From contig OZ024742.1 in the NCBI GenBank assembly GCA_964016885.1, forward strand, positions 77,190,001 to 77,254,000: a stretch of 64,000 bases of DNA, read 5' to 3'. Below, piece after piece: positions 1 to 64,000 of this stretch (within the stretch, counting starts at the first letter, position 1; each line of letters begins with the position of its first letter). A model generated the notes under the pieces. It made no database searches, was not told where the DNA came from, and was given only the letters and a program-made list of their open reading frames with translations. Source of the stretch: Eledone cirrhosa (lineage: Eukaryota). The translations under genes and the position numbers were made by a program.

Positions 1-765
1 CTTTAAAAATGACGAAATCACGTTCGTGGTACTCTCGTTGTTGGACGTATTAGTTTTATTTTCACGTAATAATTTCAACACCATTACCTTGAATATATGT
101 TTGAGACATCTTGTATATGTATAGCCAACTGTTGATACACAAATTTGTGTAAATAGTTTAAATTGTGTGAACAAAAATATTTTCTCTGGGACTTGGTGCA
201 GACGGTAACTTGATCGGAATATTCTGCTGGTATAATGAAATATTTCCACGGAGTCCCATGAGTGTCTGCCACACTCGGTGACAATAACAGCAGCAACAAA
301 TGCAGAAAAAAAGAACATTGAATGAGATTTAAAATTGAAATATGATGTAGCAGGTAAAGAAGATATAACCATTCGAATACGATACTAAATGCCACACTGT
401 CCTCCAAAAAACAATTCCTTTCTACGTACAGGAATTAATATGTGATGGATAATGTAAGCTAACAATATGGCCACAAACCATTGTAATGTTGGAAAGCGCT
501 GTAGGTGTGGGTGCGTGCGACAAGTGATTTTGAATTTGTTGTATACTTTTCTTCACTAATACTGCAAAAGAATCAATACATGGCGGCAAATGTCTGTAAT
601 GGAAGTAAATCACGTAATTGATAGCCAACCGTCTTTCAGATGACATTCTATCTCTCTTGTTTTACTCTATCATTAAAACAAAGCCTATTGACTCTTTTGT
701 TTCATTCTTTCTCTCCTATATTTTCTTTGCATTCAATGTTGAATTGCGCTTCTAATATATCGTAT

Positions 766-941
766 TTCGTATCAATATTTTCTGCATATTCTCTTCTTTG
801 ATGTCTCTTCTCTCCTTTATTCTTTCTCTTTTTCCCACTCACCCTCCCCTCTTTCTCCCAATTACCTTATACACGCACACAAACACACACGCAGTCACAC
901 ACACACATACATGTGTGTGTATATATATATATGTATATATA

Positions 942-983
<42 letters not shown>

Positions 984-1287
984 GGTAGCACCATGAGAGC
1001 GTTTAAGGATAATAGAGGTATATGAAAACATATATCTAATATATATAGTACGTTTATCTACAACGAACATATGGGTAGCCTCATTGTCGAAGAAAAATAT
1101 TCTTTTCGTAACCAAATGAAACGTAAAAAAATGAATAGTATAACCACATCACTATATCATGGGGAATTATGACGATATAAGGACACATAAAAATAAATCT
1201 AAAGGAGTGCAAATATAAATTCACCATCGTTAGAATAGAGGAATAGTATAGCCACTACGTATAACGGGTGTAAGAAACAATAGAAGA
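766..1287. repeat. Left arm of an inverted duplication (partner 5463-5934)
   Basis: Reverse-complement match by eye. The same spurious peptide MVTKRIFFFDNEATH... appears at 867-1115(-) and 5636-5833(+). Confidence 0.9.
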
Positions 1288-1512
1288 CACACGCACGCGC
1301 TCAAAAATATGCTGTAGAATCAAAATATAAAATCACCCATATACACAAATGCGTAGAACTACCATCATAGAAGCGCGTGGAATTAATAGGAATCAACTAT
1401 ACGAAGGTCACAATATGTGAGGCGAAAGAGGTTGGACAAATAAATATGACAATTAACCAACTATCCATATACTACCCTAAACGCGGAAAGAAATAGGTAC
1501 CTAAATAATAAA

Positions 1513-2072
1513 TGTTTCTACTTTTAGCACAAGGCCAGCAATTAAGCAGTGCATTACTGGTACTTTATTTTACCGAACGCGTAACGATGAAAGGAAAAGT
1601 TAACCTCGGTGAGATTTGAACTCAGAATGGCAAGGGCCGTAACTCTATGCGACAAAGCATATTATCCGACCCTCTACCGATACTGCCAATCCACCGCCCC
1701 TAAAATAATTGTTTCTACTTTTGCACAAGGCCAGCAATTACCCAGTACATTAATTGTACTTTATTTTATCAACCTCGTAAGGATGAAAGGCAAAGTTAAC
1801 CACGGCTGGATTTGAACTTAGATCGTAAAGGGACGTAACTATGCTGGAAATCATGTCCAAACCTCTACCGATACTGCCAATTCACCTAGCCCTAAAATAA
1901 TTGTTTCTAGTTTTGGCACAAGGCCAGCAATTACCTAGTACACTACTGGTACTTTATTTTATCGACCCCGTAAGGATGAAAGGCAAGGTTAACCTCGGCG
2001 CGATTTGAACTCAGAAGGGCAAGCGGCGTAACTCTATGCGACCCTCTACTGATACTGCCAATCCACCCACCG
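1513..2072 (-). mobile_element. Three head-to-tail copies (~190 bp each) of a tRNA-derived SINE, Meta-domain-like
   Basis: Units at ~1513-1700, 1710-1893 and 1902-2072. On the minus strand each has an A box (TGGCAGTATCGG) and a B box (GAGTTCAAATC). The conserved central motif on + is GTACTTTATTTTATCGACCCCGTAAGGATGAAAGGCAAGGTTAACC. Units are separated by TAAAATAAT. Confidence 0.85.
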
Positions 2073-2711
2073 TAAAATAATAATGCTGTCCTAAAATAAT
2101 AATGATGCAAGCCTCATCAGGAGCGCGTGTTTTTATTGATAATATGAACTTGCCAAATCGTAACAATCTCTTTCTATACTTACCTGTTTAGTATAATATT
2201 TCCTAACGCATCGATCTTTGAAGAGGAAAACCAACTACAAGAACAAAGCACAAACACCAATAGCAGTCAGATGACAGATATCTCTCTTTGCTACCCATCA
2301 ACCATGAAATTCTATTCAGCGACTCTAACTTAGTCATTGACACGCTTCTTGGGGTTGTGACAGAATATACAGAATCACATCGATTGGATTTGTTGTTGTT
2401 TGCAGCAATCTATGGGAGACACTCTGACTATCCAAACCTCACCCTATACATTCCTATTTATAACACAGGATTCCACCCTGACGCAGTTCGCTCATAGAGT
2501 GATTGAATCTCCTCGTTCCTTTTGGTCGTAGTAACCTACCTCATGAAGCAGCTTTACAATATAGGCCTGAGGGGAACAGGACTTTTGTGCCGTCACCTAG
2601 GTACCTTATAGTACTGTAAAGCTATATAATTACTGAATTATATATTTGTTAAACTATAAATTTATTTAAATTTATTTAATCTAATCTTACTCTTTTAATG
2701 ATATCCTTTAA

Positions 2712-2770
<59 letters not shown>

Positions 2771-4886
2771 ATAAAAACACTTGGGTGCATTAGAGTCAAA
2801 CACACTCATCGCATTAGAGAAATGACAGTACAAGAAATAGCTCATTTATTTTTTATTTTTATATCCTTTATGTTTCTTAATATACCACTTACTCCTTTGT
2901 GTGAGTTATGGTGTCTATACGGGATGGGGTCTTCTATAGCTGGACGTAGATACTTTATCATCATTGGCGAATGGATACACACACTCTCTTGAGCTGGTTG
3001 GTATGTGAAAGTTTAGCACGTGATTGATTCTGTGGGTATAGGGTTTTGTATATGTGGGTATATTTGTAGATATATATATTTTTTGTGAATATGTATATGT
3101 GTTTCGATGTATAGTTATATGTATAACACAATTGTTTGTGGCTTATTCGTATTCAATAGCTGTTTGGATTCCTTATCATTTTAGTTTTTTTAGTTTATTA
3201 TTAATATTATTATTAGTTCTCTTCGGTTTATTGATTTTTTAGTTTTCTAATTTTTTTAGCTTATTTAGCCTATTTAGTCCCTTGTCCATTATTATATCTC
3301 TATCTTTATACTCATCCTTTGTCGACTAATATATTTCTATCTTTATATTGATCCCTAGTTGGAGTGTATCTTATTGTCTCCTTGACTAACTAATAGTTTA
3401 ATTTTAGTCTTCTACATCTACGATTAATGAACTTCATTTTTTCTAAACGTAATCTTTGCCTTATTGAATATATATATTATATTTTTATGTTCCTTCTTGT
3501 CCTCCATAGTTTTACTTCTTTCTGTTCCTTTTTGTCCACCATAGTTTTTATTGGAATCTTTACTTTGGATAACGTCAGTCGTCATAACGGAAATTAAATA
3601 TTATTCGATGAATGTATTCGCTCGTTTATTGGAATATCTTAATTTCTATCAGCATTAGTGACTTAAACTTTGTTCCAAATGGAGTGTACCATATTGTTTA
3701 TTTAACTTTAAATAGATTAATTAAAATTAAAAAGGGTTTCGATTCAGTTATTTGACTTTGAATAGTGGTATCATTTATTTTCACCTAACAGTTTGTTGTG
3801 CCTACGCGTTTTTGTTTTTGTTTTGTTTTGCTATAATTTGTTGCTTCTGTCTGTCTTTCCTATCCTTTGTCACTTGTGTGGATGAATATATTGAGTAAAT
3901 ATGATTTAAATCTTTCTCCCCTGCAATTATATGTTTTGTGTTGTAATATTAATATGTAATATTATATTGCTGTATGTATTTGAATTGCCTATATCTCTAT
4001 ACATCTTATGGTATATTTGCTAAACGCTCATTTATTTTTATTTTATTTTATCGGTATTTATCGGTAAATATTTACCTGTTATATTTCATTATGTATTGTC
4101 TATTGTATATTCTTTACCATATATATATATTTTTTTACCATACTTTATTTTATTTTATGGTATTATTTTTTACCCTGTGGTATACGTTATGTTTTTTATA
4201 CATGTTATGTTGACTTTGCATGGTACCTTGGAAGTATTTATGTTTTTTAATGTCAATATTTCTTTGATTTTAGTATTGTTTAATCACACCGTCAGGGTGA
4301 TTATTCTATTATAGTGCATATATATATATATTTATGTTAATATGTGTATGTGTAAATGTGTATATGTGTGTGTATATATATGTGTGTGAATGTGTGTGTA
4401 TATATATATATTAAATTTTATTTCTGTATTATATATTGCATTGTATTGTATATTATATTATATTTTTTATATCTTATTTCTCGGATTATATTACTATGTT
4501 GTATTTCGAGTATTGGACATATATTGTACTTTTAACGTGGCTATGTTAATGTTTGCTGGCTCTCTTGCCCTATAGTTTTTTATGTACCAATGTACCCTAT
4601 TAGGTTTGACACGTCTTTCCTGGATAATTTTCAGAAATATCCTTCCTTACATATTATCGGGTGTGTTATAAATATTATAAATGTTTACCCATTAGTAATA
4701 TAGTGCCCTTTCTTAGTTACCTGAATTCTAAATATGTCGCAACATCCTAGACCTTGCCTCCTTATCCTGTTTATATATTACCTGCATATTATATCTTATA
4801 ATGTAATATTTAAATTTCTATTTTTCTATTTCTCTATTCTTCTGAATTTTGGCTTGTTCTAGCCGTTGATATTTTTTATATTTTCC

Positions 4887-4931
4887 TTGCTCTGAAGATA
4901 CCTATTTACTGGGACGAAACATTGTCAGCGA
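4887..4931 (+). ncRNA. Minimal type I hammerhead ribozyme at a PLE-like 3' end
   Basis: TTGCT-CTGAAGA-taCCTAtttacTGGGac-GAAA-cattG-TC-AGCGA. Stem I is TTGCT/AGCGA, stem II is CCTA/TGGG, the cleavage triplet is GUC. AATAAA and (TA)n follow. Confidence 0.75.
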
Positions 4932-4980
4932 ATAAAGATTTTTAATGTATTAAAGGCTTCTTTGTTGATTTATATAATTT

Positions 4981-5066
<86 letters not shown>

Positions 5067-5139
5067 TGATGGTAGATAAGATGCTTCCATAGGTGGTATG
5101 CCGGTTGAGCACTTTATGATCTTACAGAGCAGCATATCA

Positions 5140-5367
5140 TATAATGGAAAACAAAAAATCAGTGATGCGTCTGAACTCAATTTATTGTGTGTTACAATCG
5201 TTTCGCCGGCGGACAGCTCGAGATTCCATCATTGTGTGGATCTGTCTGATGCTGGAATCAGACAGATCCACACAATGGTCGCGTCTCGAGCTGTCCGCCA
5301 GCGAAACGATTGTAACATAGACAAAATTTAGTTCAGATGCATCACTGATTTTTCGTTTTCTATTATA
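5140..5367. repeat. Imperfect ~230 bp palindrome (fold-back) centred near 5253
   Basis: ATTGTGTGGATCTGTCTGAT / ATCAGACAGATCCACACAAT at the centre, with reverse-complementary outer arms. Confidence 0.9.
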
Positions 5368-5462
5368 TAAATATATATATATATTATTTATTTATTAATT
5401 TATTTATTAAAATAACAGATTAAAGTGTAAGCAAAGAATCACTGCTTTCACACTTAACGAGA

Positions 5463-5934
5463 TCTTCTATTGTTTCTTACACCCGTTAACACGTAGTGGC
5501 TATACTATTCCTGTATTCTATCGATGGTGGATTTATATTTGCACTCCTTTAGATTTATTTTTATGTGTACTTATATCGTCATAATTCCCCATGATATAGT
5601 GATGTTGTTATACTATTCATTTTTTTACGTTTCATTTGGTTACGAAAAGAATATTTTTCTTCGACAATGAGGCTACCCATATGTTCGTTGTAGATAAACG
5701 TACTATATATGTGTTTTCATATACCTCTATTATCCTTAAACGCTCTCATAGTGCTACCGAAAATTATATATATATATATACACACACATATATGTGTGTG
5801 TGTGACTGCGTGTGTGTTTGTGTGCGTGTATAAGTATATTGGGAAAAAGAGGGGAGGGTGAGTGGTAAAAAGAGAAAGAATGAAGGAGAGAAGAGACATC
5901 AAACAAGAGAATATGCAGAAAATATTGATACGAA
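5463..5934. repeat. Right arm of an inverted duplication (partner 766-1287)
   Basis: Reverse-complement match to 766-1287. It lies between two direct copies of another repeat (5293-5468 and 5944-6125). Confidence 0.9.
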
Positions 5935-6278
5935 TCTGGAGATGTCCGCCGGCGAAACGATTGTAACACACAGTAAATTTAGTTCAGATGCATCACTGAT
6001 TTTTCGTTTTCTACTATATATATATATATATAGATATATATTATTTATTTATTAATTTATTTATTAAAATAACAGATTAAAGTTTAAGCAAAGAATCACT
6101 GCTTTCACACTTAACGGGATCTTCTGAAACGGGAGTTTAAATTTTAATGTTATTTTAATAAATATTTGGTCTATGGGTTTTTACATGTTTATATATATAT
6201 ATAATCCTCATCGAGCCCTCTTCGCATTTTAGTTTCCACATGTATTATTACTATATATATATATATATATACACCACC

Positions 6279-6367
<89 letters not shown>

Positions 6368-6624
6368 CTTCCTTGTCTGTCTACTTCTTTCTCTATCTCT
6401 CAATCTACTCTCTTACGTCCACTATCTGTTTCTCTCTATCTTTCTCTATATATATTTATAAATGTATCCGGAAAAAACTGTACGTCTGGAACCCGTGGTC
6501 TGATTTACGCGAAAATTGTTTTATTCCATTTGTATTCCCATTTCAGGGCCAACTTCCTTTCAAAATATTTTCCCATTATGCTTCGTTTTGGCTGCATTAA
6601 ATTACAGACACTCACAGAGTTTTC

Positions 6625-6723
<99 letters not shown>

Positions 6724-6732
6724 TGTGTGTGC

Positions 6733-6771
<39 letters not shown>

Positions 6772-6859
6772 TGTTTATGTGTGTGTGCTTGTTTATGTGT
6801 GTGTGTGCTTGTTTATGTGTGTGTGTGTATATGTGTATGTTGGAAGTGGTATCATGAAT

Positions 6860-7215
6860 GGTGGATATAAAATCAGTCTGCTGGACTTTGCAGACCATGT
6901 TTACGTGTGATGGAAGCAGGATGCTAAATTAAGGGCAAGAATTGCAGGTGCTTTTACAGTAATGCGCTAACAATATTTTCAATTCTATATTTATGCCAAC
7001 TCTTATCTATGGTTATGTATATTGAGTAATCAGCAAAAGAATACGATCGCGAAAACAAGCGGCCGAAATGCGGTTCCTCTAAATGGTTTTTGGAGCCCTG
7101 TTACCCTATAGGGTACATAATTCGCAGATCAGTGTGTGAAGCATATGAAAGAAATTAACAGAACAACTTCATGACTACTGGAGTACGTTGGCAGTCGCTA
7201 CACTTGAGGTGTAAT
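6860..7215 (+). mobile_element. Degenerate RTE-type LINE RT fragment
   Basis: KISLLDFADH resembles the RT LLFADD region. CAAGCGGCCGAAATGCGGTTCCTC reads QAAEMRFL, an RTE C-terminal motif. Confidence 0.55.
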
Positions 7216-8168
7216 AATTCTGAGACGCACACACATAGATACCAACATTACATACATTTATAACATTACATTTCCTATTTTATGATGTACTAAAACTTAA
7301 ATATAAAAACATATTAATATACTATCAGAAAGCAGTTTCCTGTAAATGTATCTCTTAATAAATTCCAGATATCTTTGGAAAAAATGCGTTTAAAATCCAC
7401 GAATTGATCTATAATGATACGCTCTTATATTAAGTAAATAGCTATATTGCATTTTAATATACATCCAATAATTATCGGATTGGTATTAAACATAACATTT
7501 TCTTAAAATTATGTCGATGCTAGAATATACTTTGCATTTGATGCAATAATTAGATTATATATTTGCGGCTAGACAGAAAATATGTTTATCTTATATAAAC
7601 AATAACATTTCAAATATTCCTGACATTTAGTAAAGTAATATTGAAACAGTCCTAAAAATAAGAGCAGGTCTCAGGAATATTGATCCCATCTACCCAGAAA
7701 CCAATGAATTTGATGTCACCGATACGAATCCTGAGCATCTACAGTTTATGTAGATGTAGAACAGACGGACAGGAAACCTGCAATCTAATACATAATTATA
7801 TTACAAAGTAAGCCTCACCAAAGGCATGGGAAATCCTGAAATTCGTGATAAAGCAGATGACACGCTCTTCTACTAGAGTAATTTATCCTACAAACGTATC
7901 AAAAAATCAGAAAGTAAAATGAACGAGCTGGCTAACTCATTTGTAAGATATTCTGGATGCGAGATATGAAAGGTTCATAGGTTTCCAAATGGTAAACTAA
8001 TCAGCAGTAAAATAAATAGAAAAAACGAGTCGGTGACATAAAAGTTATGGATGGAAAAAACAAGTCGAGTGGAGAAAAATTGGCAAATAGAAAAGTATGT
8101 AAACATACTTCAGCAGCGGCAACATGTTGCTTATTATTTGTATATTAGTATTTAAAGGCACACAGAAT

Positions 8169-8282
<114 letters not shown>

Positions 8283-8513
8283 CATATATATATATAAAGC
8301 GAGAAGGGAAAGAAAGAGAGAAAGAGAATTACGAGGTTTTAATGTTTGCAACTGTTACTAGGATCATATAAAATTGACTACTAAAATAATTACCCACCTT
8401 CGTATCTATGTATCTATATCCTTTCTCTCACTTCTCACTCCCTCTCTCTCACACACTACCTCTCTCACAGTCTCACTCTTTTTTCTATTTATATATACAT
8501 ACACACACACATA

Positions 8514-8580
<67 letters not shown>

Positions 8581-8782
8581 CGGGGAAACGCCTTCTCCAT
8601 TCTCTCCACTGGGGCTGTGGGTGGGCCCCATCACGTACCGTTGTAGTTGTTGTAGAAGAAACAGGATGACAATAACTGGAAACTACGTGGTGGGTACTGA
8701 ACATTTAATTAAAGCTGCCTAATTATTTTGACAACGATCTGAATCGATACGTGCCTAAATAACAGTAAGCAATTAAAGTATA

Positions 8783-8840
<58 letters not shown>

Positions 8841-8969
8841 ATATATATATAAATATATAAATATATATAGATATATATGCTATATATGTATATATTTACA
8901 TATACAATATAAGTATATAGACATGAGCACACACACACACATATATATATATGTGTATATATATATATA

Positions 8970-9182
8970 TAATGGACAAATTTGAACAGGAACAAAACAG
9001 AGAGGCAGTACAACGAATGTTTATTAATTTCACGCTCTGGAGAGTGGGGTGGTGGTGGGGAACGACGTTTCAGGCATAAGCCCTTCCTCAGGTGAGAAGT
9101 GTGTGGGAACAGAGTTCAAAGGGTGTGTAGGGAGACATATATCAAAGGGTGGAGAGACATATATCGAAAGGAAACGGTGCGA
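8970..9182 (-). mobile_element. Short PLE 3'-end fragment with hammerhead core
   Basis: Minus strand at 9064-9091 reads CTGAGGA-AGGGC-TTAT-GCCT-GAAA-CG-TC, then AATAAA and (TA)n. Flanked by inverted copies of the same DNA (~8830-8945 and ~9183-9300). Confidence 0.65.
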
Positions 9183-9284
9183 ATATATGTGTGTGTGTGT
9201 GTGCTCATGTCTATATACTTATATTTTATATGTAAATATATACATATATAGGATATATATCTATATATATTTATATATATATAC

Positions 9285-9439
<155 letters not shown>

Positions 9440-10025
9440 AGTATAGAGGCGGGAGGAACCGGAAATCAATCAATGTGTCCTGTAAGCAGTTTCAACCGTG
9501 TCTGCTTTACTCTGATATACTACTCTGTTCCTGCTGTGAAGGTTTATGTTCCTATAGTTCTTACAGATTACTGAATAAAAGACACAGCGGGATATTCTTT
9601 AATATTTGCCAATACCAATATTTTCCTTACAAGTTGCATATATTAGCGTGAGGAGACGTCATGCAGAAAGATTTGCAAAAACAAGTAAAGTGGCATTAGA
9701 AAATATAAAACAACAGAAGAAATCAATAAAACTGAAAAAAAAATATTCATATAAATCTCATCAATAGTTGATCTTAATATAAAGCGCAAATAGAGAAGTG
9801 CATGTTGAAAATAAGATCGAAAGACCGATGACATTGGGGCTCTCCGCATGACTTTCAATTTAATAATATGTGCATTTAATGATTGTGCAAGATCAAACGT
9901 TTATAATTAACTCCATTGTGTGGATTTAATAATGAAAATCAGCTCTGTTATTCCATCACAGCATAATGATGCGCATTAATTTATACTATCGAAATCTTGT
10001 GTTAATTATCCCGAAAGAATGATTA

Positions 10026-10084
<59 letters not shown>

Positions 10085-10240
10085 TAATAACAACAACAAC
10101 ACCAACAATGATGTTAGCAATAGCAATAAAGAAAATATTGCTAAAGATGAGAATGATCTTTTAATTTATTAAGAATTAATATAACGCAACTAAAACAACA
10201 ATGATATTGATACTCCTATTAATGCTACTACTATTACTAT

Positions 10241-10330
<90 letters not shown>

Positions 10331-10578
10331 TTTCTGTATTAACCACAAGGGTTTACATAAAGTAGACATTAAGGACAGTGCCGGACAATACAGGACGGTA
10401 CAAATGGGCATTTCTGCGTGTAAAAAACAAAAACAGAGGATGTAACAAAAAATAACAATGAAAAATTCCCCAATAGGGGGGAGACTTCGGAGGGCCATTT
10501 GTGGAGAAAGCCCAGTAAAAGGCCACAATGACCCTGACCACCAAGGCAAGTGCCCTCTCCCAGTTTTCCACCTTTAAT

Positions 10579-11607
10579 TTACAGATATATTCTCACTCGG
10601 GCCATTCTTGCTTCTCTCACCCATCTTTCAACAAAATGCTGGGAAGAGAGTACTTCCCTCTCTACTCTGATTTTCCTTTTCAAATGAAATTTGAAAAAGT
10701 CAATCAGAGCATCACCGAAGAGGTAAATGCTCGTCATCAGCCCTTTCAAACGTGTCCACCATACTATCTCTTTCCCCATGGCCACCAGACAGATAAAAAC
10801 TGCCTGCCCTTCCCGGCTAAAGGAGGAGGGCGGGGCAATCCTCACGATGGACTTAGATGATAGCCGGATCCGTCCTAAACGCGACAGCAGGTGTTCGACA
10901 TAAACCCACAAGTCAGCAATTTTCGGACACTGGACGAGTGCGTGCAGGACGGTTTCGTCGCCCTGTGCGCATCTTGGACATGCCCGACTGACGGCACCTC
11001 CATGCCTGTAAATTTTATCCCGAACTGGCAAGGCTCCTCGGTAGCACTGCCAGGCCAGAGATTTCTGGAAGTTGTCCATAGGCCCTGGCCCGAAAGTTCT
11101 TCCAAAGAGATTGGCTAGTTGATTTTCGTCGACGCCTAGAGTTTCCCCAAGTACCTCGTCGCTCTTCCCCTCCACTAATCCTCTATAGAACGCCGAGGTG
11201 GAGTTTCCACCGATCACATTGCCCGATTGGTCGAGGGCTGTGAGCGCCTGAAGACATTCCAGTCTCCAGGCGCTCCCTCTCGGTCTTCGCTTGACCCAGA
11301 ACTGCAGCTCCGTCAAGGAAACGAGCTGGGGAAATACGTGTCTAGCAAACGGCGACCACACCTGATCACCGTCGAGGAAGTGGTGGAGATGTCGTAGCCT
11401 GAGCGCGTGCCTGTGCATCATCAGCCACGGCATGCCCAGCCCTCCACGTAGCGGGTGTTGACAACAGATGGACCGCCTGACCATCGGAGCGCGTCCCTTA
11501 CACAAAAAGCGAAAGAGCAAACGCTCCAGCGCAGTCAAGCGAGGCTTAGGACAAGGTACGACGGTCAGGCGGTAGCAGATGACAGACGCGATGTACGCGT
11601 TAGCCAC
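10579..11607 (-). pseudogene. LINE ORF2 C-terminal region with zf-RVT-type CCHC motif
   Basis: GGLGMP motif and CPRCAQGDETVLHALVQC. Confidence 0.88.
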
Positions 11608-11726
11608 CTCCGCTCGACCTTTCAGGGATAGCTTCCTCTAGGCCCATTTCTGGGTGAGAGAAGCCACCCTGCTCGTCACCACGTCCCAGTTTTTGTCCGT
11701 CTGGAGGTCCGGACCGAACCAGACCC

Positions 11727-12638
11727 CTAGCAATTTATCGGTCCGTCCGTCCAGCGTCCGACGATGCTGTTGGACGGCATGGACCTGTCTCTCCAGGTGC
11801 CGAGCTGCAGGCCCACTGACTTTTCCTGGTTGATCATTGCTCCTGTCACCGCTTCGTATTCTCTTAGTGTAGTGCCGATCGCCTCGATGTGTTTGGCGTT
11901 CGACACCACTACGGTGACATCGTCCGCATATGCTGACACGGATCTTCCGCATCCTAGTTCGCGCGGGACGCCCCTCAACGTCTCCAGTTTGTGCAGTAAT
12001 GGCTCGAGAGTCAATACGTATAAGAGAGACGAGAGGGGACATCCTTGGCGGACCGAGCGCATGATGTTGAACGGTTCCGACAGGTGACCGTTCACTCTCA
12101 CCACAGAGCAGATGTCGCTGTGCATGGCAGCGATCCAGCCTCTGAAGACGGGCCCAAAGCCAGCCGCCCTCAAGACTGCCGCTAGGTAACGATGGTCGAC
12201 CCTATCGAAAGCTTTCGACTGATCTAAATTGATCAAGGACCCACCCGTGCCAGGTTCCCTAGCTACCCTCTCTACGATGTATCGCATGAGGTGGAGGTTG
12301 TCGTGGATGGATCTGTCGGGAATGGCGCATGTCTGCGCCTCTCCCACCAGACCACCAACGACAAGCGCCAACCTCTTTGCTAGCACCTTGGCCAAAATCT
12401 TGAACTCTGTGTTTAGCAGAGTTATGGGCCGGAAATTTTCTATGTTATCCCCCTTGTTCGGATCCTTTCTCAACAGTTCCACCGCTCCTCGGCTCACAGA
12501 ACTGGGAATTCTCCCGTTCTTTTGCCAGTTGCAGTAGACGTCCGCCAAGAGGCCTCCGAACAAGTCTGGCATCTGTACGTAAAGTTCATAGGGCAGACCA
12601 TCCAAACCAGGCGATTTACCCCTTGTGCAGCCAGTCAT
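11727..12638 (-). pseudogene. LINE ORF2 reverse transcriptase domain (disrupted)
   Basis: RT motifs QGCPLS and YADD. Continues in another frame. Confidence 0.9.
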
Positions 12639-12698
12639 TGCCTCCCTTACTTCAGCGGCTGTTATCGGCTTTTCTTAACACTCCGCCTCAGTGGCCGA

Positions 12699-14312
12699 GT
12701 AATATGCTTCGGTAATACAGAGATCACAAGATGTTCTTCGTCCATTGTACGGTTGGGCCCTAGCTAAAATATCCCATGTTAGTGAGTGTTCAATGTTGGT
12801 TTTTAATGAGCCAAACTAGAGATGTTGAACATCTGTTGTTAGGGTCTCGGAAGGAAAAAGAGTGCGCGTTATAGCGTGCCTTAGAAGGGTTAGAGGTAGA
12901 CTCGATATAGGAGCTGGTATTCGAAGCAGTTTTAACCGTGCACCTATAGACTATGTTGGGTGTCAGGCAATTTCCATTTAGTGGGCATTCATTAGGGTAA
13001 CGGCAGTTGCAGTTGCTTCTGCGGTTAGTGAGAGTAGAGTAGTTTAATCTAAGTGGGTAGTCAGTGTTAGAAGGATTAGATGGGGGACGTGTGCTACTAG
13101 AGTAAGTATTGGTGTAGTGGCGTGGTGTATTTGATAGGGGTGGTGGTACCGCGGTGTGGGAGTTATACTGTCTTATTTTATGATGGTTACTGAATGCAAT
13201 GTGGCTAGCTAGGTTAGGTGTTGTGGAGAATGAGATTTTAATATTATTTTTATTAAAGAGTTTGTAATATCTATGGTTGGGGGGTAAATGTTTAGATAGC
13301 ACAGAGAATAAGCGTTTAGGGATATTAGTGGCTAGATTAGATGAGAGTGGGGGGTTGAGCCAGGTGATATTTCTAGGCCTATTCCTTCTAGGGGCTCTAG
13401 TTGAGTTGGTAGGGGCCTTCCTAGGGTTATTATTACCTGGGGATTTGTTATTTGTCATCCCATTTCTCATTCCTATTCTAGAGTTGATTTTTAGATTTCT
13501 ACTTGGAGTGGGGAGCAGGCCTCTGCCACCATTAAAATTCCCTGTAAAGGTGCTGTAACTGCTAAAACTCCGGTGAATCTGGCTATATTCTAAGGTATTC
13601 CTAGTTCTAGTGTTAAGTTTATTATGGTGAATTGCTGTGTTATGGCATTTAGGTATGTAGTAAATGGACTGTTCATAACCAGATTCGGAAAGTGCCTTAT
13701 TATAATATTGTGCATTGTTTATAAATATCTCCTCATTTGCTGATAGCATGGAGATCCTATATGAGATAGATTTGATTACTGCTCTGATGACTGCCGGTGT
13801 GTGGTTAGAGTGTGGGCTAATATAAGTGAGTATTTCACCTGGTTTATGGTAAGGGTAATATAGGTTATTGTTGAGATCCAGGGTGACGTCTAGGAATATT
13901 ACTACTTTATGGTTCGGCTCGATGGCGATAGAGAGACCGTTATTATTAAAGAATCTATGTAATTGTTTTTTAGCAAATCAATTAGTGCAATTGTAGATTG
14001 CAAATAGGGTTTCGTCCCTGTATATTGCGCCTTGCAAGGGTTGTATTTCGGCTCTGGTGTTGTGTAATAGGTAAATTGCAACTAAATCGGTGATTTGCGC
14101 AGAGTCACTTGAGCCCATCGTGATGTCAAAGTTGTCTGTTCTGTCTTTTCTAGTCCAGAGTGCTCCGTTGAATTCAATGATGGTCTGCCTAGCCATAAGT
14201 ATGATGTCAGTCTCATTATTGCTTATGTCCGAATTGGTGCTGGCTAGGGTTAATGCTTTGTTGAGCAGTTCCGGGGTTATTGAAGCGTAATAGCTGTCGA
14301 TGTCAAATCTAT
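12699..14312 (-). mobile_element. Naiad-type Penelope-like element, partial inverted copy (RT to GIY-YIG)
   Basis: FDIDSYYASI, FDITMGSSDSAQITDLV, IYRDE, RNITWLNPPLS, CNCRYPNECPLNGNCL, NIVY...SYIEST. Closely similar inverted copy of ~14980-16585. Confidence 0.9.
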
Positions 14313-14324
14313 CCATGTTGAGCA

Positions 14325-17260
14325 AGCTGGAACTCAGGATCTCCCTTAATGCCATAACTCTCCAGACAGGAAGACATACCTCAAATAGTAATACAGAGTG
14401 TCAACTCTTTCATCCGAAGAATAAGATGGAAAGCCTTCCACTTTGACCGTGCGGATGCTGCTGCCGCCGGAAGTACAGCAAACAGATATGGATTTACCAC
14501 CTGCAAGAATCCCCCAAACAGCATCCTGCTGGACCCTTTTGAGAACAATCTATTCAACTTCGTCAGGAGCATTAAATTCAAAAAGCATTGTAGACACAAG
14601 AATAATTTCCTCACCAAATTAGCAACAACTATAAAACAATTTAAAGATAGCTACCTCTTACATGTTATGTCTGACAAAACTAAAAATCTATACACCATGA
14701 CTTCTGAAACTTACAACTCTTTCCTACTTAAGGAACTTAATATAAACTATAAAAAAACAATACCCTCCAGTGTAAACGTACTTAACCGAAAAGGCTTTGG
14801 TTAAGGACTTGCATCTGGATAGATTTACCCACTGTACCAACAACCCCAAGGTTCTCTGTCAAGGATCATAAGCCAATCTTTATAGAGAACCAATCTATTA
14901 CACTTATAAGCGCAAGCACATCTGACCTGGGTCGTATCAGTAAGAACATCCTTGGTAGGATCATCCCTGGGCTACGGGATTATATTATTGAAGCTATTAC
15001 GCCTTAATAAACCCGGAAATGCTCAAAAAGCATTAACCCTAGGCAGCACCAACTGGGACATAACCAATAATGAGATTTACATCATACTTATGGCTAGGCA
15101 GACCATCATTGAATTCAACGGAGCACTCTGAACTAGAAAAGACAGAACAGACAACTTTGACATCACGATGGGCTCAAGTGTCTCTGCGCAAATCACCGAT
15201 TTAGTTGGAATTTACCCATTACACAACATAAGAGCCGAAATCCAACCCTTGCAATGCGGAATATACAGGGACGATGCCCTATTTGCAGTCCACAATTGCA
15301 CTAGTCGGGGCATTGATTTGCTAAAAAAACAATTACATAGATTCTTTAAAAATAACGGTCTTTGAGCCGATCCATAAAGTAGTAACCTTCCTACACGTCA
15401 CCCTGGATCTCAACAATAACCTATATTACCCTTACCATAAACCAGGTGAAATACTCACTTATATTAGCCCACACTCTAACCACACACCGGCAGTCATCAG
15501 AGCAGTAATCAAATCTATCTCATATAGGATCTCCATGCTATCAGTAAATGAGGAGATATTTATAAACCATGCACAATATTATAATAAGGCTCTTTCTGAA
15601 TCTGTTTGTGAACAATCCATTTACTACATACCTAAATGCCATAACACAGCAATTCACCATAATAAACTTAACACTAGAACTAGAAATACCTTAGAATATA
15701 GCCAGATTTGCCGGAATTTTAGCAGTTACAGCACCTATACAGGGAATTTTAATAGTGGCAGTGGCCTGCTCCCCACTCCAAGTAGCAAACTAAAAATCGA
15801 CCCTAGAATAGGAATGAGAAATGGGATGACAAATAACAAATCCCCAGGTAATAATAACCCTAGGAAGGCCCCTAACAACTCAACTAGAGCCCCTAGAAGG
15901 AATAGGCCTAGAAATATCACCTGGCTCAACCCCCCATTCTCATCTAATCTAGCTACTAATATCCCTAAACGCTTCTTCTCTGTCCTATCTAAACATTTAC
16001 CACCCAACCATAGATATTACAAACTCTTTAATAAAAATAACATTAAAATCTCATTCTCCACAACACCTAACCGAGCTAGCCACATCGCATTCAGTAACCA
16101 TCATAAACTAAGACAGTATAACTCCCACACCGCGGTACCACCACCCCTATCAAATACACCACGCCACTACACCAATACTTACTCTAGTAGCACATCACCC
16201 CCATCTAATCCTTCTAACACTGACCAACCACTTAGGTTAAACTACTCTACTCTCACTAACCGCAGAAGCAACTGCAACTGCCGTTACGCTAATGCATGCC
16301 CACTAAATGGACATTGACTGACACCCAACATAGTCTATATGTCCACGGTTAAAACTGCTTCGACTACCAGCTCCTATATCGGGTCTACCTCTAACCCTTC
16401 TAAGGTACGCTATAACACGCACTCTTTTTCCTTCCGAGACCCTAACAACAAATATTCGACATCTCTAGTTAGGCTCATTAAAAACCAACATTGAACACTC
16501 ACTAACATGGGATATTTTAGCTAGGGCCCAACCGTTCAATGGACGAAGAAAATCTTGTGATCTCTGTATTACCGAAGCATATTACATAACTCTATCACGA
16601 CCTCTACCGATTAACGATAGAACGGAGGTAACTATTAGCTGCCAACATCGAAGGGCTAATTCCTTCGCCAACAGAATATTTGACACAACATAGTCATCTA
16701 GCCCCATTGTTACTTGTAGCTAATAAGTTAAATAGCTATAACTAACTTAGATAATTATAAGTTACCTCCCCTACATTGTCCCTCAATTAAAATATTTAAA
16801 AATTTGCACTTAACTATAAACTACCCACAATTTCTAATCTCTCGAGGAGTTACTTCCCCTGAACCAACCTCTTATTAGTAATGTAAATATGTCCATTGGC
16901 GGCCATTTTGTTACCCATAGGCAGACCTCACACAATGCAACCTCGACAGATGAATATTGCTTGATTATGGCTGACAATTGATACACCCAGGACACCATAG
17001 TGAAATACCATATATGGAACATTACATTATGTAACATTCTCTCCTTATCTTAATTTATATTCCTTTGAAGTTCCGATGAGCCGCTCTGTTTTTAAATATG
17101 TTAATTATTTTCAACTGAACCAGATCAATAATGATATATAGTCATTTGATCCAGAAATATTATATGGAGTAGTGAAACAATAGTAAACGGACATTATTAT
17201 TATTAATATTATTATTATTAATATTATTCTCTACATTCCTTACATCAAACTAAAATATGT
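14325..17260 (+). mobile_element. Naiad-type Penelope-like element, near full length, frameshifted
   Basis: N-terminal SFIRRIRWKAFHF and YGFTTCKNPP, RT motif IYRDDAL, RNITWLNPPFS, CNCR zinc motif, GIY-YIG (IVY...YIGST), CDLCITE. The 3' UTR carries an HHR-like motif. Confidence 0.92.
17070..17188 (+). ncRNA. Hammerhead-like motif with long stem II insertion
   Basis: GTT-CCGATGA-GCCGCTCT...(~80 nt)...GGAGTAGT-GAAA-caataG-TA-AAC, in the Naiad 3' UTR. Confidence 0.55.
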
Positions 17261-17322
17261 TGACAATCTTTTAATAATGTCTTCCTTGTGAAATGTGTGG
17301 TCTTGTTTTGCTTAACTAATGA

Positions 17323-17398
<76 letters not shown>

Positions 17399-17430
17399 CT
17401 GCGTATCATGTATGTATCTATGTATCTCTC

Positions 17431-17512
<82 letters not shown>

Positions 17513-17802
17513 TGTGTGTTGTGTGTGTGTATATATATATATGTGTGTGTGTGATATGTGTATGTTTCTGTATGTGAAATCCCATTCATATATCAATATT
17601 TCTTACAATCTTACTATGTTGCTGATACATAACATACGTTTTCAATGACATCTTCAATATTTATTGAATCATTTACATTATTTACTGTTTAGATCACACT
17701 AGATATTTTGTGAACCTGATATAATGTATCTACGTTTCTTACTAATGGGGATATATAATTCCTTCCCCACTTACCATCGACATCGATATAGCAATTCAAA
17801 AG

Positions 17803-17936
17803 TTATCTCTTTTCAAATTTCTTTCTCATCACCTCCTTTTATTCTATATTTCTTTCACAAATATATTGTGGAGTATTACTTGTGTGTGGAGTAAATACAA
17901 GCTAAAAGTACTTTTTACAAGTATCAACCCATATGC

Positions 17937-18020
<84 letters not shown>

Positions 18021-18157
18021 ATATGCATATGTGTTGATACTTGTTAAAGGTACTTTTAGCTTGTATTTTCCCCACACACAAGTAATACTCCACAATATAT
18101 TTGTGAAAGAAATATAAATAAAAGGAGGTGATGAGATAGAAATTTGAAAAGAGATAA
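17803..18157. repeat. Palindrome centred on a (TA)n tract
   Basis: Arms of ~140 bp are reverse-complementary with scattered substitutions. Mirror ORFs at 17844-18095(-) and 17866-18117(+). Confidence 0.92.
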
Positions 18158-21100
18158 TATATATATATATATATAGATATAGATATATAGATATAGTTAT
18201 ATATATATATAGTTATATATATATATACATATAGATATATTGCATATATATATGTGTATGTGTGTGTATGAATGTGTGCGATTGTATGTATGTGGGCTTA
18301 ATTGTGTCTGTAAGTATTGGAGTTCGTGTGTATCCATCTGCTGTCTAGATATCACTATCTTCTTTATATTAAGTATATTTCTCATCATCGATTCAAGAGA
18401 CGCCATATTGTAATATCTCTTTAGGCAAATTAAACATTTAACCTCCTTCGAAGTTTGTACAGCTCCTCTCCGATCCTCGGAGCTTAAAATCTAGCGATAT
18501 ATTGATTCTGTATTAATATTTGACTTGAGAAATTCAGTGGACTTTCTAACTTGATATACGAAAAGGGTCGATAGCTCTTAAGGTTGAATACATATCGAAT
18601 ATCAGGTAGACTATATAAAACAACCTCTTTGTTATGTTGTGACATTGATCTGTGTTATGACCCTACCTTTACTTTCTAAACGCTCGATGTTATAGAAAAT
18701 AGCATATTGACATCATGGTAAACACTTTTCATTGGTCAAACTTTCATTGAATCTATCTAACTTTCTTACGCGCAGTAACACTGACATAGGCACAAACAGG
18801 CTGATAATATACATATATCGCTTGCATGTATGTTTTCTTTTTAATCCTTTTATATTTGCAGAGTTCACGCTGGTCATTAAGTGGGATTTATTTCTGCTTC
18901 TATCAAATCATTTGATTGTACTCATAACATTGTTGTACAGGGTGCTTTCGTAAACGATTGTGTAAGTGTGTGTGTACGGCTTCTATTTAGGTCGGTGAGT
19001 TTGTATTCGTATTTCACAAAGTCTGAGCAATTTTATTCCGGAAAACTCCGAGAGACTTTGCAATGTTTTACAAACGTTCATGGGAATACCTAGTTTTTTC
19101 TACCGACTTGATATTCAATTCTAATTTAACTAAATTCCTTTTGGGAATAACATTGACGAATATTACAGATTCGTATTTGTTGTTGTCATACCATGAGATG
19201 ACGCTATTTATCATCTTGACTCTCTCTATTCTATTCTAAATATTGCTCTTCTAAATGTGGTGGCTGGTCCCATTCGCATCATATGATATGCTGTTCATCC
19301 ATTTAGCCCTGGCTACTTTGTATGCCTTGATCACATTGATATCAACTAGAGAACTGCCTGCAGTGGAAGTAGTATTTTATTTGCCGCTCTAATTCATTAG
19401 GATCACTCATTCAAGACACATTCTTCACCACTCTTACTAAGCCCCAATCAGTATGTTGACTTTCACGTTCTACAAAATGGTTGTGGAACACTGGCTCATG
19501 TAATTGTATTCCATGGGTTTGGTATAATTCGCATTATATATATCAAATACATATCGAATCCTCTACGGATGTTAGTCTCTGTATTTCATATTACTACTAT
19601 ATATATATATATATATATATATGCGCGCGCGAGCACGTGTGTGTGTACATCACTTTTATATCACTTTTCGATAATTGTTTCATTGCATAATATGTATTTC
19701 AATGACATGGTTATGCAATTGTTATACAATTACGAGGTTAGTTCTGCATCTATCGAGATATGCCGCTGGAAATGTATTACAATCTTGATGTGTTTTCAAG
19801 CAAACGAACATACGTGCGATTGAAAATATGTATATATTTTGCATAACTACACCTCATAATTGTTTGAACATCTAATGATGTAAGATGGAGGCTGTCACTG
19901 ACATTCCCAATGCCTAGATATTGAAATATATATTATGAAATAAAACAATTATTTAAAACAAGGAGACATAAAGCAGGCTTTGTTTAGTATTTGAAAATTA
20001 GTAAGAAACATGTACGTAAGCCGTATTTGACTAAATAGGATTAGTCTATTAATTGGGATTTAAAAAATACCCTCTAAATGGAAAAAAAGGATGAGTATTG
20101 ACGTAGATGGGACACGAACCCACATAATCCTGTCTCAATAATATTACTAAATGGAAACTCAATCACACATAAATGCCATCATTTCGCGGGGGAAAAAGTA
20201 TTGGCGGGGAATGCTATTCTTTCGGACTGCTTAAACCGGAAAATCTCGTGGTGTTACAACGTGATGATTGTGTGAATGTGTGTATGTATGTGTATATATA
20301 TATTAAAAATATATATATATATATATATACAAATAAAGATTCAGCGTGAATCGCATTTTCGGCGGGCAGGGAAAGCGAAGCGAAACGCAAAAATCAGAAA
20401 TGATACTGGCAAAGTGCTCAATATTCAAAAACCAGAGCTAAACAATGTGTTAAGAAGCCATACAAAACTGAAAAGGTGGTCAAGAAAGCATTAACCACCC
20501 AAGCCAAATGCCAAATCAAGCCAAACAGGTCAAAATAAAATAAATCATAAAAAATAAGTGATAACCAGACCTGGACTCCCTAAGTTGCTGTTAAAATCCG
20601 ATGTAGAATTTCTGTGACACCTAAATCAAAATACAGACTGCTTAAAAATATAAGCTTTGTGTATAACGATCGAACAAGGAATATCACGTTATCAACAAGT
20701 ATTTGGCTCTATACCAAATAAGTGAATGATACGGTGGTAAGCTAAACCACGTGTGGAAATCACAAGGGGAATAATCCCAGATTTTGACAAAGTAATTCAG
20801 TTCGTGTAAATCATACGGAAAATAGCATAGATAGCACAAATCGAATAAGTTCCCAACCGAGTAGTTTAAAATAGACTTATACAATTAACCTGTCAATAGA
20901 AATTATTGACACGTTCCTTGTAAGACACGGGAGATTAATACAAATAAAGATTCAACGAGAATATATATATTCTCGCTGAGTTATTCCCCTTGTGATTTCC
21001 ACAACGAACAGCGGAGGACGCGTTACGCACCTTTCCGACAGACAACCTATCCCCCACCCCGGAAAAAAACCCAATTGATGGATGTGAATCCGAAGTATAT

Positions 21101-21355
21101 AGGGACAATTAAATCTCTCCCAAGGTAACTCTTTCTCGTGTTGTTATTTTTATTTTATCCTTTATGCTCTTTCCTTCATTCCTCTAAACGTCTTATACAC
21201 GCTACGCATCTCAACGTACACCCACTTACATCTCTCTCTCCATCACCGGATCTTGTTACCCGGAGATTTACCCATTTGCATTGTCGAGGCTGCCAAACGA
21301 CTTAAAGAAATTTACCTTATCATTCCACAATGCTTCAAGCAAACTTCAATACTCT

Positions 21356-21400
<45 letters not shown>

Positions 21401-21523
21401 GTTAATATAAATTAATATATTTGATAAACACAAATACCAACATATCCATGTTTGTATTGTAAATGACTAAGTTAGCTAGATTGAAAAATACTAATTATAA
21501 TAATACAGTTTGCCTGTCTCGAT

Positions 21524-22653
21524 TTATAAAATGCTCGGACCTACTCATTAGAATCTCAGAGCTTATTTTGCGGGTGATATGGCGCATGTCTTTCTGGCAT
21601 GACACCCATAATTTTGATTTAGATTAAATTCATTTGATTTATCTTAATTTTGGATATAGATATATAAATACGGCTCCTTAATTGTAGCGCTAACTCTGTT
21701 GAAAGGACTCGACTGCTGTTTCTAGTTGTCGATAACCCTATTCACGACACTGGGACGAAGCTAGTATGATGTGTGTATTTCTAGTAAATACAACACGTGC
21801 TGGCCAGTCGCTGATTTGAACTTGAAGTGTAAACACGGATTGCTGGAACTTCTTCCTTGTTGAAAATCCAAGTCTCCACTTTTGTGGTTTACCATCTGAT
21901 TAATTGGTGAAATATATTTCTTTAATGGAATATATACAGGGAAGATAAATCATATAAGGTATCTATTTTTGAAGTTCTGGTCAACTTTATTTAGCTACCT
22001 ACCCAGCTATGTGTGGTTACACACTTGTAAAAATTATCTCCTGTGATTATTCATGTTTATTTAAATGTTAATCAATCTCTAGTTATTATAAAATGTTCGG
22101 ATTTACTCGTTAGAATGTTAGAGCTTATTTTGCGGGTGATATGGTGCATGTCTTTCTGGCATGACACCCATAATTTGGATTTAGATTAAATTCATTTGAT
22201 TTATCTTAATTTTGGATATAGATATATAAATACGGCTCCTTAATTGTAGAGCTAACTCTGTTGAAAGGACTCGACTGCTGTTTCTAGTTGTCGATAACCC
22301 TATTCACGCCACTGGGACGAAGCTAGTATGATGTGTGTAGTTCTAGTAAATACAACACGTGCTGGCCAGTCGCTGATTTGAACTTGAAGTGTAAACACGG
22401 ATTGCTGGAACTTCTTCCTTGTTGAAAATCCAAGTCTCAACTGCTGTGGTTTACTATCTGATTAATTGGTGAAATATATTTCTTTAATGGAATATATACA
22501 GGGAAGATTAATTATATTATAAGGTATCTATTTTTGAAGTTCTGGTCAACTTTATTTAGTTACCTACCCAGCTATGTGTGGTTACACACTTGTAAAAATT
22601 ATCTCCTGTGATTATTCATGTTTATTTATATGTTAATCAATCTCTAGTTATTA
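21524..22653. repeat. Tandem direct duplication, period ~562 bp
   Basis: Copies start at TTATAAAATG (21524 and 22086) and are near-identical throughout. Confidence 0.95.
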
Positions 22654-22753
22654 CATATCTATATATATATTTACTCTACGGTTCTTATATATTTGATATA
22701 TATTTATCCTTATTGAGCCCTCTTTGGATTTTAGTCTTCAAATTTATTATTAT

Positions 22754-22796
<43 letters not shown>

Positions 22797-23099
22797 GTAT
22801 ATATATATGTGTATACTTGTGCGTACATGCATGTATGCATATGTATATATGCACACCTGTATGGATGTGTGTGTAGATGTGTGAGTGTTTGAAGGGGTAG
22901 GTGTGAGTGTATGTACAAATGAGCCAGCATAAAACCTGTAATTCTAAATGTTCTAAACTATCTAAGTATTGGACTCTAACCATTATATTAAGTATTTCCA
23001 CTCCACTTTTTGTATGTGTAGAAGTGTGTATGTGTCTGTGGAGGTGTGTGTGAGTGTAGTGCAAGCCAACCTACATAAGCCTTTTCATTTGTAAACTTT

Positions 23100-23535
23100 C
23101 TACTCCAACCATAATTTTCAGTAGCACCACTCCACATAAATTCCTCAATTGAAGAATGACCTGTAGTATCTATTTCATACTATTATCCTTATTTAAAAAT
23201 ATATCTGACCAAGAATGCCTTTTGTGAAAATCAGTCATGTGGAACTATTGTCATCTTGCCTGATGGTTTGAACCCTACAGAACCACCTGCCTCTTTGAGG
23301 TCAAATACCGACCTACTACCATCTATTAACTGATCAATGAGAATCAAGACTTTTCCTGCTGAAAACATCAAAATATTCCTAACAAGCTCATATGTCCCAA
23401 GGCTCTGATACCATCAACACTATACACACAGAGCTGGCATATCTAAGAACTGACTAACTGCCTGATGAGGTCATAGCCATTCAATGGCTATCATCTAAAT
23501 ATATATAGTAGTAAATAAAGGATTATGAGTTCATG
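23100..23535 (+). mobile_element. Degenerate PLE 3' fragment
   Basis: CCTGATGGTTTGAAC reads PDGLN, like a GIY-YIG C-terminus. CTGATGA half-core at 23462, then AATAAA and (TA)n. Confidence 0.4.
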
Positions 23536-23577
23536 CAATTGACTTATGTATCGTCACTATATATATACATATATATT

Positions 23578-23679
<102 letters not shown>

Positions 23680-23684
23680 TATAC

Positions 23685-23799
<115 letters not shown>

Positions 23800-23999
23800 T
23801 CAGGACCCCGACGGCTGAACTCCAATCGTTTCGAGGGCTAGATCCGAAACAGCCGGAACTCAGCCGTCTAGGTTCTGATTCTTTTCCTATTAACCACTCT
23901 ACTACCATAAGTATCGAGTGCTATAATGCGTTATGGTACACCTGGTACTTTACCGCATGTCTTATTATATATATATAACTATAATAATTTTAATTGGTT

Positions 24000-24960
24000 T
24001 CAGCCTGTATTGGCCGAAATACCACCAGTTGGTGAAGTCTTTCAGATCATGATTTGGACGCGATGACCCACCTAAGTTGGGAGTTATTGTATATGGATAC
24101 ATATTCGAGTATAGCATGTTTATCCAGGATTACTTTGAGGACGTAATCCAAGGGCCTATTGAATTTTATTGGATCTGCTTATGCTTTTTTATGTAATTTT
24201 AAAGAGACCGGCACCAGTTGATGTGAAATAATTGCGCCATAATGTTGTCATGAGATACGAGTTTCAATTTTATTGTGTGTGCACGGTGCCGAAAAATCAG
24301 ATTTATTATAAAGAGGATGTCAACATCATTTGTGTGATGTTGATTGAATATTTTCCACACTATGCCGCTAACGTAGTGCAAATGGCTGCATTGAAAAAAG
24401 TAGAGTTTGAGCATTTTCAGTCGACCCCAATAGACAAAGCTTGTCAAACGTTCTATCTCATTTTGTGATTCACCTTTGAGATGCTTCAACGTTCATGATA
24501 TTTTTGTTCGTTAGGAAAGAAGACAGTCGGTAACCGTATATAATGGGGAGCCAGGCAAATGTAGAGTACTGAAAGATCATGATGTGGATATCTCTTGAGC
24601 GGGTCATGTGAATGATGTTGTTTATATGAGGATGCCAAGAAGATTTAACCTGAGGGAAGATAATACGATAATTTCAGTGCATCATCTTTTCCAAAGTGGA
24701 TACGTTTGAATTTATCTTCGTTCAGGAGCATCTTCTTTTATTACAGGAAGTAGATTTGATTGAATGCATGTCTGGCCTCTTATTCCATTGACTTTGTTGA
24801 TGTTTTGGGGCTTGGAATACTCTACACAGATTCTTATATTGCTGTAATTGATGACGTCGATGATATGATTGATAAAAATAATGATAAGAAGTGGGACAAA
24901 CATAGTGCCAAAATCCGTTTCCCTGTGAACTTTAATTCCATTCTACAGTACACTAAGTGC
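24000..24960 (-). mobile_element. Degenerate RTE-type LINE RT relic
   Basis: EIERLTSFVYWG resembles the RT xExVxxFxYLGS motif. Many stops. Confidence 0.45.
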
Positions 24961-25009
24961 GACAGGGCTCGTTGACGGTCCTCTACTTTTACTAATATAC
25001 CCACTCTGG

Positions 25010-25044
<35 letters not shown>

Positions 25045-25069
25045 TATATATACATGAACACACACACAT

Positions 25070-25120
<51 letters not shown>

Positions 25121-25733
25121 GACTCATATATATATAGAGAGAGGGGGAGAGAAAGTAAGATTTGCAGGTGTTTAGAGGTCAATTCAATTACGCATGTCAA
25201 ACATTTGACTGCGTATATGATATACACGTGGATCAAAACATTTGTATGTACGTATGTGTATATGTTTTATTAATATATATGCCCCTGTCTTCCCATTAAC
25301 AGTTTCTGTCGATATTTCTTTCAATAGGATAAGAACCTGTCACTAACTGAATGACAAATCATCTTTAGTGAAGTTAAAAATAAACCGATTAAAGTTGTTG
25401 TTCAACTTCTGAAAAGACTCACGTCAGTTTAAGCATATATAATATATACATATTTACACTCAAACAAGCATACATTCTCTCTTTCGCACTGACACACACA
25501 CACACATATATAAACATATATATGAATACATATATATATATTTACATATATAATTATATGAGTATATATACACATATATATCTACCTGTAAATACATAAA
25601 TACAGATGTATGTATGCATGTGTGTGTATACATGTATGCATGTGTGTGTATACATGCTCCTCTGGGCGCACATAAACATAAGTATATGAATATGTATGCA
25701 TGTATGTATGAATATATATACATAAATACATGT

Positions 25734-25868
<135 letters not shown>

Positions 25869-26983
25869 TATACATATATATATATATATGTATATATGCA
25901 CATCTGTGTACATCTGTGTGTTAGTGTTTATCCGAACGAGATTTTGTTTTGTATGTGCAAATGAGACATCCTTGCATTAAAAGTTATACTTACTGTCATC
26001 TTCTGTAATCTCTTCGTGAAGAAATGTGGGTGTATTCTTATCACAAGTTGCATGTGTATTAGTATTTATTCACACTTCTTTACAATTAACATATCCTTTT
26101 TTTGTCCACGTCACCTCAATTTATTTTCGTTTAAGGTTATATTCCAATCATGTAAATCTGAATTGTACATACTCAACTTGCAGTTGATTAAATTATTCTC
26201 AAAACGTTATCCCTATTAGAACTCAATCCCAAAAATCTTAATTTAGCCACTTAACTTCAGATCTCACATTATCTTAAACAACTTTAATTGAAAATATATG
26301 CGTCAATTATACATTTGTCCCCATTATATAGTTATTATACTTTTTACTCAATAATCTATATAGTCTATGAAATTTTCTCATGACCTTTTTGTAGGCCTTG
26401 TATTTTCTGAGCAGTATTTCCTATTCTAACGCTTGTGTGCATTTTATAAACGTTTACGAAAAGACAATAGCGTTGTAAGAGCTAATTTTTTTATTGTCTA
26501 ACTACGTCTAGAATTACTAAGAATCTAATAAACTTTGACATGCATTTTCATTTCTTTTTTCCTTTCAAATTGTCGTTTTGAAATTTTGTTTTTTATTCCT
26601 TACAGATAAAAGTAGGATACTAATAATGTTTAGCTGCTTTCTATCTGATTTACGTAACTGCCAATAGAAACGCCATTGCAGTCAGACGGATTTACTTAAG
26701 ACATTCAAAATATAGCTGAACAATAAAATGAAATGAGAAGATTACAATAAGTAAAGTGAAACTTTAATAAAAGAATATCGATAAATTCTATAAAGACATT
26801 TCTTTCTCTGTCTTATAATTTTGCATTTCACTCGAGCTTCCTCGTATGTTCAAAGAATTCTGTGCTAAATATTGGAATGACCTTACTTGATATGAACTAA
26901 ACTTAAAAGGTGACGGATAAAAAGTGAAGATAAATAAATAACAGATTAAGCATATATGTGTGAGTGTGTCAGAGTATATATAA

Positions 26984-27037
<54 letters not shown>

Positions 27038-27279
27038 ATAATAGTAATAATAATATCCCGTTAAGGGTGAAAGCAGCGATTCTTTGCTTAAACTTTAATC
27101 TGTTATTTTAATAAATATATATATATATACTTCTTCGTTGTATTGAGTCGTTGCTTTTGTTAACTTTGTTTACTTTTTATTTACACTCTATCTCTCTCTC
27201 CACAAACACACAAAAACGTACATACATACATACTCACATACACACACATATATATATATTTATATATATACGTAAAGAA

Positions 27280-27455
27280 AAGAAATTGAAATGTAACTAG
27301 AGATAAACCACAACAGAAATACATAACTTCCATCTCAATTTTACCTTTGAAAAGCATAAGAACTGTGAAACGGGTAAAGTAAATAAATGAATATTTAAAA
27401 AAACTCCGGCTGCATTTTCAATATCTTTTCCTTATACTTTCACCCTTGTAGGACA
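27280..27455 (+). repeat. Diverged copy of the Neptune-type pLTR end
   Basis: Similar to ~31720-31915. Carries the degenerate HHR TTGAAAA-gcat-aagaa-ctgt-GAAA-cggg-TA. Confidence 0.7.
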
Positions 27456-27474
27456 TCTATATATCTATCTACCC

Positions 27475-27579
<105 letters not shown>

Positions 27580-27643
27580 GAAAAAGAGACGAAAATGCAA
27601 CAGGAGTCTTATTTTTAAAAAAAATATATATATTTATTTGGTT

Positions 27644-27681
27644 CCTTTACCGGTTTCGCAGTTCTTCTGCTTTTCAAAAGG
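27644..27681 (-). ncRNA. Minimal hammerhead ribozyme, U3-A8 core variant
   Basis: CCTT-TTGAAAA-GCAG-aagaa-CTGC-GAAA-CCGG-TA-AAGG on the minus strand. Confidence 0.75.
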
Positions 27682-27894
27682 TGAGTTGAGATGGAGGGTC
27701 TGTTGTTTTTCTCACATCTGGTTGGTCTCTGAATGTTACTTGTTTTATATGGAAAAAGTGGCTCGAAATGCCAGGTTTTTCGAGAAGTAATTTGATTGGT
27801 TTGTCAATAATTATAATAAATTTCGCGCCAGTTCACGTTACAATAGTTCTTCAAATAAGAGGGGGGAGTTGTCACAGGTTGTTTTTTCATATAT

Positions 27895-28860
27895 GAGTGT
27901 TTGAATTTCTTTTTACTTGAAAAAAGGAGGCTCACGAAGGCTTTTTTTTGGTTGGTTATAAATGAAATTATGGCTGTCACGTGAACAAGTTTTCATTAAA
28001 TTTTTGTGCCCTTATTTGGAAATCCATTCTGTAGCCTTTTTAGAGAATTTTTTGATAAGTGAAAGATAATGGTCAAAAGAAAGGTATGGGAGAATTGTTC
28101 TGGTTCAGTGAACATGGTTAGTTCGCTGGGGCGTCAGAATTCAGATTTTCTATTGAATAAAGAAAGTAAAAATATGTATGTTTATTTGTGTGCTTGTGTG
28201 TGTGTGCGTGTGTGTGTGTGTGTTGTGTGTGTGTGTGTTTGAATTTCTTTACTTTAAAAAAAGGTGGCTCACGAAGGTTTTTTTTAATAAACGTGATTTG
28301 ATTGGTTATAAATGAAATTTGGCTGTCACGTGAACAAGTTTTCATTACATTTTTGCGCCCTTATTTGGAAAACTATTCTGTAGCCTTTATAGCGAATGTT
28401 ATGACAATGGAAAGATAGTGGTCAAGAGAAGTGGGATTGGGAGAATTGTTCTGGTTCAGTGAATATGGTTAGTTCGCTGGGGTGTCAGAGTTCAGATTTT
28501 CTATTGAAGTGAAGATATGTATGTTTATTTGTGTGCTTGTGTATGTGTGTGTGTGTGTATTGGAAGATGATTCTATTGGTAGAAATGGTGGAGGGAGTTG
28601 TGTGTGTGTGTATATGGGTGTTATGTGTGTGTGTGCGAGTATGTTAAGATGGAGAGAATAAATATTTTGTGTGTGTGTATATATATGTGTGTAGGAAAGT
28701 GGTTCTATTAGTAGAAATGGGGAGGGAGTTGTGGGTGTGGGGGTTGTTATGTGTGTGTATGGGTGTTATGTGTGTGGGAGTATGGTTAGCATGTTAAGAT
28801 GAAGAGAATATATATATTGTGTGTGTGTGTATGTGTGTGTGTAGGAAAGTGATTCCTTTA
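27895..28860. repeat. Internal tandem repeats in the PLE 3' UTR (~340 bp and ~130 bp units)
   Basis: GTGTTTGAATTTCTTT...GGCTCACGAAGG at ~27897 and ~28235. Repeated TTCTATT(G/A)GTAGAAATGG units after 28560. Confidence 0.75.
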
Positions 28861-29030
28861 GTAGGAATATTTTTGAATGAACATATTTTCCTTACTTATT
28901 CCTATTTGCTGTTGTATTGTCAGTGCAAACGTATGTTAAGGTTTATTTAGTTCGGGTTTTTATTTTCTAAAGTATAAGGTGTTATGTGCGTGTTTGTGTA
29001 TGTCATATTATGGTGTTGACATAATGTATA

Positions 29031-30539
29031 TTAAAACATATTTAATGTTGGTCTATATTTTTGAATAAACATATTTTCCTTATTTATTCGCATTTGTTCT
29101 GTTGTATTGTTAGCGCAAAGGTAAAATGGGAAGACTTGGAATGTGGGTGTCTTATTACTTGCGCAAATGTCTAGATGTGCACTTAGTGGTATCTGTCTCG
29201 TGGTTGGATCTCGTAATTGTTGGCGATGAACTGTCATTCTCTTTCTGAGTGTGAGTTTAGTTTGTCCTATATAATCTTCATTGCATCCTTTACATTTAAT
29301 GACATAAATTAGATTTTTTGATGAGCAAGTGAAGTGATTTTTTACAGTAAAATTTTGTCCTGATTTAAATGTATACGTGTTGCCTTCAATGAGGTGAGTG
29401 CAGATTCCACAATTAGAGCGACCACATTTTTTGATACTTGGTTGTGGGTTTGTGGTAGGTAATTTGGCGTTGGTGAGTAATGTTTTCAGTGATTTTGGTT
29501 GTCTTTTTCTTTTGATTATTTTGTGTGTTTCAAGGGCTTTTTTCATTCTTGGGTTTTGTTTTAGTAGTGGGATGTTATTGTGAATAGTGTTGTAAGCTTC
29601 CGCATTTCTTGGGTTGTGTGTTGAGATATATGATAGAATATTGGACGTACCTTGAATTTGTTTCTGTTTCCGAAATTCATCAATGCCTATTGGTTTAGCC
29701 CTTTCTATTCCATTATTTATTAGTAATAGTGGGTACTCTCTCTCGAGTAGAATTTCCTTTAATTCTTGAAGTCTTTTATTTCGCGTTTCATAATTGGAGA
29801 CAATTGTGCAAATTCTTCTTGCTAGGTTAAAAGGAATGTTCGTCTTCGTGTGCTTTGGATTGTTGGAGGTGAATAGCAGATATTGTTTGGAATCTGTTGG
29901 TTTGTAGTGTATGTCAGTTTCGATATTTGTGTCTTTTTTTAAGATTAAGATGTCCAGAAATGGGAATTGATCTTGGCTGTATTCCATTGTGAATTGGATG
30001 TGGTTATTGATGCCGTTTATTAAGTTTTTGAAATCCTTCAGTTGGTCAAGTGTGTGGGACCAAAGAATGAGGCAATCATCCAAGTAGCGTTTCCAATTCT
30101 CTGATAAATATTTGTGGAAGTTCAATCCGTATTTTGATTTGGACTGTTCATATATCTGGACTTCTAAGTATGCCATGACTAAGTTGGCATACGTTGGAGC
30201 GGCTTTTGTACCCATCGCAGTCCCCGATATTTGCTTGTAAGTATAGCCATCGAAATAAAAAAAGTTGTTCTGTAGGATGAATTTTAATCCCTCGGTGATG
30301 AAGCTTTTGTCTATTCTGTCAGGTATCTCATTGGGATATTTCTCTAGCCAGAATCCTATTGCTTCTAGTCCATATTCGTGTGGGATCGTTGTATAGAGAT
30401 TCACTACATCGAAAGACACAATAATAGTGTCGTTGTTGACATGTTTGGGGAGGTGGTTTAAGAGGTCCAGATCGTCTCTTACAAAGCTTGGTATGTGTTT
30501 CAGTATTGGTTTCAGTAGTATGTCTATAAAGTTGCTCAA
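29031..30539 (-). CDS. PLE RT plus GIY-YIG endonuclease (502 aa open segment; upstream part frameshifted)
   Basis: YLDD RT motif, thumb region, Cys motif and GIY-YIG in one frame. Confidence 0.9.
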   Translation of the reverse strand: MSNFIDILLKPILKHIPSFVRDDLDLLNHLPKHVNNDTIIVSFDVVNLYTTIPHEYGLEAIGFWLEKYPNEIPDRIDKSFITEGLKFILQNNFFYFDGYTYKQISGTAMGTKAAPTYANLVMAYLEVQIYEQSKSKYGLNFHKYLSENWKRYLDDCLILWSHTLDQLKDFKNLINGINNHIQFTMEYSQDQFPFLDILILKKDTNIETDIHYKPTDSKQYLLFTSNNPKHTKTNIPFNLARRICTIVSNYETRNKRLQELKEILLEREYPLLLINNGIERAKPIGIDEFRKQKQIQGTSNILSYISTHNPRNAEAYNTIHNNIPLLKQNPRMKKALETHKIIKRKRQPKSLKTLLTNAKLPTTNPQPSIKKCGRSNCGICTHLIEGNTYTFKSGQNFTVKNHFTCSSKNLIYVIKCKGCNEDYIGQTKLTLRKRMTVHRQQLRDPTTRQIPLSAHLDICASNKTPTFQVFPFYLCANNTTEQMRINKENMFIQKYRPTLNMF

Positions 30540-31782
30540 TCTGTGTGTTTCACATTGTGGGCCCGCTACAATTGGTCTTAATTTAAGGTCTGTGGGGTAT
30601 TGTGTTCACGCAGGCTGAGGTGGATTGTTTACAGGCATCGTTGATTATTTTACACTTGTGGATCTTCGGAAGTCCGTAACGGTTGCTGGTTTTGTCTTCA
30701 AAATTTGTTAAATAATCGCGTTCCTTTTTAGTTAGGTCTTCCTGGTATCGATAAATCAGTGTGTTTAATTTGGTCATTATTTTTGATTGCTGGTAGTTTT
30801 TTACTCTTTCATAGTAATTAGTATTTTGTAAGAGAGAGAACATAGAATTTTTATATTTTCAGCCTCCATAATGACAACAGTACTTCCCTTGTCCGCTTCC
30901 TTAATTATAATGTCCGTATTGTTATTTAGTTCATGGATAATCTCCCATTCCCTTTGACTCGTGTTGGGTTTGGGTTTAGGTTGCGGTAGTTCATGGTATG
31001 GGAAGGTAGCTGTGTGGTCAGAAAATTTGTCCAGAACTCTGTTTCTACCTTTTGTTGTGTTGTAGCTGCTTTTATTCCGTACAATTGATTCGTCGTCATT
31101 CTCCTTGTCAAAGAATTCCTCTGTGAGACGTAATTTTGTTCACGTGACAGCCAAATTTCATTTATAACCAATCAAATCACGTTTATTAAAAAATAGCCTT
31201 CGTGAGCCACCTTTTTTTAAAGTAAAGAAATTCAAACACACACACACACAACACAAGCACACACACACAAGCACACAAATAAACATACATATCTTTACTT
31301 TCTTTATTCAATAGAAAATCTGAATTCTGACACCCCAGCGAACTAAACATATTCACTGAACCAGAACAATTCTCCCATACCTTTCTCTTGACCATTATCT
31401 TTCACTTATCAAAAAATTCTCTAAAAAGGCTACAGAATGGATTTCCAAATAAGGGCACAAAAATTTAATGAAAACTTGTTCACGTGACAGCCATAATTTC
31501 ATTTATAACCAACCAAAAAAAAGCCTTCGTGAGCCTCCTTTTTTCAAGTAAAAAGAAATTCAAACACTCATATATGAAAAAACAACCTGTGACAACTCCC
31601 CCCTCTTATTTGAAGAACTATTGTAACGTGAACTGGCGCGAAATTTATTATAATTATTGACAAACCAATCAAATTACTTCTCGAAAAACCTGGCATTTCG
31701 AGCCACTTTTTCCATATAAAACAAGTAACATTCAGAGACCAACCAGATGTGAGAAAAACCACAGACCCTCCATCTCAACTCA

Positions 31783-31820
31783 CCTTTTGAAAAGCAGAAG
31801 AACTGCGAAACCGGTAAAGG
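31783..31820 (+). ncRNA. Minimal hammerhead ribozyme, U3-A8 core variant
   Basis: Same motif as 27644-27681, in the inverted pLTR. Confidence 0.75.
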
Positions 31821-31957
31821 AACCAAATAAATATATATATTTTTTTTTAAAATAAGACTCCTGTTGCATTTTCGATTTCATCACTTTTTCTTTATACTTC
31901 CACTCGTGTAGGACACCTCGGTTATTTTTCATTTTGTAAAAAAAACCTCACTTTCTA

Positions 31958-32052
<95 letters not shown>

Positions 32053-32689
32053 TATATAAGAAAAAGAAGAAATAGTAGTATCCGTTTCATATAAGCTAAT
32101 CTGCGTCTAGGTGAAATGAAGGATAGGCGTAACAAAAAATTGAAGTTAACCAATTTGTTGTAGTAAACGTGGGCGATGGAGTTGCGTAACGTAAATATAT
32201 GGATGATAGAAAATGTGCGTCCGGGTATGGTACATAGGTTCCAATCAGTATTCAACGGTGTAAATTAATATGGGAAATGTACTAGGAAAAACTAGTCAAG
32301 AGTTTTTGAATCGTGAAGAAAATTTAATATAAATTCATGTCTCAAGCATGTTTCAATGCAATTAAGGATTATAAATTAATCCAGATTTCGTAGTCGAGAC
32401 CTTTTTGTATAATAAATGTTTTTTCGAATTTCATCAAACCTTGCCTTGATTTTCCTAGTAGCATGTTCATATTATATATATATATAATAAAACAAGGAAC
32501 CGGAACAAACTAGGTAATAGTTCTAGCATCACACTTGAACGGTGAAGTTCCCATCCAGTTTCTGTTCTTTGCCAGTAAGGGTTGTCTGCAATATGCACCC
32601 TACAGGTGAATTGAGTAACACTGACGCAGGTAGAGAAAGTCAAGCATCCCGGGCCATGGTCGCGATTAATAGAGGGCAATCAAGTGCAA

Positions 32690-33052
32690 GAATTGCAGTT
32701 TTTTGTGCAGTAATGCGTACATTTCAACATTTGCTCATTAGAAAACGTTAGGTAGGATTAAAAGCCAAACTCAATTTTATTTTATTCCTGCCAATTCTTA
32801 TATATATTCATAAATCTAGTGTAATGAGCGAAAGAATACTATCGTGAATACAAGCGGCTGAAATGGGGTTCCTCGAAGGGGTCTATAGAATATCGTTACT
32901 CGATAGAGTGCCTAGCTCGGATATAAGAGAGTCACTGCAAGTAGAGCCTCCAGTTCTCCGAATTGAGAGGACACAGATACGAAATTACGGACATGTCGAT
33001 AGAATCTCTCAGGAAAGGATCACTGGACAGATATTACGGGCCAAATCAAACG

Positions 33053-33055
<3 letters not shown>
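32690..33055 (+). mobile_element. RTE-type LINE 3' fragment
   Basis: IQAAEMGFL...DIRESLQVEP...NYGHVDRI, an RTE C-terminal signature. Confidence 0.75.
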
Positions 33056-33100
<45 letters not shown>

Positions 33101-34083
33101 CACTTTGATAATGCATCGTCTTAATTGATCTTGTCAATTAAGAACCAGCGTTACGTTTAGATCTACGTCATTTTATAACAAGTTTCATCTTTACCCACGA
33201 TGCTGTCGCGGACTGAAATAGAAATGTACATTTCTTCTGTACATTTCTCAATGATCTGATACCTTTCAAAAATTATTTTGTGCGAATCATTTTTTAGTAT
33301 ATAATCGCCAATCACTATTTTATTCAGGCAAACTTATTTTTATGTTTGTTTTTTCATCTTACTCATACATAATATTTAAATAAAGTACTCATCTGATTCT
33401 GCCAAGTACATTGAATTTCTTTTTTTTTTTTCTGAGTGGGTTAAAAATATTCAGGGTTGTTATAACACGTATTTCATGATTTTGTTTCCGCGTGGTATGC
33501 ACAAACGTGCCGATATGACCTAAAATACATTAATTGCATAATTATAATGTGAAGGTGAATAGATTTCACAGTGTTTATTCTTTAAAACGTTCATCGTCGT
33601 GTCAGTTTCACTTGTTATATTTTTAAATAGATATTGTTTTTTATCAGGCACACGTGGTTTCACATGTTAAAAATGTACGATGACTTTGGTTCAACATATC
33701 AGCTTATATATATATATATATCTATCGTTTAGGCAATTAAAAACAATCAGTAACTGCACATATTGGTTGAAAGTTGGGGAGTTGTAGAATCCAACTATCA
33801 TGCAACATGATTTTCTGGAAAATATAGTAAATATCCTAAACGGACGGTAGTCCGTTTAGTAATATTGTTGTGGTCGTGTTTTCGTTGGCAATCGTCTGTT
33901 TACGTGAGTACAGCGCGGCTCTACTTTATTTAACTGCGATAAAACTTATATGAGCATGAACAGTAGATCATTACACATCTTTTGGCTTAACAATCTAGAA
34001 ATTTGGTCCACCGGGAAAAAGTTTATAATCAAAGTTTGCTGATAAATCTTGTGTTCAATGAGTGAGTAGTAAGCGTGACGCTA

Positions 34084-34211
34084 AGGGAGGTAATCCAGAA
34101 ATGACGAATTTTTTTCGGCGGAACTCTTGTGATTGTGATTACGTTAGTCAAATGTAGTCAAATCGCCGAATCCCCTCCTCCTAATTGACTACGTCATTTC
34201 TGAACGGCCCT
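34084..34211. mobile_element. ~130 bp MITE with terminal inverted repeats
   Basis: AGGG...CAGAAATGACG (34096-34106) and CGTCATTTCTG...CCCT (34192-34211). Flanks resemble TWA target sites; Harbinger affinity is an inference. Confidence 0.6.
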
Positions 34212-34359
34212 ACTTGCGTCAGTGTGAAACATTACTTCACTTTTCACTGCTAAAATGCTTTTTAAATACTTCGTTAAAAATTTATGTTTATTATCAAAGC
34301 TATTTTTTGTACCAATCTATCAATAGTTTGCGAAAATATAGGTAAACATGTGAGTTACA

Positions 34360-34662
34360 TTTTTTTTAATCGCAACGATCGCTTTGTCGCACCGACTGTG
34401 ACACTGTCTGACTGTCTGTCTGACTGACACCTTTGTCGGACCGACACCTTTGTTCAAGCGGACAACTTTGTGTCACTGACACCTTTGTTCGTGCCGGCAT
34501 CTCTGCGAAACACCGATGACAACAACCAGACCAACATTTCACTTCATTCTTCATTCTACTTCAAGACCGATCGCCGAACGATCGTATCGGTTGCTCTTCA
34601 TATACCAGGTATTCAACAGATAGTTTGCACTTCTAGTATTATTAACAGTCGTGCGATTTTTT
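34360..34662 (+). mobile_element. Helentron/HINE-like terminal module
   Basis: T-run, then AATCGCAACGATCG...TCGCACCGACTGT, a (CTGT/CTGA)n microsatellite, a hairpin at ~34567-34592, the inverted match ACAGTCGTGCGATT and another T-run. Confidence 0.4.
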
Positions 34663-34783
34663 GTACCGATAGGTGCGAATAGTGCGCTATATTTTTGTAC
34701 CGATAGGTGCGAATAGTGCGATAGGTGCGAATAGTGTACAATATTTTCTGAGATTTGCATCCACTAATTTCGCTTAATTAAAA

Positions 34784-35579
34784 ATGATGTTTCGCGGCTT
34801 TATGATCGGCTTATTCATTTTTTCCATGGCACGGAAATGGAGTATTTCCATTTCGAATCAAAACTTTTCACTAAAATCGGGCAATTGGACTGATCAAATT
34901 CACATTCATGCCAGTTTTTACAAATCCATAATTAGAAATGTGGCGAAATCGAATGACCAGAAGGTATAAAAATATTAATTCAAATGTATTTACTTATCAT
35001 ACCAACAAAAATACTTAGATATTGTGTATACCTGGGGCCCGTCAGGGCCAGGTAATGTTAATCGCCAACATTGTTATCTGTTGTCCTTTTGTGAAAGTAT
35101 TGGTGGTTCATGTCGGCTCTAATGATCTGAATCCTCGTCGCACCGTTGGCACTACAAAGCTGTGCAAAGTAATACAATAATTTTTGCCCAAGTATTTTTG
35201 ATTAATCATTTATTTGTAAATTAAGGACAAAGTGCCCACTCGAGGCACAAAACCGGAAAAACAGGGGAAGAGTCTCTTTGCAAGGCTACAGAAAATAGCG
35301 GAAAAGCACCACTGTACACCCATTTTCTACAGTGGTGTCATTCCACGTCCACAAAGTGTAATTGAAAATAAAAATGACTTGGGCAAGAGAAATTCTCGTT
35401 TGGAAAAGTTTAATTACTGCATGAAAGAAATGATTCAAAAATTGAACTTGCCCAATGTTCACAACATTGAAAATTGGTCAAAATTTGACAAATCTGACTT
35501 CAAACCAGATATGATTCATTTGAACAATGTTGGAAATCTTAAATTGACACAAATTTTTGCCAATGTTTTTGCCACCTGA
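34784..35579 (+). CDS. SGNH/GDSL-like hydrolase (esterase), 3 exons: 34784-34963, 35019-35168, 35226-35579 (~227 aa)
   Basis: Phase-0 GT-AG introns of 55 and 57 nt join block I (KSIIRNV), block II (CIPGAR), block III (VVHVGSND), SGVIPR and block V (DMIHLNNVG) in one frame. AATAAA at 35617. Confidence 0.82.
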
Positions 35580-35759
35580 TCCTTGTTCTATGGCTGACTG
35601 AATAATTTTGTGGCTTAATAAAATGTCATCATACTAGTAATGCACAATGGTCATTTTTAAATTTAAATTTTATTAAATAGTTGTTGCTTGCATTGCCTTA
35701 AAATAGTAACAAGAATAAACACATACTTTTTAAAAATACATCATTATCAGTCAAATCAG

Positions 35760-36119
35760 TCAAATGTCACTAAAAGCCAGGTGGTTGATAACAACTTCTA
35801 TAAGATTAGTTGCATGCTCATACATTGGATCAGCTCTCATCAATGGCATTGGGTGTCTGAGATAATCGTGGAGATAACTGATGAAGTCACAAATGAAGTG
35901 ATGGTCTTCCAGTGTGAACAACTCCCTATATCCATTGATATATGTGATGGCTTCCGATTCATAGGTGCATTTTATGAGGAATTCCATGCATCCGATTTTC
36001 AGTGATTCAATGGGCATTTTATCAGAGATGATAAGGTATTTGACCACGTTTTGCTTTGTAAGTAATTTGGAGAGAATCACTGCAGTCAAAGTCATTTCTT
36101 TGCATGGGTTTTTGTCCAT
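35760..36119 (-). CDS. 119 aa ORF with BACK/BPM-C (SPOP-like) helical motif
   Basis: LTKQNVVKYLIISDKMPIESLKIGCMEFL matches the LTxxNVxxxLxxADxxxxxxLKxxCxxFI pattern. TTTTTAG acceptor immediately before the ATG. Minus-strand AATAAA at 35669-35674. Confidence 0.6.
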   Translation of the reverse strand: MDKNPCKEMTLTAVILSKLLTKQNVVKYLIISDKMPIESLKIGCMEFLIKCTYESEAITYINGYRELFTLEDHHFICDFISYLHDYLRHPMPLMRADPMYEHATNLIEVVINHLAFSDI

Positions 36120-36392
36120 TCTAAAAAGTTAAAATGATAAAGTATTACTACTATATAACTTACATCTATTGTTGTAACACCATTGAAATGCACAAGTTTC
36201 ACCAATTCACTATTATGCACTAATCATCTCAAATGCATTCATGATTTACTAGCTTTGTCGTTAAGCCAGTTGCCTCAACTAGATTGCAATTATAGTCAAA
36301 AGAACTTTAAAATGTCAATCACTTGTCAGTAATTCACTATGATTATTTAATTATTAGATAGTTGTTGCTTGCATTGCCTTAAAAAATAGTAG

Positions 36393-37433
36393 ACCAGATA
36401 GAAAAATGTGTACAGCAAAAAAAAAGTAATATTGTTGGAATATAAACCTTTAAAAATACAGGACAAGAAACTAAAATAAAACTTTAAAAGATAGGACAAT
36501 AAACTAAGATAAAACTTTAAAAGAATAGGACAAGAAATTAAGATATAACTTTAAAGAATTGGACAAGAAATAAAAAAATGTACAATAATATTAGTGGCAA
36601 CATTTTTTATTCGTTTCCTGTGCTATGCCCCAGTATCTTCTTGATTAGTGCATAATAATTGTCATGCTCTCATTGTGCGTTGCCCCTGAGCGGTTGGTTC
36701 TGGTTGGGGTTGGTTGGCTGAGCAGTTCTGCTCCGTCAGAATGACCATTGCAAGAAGAATTGGCCGATGCAACTGCAGGTCTCCTCCAAGAATGCACTTC
36801 TGGTCCCGCAACACCAGACGAAGATGTAGAAGACGACCGGGACAAGATGTCGACTCTGACCACTGACTACGGCACCTCCCTCAACCACCGGTCCTCCCTC
36901 CCTCTGTCCCGTCATCCCTCCAGTCCTCCTGCTCCCCCTTCCTGTACCAGAAAGCTGTGGCACGCATTCATCTGGACTGCCGGACTTGAACTCAAGGACA
37001 AGATGCAAGGAGAAGATGGACGGGTTGGTCAAGATCAAGGATGAGCGGGACGACAAGACCGTCCGCTGCTGCTCAAGATCTGTGCTCATGGGCCCATGGG
37101 TCCATTCACATTATGCATGACACATGAGGCGTGTCGCCGAATGATGAGATAGGGGTGTGGTTATGGCCCAATTGGTGTTCAAACCAGGATCAAATGATCC
37201 CCCCGGTCTGACGACGACCTCTGAATGTGGAACCCAGAGCCTATGAATGTGGAACTCGATTTTTTACCAATAAAAATTTTGCCACTAATATTAATGTAAA
37301 ATTCTTTAAAGTGTTATCTTAGTTTCTTGTCCTATTCTTTTAAAGTTTTATCTTAGTTTATTGTCCTGTACTTTTAAAGGTTTATATTCCAACAATATTA
37401 CTTTTTTTTGCTGTACGCATTTTTCTATCTGGT
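36393..37433. repeat. Inverted repeats (36393-36611 and 37269-37433) with ~30 bp subrepeats, flanking a GC-rich core
   Basis: ACCAGATAGAAAAATG...TTAGTGGCAA is mirrored on the right. Subrepeat consensus is about AAACTTTAAAAGAATAGGACAAGAAACTAAGAT. Confidence 0.88.
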
Positions 37434-37869
37434 TATTAAATGTATATAATGTATAATTTACTCTTGCCCGATAAGTTACTCGTCATTTACTGGGGGCGGT
37501 TCGTCCTCTATATCCATTTCTCACTTCCATACTCTCACTCTATATCCTTGTCTTAACAATTCTGCTGTATTCAGACCATGAGAGGGGATACGCTTCGCCA
37601 GATATAAGAATGCCCTAAGAAACGCCATATATCAATAAGGTGCCTCTGCGACTCCCTAGCGTGTTACGGGAACATGCATATAGTACATGCACATGCACGC
37701 GCGCACGCACACACATACACACACACATATCTATTTAATATACTACTGTTCTCTATATATACTCCCTGTCATAGGTATTTCAATTTATTTCTACACAAAT
37801 CTCTGGCAATATAAGTTCATAATTTGATGCTATAAGTATCTGTCCGTTCACTAAAGTTCATGGCTGTGA

Positions 37870-38350
37870 CAGGACCTGGTTTACTCGTGAACGTATGCAA
37901 GTAAAGCAGCAAACATTATTCATTTGAATTTGATTTCAGCAAATTATATTATGAGTGAATATTTTAATCGTTTAATGGATGAATTTTTAAATGTTAATTC
38001 TATCCGTGCTTCTTAACTTTTTTAATTGTAAAATTTTATGCTACAAAATAAACTGTGAAAATCGGGATCATTTGGATACGGGAATTTTGTGGGACTAAGA
38101 GGAAGAGGGAATTATGCTTTAAAAAATCTTCGAAGTTATAGACTTAAAGACATGTGTGGAGATATTATGAACTAATATTTACAAATTCATTGGTTCGTAA
38201 TAAATCGGTTCGTAAGTTTATGTCGGATTTTTGCCTATTGACAGAATTGAGACTCACGAGCAATGATTGATGAACCAAATCTTCAAAGGATAAATGTTTC
38301 TATTACTGCCAAGAAAAAAGAACAATTGGTAAAGGTATTTGCTTACTCCA
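37870..38350 (+). mobile_element. Possible PIF/Harbinger transposase N-terminal relic
   Basis: GGACCTGGTTTACTC resembles a Harbinger TIR; IWIREF-like motif follows. Heavily decayed. Confidence 0.3.
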
Positions 38351-38915
38351 CCCTGCGATAAACATCATACATACAATATATAATAGTTTCTATTGACTAA
38401 TTTTTAAAAGAAATAAAAAAAAGGCCTGAAACATAAACACATTTCCCCTGTTTGGCCTGATAACATGTTTTTTCCTGATTAATATAACAAGAATTGAAAA
38501 TGGATATAGATTTCTAAGCCACATGTTAAAAACTTTACATAAACCTACTGGCACAAACATTAACTAGTCCATATAATCCACAAACATATGGCCGTATACA
38601 ACAACACATTCTGACAATAACTGATGTTATTAAAATCAATTAATGAAAATGATAGACCGGATTCCTGTCGAAATAACGTATTCGTTGCCCTCAGGAAAAC
38701 CGTTCATATAAGCATGGGTTTCTTCGATGTTCTTATATTTTTATAACACTGAAACTACACTAAGGATATTTGTTGAATGTAGTAACAATTTGATTTAGAT
38801 TGTGTGATGAATGGAGAGGTGATCATTCAATATATTTATGATTTAGCAACGTAAATATTAGTGCAACAGAAGTATTAGGGAATAGAAATTCACCTTTAAA
38901 TTCAAAGCTGTGCCT

Positions 38916-39047
<132 letters not shown>

Positions 39048-39139
39048 AGAGATAGACAGAAGGAGAAAGAGAGAGATACGTGTGTGTGTGTTTTTTGTGT
39101 CTCTGTGTGTGTTTATATGTTTGTATGTACGTACGTAAA

Positions 39140-39930
39140 AGTATGTCATATCATTGCAGTGGGGTAATACGCTGTGAAGTCTACTTTCTTCAAAAATTCT
39201 GCAAACTGTTTGCGTCTTATATGGCTTCTGACCACCGAAGCCCAGTCCGCTATCCTTTTCGTGGCGGTGATGTTTGGAATTGAGATGGAGAAAGGGCAAA
39301 GACGAGTAAGTGTCCTCTTAACACCTGTTCCTCCGGGTAAATATATCTGGTAAGATTTGGGTGGCACAGTGTTTAAGAGAAGGCTCACTGTGCTCTCAAC
39401 ACCGAGGTATATGGTAAACGAAATTATGACTACTCATCCGTACGCCGAATTTCAAAATCCTGCGTGTTTATGTAAAGGAGCAGATTAAGTCCATTGCGAG
39501 GGAAAGGCCCCGAGTTGTTGTTACGGCATTTTTCTAGAAGAGGGAAACTCTGAGCGAAACCTGGGTTCTACTAGAATACTGGTTTCCTTTCTTAGGATTA
39601 TCATCAGATAATATGTACTCCGTCTCAGGTAATCGTATTTTACAAACCTTTCGCCTTTTATATTGTTCTCATCGGGTTTTTTTAACTCGCCAACTGATAC
39701 AAACCTAGACTCTGACACCATGTAGACATTGGCATTATTGCGGCAACTACTGGAGTGTCACGGTATTGGAGGGTTGGCAGTTACAGGAGTTGGACTTGGA
39801 TTTTGCTTTTCTTGCTGGATTGAAAAGTCACATCTGTGGCGATTGAGATTTGCAGGAATGACTGAAGGGATATTGAGAGAGCTACCATCTGACCTGATGA
39901 AGCAATCAGCATACTTATCATACGTATAGT
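39140..39930 (+). mobile_element. Probable RTE LINE 5' UTR relic
   Basis: CTAGAAGAGGGAAACTCTGAGCGAAACC resembles the RTE/BovB 5' UTR motif CTAGGAGAAGGAAAACTCTGAxxxxAAACC. Confidence 0.45.
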
Positions 39931-39936
39931 TGAGTT

Positions 39937-40003
<67 letters not shown>

Positions 40004-41797
40004 TGTGTTTGTGTGTTTCTGTGTGTGTGTATAGAATGGGAGTTACCAGTATGAATCATAAGGCTATTTTCAGTTATATACTTGGTACTTGAAATAGTAA
40101 AGTGTGTATGTATAGTTAAACATTTGTGTGCGACGGCTGCGCTCATCCGTATTGCACCAATTGATAACTGTATATATGAATCTTCATAAAAATGTAAGAT
40201 TCTCAGAACGATGGGTAGCTGTAAATTGCTGATTATTATATGTATAGTAAAAAGTCGGGTTAATATGTGTGTTTGTGTGTGTTAGCATATAAGCATGTTA
40301 ATAAACCAGGAGATGGGTCAACTTTCACGCATAATATACTGTAAAAAATACATATGAGCAAATATCTAACTCCCTGAAATATTGCCATGCAAAATTATTT
40401 TAAGATCAGGAAGCATGGACGATTGATAACGACAAGCAGATGCATATGAAACATTTAGATCTCCCACACGGAATAGAAAACAACGTAACATAATTAATCA
40501 AATCTGTAAATAAATGAATAAATGACGTTATCTTCCTATATTGAATTAGACACACAAACACACACATACAAACATATGCACACGCAAATAAATGTGAAAG
40601 TAAAACATTCCATAACATTTGATTTGTTCGTCAGATTAGAAAATCTTAAGTCAATAGTACAAACAATAATTAACGTAATTTCGAAGATCTTTGCCCCCTT
40701 TTGTCTCAGTTGCTTAAAGACACAGGAATCTATGACAACTGAATTGAGGTGATGCATTTCAGAAAACCTTACAAATGCAGTCCGACACGCAGACATAAAC
40801 ACATTCACACTTGTATATTCGTGTGAATGTGTGGAAATATGTATTATGTATATAAGTGTGCATATCTATATGTATATAAGTATATATGTAAGTGTTTATG
40901 TATGCGTGTATGCATGTATGTAAGTATGTAAGTATGTATGTACAACATTCCTGTCTGACTGCGTACATAGCATTACACCCTTAATTATGCTACGATATAT
41001 ATCACGATGTGACAATTTGGGAATTCGAACATCGATTAATGCATTTATTTTCAATTGGATCTCGTGTAATTTAAACATTTTCTTATCTGTCTCAAGTGAC
41101 TGCACACAGGCACTTTTGGTCGGTAAACAAAACAAAAGACACTTGCATGCAGTAAATTAACTATTTCTTTTGGGCAATTGCAAAAGAGTTCTACTTTTGC
41201 ATCAAAGAGATTTAGAATCAATAATTCTTTAGGAAAGTCTTTTGAATCCACGATGCAATTATTTCTTTCTGATGTATGTTTGTTATAGCATTTTCTTTTG
41301 CAATTGCTTTCTATTATTTCTAAAAATCTCTTCATTACACACTTTTCCATATTTGTGTCGTAACAATATATATCCATATTCGAGGAATAGGCATATATAT
41401 ATATACATATTTATATATATTCTGTGTGTGTGTATATAATGTATCAGTTGCATACAGACAGATGCTTATATATCCATAATATCCACATTCCTATAAACGT
41501 ACAGTGAAAGAAATATGACACTTCATAAGTCATGCAAGCTGGAATTAAAAATGCTACATAATATTCATCGAAGAATATTATACAGAAATTTCTATCTCTA
41601 GTATCCACACTCATTCACAGATTTTATCATACATAATCACATAAGCGTATTTATGCACAAGATGCATATATATATATATATATAAGTTGAAAAAAATGAA
41701 AACGAAATTTCATTTCTCACTCTTAGTATGGCACTTACTTAAATGTAAGTATGTATGTATACGTACATACACATATGTATACAGACGTACAGTAGCA

Positions 41798-41843
<46 letters not shown>

Positions 41844-42015
41844 TATATACACATATGCATACAAGTACACATACATATATGCACGCATCAGTTTAGCCGA
41901 CGTTTATTATAACGCCTGCTTTGTTCGTTTGTTTGTCAACAAATCGAACAGCCTGAATTTATGCCATACGGTGTTAAGGCAACCACGTCACCTTTTTGTT
42001 CAACATTGACACAGG

Positions 42016-42060
42016 AACGATGTACTAGTTTCAAGCTTGTTAGCTATCATCAGCACCGTT
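42016..42060 (-). ncRNA. Type I hammerhead ribozyme (inverted copy)
   Basis: Reverse complement of 42511-42555. Confidence 0.88.
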
Positions 42061-42295
42061 TACCCATCTGCCAGATAGTTGAACGTTCGAAAGTAAATAC
42101 TTTCCTTATGAAAATTAACGGCTGAGCATCCTAATGTGCATATTGAGTGAGTTAAATCGGTCAGGCATACCGGAAACGATAAGTTGAAAAAAAATGAAAA
42201 CGAAATTTCATTTCTCACTCTTAGTATGGCTCTTACTTAAATGTAAGTATGTATGTATACGTACATACATATATGTATACAGACGTACAGTAGCA

Positions 42296-42405
<110 letters not shown>

Positions 42406-42510
42406 TATACACATATGCATACAGGTACGCATACATATATGCACGCATCAGTTTAGTTTTCATAAGGAAAGTATATACTTTCGAACGTTCAACTATCTGG
42501 CAGACGGGTA

Positions 42511-42555
42511 AACGGTGCTGATGATAGCTAACAAGCTTGAAACTAGTACATCGTT
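42511..42555 (+). ncRNA. Type I hammerhead ribozyme with canonical core
   Basis: AACGGTG-CTGATGA-tAGCT-aaca-AGCTt-GAAA-CTAG-TA-CATCGTT. 7 bp stem I, palindromic CTAG loop III, GUA site. Confidence 0.88.
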
Positions 42556-42837
42556 CCTGTGTCAGTGTTGAACAAAAAGGTGACGTGGTTGCTTTAACAC
42601 CGTATGGCATAAATTCAGGCTGTTCGATTTGTTGACAAACAAACGAACAAAGCAGGCGTTATAATAAACGTCGGCTAAACCGATGCGTGCATATATGTAT
42701 GTGTACCTGTATGCATATGTGTATATATATGTATATATATATATATATATATATGCATGCTACTGTACGTCTGTATACATATATGTATGTACGTATACAT
42801 ACATACTTACATTTATATATATATATATATATATAAG

Positions 42838-42883
<46 letters not shown>

Positions 42884-43424
42884 TCTTATATATATATCAC
42901 ATAACCATATATATTCTGAAACTAGATTGTCCAAGATAATTGGATAAGTATATATCATTTTAATGAAAGGGTTCCCCGGGGCCACAAACCCCCGCTGACA
43001 ATTTTTTCCCTTCGATTTATATGAAATTTAAACCATAGTAAAATGACAAGCTATGATGCCGATTCACAGAATTTCAGCAAATTTCAATAATATTAAGACA
43101 CCATAATTGGGGTTAAACACACTATAGTTAAACTAATGCATTACACAAAAATGAAATGATCAAGTTTTGAATTGATATTTTGAAAAAAATTATTTACAAG
43201 AAACAAAATAGGAATAAGATTTAATAATGTAATTTTGATTTGATATATTACAAAAATTAATGTTTTCCAATCTTTCTTGCATTACTTTTTACATTGAGTA
43301 ATATTCAAATGCAGAGTTTTTCTCCATAAATTATATCACTGATTTAAAATCAATCATCATTTTGTTCAAAAACAAAATGTGTGAAACGCAGCAAGGCCTG
43401 GGTAATTCGACTATATATATTTAT

Positions 43425-43494
<70 letters not shown>

Positions 43495-45470
43495 CTGTAA
43501 ATATTAGCGAGGGCCATATGATGTTGTGTACAAATGTATTCAGCTTTTAAACATATTTCGCTGGGGTTGACGCTGACGATTTCCACGTAATCCTCGGTCC
43601 GATTTCATCAGATAGCAATGAGAGATAAAATCAAATATCTTCTAATTTTCTTCGATATTCGGTGCCGGCTTTTAGCTTATTTCCATTAAGCTGGCTGGCC
43701 CTGTATAATTTCTACCCTTGTCCAACACTATGGTGGATGTTGGGTCTAGTTTCCCATCTCATGCAACAACCGGTAGGTTTCATTAAGTCATACGCATGAA
43801 TGCAAATTTTGAGAATCCTTTACCTTCCTTTCTTCTCTCAATCTAATGGTGATATTGGTTGTGGTAGTAACACATTTACTCTCCCTCACGTACAAGAATT
43901 CTTGCCAGTTATCGCTAGGTCTCGATAAATGAGATCGTGGGAGGAAAAATTCGGTAAAACAGAAGTTGAATAAAGAATATAAATTGAATATAAAATTAAA
44001 TTAAAATTATGTAAAATCAAGTAAATATATAATTAAAGAAATATGGAATTAAGTATATATAGGGATTAATGGGCAATGAGGAGACAAGAGGGAGGCATAG
44101 AGGTCCTGCACCCCCAATCATGTTTATATTGTAAAGAATGTTTATGGACAAAACAACCGAAGAGATTCAATCACTCAAGAAGCCAATTTCCTCAGAGTGG
44201 AATCTTGCTGTATAAATGGGAATGTACAGGGTGATATTTGGATTGTCAGAATGTCCCCTACACCTTGCTGCAAACAACAACAAAACCATTCGAGATGATT
44301 ATATATATCTTCTACAACCCCATGATGGATAAGTACACGCATACACCACCCTGTTGCTGGATAAACGTCTCCAAACACGTTATTGTTAGAGCCACACATA
44401 CCTGGAGCCACTATGTCTCACCGATAAATGTAAGAGATAAAATCTATTATGTGAAGTGAATGTTATTAGGATATACTAACTTAAAATATAGTGAAAGTCA
44501 AAACTCTAAGATTAACAGACTACAATATAATAAAATCAAATATAAGAAAAAATATGTAACAGATAAAATATCATAAAATATAATGAATTAGGTATTTACA
44601 AAAAGTAAATAAAAATGTACATTCAATAAATTAAATTAATAAAAAATAAAATAGTGACTAAATAATATGTAAAGAAATATAAAAGAGAGGCATCATATAA
44701 GGAAATATGGAGATAAATTTAATGCAAATATTTACGTGGAAATGTAAGATAAAAACGGATAAAGAAGGATAATGTATATGTGATATAAGTGAGCTATAAA
44801 ACACGTAACAGAATGTAACAAAAGAAGTAATATAACATAAATTAACAAAGGTGGTATATAAAGAGTATACATAGTTTTTTTTAGATTCTGTAGGAAGCGG
44901 TGTGCTAATATTTGTGATCTTTCGGTTGTAAAAGCTGTTCTATGGTATTGTTTGGAAAAAGGTAATCGTGTGGAAGTAGATATTTCGTGTTCTTTCTATT
45001 ACTTTGTGTGTGAGGGCACCCGGTGTTTCGTACGAAGTAGATTAAACCAGTACTTCTTCATTTCATGGAGTAGCACACAACCGTTCGGGAGCTGAAATCA
45101 TTTTTATAAGTTAAGCGAGTAGACTTGTGAAATCCACACTCCAATCAGTTAATTGTGATAGTAATAGAGTAAACGACGCGACAGCATGTTCTAATTAAAG
45201 TTCGTTTTTGGTAGTTCAAGGAGGAGTATACATACAGAACAGTGAATATTAGCGATGGCAATGTGAAATGCATAAATTTATTTAGCTATTAAGCATATTT
45301 CTCCGGGCTCGACTATTAGGTTGTATGATTTCCCTCGTTTGATTTCACACACACACATACAGACACACACAAACATACAGTATATATATATATATATATA
45401 TAATATATATATATATAGAGAGAGAGATAGAGAGAGATAGAGAGAAAGAGAGAGATGTGGATGTGTGTGT

Positions 45471-45503
<33 letters not shown>

Positions 45504-45504
45504 T

Positions 45505-45557
<53 letters not shown>

Positions 45558-46521
45558 TCTCGGTGAGAATGTGAGTGTGTATGTATAAAGAACTAAATCT
45601 TTAGAAGTACCGCCTAACAAATTTTACTTAAACTTAGTGTTATTCCACCGATAGAATATGAACCATCAAAACACCGTTCATCACAATGCAGAATCATTGT
45701 TTCGAAAATCCGCAACTTTACGTCAATTGAAAAGAAATCTATATTTATCAACTTTAAGCAATTTCTATTCATTTAGTAGTAACTTTCATAGCCAATACTG
45801 AATACTCAATGAATATGCAACACACACATGACAGTAAAATCTCGCTTTTAAGTATACGAAACGGCGTCCATTTACACAAAACATTCTATATTCGCTATAA
45901 ATTTATGCATCAGTTATTACTCTTTTAGGTAAAAGTAATTGCTTTTCTCTCCACCAATTGGAAGACATCTCAGAAACGATAATACACACTTTGATAAAAT
46001 TCTGCCTTTACTTACAGAATTAGATATAATTGTTGCTAAATGATGCGCTTCAACACAATGTACTATTTTTATATCCATATTTATTTTATCTTGACCACCA
46101 CCACCAAACCTTCCACATCCACATCCACATCCAAATCCGCAAGCACATACACAAACTTTATTGTTTTACTTTCATCTCCTTCAATTCTCTTCTATTTTCC
46201 AGCGATATTCTTTTTATATTTCTGCACCATAACTTAAAAGTTTTTTAGTATTTAGGCTATATTAGTTTTTCTCTTATTTTATTTATTCTTTACACTTCCC
46301 CTCAACAAGTACGCACAGACTCGGTAACATAGACATATAAGGATATACGTATAACATCACGCAACATATACGCATGAAAAGTTGTGATTATGTCTAGAGA
46401 CAATCGTGCAAAAATGAGCATATGTATATATATCTATCTATAACAAACACACATAATATACATACATTCAAACATACAGAAAGCACACACACGCATATAT
46501 ATATATATATATATATATATA

Positions 46522-47560
46522 CACGAGGAGAAGTCTTGTTTCTGGAATTAATTAAAACAAATGAAGGGTTCTACAAATTCATAATTTTTTGACATAGTAC
46601 ATAGTCTCGTTGCTCTTCAATGCACTTCATTCAGAGGTCCACAAGCTTGCTTATTTCATCGGATAAAAAGGTTTTCGGTTGGTCGAGCAGCCCTTTGTAC
46701 ATCGCCTCCTGCAACTTTCGTCTGTAGCAAATCATCCACATTGTAAATGATGTTTGAGCAGTCCAAAGAGATCATAGTCGGAATGAACGATGGTTTCAAA
46801 TGTGTAAGCGGCCGTATGTAGGCCAGAATCGTCATGCAACAATAAAACATGCTTTGATAATAGACCACGGTGTTTATGGCAAATTCCTAGGTTCAATATG
46901 TTGGGAGGTATTTTACTGTAGCCCAAACATGTGATTATGGACTCCTTTTCCAGCTAATGCTCCAGTATAGGCGACTTTACGTCCCACCGACTGGTTAGTA
47001 TCACCTTTTGTGCGAAAATTAATATCTTGCATCTGTTTTTAGCCGGTTTAACATGGGTGTTTCCATTCCGTATTCTGCCTTTTAGATTCTGACAGAAAGT
47101 GAGGGTCAGGGGCCGCAACTCTGATTACTACCTCCAAAAATGCTACAACTTTACTTAATGTAATGGTCGGGAAAGCGACGACAGATCCCCCAAGGGATTG
47201 CACTTTTTTGTTTCGGCATGCTATATTGGCACTCACGTCACACAGACAGTACTAAAGCGAAGTTTGTCTTGCATGATTTCGTATCCCAAACCATGTCCAA
47301 TTTGTAGAACACATGCCACTTCATCGAGGGACACAGGCTGGTTCATCAGAATCATTTCTTGGGTCTATTGAATTTTCAAGTCAGGGAAGAGGCATGATGA
47401 CCTCCTGCTCTCCATTTGTGATTCAAGCTTGGCTGGCTATTTTGTAACTTCTTGATTCACGCATAGACAGTTCTATGCGGTAGAGCGCTGGCATCGCGTT
47501 GCATGGAAATCCTGCAATGAATTTCAGCACTTGACACACCATCAGACTACAGAAACGATT
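46522..47560 (-). mobile_element. Mariner (Tc1/mariner) transposon relic
   Basis: HFLSESKRQNTEWKHP and RGLLSKHVLLLHDDSGLHTA correspond to mariner ESKRQSMEW and LLHDNARPH. Left end CACGAGG follows TA. Confidence 0.8.
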
Positions 47561-47569
47561 GAATATATA

Positions 47570-49460
47570 TTGGTATTAGGTCTTAGCTCACGATGATTTT
47601 CCAGAAATAGCCGAAGAAGATTACCAACCAGGTTTTGAAGATTGCAGATGTAATCATCTTTATCGGAAGTTTTATTTGATGACAGTTGCTTGACAGTACC
47701 TTGTATTTTATTCAAGCTTGGATGTAATGCAAATTCGGATATTTCTGGCTTTCTTTTTAATGGATGATATTACACTTTCATCTAGTTTGACTCGTGGTTT
47801 AGGAAATATTTAATGTGTTCCTTCCACCAAGAGAGTATATCTTATTTGCCTGTGTATTGGGTTGTAGTATCAGACAATACAAAACCTTCAGATAATTATA
47901 AAGGTACTGGCGTCCATTTTATCAGCAGCTTTTTATTCAGTTGCTCTAGCTAGCCACAAAGCATCCTTCATATTTCTTTATGCCCTTTCGGGAAGCCAAA
48001 ATATCATGAAAAATTCATACAAACTGGATGTATGAGTCAAGCTTTCCAGATAGTTCTATCTTTCTAGCGGTTCGTCAAAAAGCACCAACATCAATCTTGA
48101 TTGAGATAAGCGGCATTTGATGTCACCTTTTGTTAAGAAGCTTGAAGGAAACATTATGGGGCAGCAGTTCATGATCCGAGATATAACAAGAAGAAGGCAC
48201 AAAGTGCATGATTTTGAAATAATTTAGGTTACGCTTGTGTGCGATAACGTAAACAATATTTGGATCAAGGATTCATCGATGTCTTTTGGTTTGTAGCTTG
48301 TTGGAATATTCATTAGTGATGCTAAGATCAAATTCCTTGCAGAGTGAAAGCAGCCTAAGCCCATTTAAGTGCATAAACCCGACTCCATTAAATTCAAAAG
48401 TGTCTTGCCATCTTTTGATAGACATTTCCAACTATAGCATTGTTTGTTCTTGTAAAAGACTGTGAAGACACCTGAGTAAAGTTGCCATATAATGTTTCGT
48501 TATCCTGTTCAGAGGAATGGAGAGTTGGGTCGTAACAACTCACTAGTGTAACAAAGTTGTTGTTTGCTAGATCCAGAGAAATAGTCTTGATGTAATCAGT
48601 GTAAGGGATTTAGAAATACCAGATCTAATGACAAACGAACAACAGATTGATTGTTTTCCTTTCACATCTCCCGGACCAGAACACTGTGTACCCTTCTACT
48701 TCTTATTTTATCTGATGTGTGCCAGAGTGTCAGGTTTCCTTATGCGACAAATATCGATATTATATCTATTGAGTGTGATAAAAATGAGGGCTGATCTTTC
48801 CAGATTTGAACTACTATTCCTGAGTGTTCTACCATCCAGAAAGAAAAGTTTAAATGGTTTAGTTTGTTTCAACCGCATATTTGGATAGCTGGCAGCCACC
48901 ATTGACTGCCAAGCTTAAAGAATGAACAAGTCTTTTTAGAGTTCCTTCTAACACACGCTTTTTGTGTGGGGGATTCAGTGTTATTCAGTGTTATGATTCG
49001 GCGTTTTCAAATTTAGAGGACACGAACAGCACACATTACAGGATCCAACTAAATACATCCTGTAATACCTGTTCTTTGTCTTCGTCACATTTGCTATCTC
49101 ACAGTATGGGTTTTGTGTTAATAGAGTTATATCATATATACAGAGAACGGGTAGAGCTGATGAGCTACCAACACAATTTAATTGTTTATAGTGGTGAAGG
49201 GTTTTTGTCGGACCAGCCACACTTTTTGGAAATGTTGATAACAAATGATTGGCCAAACAATTGCCACGAACCCAGTGAATAACACACCTCAGGGATTGGA
49301 TGGCTGTAGAATCCTAAAGGTTACTCAAATCCCTTAAGTAGGTATTGTTTTTCGTCCCGTAGGATATCCAACAATCCTCTTCCCATGCTGGCTTGGTGTG
49401 GTTCGCAGTGTAGTCATCGATGTCCCGACAATGTGACAGGGTGTATTGAGATACTACTGA
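47570..49460 (-). mobile_element. RTE/BovB-like LINE 5' part (UTR plus AP endonuclease), decayed
   Basis: LERSALIFITLNRYNIDI resembles ERRTALVARELARYNIDI. Downstream FVTLVSCYDPT is APE-like. Multiple stops. Confidence 0.7.
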
Positions 49461-49618
49461 CAAGTATCGCTCAAATATGACATGAGGCATATACACACGC
49501 AAACACACAGACACACTCACGCACATATACATACGCACACAGACACACAGACACACTCACACACACATACATACACACACAACCACACACGCACGCACAC
49601 ACACACACACACACACAT

Positions 49619-49659
<41 letters not shown>

Positions 49660-49900
49660 CATATATATATAAAATATACCAGAAAGACGATTTAATTTGT
49701 ACATCCCTATTTATTTTGTTATACGACTGCCTTCTAATATATATATATATATGGAATGTAAAAAAGTAAGACACAAGTTGATATATATATAAACAAATAG
49801 AAAATAGAAAAAAATATTTCTTCTGTAGAAAATATAGGAGAGATTTTTTCAATATAATATCAAAACATTAATTTATAAATTAGGTATTTCAGCATTTAAT

Positions 49901-49940
49901 AATGGTACTGGTTTCAGCATTATATGCTTTTTCAACTGAG
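49901..49940 (-). ncRNA. Hammerhead core, U3-A8 variant, in a short PLE end
   Basis: TTGAAAA-AGCAT-ata-ATGCT-GAAA-CCAG-TA on the minus strand. Stem I is not obvious. Confidence 0.55.
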
Positions 49941-50867
49941 GATGTGCAAAATGCAATTAAGCTGCATATCTATACGAATAATAAAAAGGGGAAGAAAAAT
50001 TATTAGTTTTACATACATATTTAGAGAGGAAAGATCATATTTCTGTCTGTGGTCCTCCTTCGTTCTCTGTTAAAATATATTATTTATCAATGTTTGATCT
50101 TATTTGACTTATGGTGCACTTCATCAGTCAGAGAACCCAATCCCATCATAGTGCTCTTCAATTGAACACATTCATACACACCGTTAGAATTACCTGTTCT
50201 ATCTGTTTGATGCTGTCGTCACACGAGAGCTCTAAGAAAGAGGAAACGGCTTTTGAGAAAACAGGTTTTGTGCCTTAAATTCGAAAACATGAATTTCCGC
50301 TAAAGAAGATCTCAGTCAGTTTAAAACATTATTTATACACAAACATAAAATTGCAAATATATATTCGAACAAGCGATTTAAAAACGGATTGTACAAATTA
50401 TATAGAAAGCACCTCAGCCAAATTGGCACATTAATTTACGAAGGTCACCAAATTTATTTCACCGAGCTCCAGCCTCTCTCACTCACTCAATGAATGAGCA
50501 AACATTTGCTCAGAGTGTTTATAAATAGTTAATCAGTAAATACGATGACAGTGCTCTGGTGTTGATACTCAAATTATAGAAATAATTCTCACCATGGGTG
50601 GTGTAGAAAATGAATATTTCCTCAAAATAATATTCATAGTTTCTGAGTTAAGTAAATATGACGTTAAAACGCCGTTTCTTTAAATGACCGGGGCCTGCAT
50701 GCAATATTATGAAATTAAATATATATATATATATAGTTAGGGAAGCAGAAATTTGCTTTTTGTGATCCAGTTCGTGGTTAAGAAAGCCAGTTTCATGGAT
50801 GGTTTCAACGTACGGTTAGGGGTAACTCCACAAGTTTATAAGAATTCCGTTCAATCTTGGAGTATAA

Positions 50868-51297
50868 AGTATAAAAGAGAAAACACAGGTAAGCATTAAG
50901 AGAAGGATTTTATCCAAGTATTTACGACCGTTTCATTGGTAAGTGCAACCTTATATTGCTATACTGCAAATAGCAGCGACTCAATTATAATTGTTGTTGA
51001 CAGTCCAAATTTTCAAAATAGTGAGTAAGTTACTCTTGAAATAATTCTTAATATATAGAGAAAAACATTTATTTGGAATTGTATTTACTAGTATAGAGAG
51101 AGAGGATTCAGAATGTGAGGGGACAAACGGAATAGTATAGAGAGAGACAAAGGGGGTTGAATTAGGAAGTAGAGTGACAAACTGAGAATGAGGGAGGGGT
51201 AGAGGTGGAGGATTCCTTGATCAGTTTTGATATGCAGACTTCATGTCGTGGAATGTAGTGAGTTAAAGAGAATTAAATTGATCATAGTGGGAGGGAT

Positions 51298-51343
<46 letters not shown>

Positions 51344-53479
51344 ATATAAAGAGATTAACTATATATATAAACTATATATATAAAAAATAAAGATAAAGAT
51401 AATAATGACAAAAAAAAGCAAAGAAGGGGGGAGAAAGAAGAAAAGAAAAGATAGCCAAAAAGGGGAGGGGGGGGGGAGGAAGAAAACGAAGAAATAGAAG
51501 AGGAATGAAGGAGAAGGGGGGATATAGGTATTGGTTTTTGTGGGTAATTAAAAGGGTTTAGATACAACAAGCGGGTATAAAGTCTAAGTATATACAGTTT
51601 GTCAGTTGGTAGTAAGAGGTTAAGGGTTCGATTTGCACTTGTAGTGCGAAAACTTCTCTTTGAGTCTATGGTTACAATAAATTGATCTTTCGATTTTATT
51701 GTTGAGTAACTTATTCTTCGAACTCAAGATGTGGAACAGCTCAAGGTCGCATAATCGACGGCTTCTCATACCACCCCGATATGGGCGCGCGTTCGATAAT
51801 GTTTTCCACATCAGGGTGTATTGATGGTTACTTTCCCTCAGTTACCAGGTCTTGTTTGTAAGAGTAGTTACATAACGATGCTGGGAATGTTTCATTGCGT
51901 AACGGTGTGTATACCCACGGGCTTTAAATGTATTCCCACTCGCTCCGATGTAATACCATTTCTGGTTGTCTGATTCCACTGCACATTGGTAAACCAGGTT
52001 AGACTGCATGCATTCATTATGTAATGGACAGGTTTCAGGTAGGTGGCAGTTACAATTCTTGCCGTGGGCAACTTTGGCATTATTGGTGGGCTGCGATGCC
52101 TGTACAAGTGTGTTACGTTCTGTTTGCCTATTAGTGGGTGGTTGTGTATTAGATATTATGTTGTGTTCAATGGTGATTGTATTGTTATTGTTGTAAATTT
52201 GTGTTCTGGTGTTGTTATGTATCTATTTAGCGTTAAGCATCTTAATGTGTGTCTCTATGTTTGGTGCCGTGGAGTAAGATAATCTAATATATTTAGTGTT
52301 AAGGATTTTGCTGTATATATGTGAATCTGGAAAGTGCTTATGTATTATTCTAAAACAAGTAGAGGGTAGGTTAGTACTAATAGAGGTGTTAAATATGGGG
52401 TTATACCAAATATATTTTCTACTGCGTGACTTGTTTGATTTCGATGTTGTATTTCTATTTACCGTATACTTTGTAGTTCTATGCGTGTGTGCGTGTGTGC
52501 GTGTGTTTCTGGAGTTTGTGTTATGCGTGTTCGTGTGAGCTTTACGGAGGCTTTCATCTATATATTATACTCTATCTAAGTGGCCTGCTTTGTCTAATGA
52601 GGTATTGTAGTATTCTGCATGTTCTTCTAAGATTCGTCGGTTAGACGAGAGGCGGGAGATCCTAAGGGATATGCTGCGTGGAATGGATTTAATTATGGAT
52701 AGTGTGTGGTTTGAGTTACAGTTGATGTATGCTAAGTTTTCATTAATCTTGTGAAAAGTCTTATAAGTACCGTATTTAGGTTAAGCGTCGCGTCTAGAAA
52801 TTTAACTGTTTTAGTGCTATACTCATACGTTCTGCTAAGGCCTAGTTTCCCGAGAGTCTTTCTAATATTCTTACGGAGTTTTTCTATGCTCTGGTTATTT
52901 AGGTTCTTAACTAGGAGAAGGGCGTCGTCTCTGTAGATTCGACCGTGAAGGTCGCTAAACTCACTTTGTAAACTATGGGCTATGTAAATACCTACTAAAT
53001 CTGTGACTTGAGCCGAGTCGTTAGCCCCCATCGTAATGTCAAAGTTATATGATCTATCCTTACTTTCCTAATAGGCGTTTTCAAATTTAATTATTGTTTT
53101 CCTAGCAGCTAATATGATTTTTATCTCGTCGTCTGTTATATCAGAATTGGCTTTGGCGAATGCTAAGGCGTTATCCAAGGTGTTGGGGGATATAGAGGAG
53201 TAATAGTCGTTAATGTCAAATTGTATAAATTTAGATACTCCTTTGTTAGCTGTATTGTTAAACCAATTAATTGTTTCGGTAGCGTTACCCCATAGTTTAA
53301 TCACTAGTTTATTCTTCATTTGTGCTATCACTCTGTCTAATATATGTTTACTAATTTTCCCGATGTCCGATGTGGACAGGCATATAGGCCTATTTGCAGG
53401 ATAGCAATATAAAGTTGCACTTACCAATGAAACGGTCGTAAAATCCTTCTCTTAATGCTTACCTGTGTTTTCTCTTTTA

Positions 53480-53484
<5 letters not shown>
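50868..53484 (-). mobile_element. Second Naiad-type PLE family, 5'-truncated, with a short inverted pLTR
   Basis: FIQFDINDYYSSI, FDITMGANDSAQVTDLVG, IYRDDAL, CNCHLPETCPLHNEC, NLVY...YYIGAS, LCDLE. 50868-50973 recurs inverted at 53390-53484. Confidence 0.9.
50919..51020 (-). ncRNA. Hammerhead motif with U3-A8 core and long stem II insertion
   Basis: TATT-TTGAAAA-tTTGG...(~65 nt)...CCAAt-GAAA-cgG-TC-gtaAATA. Confidence 0.55.
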
Positions 53485-53578
<94 letters not shown>

Positions 53579-53751
53579 CATGAAATTTAATATATATATA
53601 TATATATATATATATTTAATTTCATGATATTGCATGCATTATCAGGTCCCGGTCATTAGAAGAAACGGCGTTTTAACGTCATATTTACTTAACTCAGAAA
53701 GTATGAATATTGTTTTGAAGAAATAATCATTTTTTACAGCCACCATGGTGA

Positions 53752-53806
<55 letters not shown>

Positions 53807-53904
53807 ATACACAAATATCAAATTGCAAATATGTTTTCGAACAAGCGATTTAAAAAAGGATTGTACATATTATATAGAAAGTGACTCAGCCATACACACA
53901 CACA

Positions 53905-53949
<45 letters not shown>

Positions 53950-53971
53950 ACACACACACACACGCACACAC

Positions 53972-54008
<37 letters not shown>

Positions 54009-55545
54009 GCTGGTATTTTCTTTGATAATTTGTCTCTATGTCCTTCCTCTTCATGTACAGCTAACGTGTTCTCCTTGCTCTGTGTGACTGTGTTCAATAC
54101 TATATGCTCCATATTTATCTATGTTCATAACATTAATATTCCATTATTATTCAGTTATAGCCGTTTTATTGTTCCCTCGACAAATACATTACGTCGAGTC
54201 AAGAACATCTCTTATTTCACAATCGAATTCCTTCCTGTGCTGCAACTTCGTCTGCTGTAGCGGCGATCTTATCTGTAATGCTGCTTTCCGTTCTCGTATG
54301 GCTTGTGATTGAGTTGGTAGCAGATGTAGTCCTATTGGCGGTGATGGGGTTGCTGAAGTATTACTACTCTTAAGTTGTTACTATTGATGTATTTTGTTAA
54401 TATTGTCTGAATTGATACCTCAAATTATACAATATATTTCAAAGTATTCAAAACTTAAAAATCTTAGTAGTAAGCGGTGTTTCTTGCTGTGAGAAAGATT
54501 AATGTTGTTATAGATTCTGATAATTTACCTCTGGGATTTGAAAGTTATCTCGACAGTGGCGGCAAGGATGGTGTATTTAATATTTTATTTTATTTTAAAA
54601 ACGAAACATTTAGATATATTCTGGGCTGATTTAAAAGCAAGGACCTCGGCGATTCTTCAAAGTTATTGACTGCATAGATCATATTATTAATACAATTCCA
54701 GGGCACCTATGTAAATTCCCTGTACATGTTCGCTGCATTCTTTGATCAATATGATGATACCTATATAAAACCGAAAGGGAAAATGCAATTATTAGAAGAT
54801 TAATATATTTTTATATAAATTATTTGAGGCCGAGGGCAGAATGACATATTTAATTGATGTATGAATATTTATAATTATTTATGGATTAAATTAGTGTTTG
54901 ATAATGACATAAAGACTGCAATAGTTCAGATCGTGTTTTGATAAATGTAGCAAATATACACTCAATTAGATGAAAAGCTTCAGTATATTTACATTGTTAG
55001 GTGTTTGGTGATAGTGTGATATTATTACACAAGAATGTTCGCGTAGAATAGTTAATAATTGTTTTGTTAATTTTTGTTTATTAAAATAATATTTTCCAAT
55101 ATTATTTATTATTTTACTTTATTTTCAGATAGATTTTATCAGCTTATTTCAGATTCCTCTCCCAAATTTAACAACAATTGACAGGCGAATAAAAGCGGAG
55201 AGAAGAATTAAATATATGAGCTCTATTTGAATAAATATACAATAGCCAAAGAATGGTTAGCAGAGTAACACTTAACTATCGTCGAAATGATTTTAGTATC
55301 AGTCAGGGAAATTTATTTTAAAAGTTTACAATAGATGATCAGTTTTGAACAAACTGTAGTAGTCATGATTCGTGCAGATATATATTTCTATGATCGGAGT
55401 GTACTTAAAATTTCTTCTCTTCACTAACTAAAATTATAAAATAAAAAAATTTAATTAAATTATTCACAGACAGACACAGACGCGCACAAACAGACACACA
55501 GACCGACAGACAGACACGAAGATACACACACACACACACATATAT

Positions 55546-56856
55546 ATATCACGATAAATTAACTGTGCAATAGACTCTCGTTATTCCCTGTCAATAATGA
55601 GCTCAAAGGAAAAGGAATCCTGAGCTCTTTAAAATACAATATGTTGAAAAGGTAACACACTAGAGAGAGAGAGAGTGTGCCCTCAATAAGACAGGGAAAA
55701 ACCACCAGTGTATGGAATCTATAATCTATGGAAGGCAGGGTAGACACACAATAATTAAAAAATATAAATTAAAATGTATATACGCACCTCTATAACTATA
55801 TACCACACTCGTACAAATCCAAGGAGATCTGTTACGCCAGGAAGTTGTTGACTGAAATGGAATAGCCTATGGTTCATCAGCGCGTGCAAGACTATACATA
55901 CCAGACAACTCTAAGAGAATCTAAAGCGACTGTCCAGCTACACGCGGCAGAGAGGTGTCACAGCGTGTTTAGGGCAGTGAACCAGAGGTATCTGAGGGAC
56001 GAGCTGCTAGAAAGGGCAGCCGAAAAACCACTCAAAGAAGTGTGCTCAACCAAACAGAGAGAGAGGAAAGACTGTTATAAGGAGCGAAATATCACGATAA
56101 ATTAACGGAGCCATAGACTCTCGCTATTCCCTGTCAATAATGTGCTCAAAGGAAAAGGAATCCTGAGCTCTTTAAAATACAATATGTTGAAAAGGTAACA
56201 CACTAGAGAGAGATAGTGTCCCACCAATGAAACAGGGAAAACCACCAGTGTATGGTATCTATAATCTATGAAAGGTTGGGTAGACACACAATAATTAAAA
56301 ATATAAATTAAAATACGCACCTCTATACCTATATAACGGACGTGTACAAATCCAAAGAGATCTGTTTCGCCAGGAAGTTGTTGACTGAAATGGGAGTCTA
56401 TGGCTCCGTTAATTTATCGTGATATTTCGCTCCTTATAACAGTCTTTCCTCTCTATCTGTTTGGTTGAGCACACTTCTTTGAGTGGTTTTTGGGCTGCCC
56501 TTTCTAGCAGCTCGTCCCTCAGGTACCACTGATTCACTACCCTAAACACGCTGTGACATCTCTCTGCCGCGGTCGCTTTAGGTTCTCTTAAGGTTGTCTT
56601 GTATGTAAAGTCTTGCACGTGCTGATGAACTATAGGCTATTCCATTTCAGTCAACAACTTCCTGGTGAAACAGATCTCTTTGGATTTGTACGCATATCTT
56701 ATATAGTTATAGAGATGCGTATATACAATTTAATTTATATTTTTTTTCATATGGTATCTACCGTGCCTTCCATAGATTATAGATTTCATACACTCGTGGT
56801 TTTCCCTGTGTTATTGATGGCACACTATCTCTCTCTAGTGTGTTACCTTTTCAATA
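55546..56856. repeat. ~543 bp monomer in tandem (1.6 copies) plus an inverted copy, HHR-like motif in the monomer
   Basis: ATATCACGATAAATTAAC at 55546 and 56089. 56394-56856 is the reverse complement of ~55640-56120. CTGATGA...CCTGGT-GAAA-cagATC at 56622-56676. Confidence 0.9.
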
Positions 56857-56858
56857 TA

Positions 56859-56900
<42 letters not shown>

Positions 56901-56905
<5 letters not shown>

Positions 56906-57702
56906 GTTTGGAGTTGGAAGGCCAAGACAATGCAGGTATGGATATAGAATATAAATGCAAATGCAAAAGATATTGTTGACAATTAGTATTTTACCTTAAA
57001 TTTATTTAAATATCCTTAGTTTTCGAGATAATATCTCTTCTTCGGAGGGAAGTAAAGGGGTTAATCCAGTGTTCTAATTAGCTTGCCAAGTCATGCTGAC
57101 AGGAAATGGTATGGGAAATTCCATTCTATCTCTAATGTCAAAGAGTGAAGGTTAGGCCGATAAAGAGTTGTCTTCCTTTAAAAGGGGTTTTGTACATGTA
57201 TGTTTAAGTGTGTGGGAGAATATGTGGAGGCGTAAGTATGCGTGTGTGTGTGTGTGTGTGAGTGTGAGAGGATATGTATTTATGTAAATGTGGGGGCTAA
57301 ATGCTCTATCATGTTAAAACTGGTCTTTGAGTGTGTATATGTGTATGTGAGAGAGAATAAGTGGAGGTGTAAGCGTGTATGTGTGTGTATGTGCGTGTGC
57401 GTGTGTGTGTCCGTGTGGGTGTGCGTGTATGTGTGAGAGTGAGGGGGGTGTAAGTGTGGGGCTAGATGCTCTATCATGTTAAAAATTGGATGTTGAGTTC
57501 TAGTCTATTATTGATTGGTGGTTGTGTTTTGTCTATAATCAGTGCTTCCTTACAAACCTCGGCAATCTTAGAATTAAGGAAGCACTGATTATAGACAAAA
57601 CACAACCACCAATCAATAACAGACTAGAACTCAACACCCAATTGTTAACATGATATAGCACCTAGCGCCACACTTACACCCCTCTCTCTCACACACAGAC
57701 GC

Positions 57703-57772
<70 letters not shown>

Positions 57773-58107
57773 GCTTACACCTCCACTTATTCTCCCACAC
57801 ACTTAAACATACATGTACAAAACACCTGTTAAAGGGAGACAACTCTTTATCCACGTAACCTTCACTCGTTGACATTAGAGATAGAGCGGAATCTCTATAC
57901 CATTTCCTGTCAGCATGACTTGGAAAGCTAATTAGAACACTGGATTAACCCCTTTACTTCCATCTGAAGAAGAGATAGTATCTCGAAAATTAAGGATATT
58001 TAAAAATGTAAGGTAAAAGACTAATTGTCAGCAATATATTTTGCATTTTCATTTATATTCTATATCCATACCTGCATTGTCTTGGCCTTCAAACTCCAAA
58101 GGTTTAT
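56901..58107. mobile_element. 1.2 kb palindrome of two head-to-head Penelope 3' ends
   Basis: Arms 56901-57552 and 57575-58107. The centre encodes NLRIKEALIIDKTQPPINNRLE (GIY-YIG C-terminus). HHR core CTGAAGA-aGAGAT-agt-ATCTC-GAAA at 57964, with a CCGAAGA variant on the other arm. Confidence 0.85.
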
Positions 58108-58146
58108 ACCTCATTACGCAATATTTCAAGTAAACTACAACTACCT

Positions 58147-58201
<55 letters not shown>

Positions 58202-58699
58202 GAACAAAGAATCAGTGTTGCATATACATATTTAATTACCCACTACATATGTTTTACTGTCGATCAGCTCGAGGAACGATCTATTAATTATCCAACCTCA
58301 CTCTGGAATCGGAAGCTGCTCAGATATGTTTTAACATGTAGACTCGAGTCAGACGCGTGTCAATATAATGATGTACCGATAACGAACTGGGGGCGTTTAA
58401 TATACTTATCTAAAATTTACTAGAAGTGAACCTAAATTAGAAATCAATAAATGTGTTCCCTTTTGCAGTGATAACATGTGAAGAGATTCGAAATATAAAA
58501 CGCCCATAACAAGGGAACTGTACATCTCTACTGAAATATGTTCAGTAGTGCTCACATAAAAAAGCTGTGAAAAATAATATACATTCCAATAACTGATTAA
58601 AACGTAATACCTTTTAACAGATTACTAAACTTACGTAAAATGTATATGTATCGAATACCTCCGGCGGTCACGAATGACTGTGATTTGTCCCTAGAAAGT

Positions 58700-58955
58700 T
58701 TCTCTCTGAGGCACAAGTACGGGCAAGGTTCTTTGAGGAAGACAAGCAGTCGCCCATGCACAACCACCTCCCCACCCCACGCCACCGATGATGTCCAAGG
58801 GAAAGGCTATGGCCGATACAGCTTGGCACCAGTGACGTCGCAACTCATTTCTACAGCTGAGTATAATGGAGCAACGAAAAACAAAGGACATAACGCATCA
58901 CCCGGTCCGCGAATCGAACTCACAACCTTAAAATATCAAGCCCACTGCTCTAACT
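58700..58955 (-). mobile_element. tRNA-derived SINE (second family)
   Basis: Minus strand GTTAGAGCAGTGGGCTTG...GTGAGTTCGATTCGCGGACCGGG, a tRNA-like head with B box. Confidence 0.7.
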
Positions 58956-58982
58956 TTATATATATATATTTAGAGAAATATA

Positions 58983-59080
<98 letters not shown>

Positions 59081-59147
59081 TACATACACACACACATATA
59101 TATACATACATATAAATATATATATACATATATATATATACACATAC

Positions 59148-59262
<115 letters not shown>

Positions 59263-59848
59263 CACACACACACACATATATGTATATATATATTTACATT
59301 TGTGCATAGATAGTTATACGTGTATGCGAAAGTACGTTTGAGTGTGTGTATCTGTGAATATGCCTGTGCCTGTGTGCGTTTATTTCCCTTTGAGTGAATT
59401 TATTGGGGGCAAAATAAATTCTGAATTGGAAATTAGATACATACCAATATATATACATTTCTATCTGTGTGTACGTGTTTGTGTGTGAGTGTGTGTTAGT
59501 GTGTGTGTGTGCGTGTGTGTACGTGTGTGGGTTTGTGTGTCTGTGAGTGTGTATGTGTGTGTGTGTGCATATGTGTGTATGTATTTATGTATATGTATAT
59601 CTTGGTTTGAAATGTTTTTATCACATAACATCTCTTCTATGCATCCACTCTTTGCAATACCAAATGCTAAATAAATGTAATAACACATTATCTCCAATCC
59701 TTTAATCATGATATCAATAGCCATTAGGTATACTCTCAGATATCAAATATATATGAGTCTTGATACAAAACCACTTAGAATATAAACTAATTCTAATGCA
59801 TTTTGAATGTTTCTCCCTGTCTCTCTCTCTCTCTCTCTGTCACACCCT

Positions 59849-59935
<87 letters not shown>

Positions 59936-60089
59936 GTATATATATATATATATATAAATATATATATATAGAGAGAGAGAGAGAGACACTCATAGAGAGA
60001 TTGGGAGAGAGGGATGAATGAGACGATAGATAGAAAAACACTCATATAATTGTATATATATATGTACTTATACATATATATATATGCAA

Positions 60090-60130
<41 letters not shown>

Positions 60131-60184
60131 TATATTCATGTGAGCGTAAACGTATTTGTTTCTATATCTTTCTCTCTCTTTCCC

Positions 60185-60267
<83 letters not shown>

Positions 60268-60753
60268 GAAACAATAATAGCCTATCTTCGCACAATGTTT
60301 TTATGTGTCAGAAATAGCATTCATAAATCGGCATCAACTAGTGACACCTAGATATCTAGGCGGAGAGGAAGAGAAAGGAAAAATTAATTTCAATTTGCGG
60401 TTTTATATTTTCTCTTCTATTATTTCTCTTTGTGTAGACTTACACAAAGATTACTTCATTTCTGGAATTCATTCATATAAAAACTCAGCGTCCTTGTAAT
60501 CTCTCCGTCCTGTTAACTTTTACATCAAAGAAACTACTGCAGCGCTTTATTGAGCAGTTAATGTATTTCCCGCCTTCAACTTTCCTCAAATCACCTACCT
60601 TCTAATATACAGATATATCGAATATTTCGTTCTCTATTGATTCTATGTCGTGCTATATTTCATTTTATTTTATTCAAATGAATATGAATGATTTTGATAT
60701 GTGTCTCGCTATGGTTAATGTTTCTTTTCAAGCGACTAGCAAATACATAAATA

Positions 60754-60786
<33 letters not shown>

Positions 60787-60828
60787 TTATACGTACACAC
60801 ACACATAAATGCACACAGAGACCCCACC

Positions 60829-60956
<128 letters not shown>

Positions 60957-61084
60957 AAAACCGAACAGTCCCATTTCCCCAGTCAACCAATGGAAATCGT
61001 TACGGTTTCATTTCATTAATCTTGATACCGTTTATTATTGTGCACATATGGGACATAGTAATTCAGGTAGATAAAGGTTATACC

Positions 61085-61835
61085 TACAGGCAAATTTCAC
61101 AACTATAGAGTCACCAAGATGTTAGTAAAATGAAAAAAAATATAGAAAGGAGAGAAATTGAAAAACAGAAGAGAATGATAAGGACTAGAGCCGAAAATGC
61201 AGACAAAGAAGAAGGACTCTGAGGCATAGAACAGTTAAGAATTGAGAAATGAGGAAAGCATACCAGCGCTACGATGTCTTTTATACGATAGTTTGAAATA
61301 AAGCCTGCATGACTAAGTATTTAGAATATAAATTCAAATTATGTTGTGCATAGGACATATATATATATATACATACATGCACACGCACACACAGATATAT
61401 ATATATATATAGTCAAAATGGGACAATGGAAAACACAGACAATCCCATCTTATCAGTCAACCTCTGGAAATAAATACGGTGTCTGTGCATTAAGATTGAT
61501 ACAGTTCGTTCCAGTGCAGAGATGGGACTGCCAGTCTTTCCGTTGCGTTTCCTCCTTGTTTATGTCCTATGCACAACCTAGTTTGAATTTATATTCTAAA
61601 TACTTAGTCATGCAGGCGTTATTTCAAACTATCGTATAAAAGACATCGTACCGCCTGGTATGCTTTCCTCATTTCTCAATTCTTAGCTGTTCTATGCTTC
61701 AGAGTCCTTCTTCTTTGTCTGCTCTGTCGGCTCCAGTCATTATCATTCTCTTCTGTTTTTCAATTTCTCTCCTTTCTTTACTTTTTTCATTTTACAAACA
61801 CCTTGGGCACTCTATAGTTGTGAAATTTGCCTGTA
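61085..61835. repeat. Inverted duplication (61085-61359 and 61561-61835)
   Basis: Reverse-complementary ~275 bp arms. The spacer holds a diverged direct copy of ~60955-61060. Confidence 0.88.
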
Positions 61836-62266
61836 CTATGTCCCATATGAGTGCATGTGTATATGTAGGTATGTATGTGTGTATGTAGGTATATATATAT
61901 ATATATACCTACATACACACATGCACACACACACGCATGTCACCCCCTACCCCCACCCCCACACACACACATATATATATGCATGAATTTATACACGTTT
62001 GTATATTTTTAAAAGAATTTGTTTTGAACCAAAAAAGAAATCACAATTATGCTAGCATTGGCACAGTTTCTAATTGCAGAATTATAAGTGCAGAGACACC
62101 TTGTGTTTCTATTCTGTATGGTAGTATTGTCTGTGAAATTCTCAAATTCTATAGCAGCAACTACTATGGTGGGCGTTATTACCAGTGAAGTAATTAACGC
62201 TACATGCTATCTTTCGTTATTAATTGAAAGCAGACTTAACAAGTTTTAAGATAATAGTTTTATATA

Positions 62267-62314
<48 letters not shown>

Positions 62315-62490
62315 GGGGGGGTCTGTGTGTGTGTGTTTGTGTGTGTTTGTGTGTGTGTGTTTGTGTGTGTATGGATGTGTGTTTGTTTGTGTGTGTATGT
62401 ATTTATATATACAGGTACGTATGAATGTATATGAGCGTGAAAGTGTGTATGTATATACGATGCGTATGTACACACGTATATGGACACACT

Positions 62491-62557
<67 letters not shown>

Positions 62558-62732
62558 ACACATATATATATATATACTCACATGGATACCTCAATAGCAC
62601 TGTTGTTGTAAAATGTCGAAGCACAGATTATATTCACATTAGACCATCAGTAGAAACAATTAAGTTAGCAGTGACTGTTTCAACTGGAATCAACTTGATT
62701 AATACCGGAATTTGACTGAAATTATACTAATG

Positions 62733-62796
<64 letters not shown>

Positions 62797-64000
62797 TATA
62801 CACACACACACACTCACACACACACACTCTCATACACACACGCACACATATATATATATATATATTCAAATGGCATCCAACATACACATCTATTATCGCT
62901 GCTAGATTCTTGGAATTCCATTCAACAGCGAATAATATTAGCTCGCCGATTTGAAACTCCATTAATACGATACGAGATTTCGGGTGATACTTAATATTAA
63001 TGTACAAAAGTTATTCTGTTAAAATGCGCACTTCACAACTTCATATTTCTGGCTTATACGTAATACTTTAACTCGTTACTAGGTTTAGTTCTATGACTGT
63101 TTTGCGCAGAAGTACACATAAGTTTTCAGCTATATAGTTGAGTTAGTATACGTGAGACTTTCTGAAGAACAATGTAAATCGGAACGTTGAATCACTTCAG
63201 TTTATGCTAACATTTATCTCCAATATAGGATAATTAAATACCGATGATATATATATACTGTCGTTTACATGGTATTGTCCACCAGAAATCTATTGGAAGC
63301 GGTGCCTCATTAGATGAATAAAATATTCAGATATATTTAGTAAGTATGCTCTGACATTTCCCTCATTTACAATATGTTATTGTGCCCGACGTCGAATTGG
63401 GATGTACGCATGCGCTATCTGGAGCATCTTCTCGGAATAAAGATACCACTTGACATTAGCAAAGATATTTGATAAATGATTATATTAAACGCTCTCTTCA
63501 GCAATTGAATGCAAAATCAATCAAATTTTGCAAATGTTTCCATCAACAATCTACTCAAGTGTTCTTCTTTACTGCACTTGCAACTGGTTTCAATAGTAAC
63601 ACCATATCAGCCATGAAATCATTTTGTCCTCTCCTGTTTCTTGTTTATAAGTAATCTTTTGTTACCCACAAAGAAAGTTTTATGAATGTCATATTATATT
63701 ATTTGTAAATGTTGTGACTTTATTCTTCATAAATGATTATTTAGAAAAGCAAAATTTGGCAGCAGATGCGATCCATACTACAAGCCAAATTTTGAGAGAA
63801 ATAAATAGCATTTCTCATTTCTAGGATTATTCTGAATAAATAGATTTCCAATTTCAGGTCTCTTTTTTCATTCGGTGTTATATTTAGTCATTTATTTACA
63901 TTTAGAGATATCACGTTATAGAAATATTGTTTGGCTGTAAATGAGAGCGATTTAGGACCTGAATGATATAAATTGTAAACGTTTATATATTTTAAGATAA

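Follow-up and report, generated by a model that had tools for sequence, protein, structure and literature searches.

Organization of the locus

The window analysed here is a 64,000-nt stretch of the Eledone cirrhosa genome (GCA_964016885.1, contig OZ024742.1, positions 77,190,001 to 77,254,000 of the forward strand), within which positions 33834-37432 make up a complete non-autonomous unit, bounded by both transposon ends, and are not a fragment (Table 1). The unit reads 5'-TCCTAAACGG...CTATCTGG-3' and lies between a host A at 33833 and a host T at 37433. From left to right it carries a terminal hairpin and a promoter-like upstream region, a short leader frame fused to the 3' part of an SGNH/GDSL-like gene, a convergent frame on the minus strand (ORF-B), and a GC-rich segment bounded by a long inverted repeat. 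The original prediction of a cargo-carrying island had placed its start at 34084, and the true left end is found 250 bp further left, at 33834, with the right end at 37432. As that prediction stated, period-2 microsatellites are absent from 34084-37433; such tracts occur in the flanks, with (TA)n at 33705-33725, 33056-33100 and 31958-32058 and (CA)n at 37704-37727.

Table 1. Features of the Helitron-like element in the window.
Feature	Position	Strand	Basis or details
Whole non-autonomous Helitron-like element	33834..37432	+	3,599 bp; ends aligned in 34 copies
5' terminus: TC, then hairpin with 10-bp stem and 4-nt loop (CTAAACGGAC GGTA GTCCGTTTAG)	33834..33859	+	DNA fold, -10.2 kcal/mol
Left terminal sequence and upstream (5' UTR/promoter-like) region	33834..34783	+	Collinear with RepHel-bearing copies
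Left copy of 13-nt asymmetric terminal inverted repeat (ATIR), AGTAATATTGTTG	33858..33870	+	Exact reverse complement at 37390-37402
Weak inverted repeat (earlier "MITE")	34096-34202	+	27-nt arms, 74% complementary
(CTGT)n and 17-nt repeats	34403-34495	+	Repeat detection
(CTGT)n tract	34404-34426	+	Repeat detection
34/18-nt direct repeats	34658-34741	+	Repeat detection
First 48 codons of partner RepHel polyprotein (signal-like leader, MMFRGF(M/L)IGLFIFSMARK...)	34784..34928	+	Cut before 2A-like motif
Deletion junction	34928..34929	+	Side-by-side alignment of three sequences
3' part of SGNH/GDSL-like gene	34929..35579	+	Last 12 codons of exon 1 (34929-34963) through stop
SGNH intron-like gaps	34964-35018 (55 nt), 35169-35225 (57 nt)	+	GT..AG ends
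SGNH exon 2	35019-35168	+	FCIPGAR and VVHVGSND blocks
SGNH exon 3	35226-35579	+	DMIHLNNVG block, stop
AATAAA 3' of SGNH stop codon	35617..35622	+	Sequence motif
34-nt direct repeat pair bracketing ORF-B segment	35670..35703 and 36351-36384	+	97% identical
ORF-B, 122-codon frame of unknown origin (earlier "BACK-like")	35760..36128	-	Open reading frame
Inner (left) arm of long inverted repeat, 33-nt subrepeats	36393..36610	+	Inverted copy of element 3' end
GC-rich loop between arms, 0.66 kb	36611..37271	+	Composition
Outer (right) arm = right terminal sequence	37272..37432	+	Right ATIR 37390-37402, near-palindrome TGCTGTACGCA, CTGG 37429-37432

Terminal sequences and insertion site

Among the 34 copies aligned with both ends, the flanking base is A on the left in 34/34 and T on the right in 33/34, and no target duplication is found in the flanks. 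The termini TCCTAAAC...CTATCTGG, corresponding to a 5' TC and a 3' CTGG, are present in 33/34 of these copies, and a sister lineage ends in CTAGCTAG (CTAG). In all 19 fetched copies homology to the window stops near 33822-33854, with one limit at 34002. Paralogous empty sites were recovered for three other family copies (L010, L030 and L016) and read ...TATATA|TTTGATA... with nothing duplicated or lost. The insertion target is A^T, mostly within (TA)n tracts; because the element begins with T and a T follows it, the cut can also be read as AT|CC...GGT|N.

The 5' hairpin begins at nucleotide 3 of the element. Its stem is kept in the sister lineage through a compensatory G-C to C-G change, and its loop is flipped in some copies. 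The sister lineage also conserves the 13-nt ATIR, of which the inner arm holds an additional direct copy at 36425-36437. Downstream of these signals, 34081-34939 aligns to two long copies described below (O_C2_46M 522-1360, 93.9%; L103 528-1392, 96.5%). The region also has, as noted at first reading, a (CTGT)n tract at 34404-34426 and short direct repeats at 34409-34495 and 34658-34741. The "MITE" (34084-34210) does not survive as a separate nested element: all 34 matches to this piece in 1.04 Mb of sampled sequence are in family context, 33 adjoining the family head and the 34th being family copy L004, and independent copies with target-site duplications of their own were not found in the same sample.

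The two arms of the 3' inverted repeat (36393-36610 and 37272-37433) are 86-97% complementary; in a sister copy they are identical at 170/170 positions, and differences between the lineages are mirrored in both arms. The near-palindrome at the 3' end is weak, with a 3-bp stem (TGC..GCA), about 14 nt from the end, that folds at -1.2 kcal/mol. The end motif occurs throughout the genome in (-,+) pairs ~1 kb apart. When 16 such pairs were taken without a listed perfect head, 13 had a family head upstream and three proved to be 5'-truncated family copies, leaving a solo 1-kb inverted-repeat unit in 0/16. The outer arm is the exact end of 3.6-, 2.4-, 1.5- and 11.7-kb units, and the GC-rich loop, whose two frames have no Pfam match, accompanies the family 3' motif in 62/62 matches in 1.04 Mb. 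The arms and the GC-rich 0.66 kb between them are real, as the original prediction described, but the segment that they bound is not a separate nested element, given its family context in 62/62 matches and the absence of solo units.

Copy number and variable interiors

In the 3-Gb genome there are 584 occurrences of a 34-nt 5'-end pattern and 966, on both strands, of a 28-nt 3'-end motif; neither reversed control occurs. Other matches of at least 3.2 kb at 94-97% identity number 36 among the 40 scored of 739 candidates and are spread over many contigs, and mean pairwise identity among 21 full copies is 97.7%. Twenty 5' ends taken at random comprise three of the full type, seven lacking 34108-35396 and ten with other deletions, all of at most 3.9 kb. 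Across the hundreds of copies of the family the ends are conserved and the interiors vary; these copies, their shared ends and the empty sites bear out the proposal of a mobile multi-copy DNA element.

Long relatives encoding a Rep/helicase

The check proposed with the original prediction, to gather copies, define their ends and walk outward to a Rep/helicase (RepHel) gene, was run and yielded Helitron-like ends together with RepHel-bearing long copies. These relatives of ~11.2-11.7 kb have the same ends, match the window head at 93-97% and its tail at 92-96%, and encode a DUF6570-Rep(HUH)-PIF1 helicase-UCH protein with PIF1, UvrD_C and Helitron_like_N domains; long frames just downstream of family heads are also recovered when the leader-2A peptide is used as query. 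In L101, an 11.2-kb copy of the sister lineage, a 1904-aa frame carries DUF6570, Helitron_like_N (E=1.5e-26) and PIF1, and is followed after one stop by a 507-aa frame carrying UvrD_C and UCH (E=2.2e-10). L103, which has the exact window head and tail, matches Helitron_like_N at E=1.6e-26, and O_C18, an 11.7-kb copy of the window's own lineage, aligns to window 35116-37433 at 95.8%. The RepHel frame is broken or truncated in 5/5 own-lineage long copies examined (O_C18, O_C2_46M, O_C3_368M, L103 and L104), and the best long copy of the sister lineage has a RepHel with one in-frame TAA.

Pfam matches of the partner frames are limited to DUF6570, Helitron_like_N, REP, PIF1/AAA, UvrD_C and UCH. 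Scans of the long-copy frames gave no pPolB, integrase or capsid family, and the 1904- and 507-aa frames of L101 have no match to AP-endonuclease (Exo_endo_phos). A tblastn search finds no RepHel in the window, in agreement with the first reading that no Rep/helicase gene is visible there. The suggestion that the region is a fragment of a large DNA element is supported as to descent, the ancestor being a large element of the Helentron/Helitron2 group with a Rep/helicase, but not as to completeness, the window copy being a complete non-autonomous unit. A Maverick- or virus-like origin, offered in the same sentence, does not fit the partner frames, which match only DUF6570, Rep/helicase families and UCH.

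Deletion junction and the SGNH/GDSL-like gene

In the long copies the RepHel protein opens on a signal-like leader followed by a 2A-like motif that is conserved, and the window leader shares 84-86% amino acid identity with the N-terminus of their 829-, 847- and 323-aa frames. There the leader continues into IIGCVELNPGP and then DUF6570/Rep; in the window it stops at 34928|34929, where ~9.1 kb of the long copies (O_C2_46M 1349-10434) has been lost. The long-copy leader reads ...ACAAATCCA|AAAAACG, the complete SGNH exon 1 reads ...GATTCAA|TAATTAGAAATG, and the window reads ...ACAAATCCA|TAATTAGAAATG, so that 48 leader codons are joined in frame to the SGNH-like gene. As judged from this alignment, the window copy is an internal-deletion derivative of a ~11.7-kb RepHel-encoding element, and its SGNH piece derives from the long element by deletion, not from a fresh capture.

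The plus strand has open pieces at 34784-34963, 35019-35168 and 35226-35579, separated by GT..AG stretches of 55 and 57 nt. Blocks II, III and V of an SGNH hydrolase are represented by the motifs FCIPGAR, VVHVGSND and DMIHLNNVG, and block I (IVGDSIIRN), with the GDS catalytic serine, is absent from the window copy because of the ~9.1-kb deletion. Block I is present in long or L025-type copies, with a full GDS-containing exon 1 at L112:296-478; this full first exon has just seven occurrences in the genome, each inside the family. In the long element, to which the esterase-like gene belongs, the SGNH gene lies downstream of RepHel-UCH and inside the element ends. What had been called an SGNH gene has SGNH-like blocks and intron-like gaps, but is a deletion fusion without block I.

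Pfam matches to Lipase_GDSL_2/3 (E=0.003-0.03) are under the curated cut-offs, and a Lipase_GDSL_2 match at E=0.015 spans profile positions 64-176 of 178 only. The best PDB match, 4c1b, the ZfL2-1 LINE ORF1 esterase of the CR1 clade, covers blocks II-III at a non-significant E=0.34. An AF2 model of the SGNH part has a pLDDT of 33, and Atlas feature matches to GDSL clusters score 0.90-0.92. Across 33 copies, exon 2 is open in 31 and exon 3 in 27, and both GT..AG pairs are kept in 30. Shared variants of the SGNH part number 8, 8 and 15 at codon positions 1, 2 and 3, and singleton changes are equally dense at codon positions 1/2/3, introns and UTR (0.15-0.20), a pattern with no clear sign of selection. 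The product encoded in the window is likely no longer working as an enzyme, since it is truncated and has lost the GDS block.

ORF-B

The convergent frame reported as BACK-like exists as a 122-codon frame on the minus strand, with 180 nt between its stop and that of the SGNH-like gene, but its BACK identity was not upheld. ORF-B has no Pfam family at E<=1, no phmmer match among 1.84 billion representatives and no PDB match, and a BTB/BACK (cullin-3 adaptor) domain finds no support. Its Atlas recognition of 2035 is below 2300, its Atlas matches are unrelated to BTB/BACK, and its AF2 pLDDT is 42. Long copies of the window's own lineage contain the frame at 92-94%, and the sister lineage lacks it. 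Contigs from DNA runs include a variant joining 35703 to ~36385.

Origin of the window element

The window very probably holds a complete non-autonomous Helitron-like copy, formed by a ~9.1-kb deletion from a ~11.7-kb RepHel element and predicted to be mobilised in trans by the partner Rep/helicase through rolling-circle (single-strand) transposition. The partner RepHel would nick at the 5' TC beside the terminal hairpin, unwind to the 3' end, and reinsert the single strand at A^T, mostly in (TA)n, with the 5' hairpin, the 13-nt ATIR and the long 3' inverted repeat as probable recognition signals. The SGNH remnant and ORF-B of the window copy would be passengers without function. A distinctly unlikely alternative is a canonical HLE1 non-autonomous Helitron that captured a host SGNH gene with its introns and an unrelated frame. 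Ends of the 5' TC and 3' CTRR type (CTGG here, CTAG for the sister lineage), insertion at A^T with no duplicated target, the two GT..AG gaps, as expected of a captured host gene, and a genome full of HLE1-type RepHel would all suit such a capture, but the partner carries DUF6570 and UCH and has a Helitron_like_N score of 94 bits where the abundant families of this genome reach 190-210, and the element has a 13-nt ATIR and its strong hairpin at the 5' terminus instead of 10-12 nt upstream of the 3' end. Moreover, nothing in ten sampled abundant RepHel loci matches the element, and the SGNH piece arose by deletion of the long element.

It is less probable still that the leader-SGNH fusion, perhaps with ORF-B, is a working gene, for example for a non-catalytic SGNH-fold protein serving transposon or host. 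The in-frame junction, the mostly open exons with GT..AG kept in 30/33 copies, the AATAAA after the stop and the testis expression reported for fish texim genes (PMC4021074) would agree with a function; against this, the copies are young (97.7% identity) and open frames are therefore expected without selection, singleton changes are as dense at codon positions as in introns and UTR, the GDS block with its nucleophile is deleted, and the commonest sampled subtype (7/20) lacks most of the gene. The ~160-220-bp terminal inverted repeats with 33-nt subrepeats resemble foldback elements and the (-,+) motif pairs occur genome-wide, as would be expected of a mosaic in which the 1-kb GC-rich segment is a nested or fused TIR/foldback transposon and the MITE a further nested insertion; the 0/16 solo pairs, the outer arm as exact end of units from 1.5 to 11.7 kb, and the restriction of MITE-like piece and loop to family context in 1.04 Mb make this highly improbable. 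That the region is part of a giant Maverick/Polinton-like or virus-like element, for which the gene density perceived at first reading is the one argument, is hardly credible: all copies end at the same two points amid unrelated flanks, and the scans of the 11.2-11.7-kb long form gave Rep/helicase frames and no pPolB, integrase or capsid family.

On the preferred reading of a deletion derivative, the apparent cargo island is a dead deletion copy of a transposon, to be masked or annotated as a transposon and not as two genes. As a transposon copy it is ordinary; its family is moderately unusual.

Classification and comparison with known systems

Marker domains and end architecture lead us to infer that this is a Helitron2/Helentron (HLE2) family. 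DUF6570 and UCH, together with the hairpin at the 5' end and the 13-nt ATIR, were counted for this placement, and the A^T target and CTGG 3' end, which are canonical HLE1 traits, and the weak 3' palindrome were counted against it. According to the literature, DUF6570 is a marker of HLE2 and UCH is found almost exclusively in that group (PMC11417382), Helitron2 and HINEs show ATIRs, a hairpin at the 5' end and, 2-4 nt from that end, palindromic subterminal repeats (PMC5148889, PMC4067079), the HLE2 target is T-T or T-rich (PMC4067079, PMC5148889, PMC11417382), and HLE1 ends are defined by 5' TC, 3' CTRR and an A^T target without duplication (PMC11417382). E. cirrhosa has 3,704 first-look candidates for HLE1-type RepHel, of which 150/150 scored were above the cut-off. 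Four abundant RepHel families of the species lack DUF6570 and reach 190-210 bits on Helitron_like_N, one of them carrying STPRs, an HLE1-linked domain; the partner RepHel, at 94 bits, is 20-30% identical to these HLE1-type families. No sequence is common to the window element and the ten sampled abundant RepHel loci.

As in the HINEs and DINE-1-type HLE2 derivatives of the same sources (PMC4067079, PMC5148889, PMC11417382), the window element is a deletion derivative sharing both termini with its RepHel partner. It resembles HINEs in a palindrome 2 nt from the 5' end and a short one ~14 nt from the 3' end, in its ATIR (13 nt, against 11-18 nt and often asymmetric in HINEs), whose two copies lie 24 nt from the left terminus and 30 nt from the right one, and in internal tandem repeats, lack of target duplication, and a partner with DUF6570 and UCH. 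Unlike HINEs and HLE2 as described there, the family inserts at A^T, mostly (TA)n, instead of T-T or T-rich sites, ends in TC...CTGG, and has ~160-220 bp of its 3' end duplicated in inverted orientation ~0.66 kb upstream, forming a giant 3' stem-loop; unlike Helentron proper, its partner has no endonuclease domain. Canonical HLE1 elements resemble the family in their 5' TC and 3' CTRR ends, in inserting at A^T without duplicating the target, and in carrying gene-like cargo in hundreds of copies with differing interiors, but have the hairpin 10-12 nt from the 3' end, whereas the window element has a strong 5' hairpin and an ATIR and its partner RepHel has HLE2 marker domains and 20-30% identity to HLE1-type RepHel. 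A similar mixture of HLE1-like ends with an HLE2-like transposase is described for the proto-Helentron of Phytophthora (PMC11417382, PMC4067079); compared by description only, the window family likewise combines HLE1-like ends and target with an HLE2-side transposase, although proto-Helentron is reported from oomycetes only and this family inhabits a large, AT-rich and repeat-rich genome. This mixture of HLE1 end and target traits with HLE2 end architecture and protein markers bears on how annotation tools separate the groups.

The 2A-like motif recalls 2A-like (StopGo) motifs that Odon et al. in 2013 and Heras et al. in 2006 reportedly found at the N-terminus of non-LTR retrotransposon ORF1 proteins (both cited in PMC12338488). 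As there, a transposon protein has ...GxVELNPGP behind a short N-terminal leader; unlike there, the motif precedes a Helitron RepHel and has C in place of the usual D (CVELNPGP), and the window copy is cut before the motif. None of the papers searched mentions both "Helitron" and "2A-like". We consider it rather unlikely that the family is an undescribed HLE2-clade lineage with an A^T target, TC...CTRR ends, a signal-like leader and working 2A/StopGo before RepHel-UCH and an intron-containing, LINE-ORF1-related esterase of its own serving transposition; in that case Helitrons would have partnered with an SGNH gene a second time, independently of fish texim.

The family repeats a Helitron-SGNH association already known from fish. 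In teleosts, texim SGNH hydrolase genes are reported to be Helitron-associated and testis-expressed, with proteins related to CR1-retrotransposon esterases (Tomaszkiewicz et al. 2014, PMC4021074). By that description the window family is similar, an intron-containing SGNH-type gene travelling with a Helitron and having its best, non-significant PDB match in the CR1-clade ZfL2-1 ORF1 esterase. Unlike texim, where the Helitron coding region lies 3' of the gene or in its last intron, the SGNH gene here is downstream of RepHel-UCH and inside the element ends, and the window copy has lost block I.

Boundaries and Target Site of the Element

The original prediction of a mobile, cargo-carrying island at 34084..37433 was checked as it had proposed, by comparing genomic copies and their ends, and copies with shared, sharp ends were found. 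The right limit is about borne out by an element end at 37432, while the left limit has to be moved outward to 33834. Homology in 19 fetched copies stopped at ~33822-33854 on the left (34002 in one) and at ~37385-37456 on the right. All copies with printed ends start with TCCTAAACGGACGGTAGTCCGTTTAG and finish with ...GCATTTTTCTATCTGG, and lie in unrelated flanks that are often (TA)n. Both ends were located in 34 of 40 loci; the preceding base is A in 34/34 of these copies, the following base is T in 33/34, and no target-site duplication was found at any of them. Three insertions (L010, L030 and L016) sit in one common repeat, and other copies of it, two of them within the window, are empty sites with nothing duplicated or missing. 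The sharp copy ends, the flanks and the empty sites place the window's element at 33834-37432, with a length of 3,599 bp. As the element begins with T and T follows it, AT|CC...GGT|N is an alternative notation for the cut, and both readings fit the data equally. At the window insertion the expected empty sequence is ...GTAAATA|TTATTAAATG... The family often lands in a common foldback-like inverted repeat that adjoins (TA)n tracts; this repeat occurs in the window and in many fetched flanks, and it provided the empty sites compared above.

The composition of the island is largely as first described. Dinucleotide microsatellites are absent between 34084 and 37433, with (TA)n and (CA)n just outside, and the (CTGT)n tract and the short direct repeats were confirmed. 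The positive strand carries three open pieces parted by GT..AG gaps of 55 and 57 nt, the negative strand carries a frame of 122 codons (ORF-B) that ends 180 nt from the positive-strand stop, and long inverted repeats with 33-nt subrepeats enclose a GC-rich segment of 0.66 kb. The window has no Rfam match.

Family Size and Deletion Variants

When a 3,350-base query was searched against the 3.0-Gb E. cirrhosa genome, scoring 40 of 739 first-look candidates gave at least 36 other matches of ≥3.2 kb at 94-97% identity; mean pairwise identity among 21 full copies is 97.7%. The 34-nt 5′ end has 584 occurrences at ≤2 mismatches (reversed control, 0). For the 28-nt 3′ end motif the count over both strands is 966; each element has two, as the inner repeat arm repeats the end in inverted orientation. 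Twenty further 5′ ends were fetched, comprising the full 3.6-kb type (3), copies without 34108-35396 (7), copies joining 34106 to 36250 (2), copies with other DNA between 34094 and 36174 (4) and other arrangements (4), the largest element being ≤3.9 kb. These loci contain no Rep/helicase transposase (RepHel), nor does the window, as already noted in the prediction. Contigs from four genomic-DNA-like runs show high word depth over the element, and their loose ends match the deletion junctions of these variants.

Parts of the island do not behave as separate elements. Sixteen inverted pairs of the 3′ motif lacking a listed perfect head were fetched and none is a solitary 1-kb unit; a family head lies upstream in 13, and three are 5′-truncated family copies. 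Within 1.04 Mb of sampled DNA, neither the presumed MITE, a weak inverted repeat at 34096-34202, nor the GC-rich loop was seen outside family context.

Identification of a RepHel-Encoding Sister Lineage

A search of the genome with PF14214 returned 3,704 first-look candidates, and 150 of the 150 scored exceeded the cut-off; the genome is rich in Helitrons. Ten long RepHel loci (20 kb each) from the Pfam search were considered as partner and rejected, sharing no sequence with the element; their termini, a hairpin and CTAG|T, are those of unrelated canonical Helitron (HLE1)-type families. Matching by eye of the listed 5′ ends to the listed RepHel places gave no pair. A pattern with forced mismatches after the hairpin revealed both heads with a flipped loop and a sister lineage, and so opened the route to the partner. 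In about a dozen heads the hairpin loop is flipped (TACC in place of GGTA) on an unaltered stem, among them the head of O_C18, a long copy of the window element's own lineage.

The sister lineage carries a compensatory G-C to C-G change in the hairpin stem (139 matches), and its elements have a layout like that of the own lineage and end in ...CTAGCTAG|T. What was taken for SGNH exon 1 has as its sister homologue the beginning of a 221-aa frame that runs into IIGCVELNPGP, a 2A-like motif. A genome search with this leader-2A peptide gave a 100% match within a 1,904-aa open frame on contig C13, and 68-76% matches in frames of 323-847 aa directly downstream of own-lineage heads. Thirty-one sister copies are 100% identical over 97 residues, so this lineage is the younger, and one of its copies is nearly intact.

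Sister heads are often found in pairs on one strand, ~770-810 bp apart, or in short tandem runs of the hairpin, with (TA)n before each, as if a full element were directly preceded by a short derivative or several heads were used in turn. The loop of the sister 3′ inverted repeat contains a 205-codon open frame, found likewise in a copy at C1:43.59 Mb, with no Pfam match and no sequence kinship to the own-lineage loop. Elsewhere in the genome, near-identical Helitron_like_N matches recur every ~100-170 kb, most with the same 362-aa open frame, which suggests large tandem or segmental arrays with one Helitron fragment each.

Coding Content of the Long Copies

Walking outward in the longest copies, as proposed, led to Rep/helicase copies with a common head and tail. 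The C13 copy (L101) is 11.2 kb from head to tail and encodes the RepHel in two frames parted by a single TAA within an A-run (GCATAAAAAAAAAAAG), with the UCH domain placed after the helicase C-terminus. Long own-lineage copies have the head and tail of the window copy. Of these, L103 (6.5 kb) and L104 (6.7 kb) retain DUF6570, with Rep present or absent, and O_C18 (11.7 kb), O_C2_46M and O_C3_368M hold the whole RepHel-UCH region, split over several frames and with 59-94% amino acid identity to the sister; an unbroken RepHel frame was found in 0/5 own-lineage long copies read.

At its N-terminus the RepHel polyprotein has a hydrophobic leader of signal-like character and, after it, the 2A-like motif LLIIGCVELNPGP (L101, L103, L104 and L106). 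The 29 residues around the motif, RTRALILSLLIIGCVELNPGPEFEFNETD, are common to all five examined copies and the sister, with NPGS in one copy. Identity between the lineages is 54-58% in the leader preceding this stretch and otherwise 54-75% in the region. A captured 5′ end of a LINE ORF1 was considered as the source of the leader and 2A-like motif and was dropped, the leader being the RepHel N-terminus. A reading of CIPGAR as a decayed 2A was likewise abandoned, as it aligns to block II of the LINE esterase.

Coordinates of features in the window and in related genomic copies. Positions without prefix refer to the window; L-numbers are fetched loci and C-numbers contigs.
Feature	Location	Strand	Description
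Empty-site repeat copies	22663-22772; 6137-6270
Foldback-like repeat	6015-6270; 22663-22772
LINE remnant	10579-13977	-	GC-rich (51-57%); reverse transcriptase RVT_1 (E=3e-29), zf-RVT
524-codon frame	29031-30605	-	Reverse transcriptase and GIY-YIG nuclease domain; strong GC-skew region
ORF-B	35760-36128	-	122 codons
1,904-aa frame	L101:1701-7412	+	DUF6570 (704-840), REP, PIF1 (1643-1814)
Helitron_like_N	Residues 940-1129 of 1,904-aa frame		HIH motif; E=1.5e-26
507-aa frame	L101:7416-8936	+	Pif1_2B, UvrD_C_2, UCH (PF00443, E=2.2e-10)
Polyprotein with leader and 2A-like motif	L103:1231-3717; L104:1540-4080
Flipped-loop heads	C18:12546259; C1:19513369; C1:115313481
Sister head pairs and runs	C1:2165000/2165813; C1:37306464/37307238; C2:369612447-369612567; C592:177103-178112
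Sister loop frame	L102:822-1436	+	Cys/His-rich N-terminal part, Pro-rich tail
Complete SGNH-like gene	L112:296-1090 (C2:46822703-46823497)		GDS block, two mini-introns
Recurring Helitron_like_N	C20:3.54-5.19 Mb; C27:13.07-15.46 Mb; C19:35.4-39.9 Mb; C16:0.54-0.80 Mb

Classification of the Family

Ends of the TC...CTGG type and an A^T target are textbook HLE1 features according to PMC11417382. The architecture and markers point elsewhere. The strong hairpin (-10.2 kcal/mol) begins 2 nt from the 5′ end, the 3′ end has a weak near-palindrome only, and the arms of a perfect 13-nt inverted repeat are set in by 24 nt at the 5′ end and by 30 nt at the 3′ end. In Helitron2, 5′-terminal hairpins and asymmetric terminal inverted repeats have been described (PMC5148889), and the Helentron-derived HINEs are described with palindromic repeats in subterminal position, 2-4 nt from the 5′ terminus, together with a short palindrome located 8-35 nt before the 3′ terminus (PMC4067079). 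DUF6570 is specific to the Helitron2/Helentron (HLE2) clade and UCH almost exclusive to it according to the HELIANO survey (PMC11417382); neither domain was found in four abundant RepHel families scanned in this genome, which score 190-210 bits for Helitron_like_N against 94 bits in the family's RepHel. From the 5′ hairpin, the inverted repeat and the DUF6570 and UCH markers, the family probably belongs to the Helitron2/Helentron group, and within it is putatively Helitron2-like because there is no endonuclease domain, the A^T target and CTRR-like end being atypical. Among the published descriptions compared, the closest is that of proto-Helentron, reported only from Phytophthora.

The last ~160-220 bp of the element are repeated in inverted orientation ~0.66 kb upstream. 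The two arms of a sister copy match at 170/170 positions, and where the lineages differ, as in CTGG versus CTAG, one arm mirrors the other. With an inverted copy of the end upstream, the 3′ end can therefore form a very long stem-loop, for which a role is presumed.

Origin of the Window Copy and Its SGNH-Like Remnant

O_C18 aligns to window 35116-37433 at 95.8%, and O_C2_46M aligns to 33834-34939 and then, 9 kb on, to 34925-35730 at 98.1%. At the junction 34928|34929 the window joins the leader (...ACAAATCCA) to the end of an SGNH first exon (TAATTAGAAATG...), and the O_C2_46M first exon reads ...MVVRALLNKNHPQFNYIVGDSIIRNVAKSNDQK. This sequence is block I of the SGNH type, including the GDS serine, and after it come the same two gaps, FCIPGAR, VVHVGSND and (D/N)MIHLNNVG. 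The predicted esterase gene of the window is therefore a fusion, in which 48 RepHel-leader codons run in frame into an SGNH gene that lacks block I. A complete SGNH-like gene, with GDS block and two putative mini-introns, is kept in seven genomic copies (L112, L025, L026 and L115-L118).

Identification as SGNH rests on ordered motifs and sub-threshold matches. The last positive-strand piece has a weak GDSL-like Pfam match (E=0.0027), the window read-through with X at stops matches Lipase_GDSL_2 profile positions 64-176 of 178 (E=0.015), and the full-length read-through falls below significance in Pfam (E=0.029). The best PDB sequence match, also not significant (E=0.34), covers FCIPGAR...VVHVGSND and is to 4c1b, the esterase of the ZfL2-1 LINE ORF1 protein (PMC3905857). 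No relatives were found by word-index search, and in Atlas, a protein-cluster feature comparison, the SGNH part scored 0.96 and 0.93 with unnamed eukaryotic clusters and 0.90-0.92 with bacterial GDSL clusters. A single-sequence AF2 model of the read-through was too poor for fold search (pLDDT 33).

A free host parent of the SGNH gene was considered and rejected; with all 10 candidates scored, the true first exon has seven genomic matches, 7/7 inside family elements. The sister lineage is without SGNH exons and without ORF-B. Of 33 copies compared, 31 have an open exon 2, 27 an open exon 3, and 30 an intact GT..AG pair at both gaps; singleton changes are equally dense at codon positions 1, 2 and 3, in introns and in the UTR, and shared changes number 8, 8 and 15 by codon position, a third-position excess that is not significant. 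Contigs of the four genomic-DNA-like runs have no joint across the two intron-like gaps. The BACK-like assignment of ORF-B found no backing, with no relative in Pfam, a full HMMER search or the PDB, nothing coherent in Atlas, and a single-sequence AF2 model too poor for fold search (pLDDT 42). Two frames in the GC-rich part have no Pfam match.

Proposed Mobilization and Relation to Known Elements

The family has defined ends, inserts precisely without duplication and shares its ends with RepHel-encoding copies. By analogy with HUH/Rep-helicase transposons, RepHel from a long copy would nick at the 5′ end and unwind the strand as far as the 3′ end, and the strand would be reinserted at A^T, preferably in (TA)n; having kept both ends, the 3.6-kb copy could be carried along in trans.

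Deletion derivatives that are non-autonomous are well known among Helitron-like elements, and teleosts offer a known case of an SGNH gene carried with a Helitron (texim, PMC4021074). Three points are less usual: target and ends of HLE1 type occur together with architecture and markers of HLE2 type, the 3′ inverted repeat is very long, and a conserved 2A-like motif precedes RepHel. A literature search of limited scope found no paper combining "Helitron" and "2A-like", and in a 2025 survey of eukaryotic 2A peptides (PMC12338488) retrotransposons are named in references only. These unusual points apply to the long relatives at other genomic loci, the window copy itself being an ordinary, dead derivative.

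Other Elements in the Window

Remnants of other mobile elements were also identified in the window, namely a LINE remnant and a 524-codon frame. The combination of reverse transcriptase and GIY-YIG nuclease in the latter is typical of Penelope-like elements.

Follow-up and report, generated by a model that had tools for sequence, protein, structure and literature searches.

Positions 34784 to 35579 of the stretch of Eledone cirrhosa DNA analyzed here (64,000 nucleotides; hereafter, the window) contain a predicted spliced frame with the sequence blocks of an SGNH hydrolase, and they raise the question of whether this frame is a gene in its own right. The original prediction took it to be a transposon-type esterase acting as a stand-alone compact gene in a non-host-like island. 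We found that the flagged gene is an artefact of transposon deletion: the frame is chimeric, decays neutrally and lies inside a non-autonomous Helitron-like DNA transposon.

The predicted frame and its SGNH blocks

Both of the tiny introns that had been proposed, each GT-AG and in phase 0, were found in the sequence as predicted introns, and removing them reproduced a 227-aa frame with the motifs SIIRNV, CIPGAR, VVHVGSND and DMIHLNNVG in order. The AATAAA expected downstream could also be located. Apart from exon 1, which is treated further below, the parts of the gene are:

34964–35018 (+): predicted GT-AG intron, 55 nt, about 82% AT; the same in parent copies
35019–35168 (+): predicted exon with SGNH blocks II (PGAR) and III (HVGSND), from the sequence
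35169–35225 (+): predicted GT-AG intron, 57 nt, in frame and with three stops; without it, alignment to a GDSL frame scores 54 instead of 42
35226–35579 (+): last exon, with SGNH block V (DMIHLN); Pfam PF14606 (E 0.0027) and GDSL families in the ESM Atlas
35617–35622 (+): AATAAA, predicted poly(A) signal of the cargo gene, from the sequence

The SGNH identity held in part. Exon 3 matches Pfam Lipase_GDSL_3 (PF14606) weakly, under the cut-off, and the ten best family-bearing matches of this exon in the ESM Atlas all fall in a common family or clan, with GDSL lipases as the families displayed, but the GDS of block I is missing. Folded alone rather than as part of the spliced protein, the last exon gave a low-confidence AlphaFold model (mean pLDDT of 47.7). 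An alternative splice acceptor in exon 1 that would rescue GDS does not work, and the YKS found in its place is accounted for by a deletion. Contigs of four public runs of unrecorded type contained no intron-skipping joints, a result with no bearing on expression.

The frame lies in a young, dispersed Helitron-like element

The host genome is 3.0 Gb in size, AT-rich and dense in microsatellites. A genome search revealed that the flagged region is a dispersed young repeat and not an island gene: all 40 scored matches, from 371 candidates, were 98–100% identical across 1 kb. Comparison of 20 flanked copies gave sharp ends at 33834 and 37432, and the neighbors of the frame, which were to be checked together with its copy number, are parts of a Helitron-like element with the following features:

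33834–37432 (+): non-autonomous Helitron-like (HLE2) element; sharp ends common to dispersed copies, both matching the parent, with ~9 kb missing
33834–33859 (+): 5' terminus, TC and then a hairpin with a 10-bp stem; from the fold, exact copies and one compensatory pair change in the sister family
33858–33870 (+): left 13-bp subterminal inverted repeat, a perfect reverse complement of 37390–37402; kept in the sister family
35760–36119 (-): 119-aa open frame of no known family, in the parent too; no Pfam match below E 0.06
36394–36607 (no strand): internal inverted copy of the 3' end (about 160–220 bp), then a ~660-bp spacer; a 221-bp repeat has the same layout in the ~60% family
37390–37402 (+): right 13-bp subterminal inverted repeat, 30 nt from the 3' end, from the sequence
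37429–37432 (+): 3' terminus CTGG (CTRR), then T in 76/76 copies; related families end in CTAG

Genome-wide, the 5' end motif has 317 exact copies and the 3' end motif, present twice per element, has 816 (control 0 for each), while the RepHel–SGNH junction inside the element has 90 exact copies, including that of the window. Of these 90 copies, 77 have a 5' end, with A before TC in 75, and 76 have a 3' end, always with T after CTGG. The flanks of many copies are TA-rich and hence uninformative about target duplication. At three insertions in other repeats, however, comparison with empty paralogous sites revealed no duplication beyond one ambiguous T, attributable at the empty sites to either element end, and one further insertion, in a known intron, likewise lacks one. 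Of the two ends, only the 5' one forms a strong hairpin; the predicted fold of the 3' end is weak (-2.7 kcal/mol).

The 3' region has a structure of its own. An inverted duplicate of the 3' end lies ~1 kb inside the element (window 36394–37432; L248/L249) in all three related families, with a spacer that differs per family and that in the sister family holds a Cys/His-rich, PHD-like frame, as judged by eye. This unit is flipped in a few copies. Regular flip-flop replication was ruled out, with 76 of 90 copies oriented as in the window, one flipped and 13 without a call. A possible 50-nt intron precedes the 119-aa frame. Elsewhere in the window we observed a Penelope-like frame (29031–30605, minus strand; reverse transcriptase and GIY-YIG) independent of the element and a fragmented LINE with RVT_1 and zf-RVT matches (10579–14400, minus strand).

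A ~9-kb deletion joined the transposase to a cargo gene

A public-run contig departs from the window at 34928 with letters reading YIVGDS. In the genome, the parent copy at locus L064/L065 is about 12.6 kb long and matches window positions 33834–34928 and then again from 34928 on, with about 9 kb in between. Matches above the cut-off were obtained for Helitron_like_N (PF14214, E 5.7e-28), REP (PF23343), PIF1 (PF05970, E 9.5e-26) and DUF6570 (PF20209, E 6.6e-16), together with a weak match for UCH, and the RepHel of this copy is in several frameshifted pieces. DUF6570 is described as a marker of HLE2, and UCH as enriched in HLE2 subgroups c and d (PMC11417382). The window element is an internal-deletion derivative of this ~12.6-kb HLE2 parent (DUF6570, Rep, PIF1, UCH).

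In other parent-type copies, the window's ATG at 34784 continues for 323 and 827 aa into RepHel, and the flagged exon 1 therefore consists of 48 RepHel codons and the tail of a cargo exon:

34784–34927 (+): RepHel transposase ORF, codons 1–48; in parent-type copies the same ATG continues into RepHel
34925–34928 (+): deletion junction (~9 kb lost), from alignment to GDS copies and junction counts
34928–34963 (+): 3' part left from the cargo gene's NADAR/GDS exon (IIRNV...), from alignment to GDS copies

At 34925–34928, a RepHel Ser codon occupies the place of the GDS serine codon in this alignment. Because the junction falls between two codons starting with TC, a Ser is kept at the nucleophile position. 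The in-frame deletion thus produced both the hydrophobic N-terminus and the YKS in place of GDS. It had been suspected that YKS marked an altered copy or a mis-modelled exon 1, and rightly so: FYKS is the deletion junction, and exon 1 is not one natural exon.

The undeleted form is rarer. The GDS motif has five exact occurrences in the genome, and at the protein level seven copies among eight candidates retain IVGDS; the parent-type 5' side is found in 10 copies compared to 90 for the exact chimeric junction. Contig depth in another sample pointed in the same direction (about 25–30 over NADAR versus about 600 over the chimera), although depths are not copy numbers. Further deletion joints are visible among the public-run contigs. 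Altogether, the 227-codon frame is very probably a chimera of the first 48 RepHel codons with the SGNH half of a predicted spliced NADAR–SGNH cargo gene, in an element likely spread by RepHel acting in trans.

The parent carries a predicted NADAR–SGNH gene

Upstream of GDS in the parent, three successive exons match the NADAR profile (PF08719) at positions 4–67, 81–116 and 120–162. Each match is weak (E 0.005–0.05), all single-exon domain matches of the cargo gene fall under curated cut-offs and the read-through score is 30.7 bits compared to a cut-off of 35.1. The ESM Atlas also gave NADAR, at a low recognition score, and in a genome-wide NADAR search with four candidates the matches were two element copies. 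We modelled the cargo gene in four copies, of which one yielded 335 aa without a stop, two were frameshifted and one could not be modelled. The 335-aa model has four predicted GT-AG introns of 55, 217, 54 and 57 nt, with cargo introns being 70–82% AT versus 61–62% for exons, and the SGNH blocks are in order (IVGDS at 152, PGAR at 173, HVGSND at 199 and D/N-MIHLN at 313); in the best cargo copy, block V has N in place of D. In the NADAR part, a Glu is followed at a distance of seven residues by a Lys, and LVE supplies another Glu; by our own mapping, all three are at the places described as catalytic. A clear acidic residue is absent from the parent NADAR region at what we take to be the second position after LVE.

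Exon queries returned no protein-database relatives of the cargo gene. Two cargo exons had no meaningful match among PDB sequences, neither of two candidates linked the first NADAR exon to longer proteins, and the single match of the last exon among 1.84 billion representatives, a PYRIN-repeat protein, was judged spurious. Near related Rep genes at 80 metagenome and two viral-collection loci, the cargo exons gave no match with an E value under 0.44. Two observations concern the NADAR-part intron: its 213–217 nt (L064, 8210–8420) are internally repeated and rich in A/T runs, with degenerate inverted ends, possibly representing a small inserted element; and at L067/L068 a non-autonomous element of the sister family has inserted into it at an A^T site and itself contains another, partial 5' end.

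NADAR enzymes reverse the ADP-ribosylation of guanine in ssDNA, and a clam enzyme that adds this mark has been cited (PMC11543638). Tentatively, and judging from sequence, the parent gene may encode an accessory, dispensable enzyme, with a NADAR part that would strip ADP-ribose from ssDNA guanine and an SGNH part that would hydrolyze small esters or lipids. By analogy with phage NADARs acting against DarT1, the spliced NADAR–SGNH protein might serve the Helitron in counter-defence by removing host-added ADP-ribose from an ssDNA transposition intermediate. We regard this role as improbable; if real, it would mean that DNA ADP-ribosylation is used against transposons in animals.

Related families in the genome lack the cargo

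Of 691 candidates in a search for Rep, 144 were scored, and 75 of these matched. Among the 144 there was no uninterrupted RepHel of the window's subfamily (longest frame, 1174 aa). Near-intact RepHel frames exist in related families. In a sister subfamily (90% protein identity), RepHel measures 1904+507 aa, the subterminal repeat is the same, the end is CTAG and the hairpin shows one compensatory pair change. The third family, at about 60% protein identity, has uninterrupted RepHel frames of 2230–2245 aa, TC and a longer 5' hairpin, a CTAG end, a 10-bp subterminal repeat pair and, in the same layout, a 221-bp internal inverted copy of the 3' end. The NADAR–SGNH exons are missing from both sister-subfamily loci and from all six loci of the ~60% family. 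Spreading thus does not require the cargo, and its dispensability limits the weight of the finding.

Several other features of these families were observed. Locus L248 (1055–13870) and similar loci represent a young HLE2 family of ~12.8 kb in which uninterrupted, nearly identical RepHel frames of 2230 aa are numerous; it has a 5' hairpin with a 20-bp stem, a CTAG end and, by eye, a LINE-like 3' fragment downstream. At the N-terminus of the parent RepHel (L078, about 1310–1560; also L256 and L258), LLIIGCVELNPGP closes the leader and is similar to a 2A/StopGo motif, except that C replaces the customary D; the sister subfamily retains it, and the ~60% family is without such a leader. A literature search on 2A-like motifs (NPGP) listed no paper that also involved a Helitron. 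Helitron_like_N matches elsewhere in the genome (C20, C27, C19 and C16) are clustered, roughly 100–200 kb apart, suggesting large tandem arrays with another Helitron family.

Copies of the chimera decay as neutral DNA

From 92 loci, three without the exact junction were left out and the window copy was added, for a total of 90 junction copies. We found 34 intact copies, 55 disabled by stops, frameshifts or splice-site loss and one truncated copy; the window's own copy is among those still open. Thirteen of the 55 disabled copies (from 89) are hit at splice sites. Mean divergence from the majority base is 1.1% across the 90 copies. Raw dN/dS relative to the majority base is 0.74–0.76, that is, <1, and becomes neutral only with control for the mutation spectrum. 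When the same mutations were placed at random on like bases, the neutral expectation was 97.8 ± 8.1 synonymous changes, compared to 104 observed among 404 distinct changes (p 0.24); selection on a few of the copies would not show. These chimeras are copies decaying after insertion as neutral DNA. With the G-D of block I and the preceding strand replaced, their esterase function would be lost. Gene finders would predict about 34 false esterase genes in this genome from them.

Alternative explanations

We weighed these results against a working chimera, that is, a 227-aa stand-alone esterase under selection and perhaps targeted to membranes by the RepHel leader. The fusion is in frame, a Ser is at the nucleophile position, the RepHel upstream region and the AATAAA are retained and 34 of 89 copies, including the window's, are still open, all of which speaks for such an enzyme. 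It is nonetheless very unlikely given that block I has lost its G-D, that 55 of these 89 copies, at a divergence of about 1%, are disabled, with synonymous changes at the neutral level, and that the Ser is accounted for by a junction between two TC-starting codons. It is hardly credible that the repeat is some other mobile element (a TIR transposon, DIRS/Ngaro or a Penelope tail), as might be suggested by the ~200-bp inverted repeat near its 3' end and the Penelope RT–GIY-YIG frame 3 kb upstream. The structure of the parent refutes this, because both ends and all internal parts are common to an element that encodes RepHel; in addition, there is no target duplication and the element copies exclude the Penelope frame.

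For the cargo itself, two origins were considered. The NADAR–SGNH gene could have been captured from a host only recently and be carried as a passive passenger, which has been proposed for texim in fish, instead of being a long-standing accessory. Its four predicted introns, its absence from the two sister loci and the six loci of the ~60% family, and the lack of NADAR near the 80 metagenome HLE2 relatives are consistent with capture, which we consider doubtful because the search turned up no host progenitor (the two NADAR matches and the seven GDS-exon matches all proved to be element copies), although exon-wise searches are insensitive. Moreover, three of the introns are only 54–57 nt and, by eye, the sequence immediately preceding the first coding exon appears to be retained in the sister subfamily, consistent with loss of the cargo there. 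Alternatively, the cargo may have come from a LINE ORF1, entered the Helitron and gained introns later. NADAR has been reported in Ectocarpus Gypsy Pol and oyster Tx1 LINE ORF1 (PMC12477816) and SGNH in CR1 ORF1 (PMC4021074), so both domains occur in such ORFs, and an intronless, LINE-ORF1-like GDSL frame elsewhere in this genome can be aligned with blocks III–V (Z 4.7). This alignment is weak, however (the best of 500 shuffles scored 56 versus 54), no RT lies inside the element and the homologues are too few for a tree. These results do not establish a LINE ORF1 or Terminon origin of the SGNH domain, and we consider a LINE source rather unlikely.

Two other SGNH frames were observed. The sole genome-wide Lipase_GDSL_2 match (L245, 1414–2814, minus strand) is an intronless 466-aa frame that resembles a LINE ORF1 esterase; in the 10 kb downstream, we recognized no RT frame of at least 150 aa apart from a short RT-tail-like piece. 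On a metagenome contig (L207), an intact, intronless GHS-type SGNH (2179–2820, minus strand) lies 4 kb upstream of an intact 2291-aa HLE2 RepHel (6972–13847, plus strand). As a candidate relative of the cargo, the GHS-type SGNH of L207/L208 was rejected: a profile of 15 relatives scored the spliced frames at 4.8–5.5 bits compared to ≤3.7 for shuffles, and we treated it as unrelated.

Proposed mechanism and comparison with known systems

Helitrons are copied by a rolling-circle route (PMC5148889, PMC6431247). We infer that RepHel from an autonomous relative would recognize the ends and copy the intervening DNA by rolling circle, a process needing only the ends. An internal deletion of ~9 kb that kept these ends would have produced the shortened 3.6-kb element, which likely spread through the genome by RepHel supplied in trans with the chimeric frame as a passenger; the parent protein would most plausibly be an accessory hydrolase.

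The original view that the esterase is transposon-borne, intron-containing (as predicted) and not tied to a reverse transcriptase is supported. LINE ORF1 esterases (CR1/L2) and the GDSL ORFs of Terminons (PMC6431247) are similar in the order and style of their blocks (GDS, PGAR, HVGxND, DxxH), but the cargo gene is not an intronless frame upstream of an RT ORF; it has no RT and is a separate, predictedly spliced gene in a rolling-circle element. A parallel by description is texim, an SGNH gene with introns on fish Helitrons, an association reported only from fish (PMC4021074). Both are intron-containing SGNH genes (here, by prediction) on a Helitron without reverse transcriptase, whereas texim, expressed in testis, can comprise as many as 15 exons and precedes the Helitron coding region, and NADAR goes unmentioned in the available text of that source. 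Compared to YbiA-type NADAR hydrolases (PMC11543638), the cargo has weak PF08719 matches that span the profile and, by our mapping, Glu/Lys/Glu at the described catalytic places, but it is a predicted fusion to SGNH, split by introns and located on a DNA transposon. A literature search, with Repbase, subscription journals and bioRxiv supplements outside its scope, found neither a NADAR–SGNH fusion nor NADAR on a Helitron, with texim as the sole relevant case of SGNH on Helitrons and the Ectocarpus retroelement paper as the one bearing on NADAR; NADAR, lipase, SGNH and GDSL each have 0 matches in the supplement of PMC11417382, and the available part of PMC13282606 does not mention an esterase or SGNH. 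The predicted spliced NADAR–SGNH cargo would extend the SGNH–Helitron link beyond fish and add NADAR to the cargo of DNA transposons.

As for the element, Rep (HUH) with PIF1, DUF6570, subterminal inverted repeats and the lack of target-site duplication place it in HLE2, and the nearest RepHel relatives listed (31–37% identity; a list and not a tree) all bear DUF6570. It resembles the UCH-bearing subgroups c/d of HLE2 (Helitron2/Helentron) in its DUF6570 RepHel with a C-terminal UCH, and HLE2 generally in its short subterminal inverted repeats, end-sharing non-autonomous derivatives and absence of target duplication (PMC11417382). It lacks the canonical T^T insertion and 3' stem-loop, and instead has a 5' hairpin together with the 5' TC, 3' CTRR and A^T target described for HLE1 (PMC11417382), with a one-T ambiguity, while the 3' hairpin and DUF6570-free transposase of HLE1 are absent. 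This mismatch fits the layout of HLE2-reverse and proto-Helentron elements. The HLE2-reverse elements FoHeli3-5 of Fusarium (PMC5148889) likewise combine an HLE2 transposase with a 5' stem-loop before the left repeat and a right repeat 20–40 nt inside the 3' end, and proto-Helentron of Phytophthora, as described in PMC11417382, has the same layout and also ends in CTAG. Unlike these, compared here by layout and not by tree, the present elements form three lineages in an animal genome, with a further inverted copy of the 3' end (~220 bp) located some 1 kb inside the element. A layout described from Fusarium and Phytophthora, in which HLE1-like terminal bases are combined with a 5' hairpin, is thus present in three related animal HLE2 lineages.
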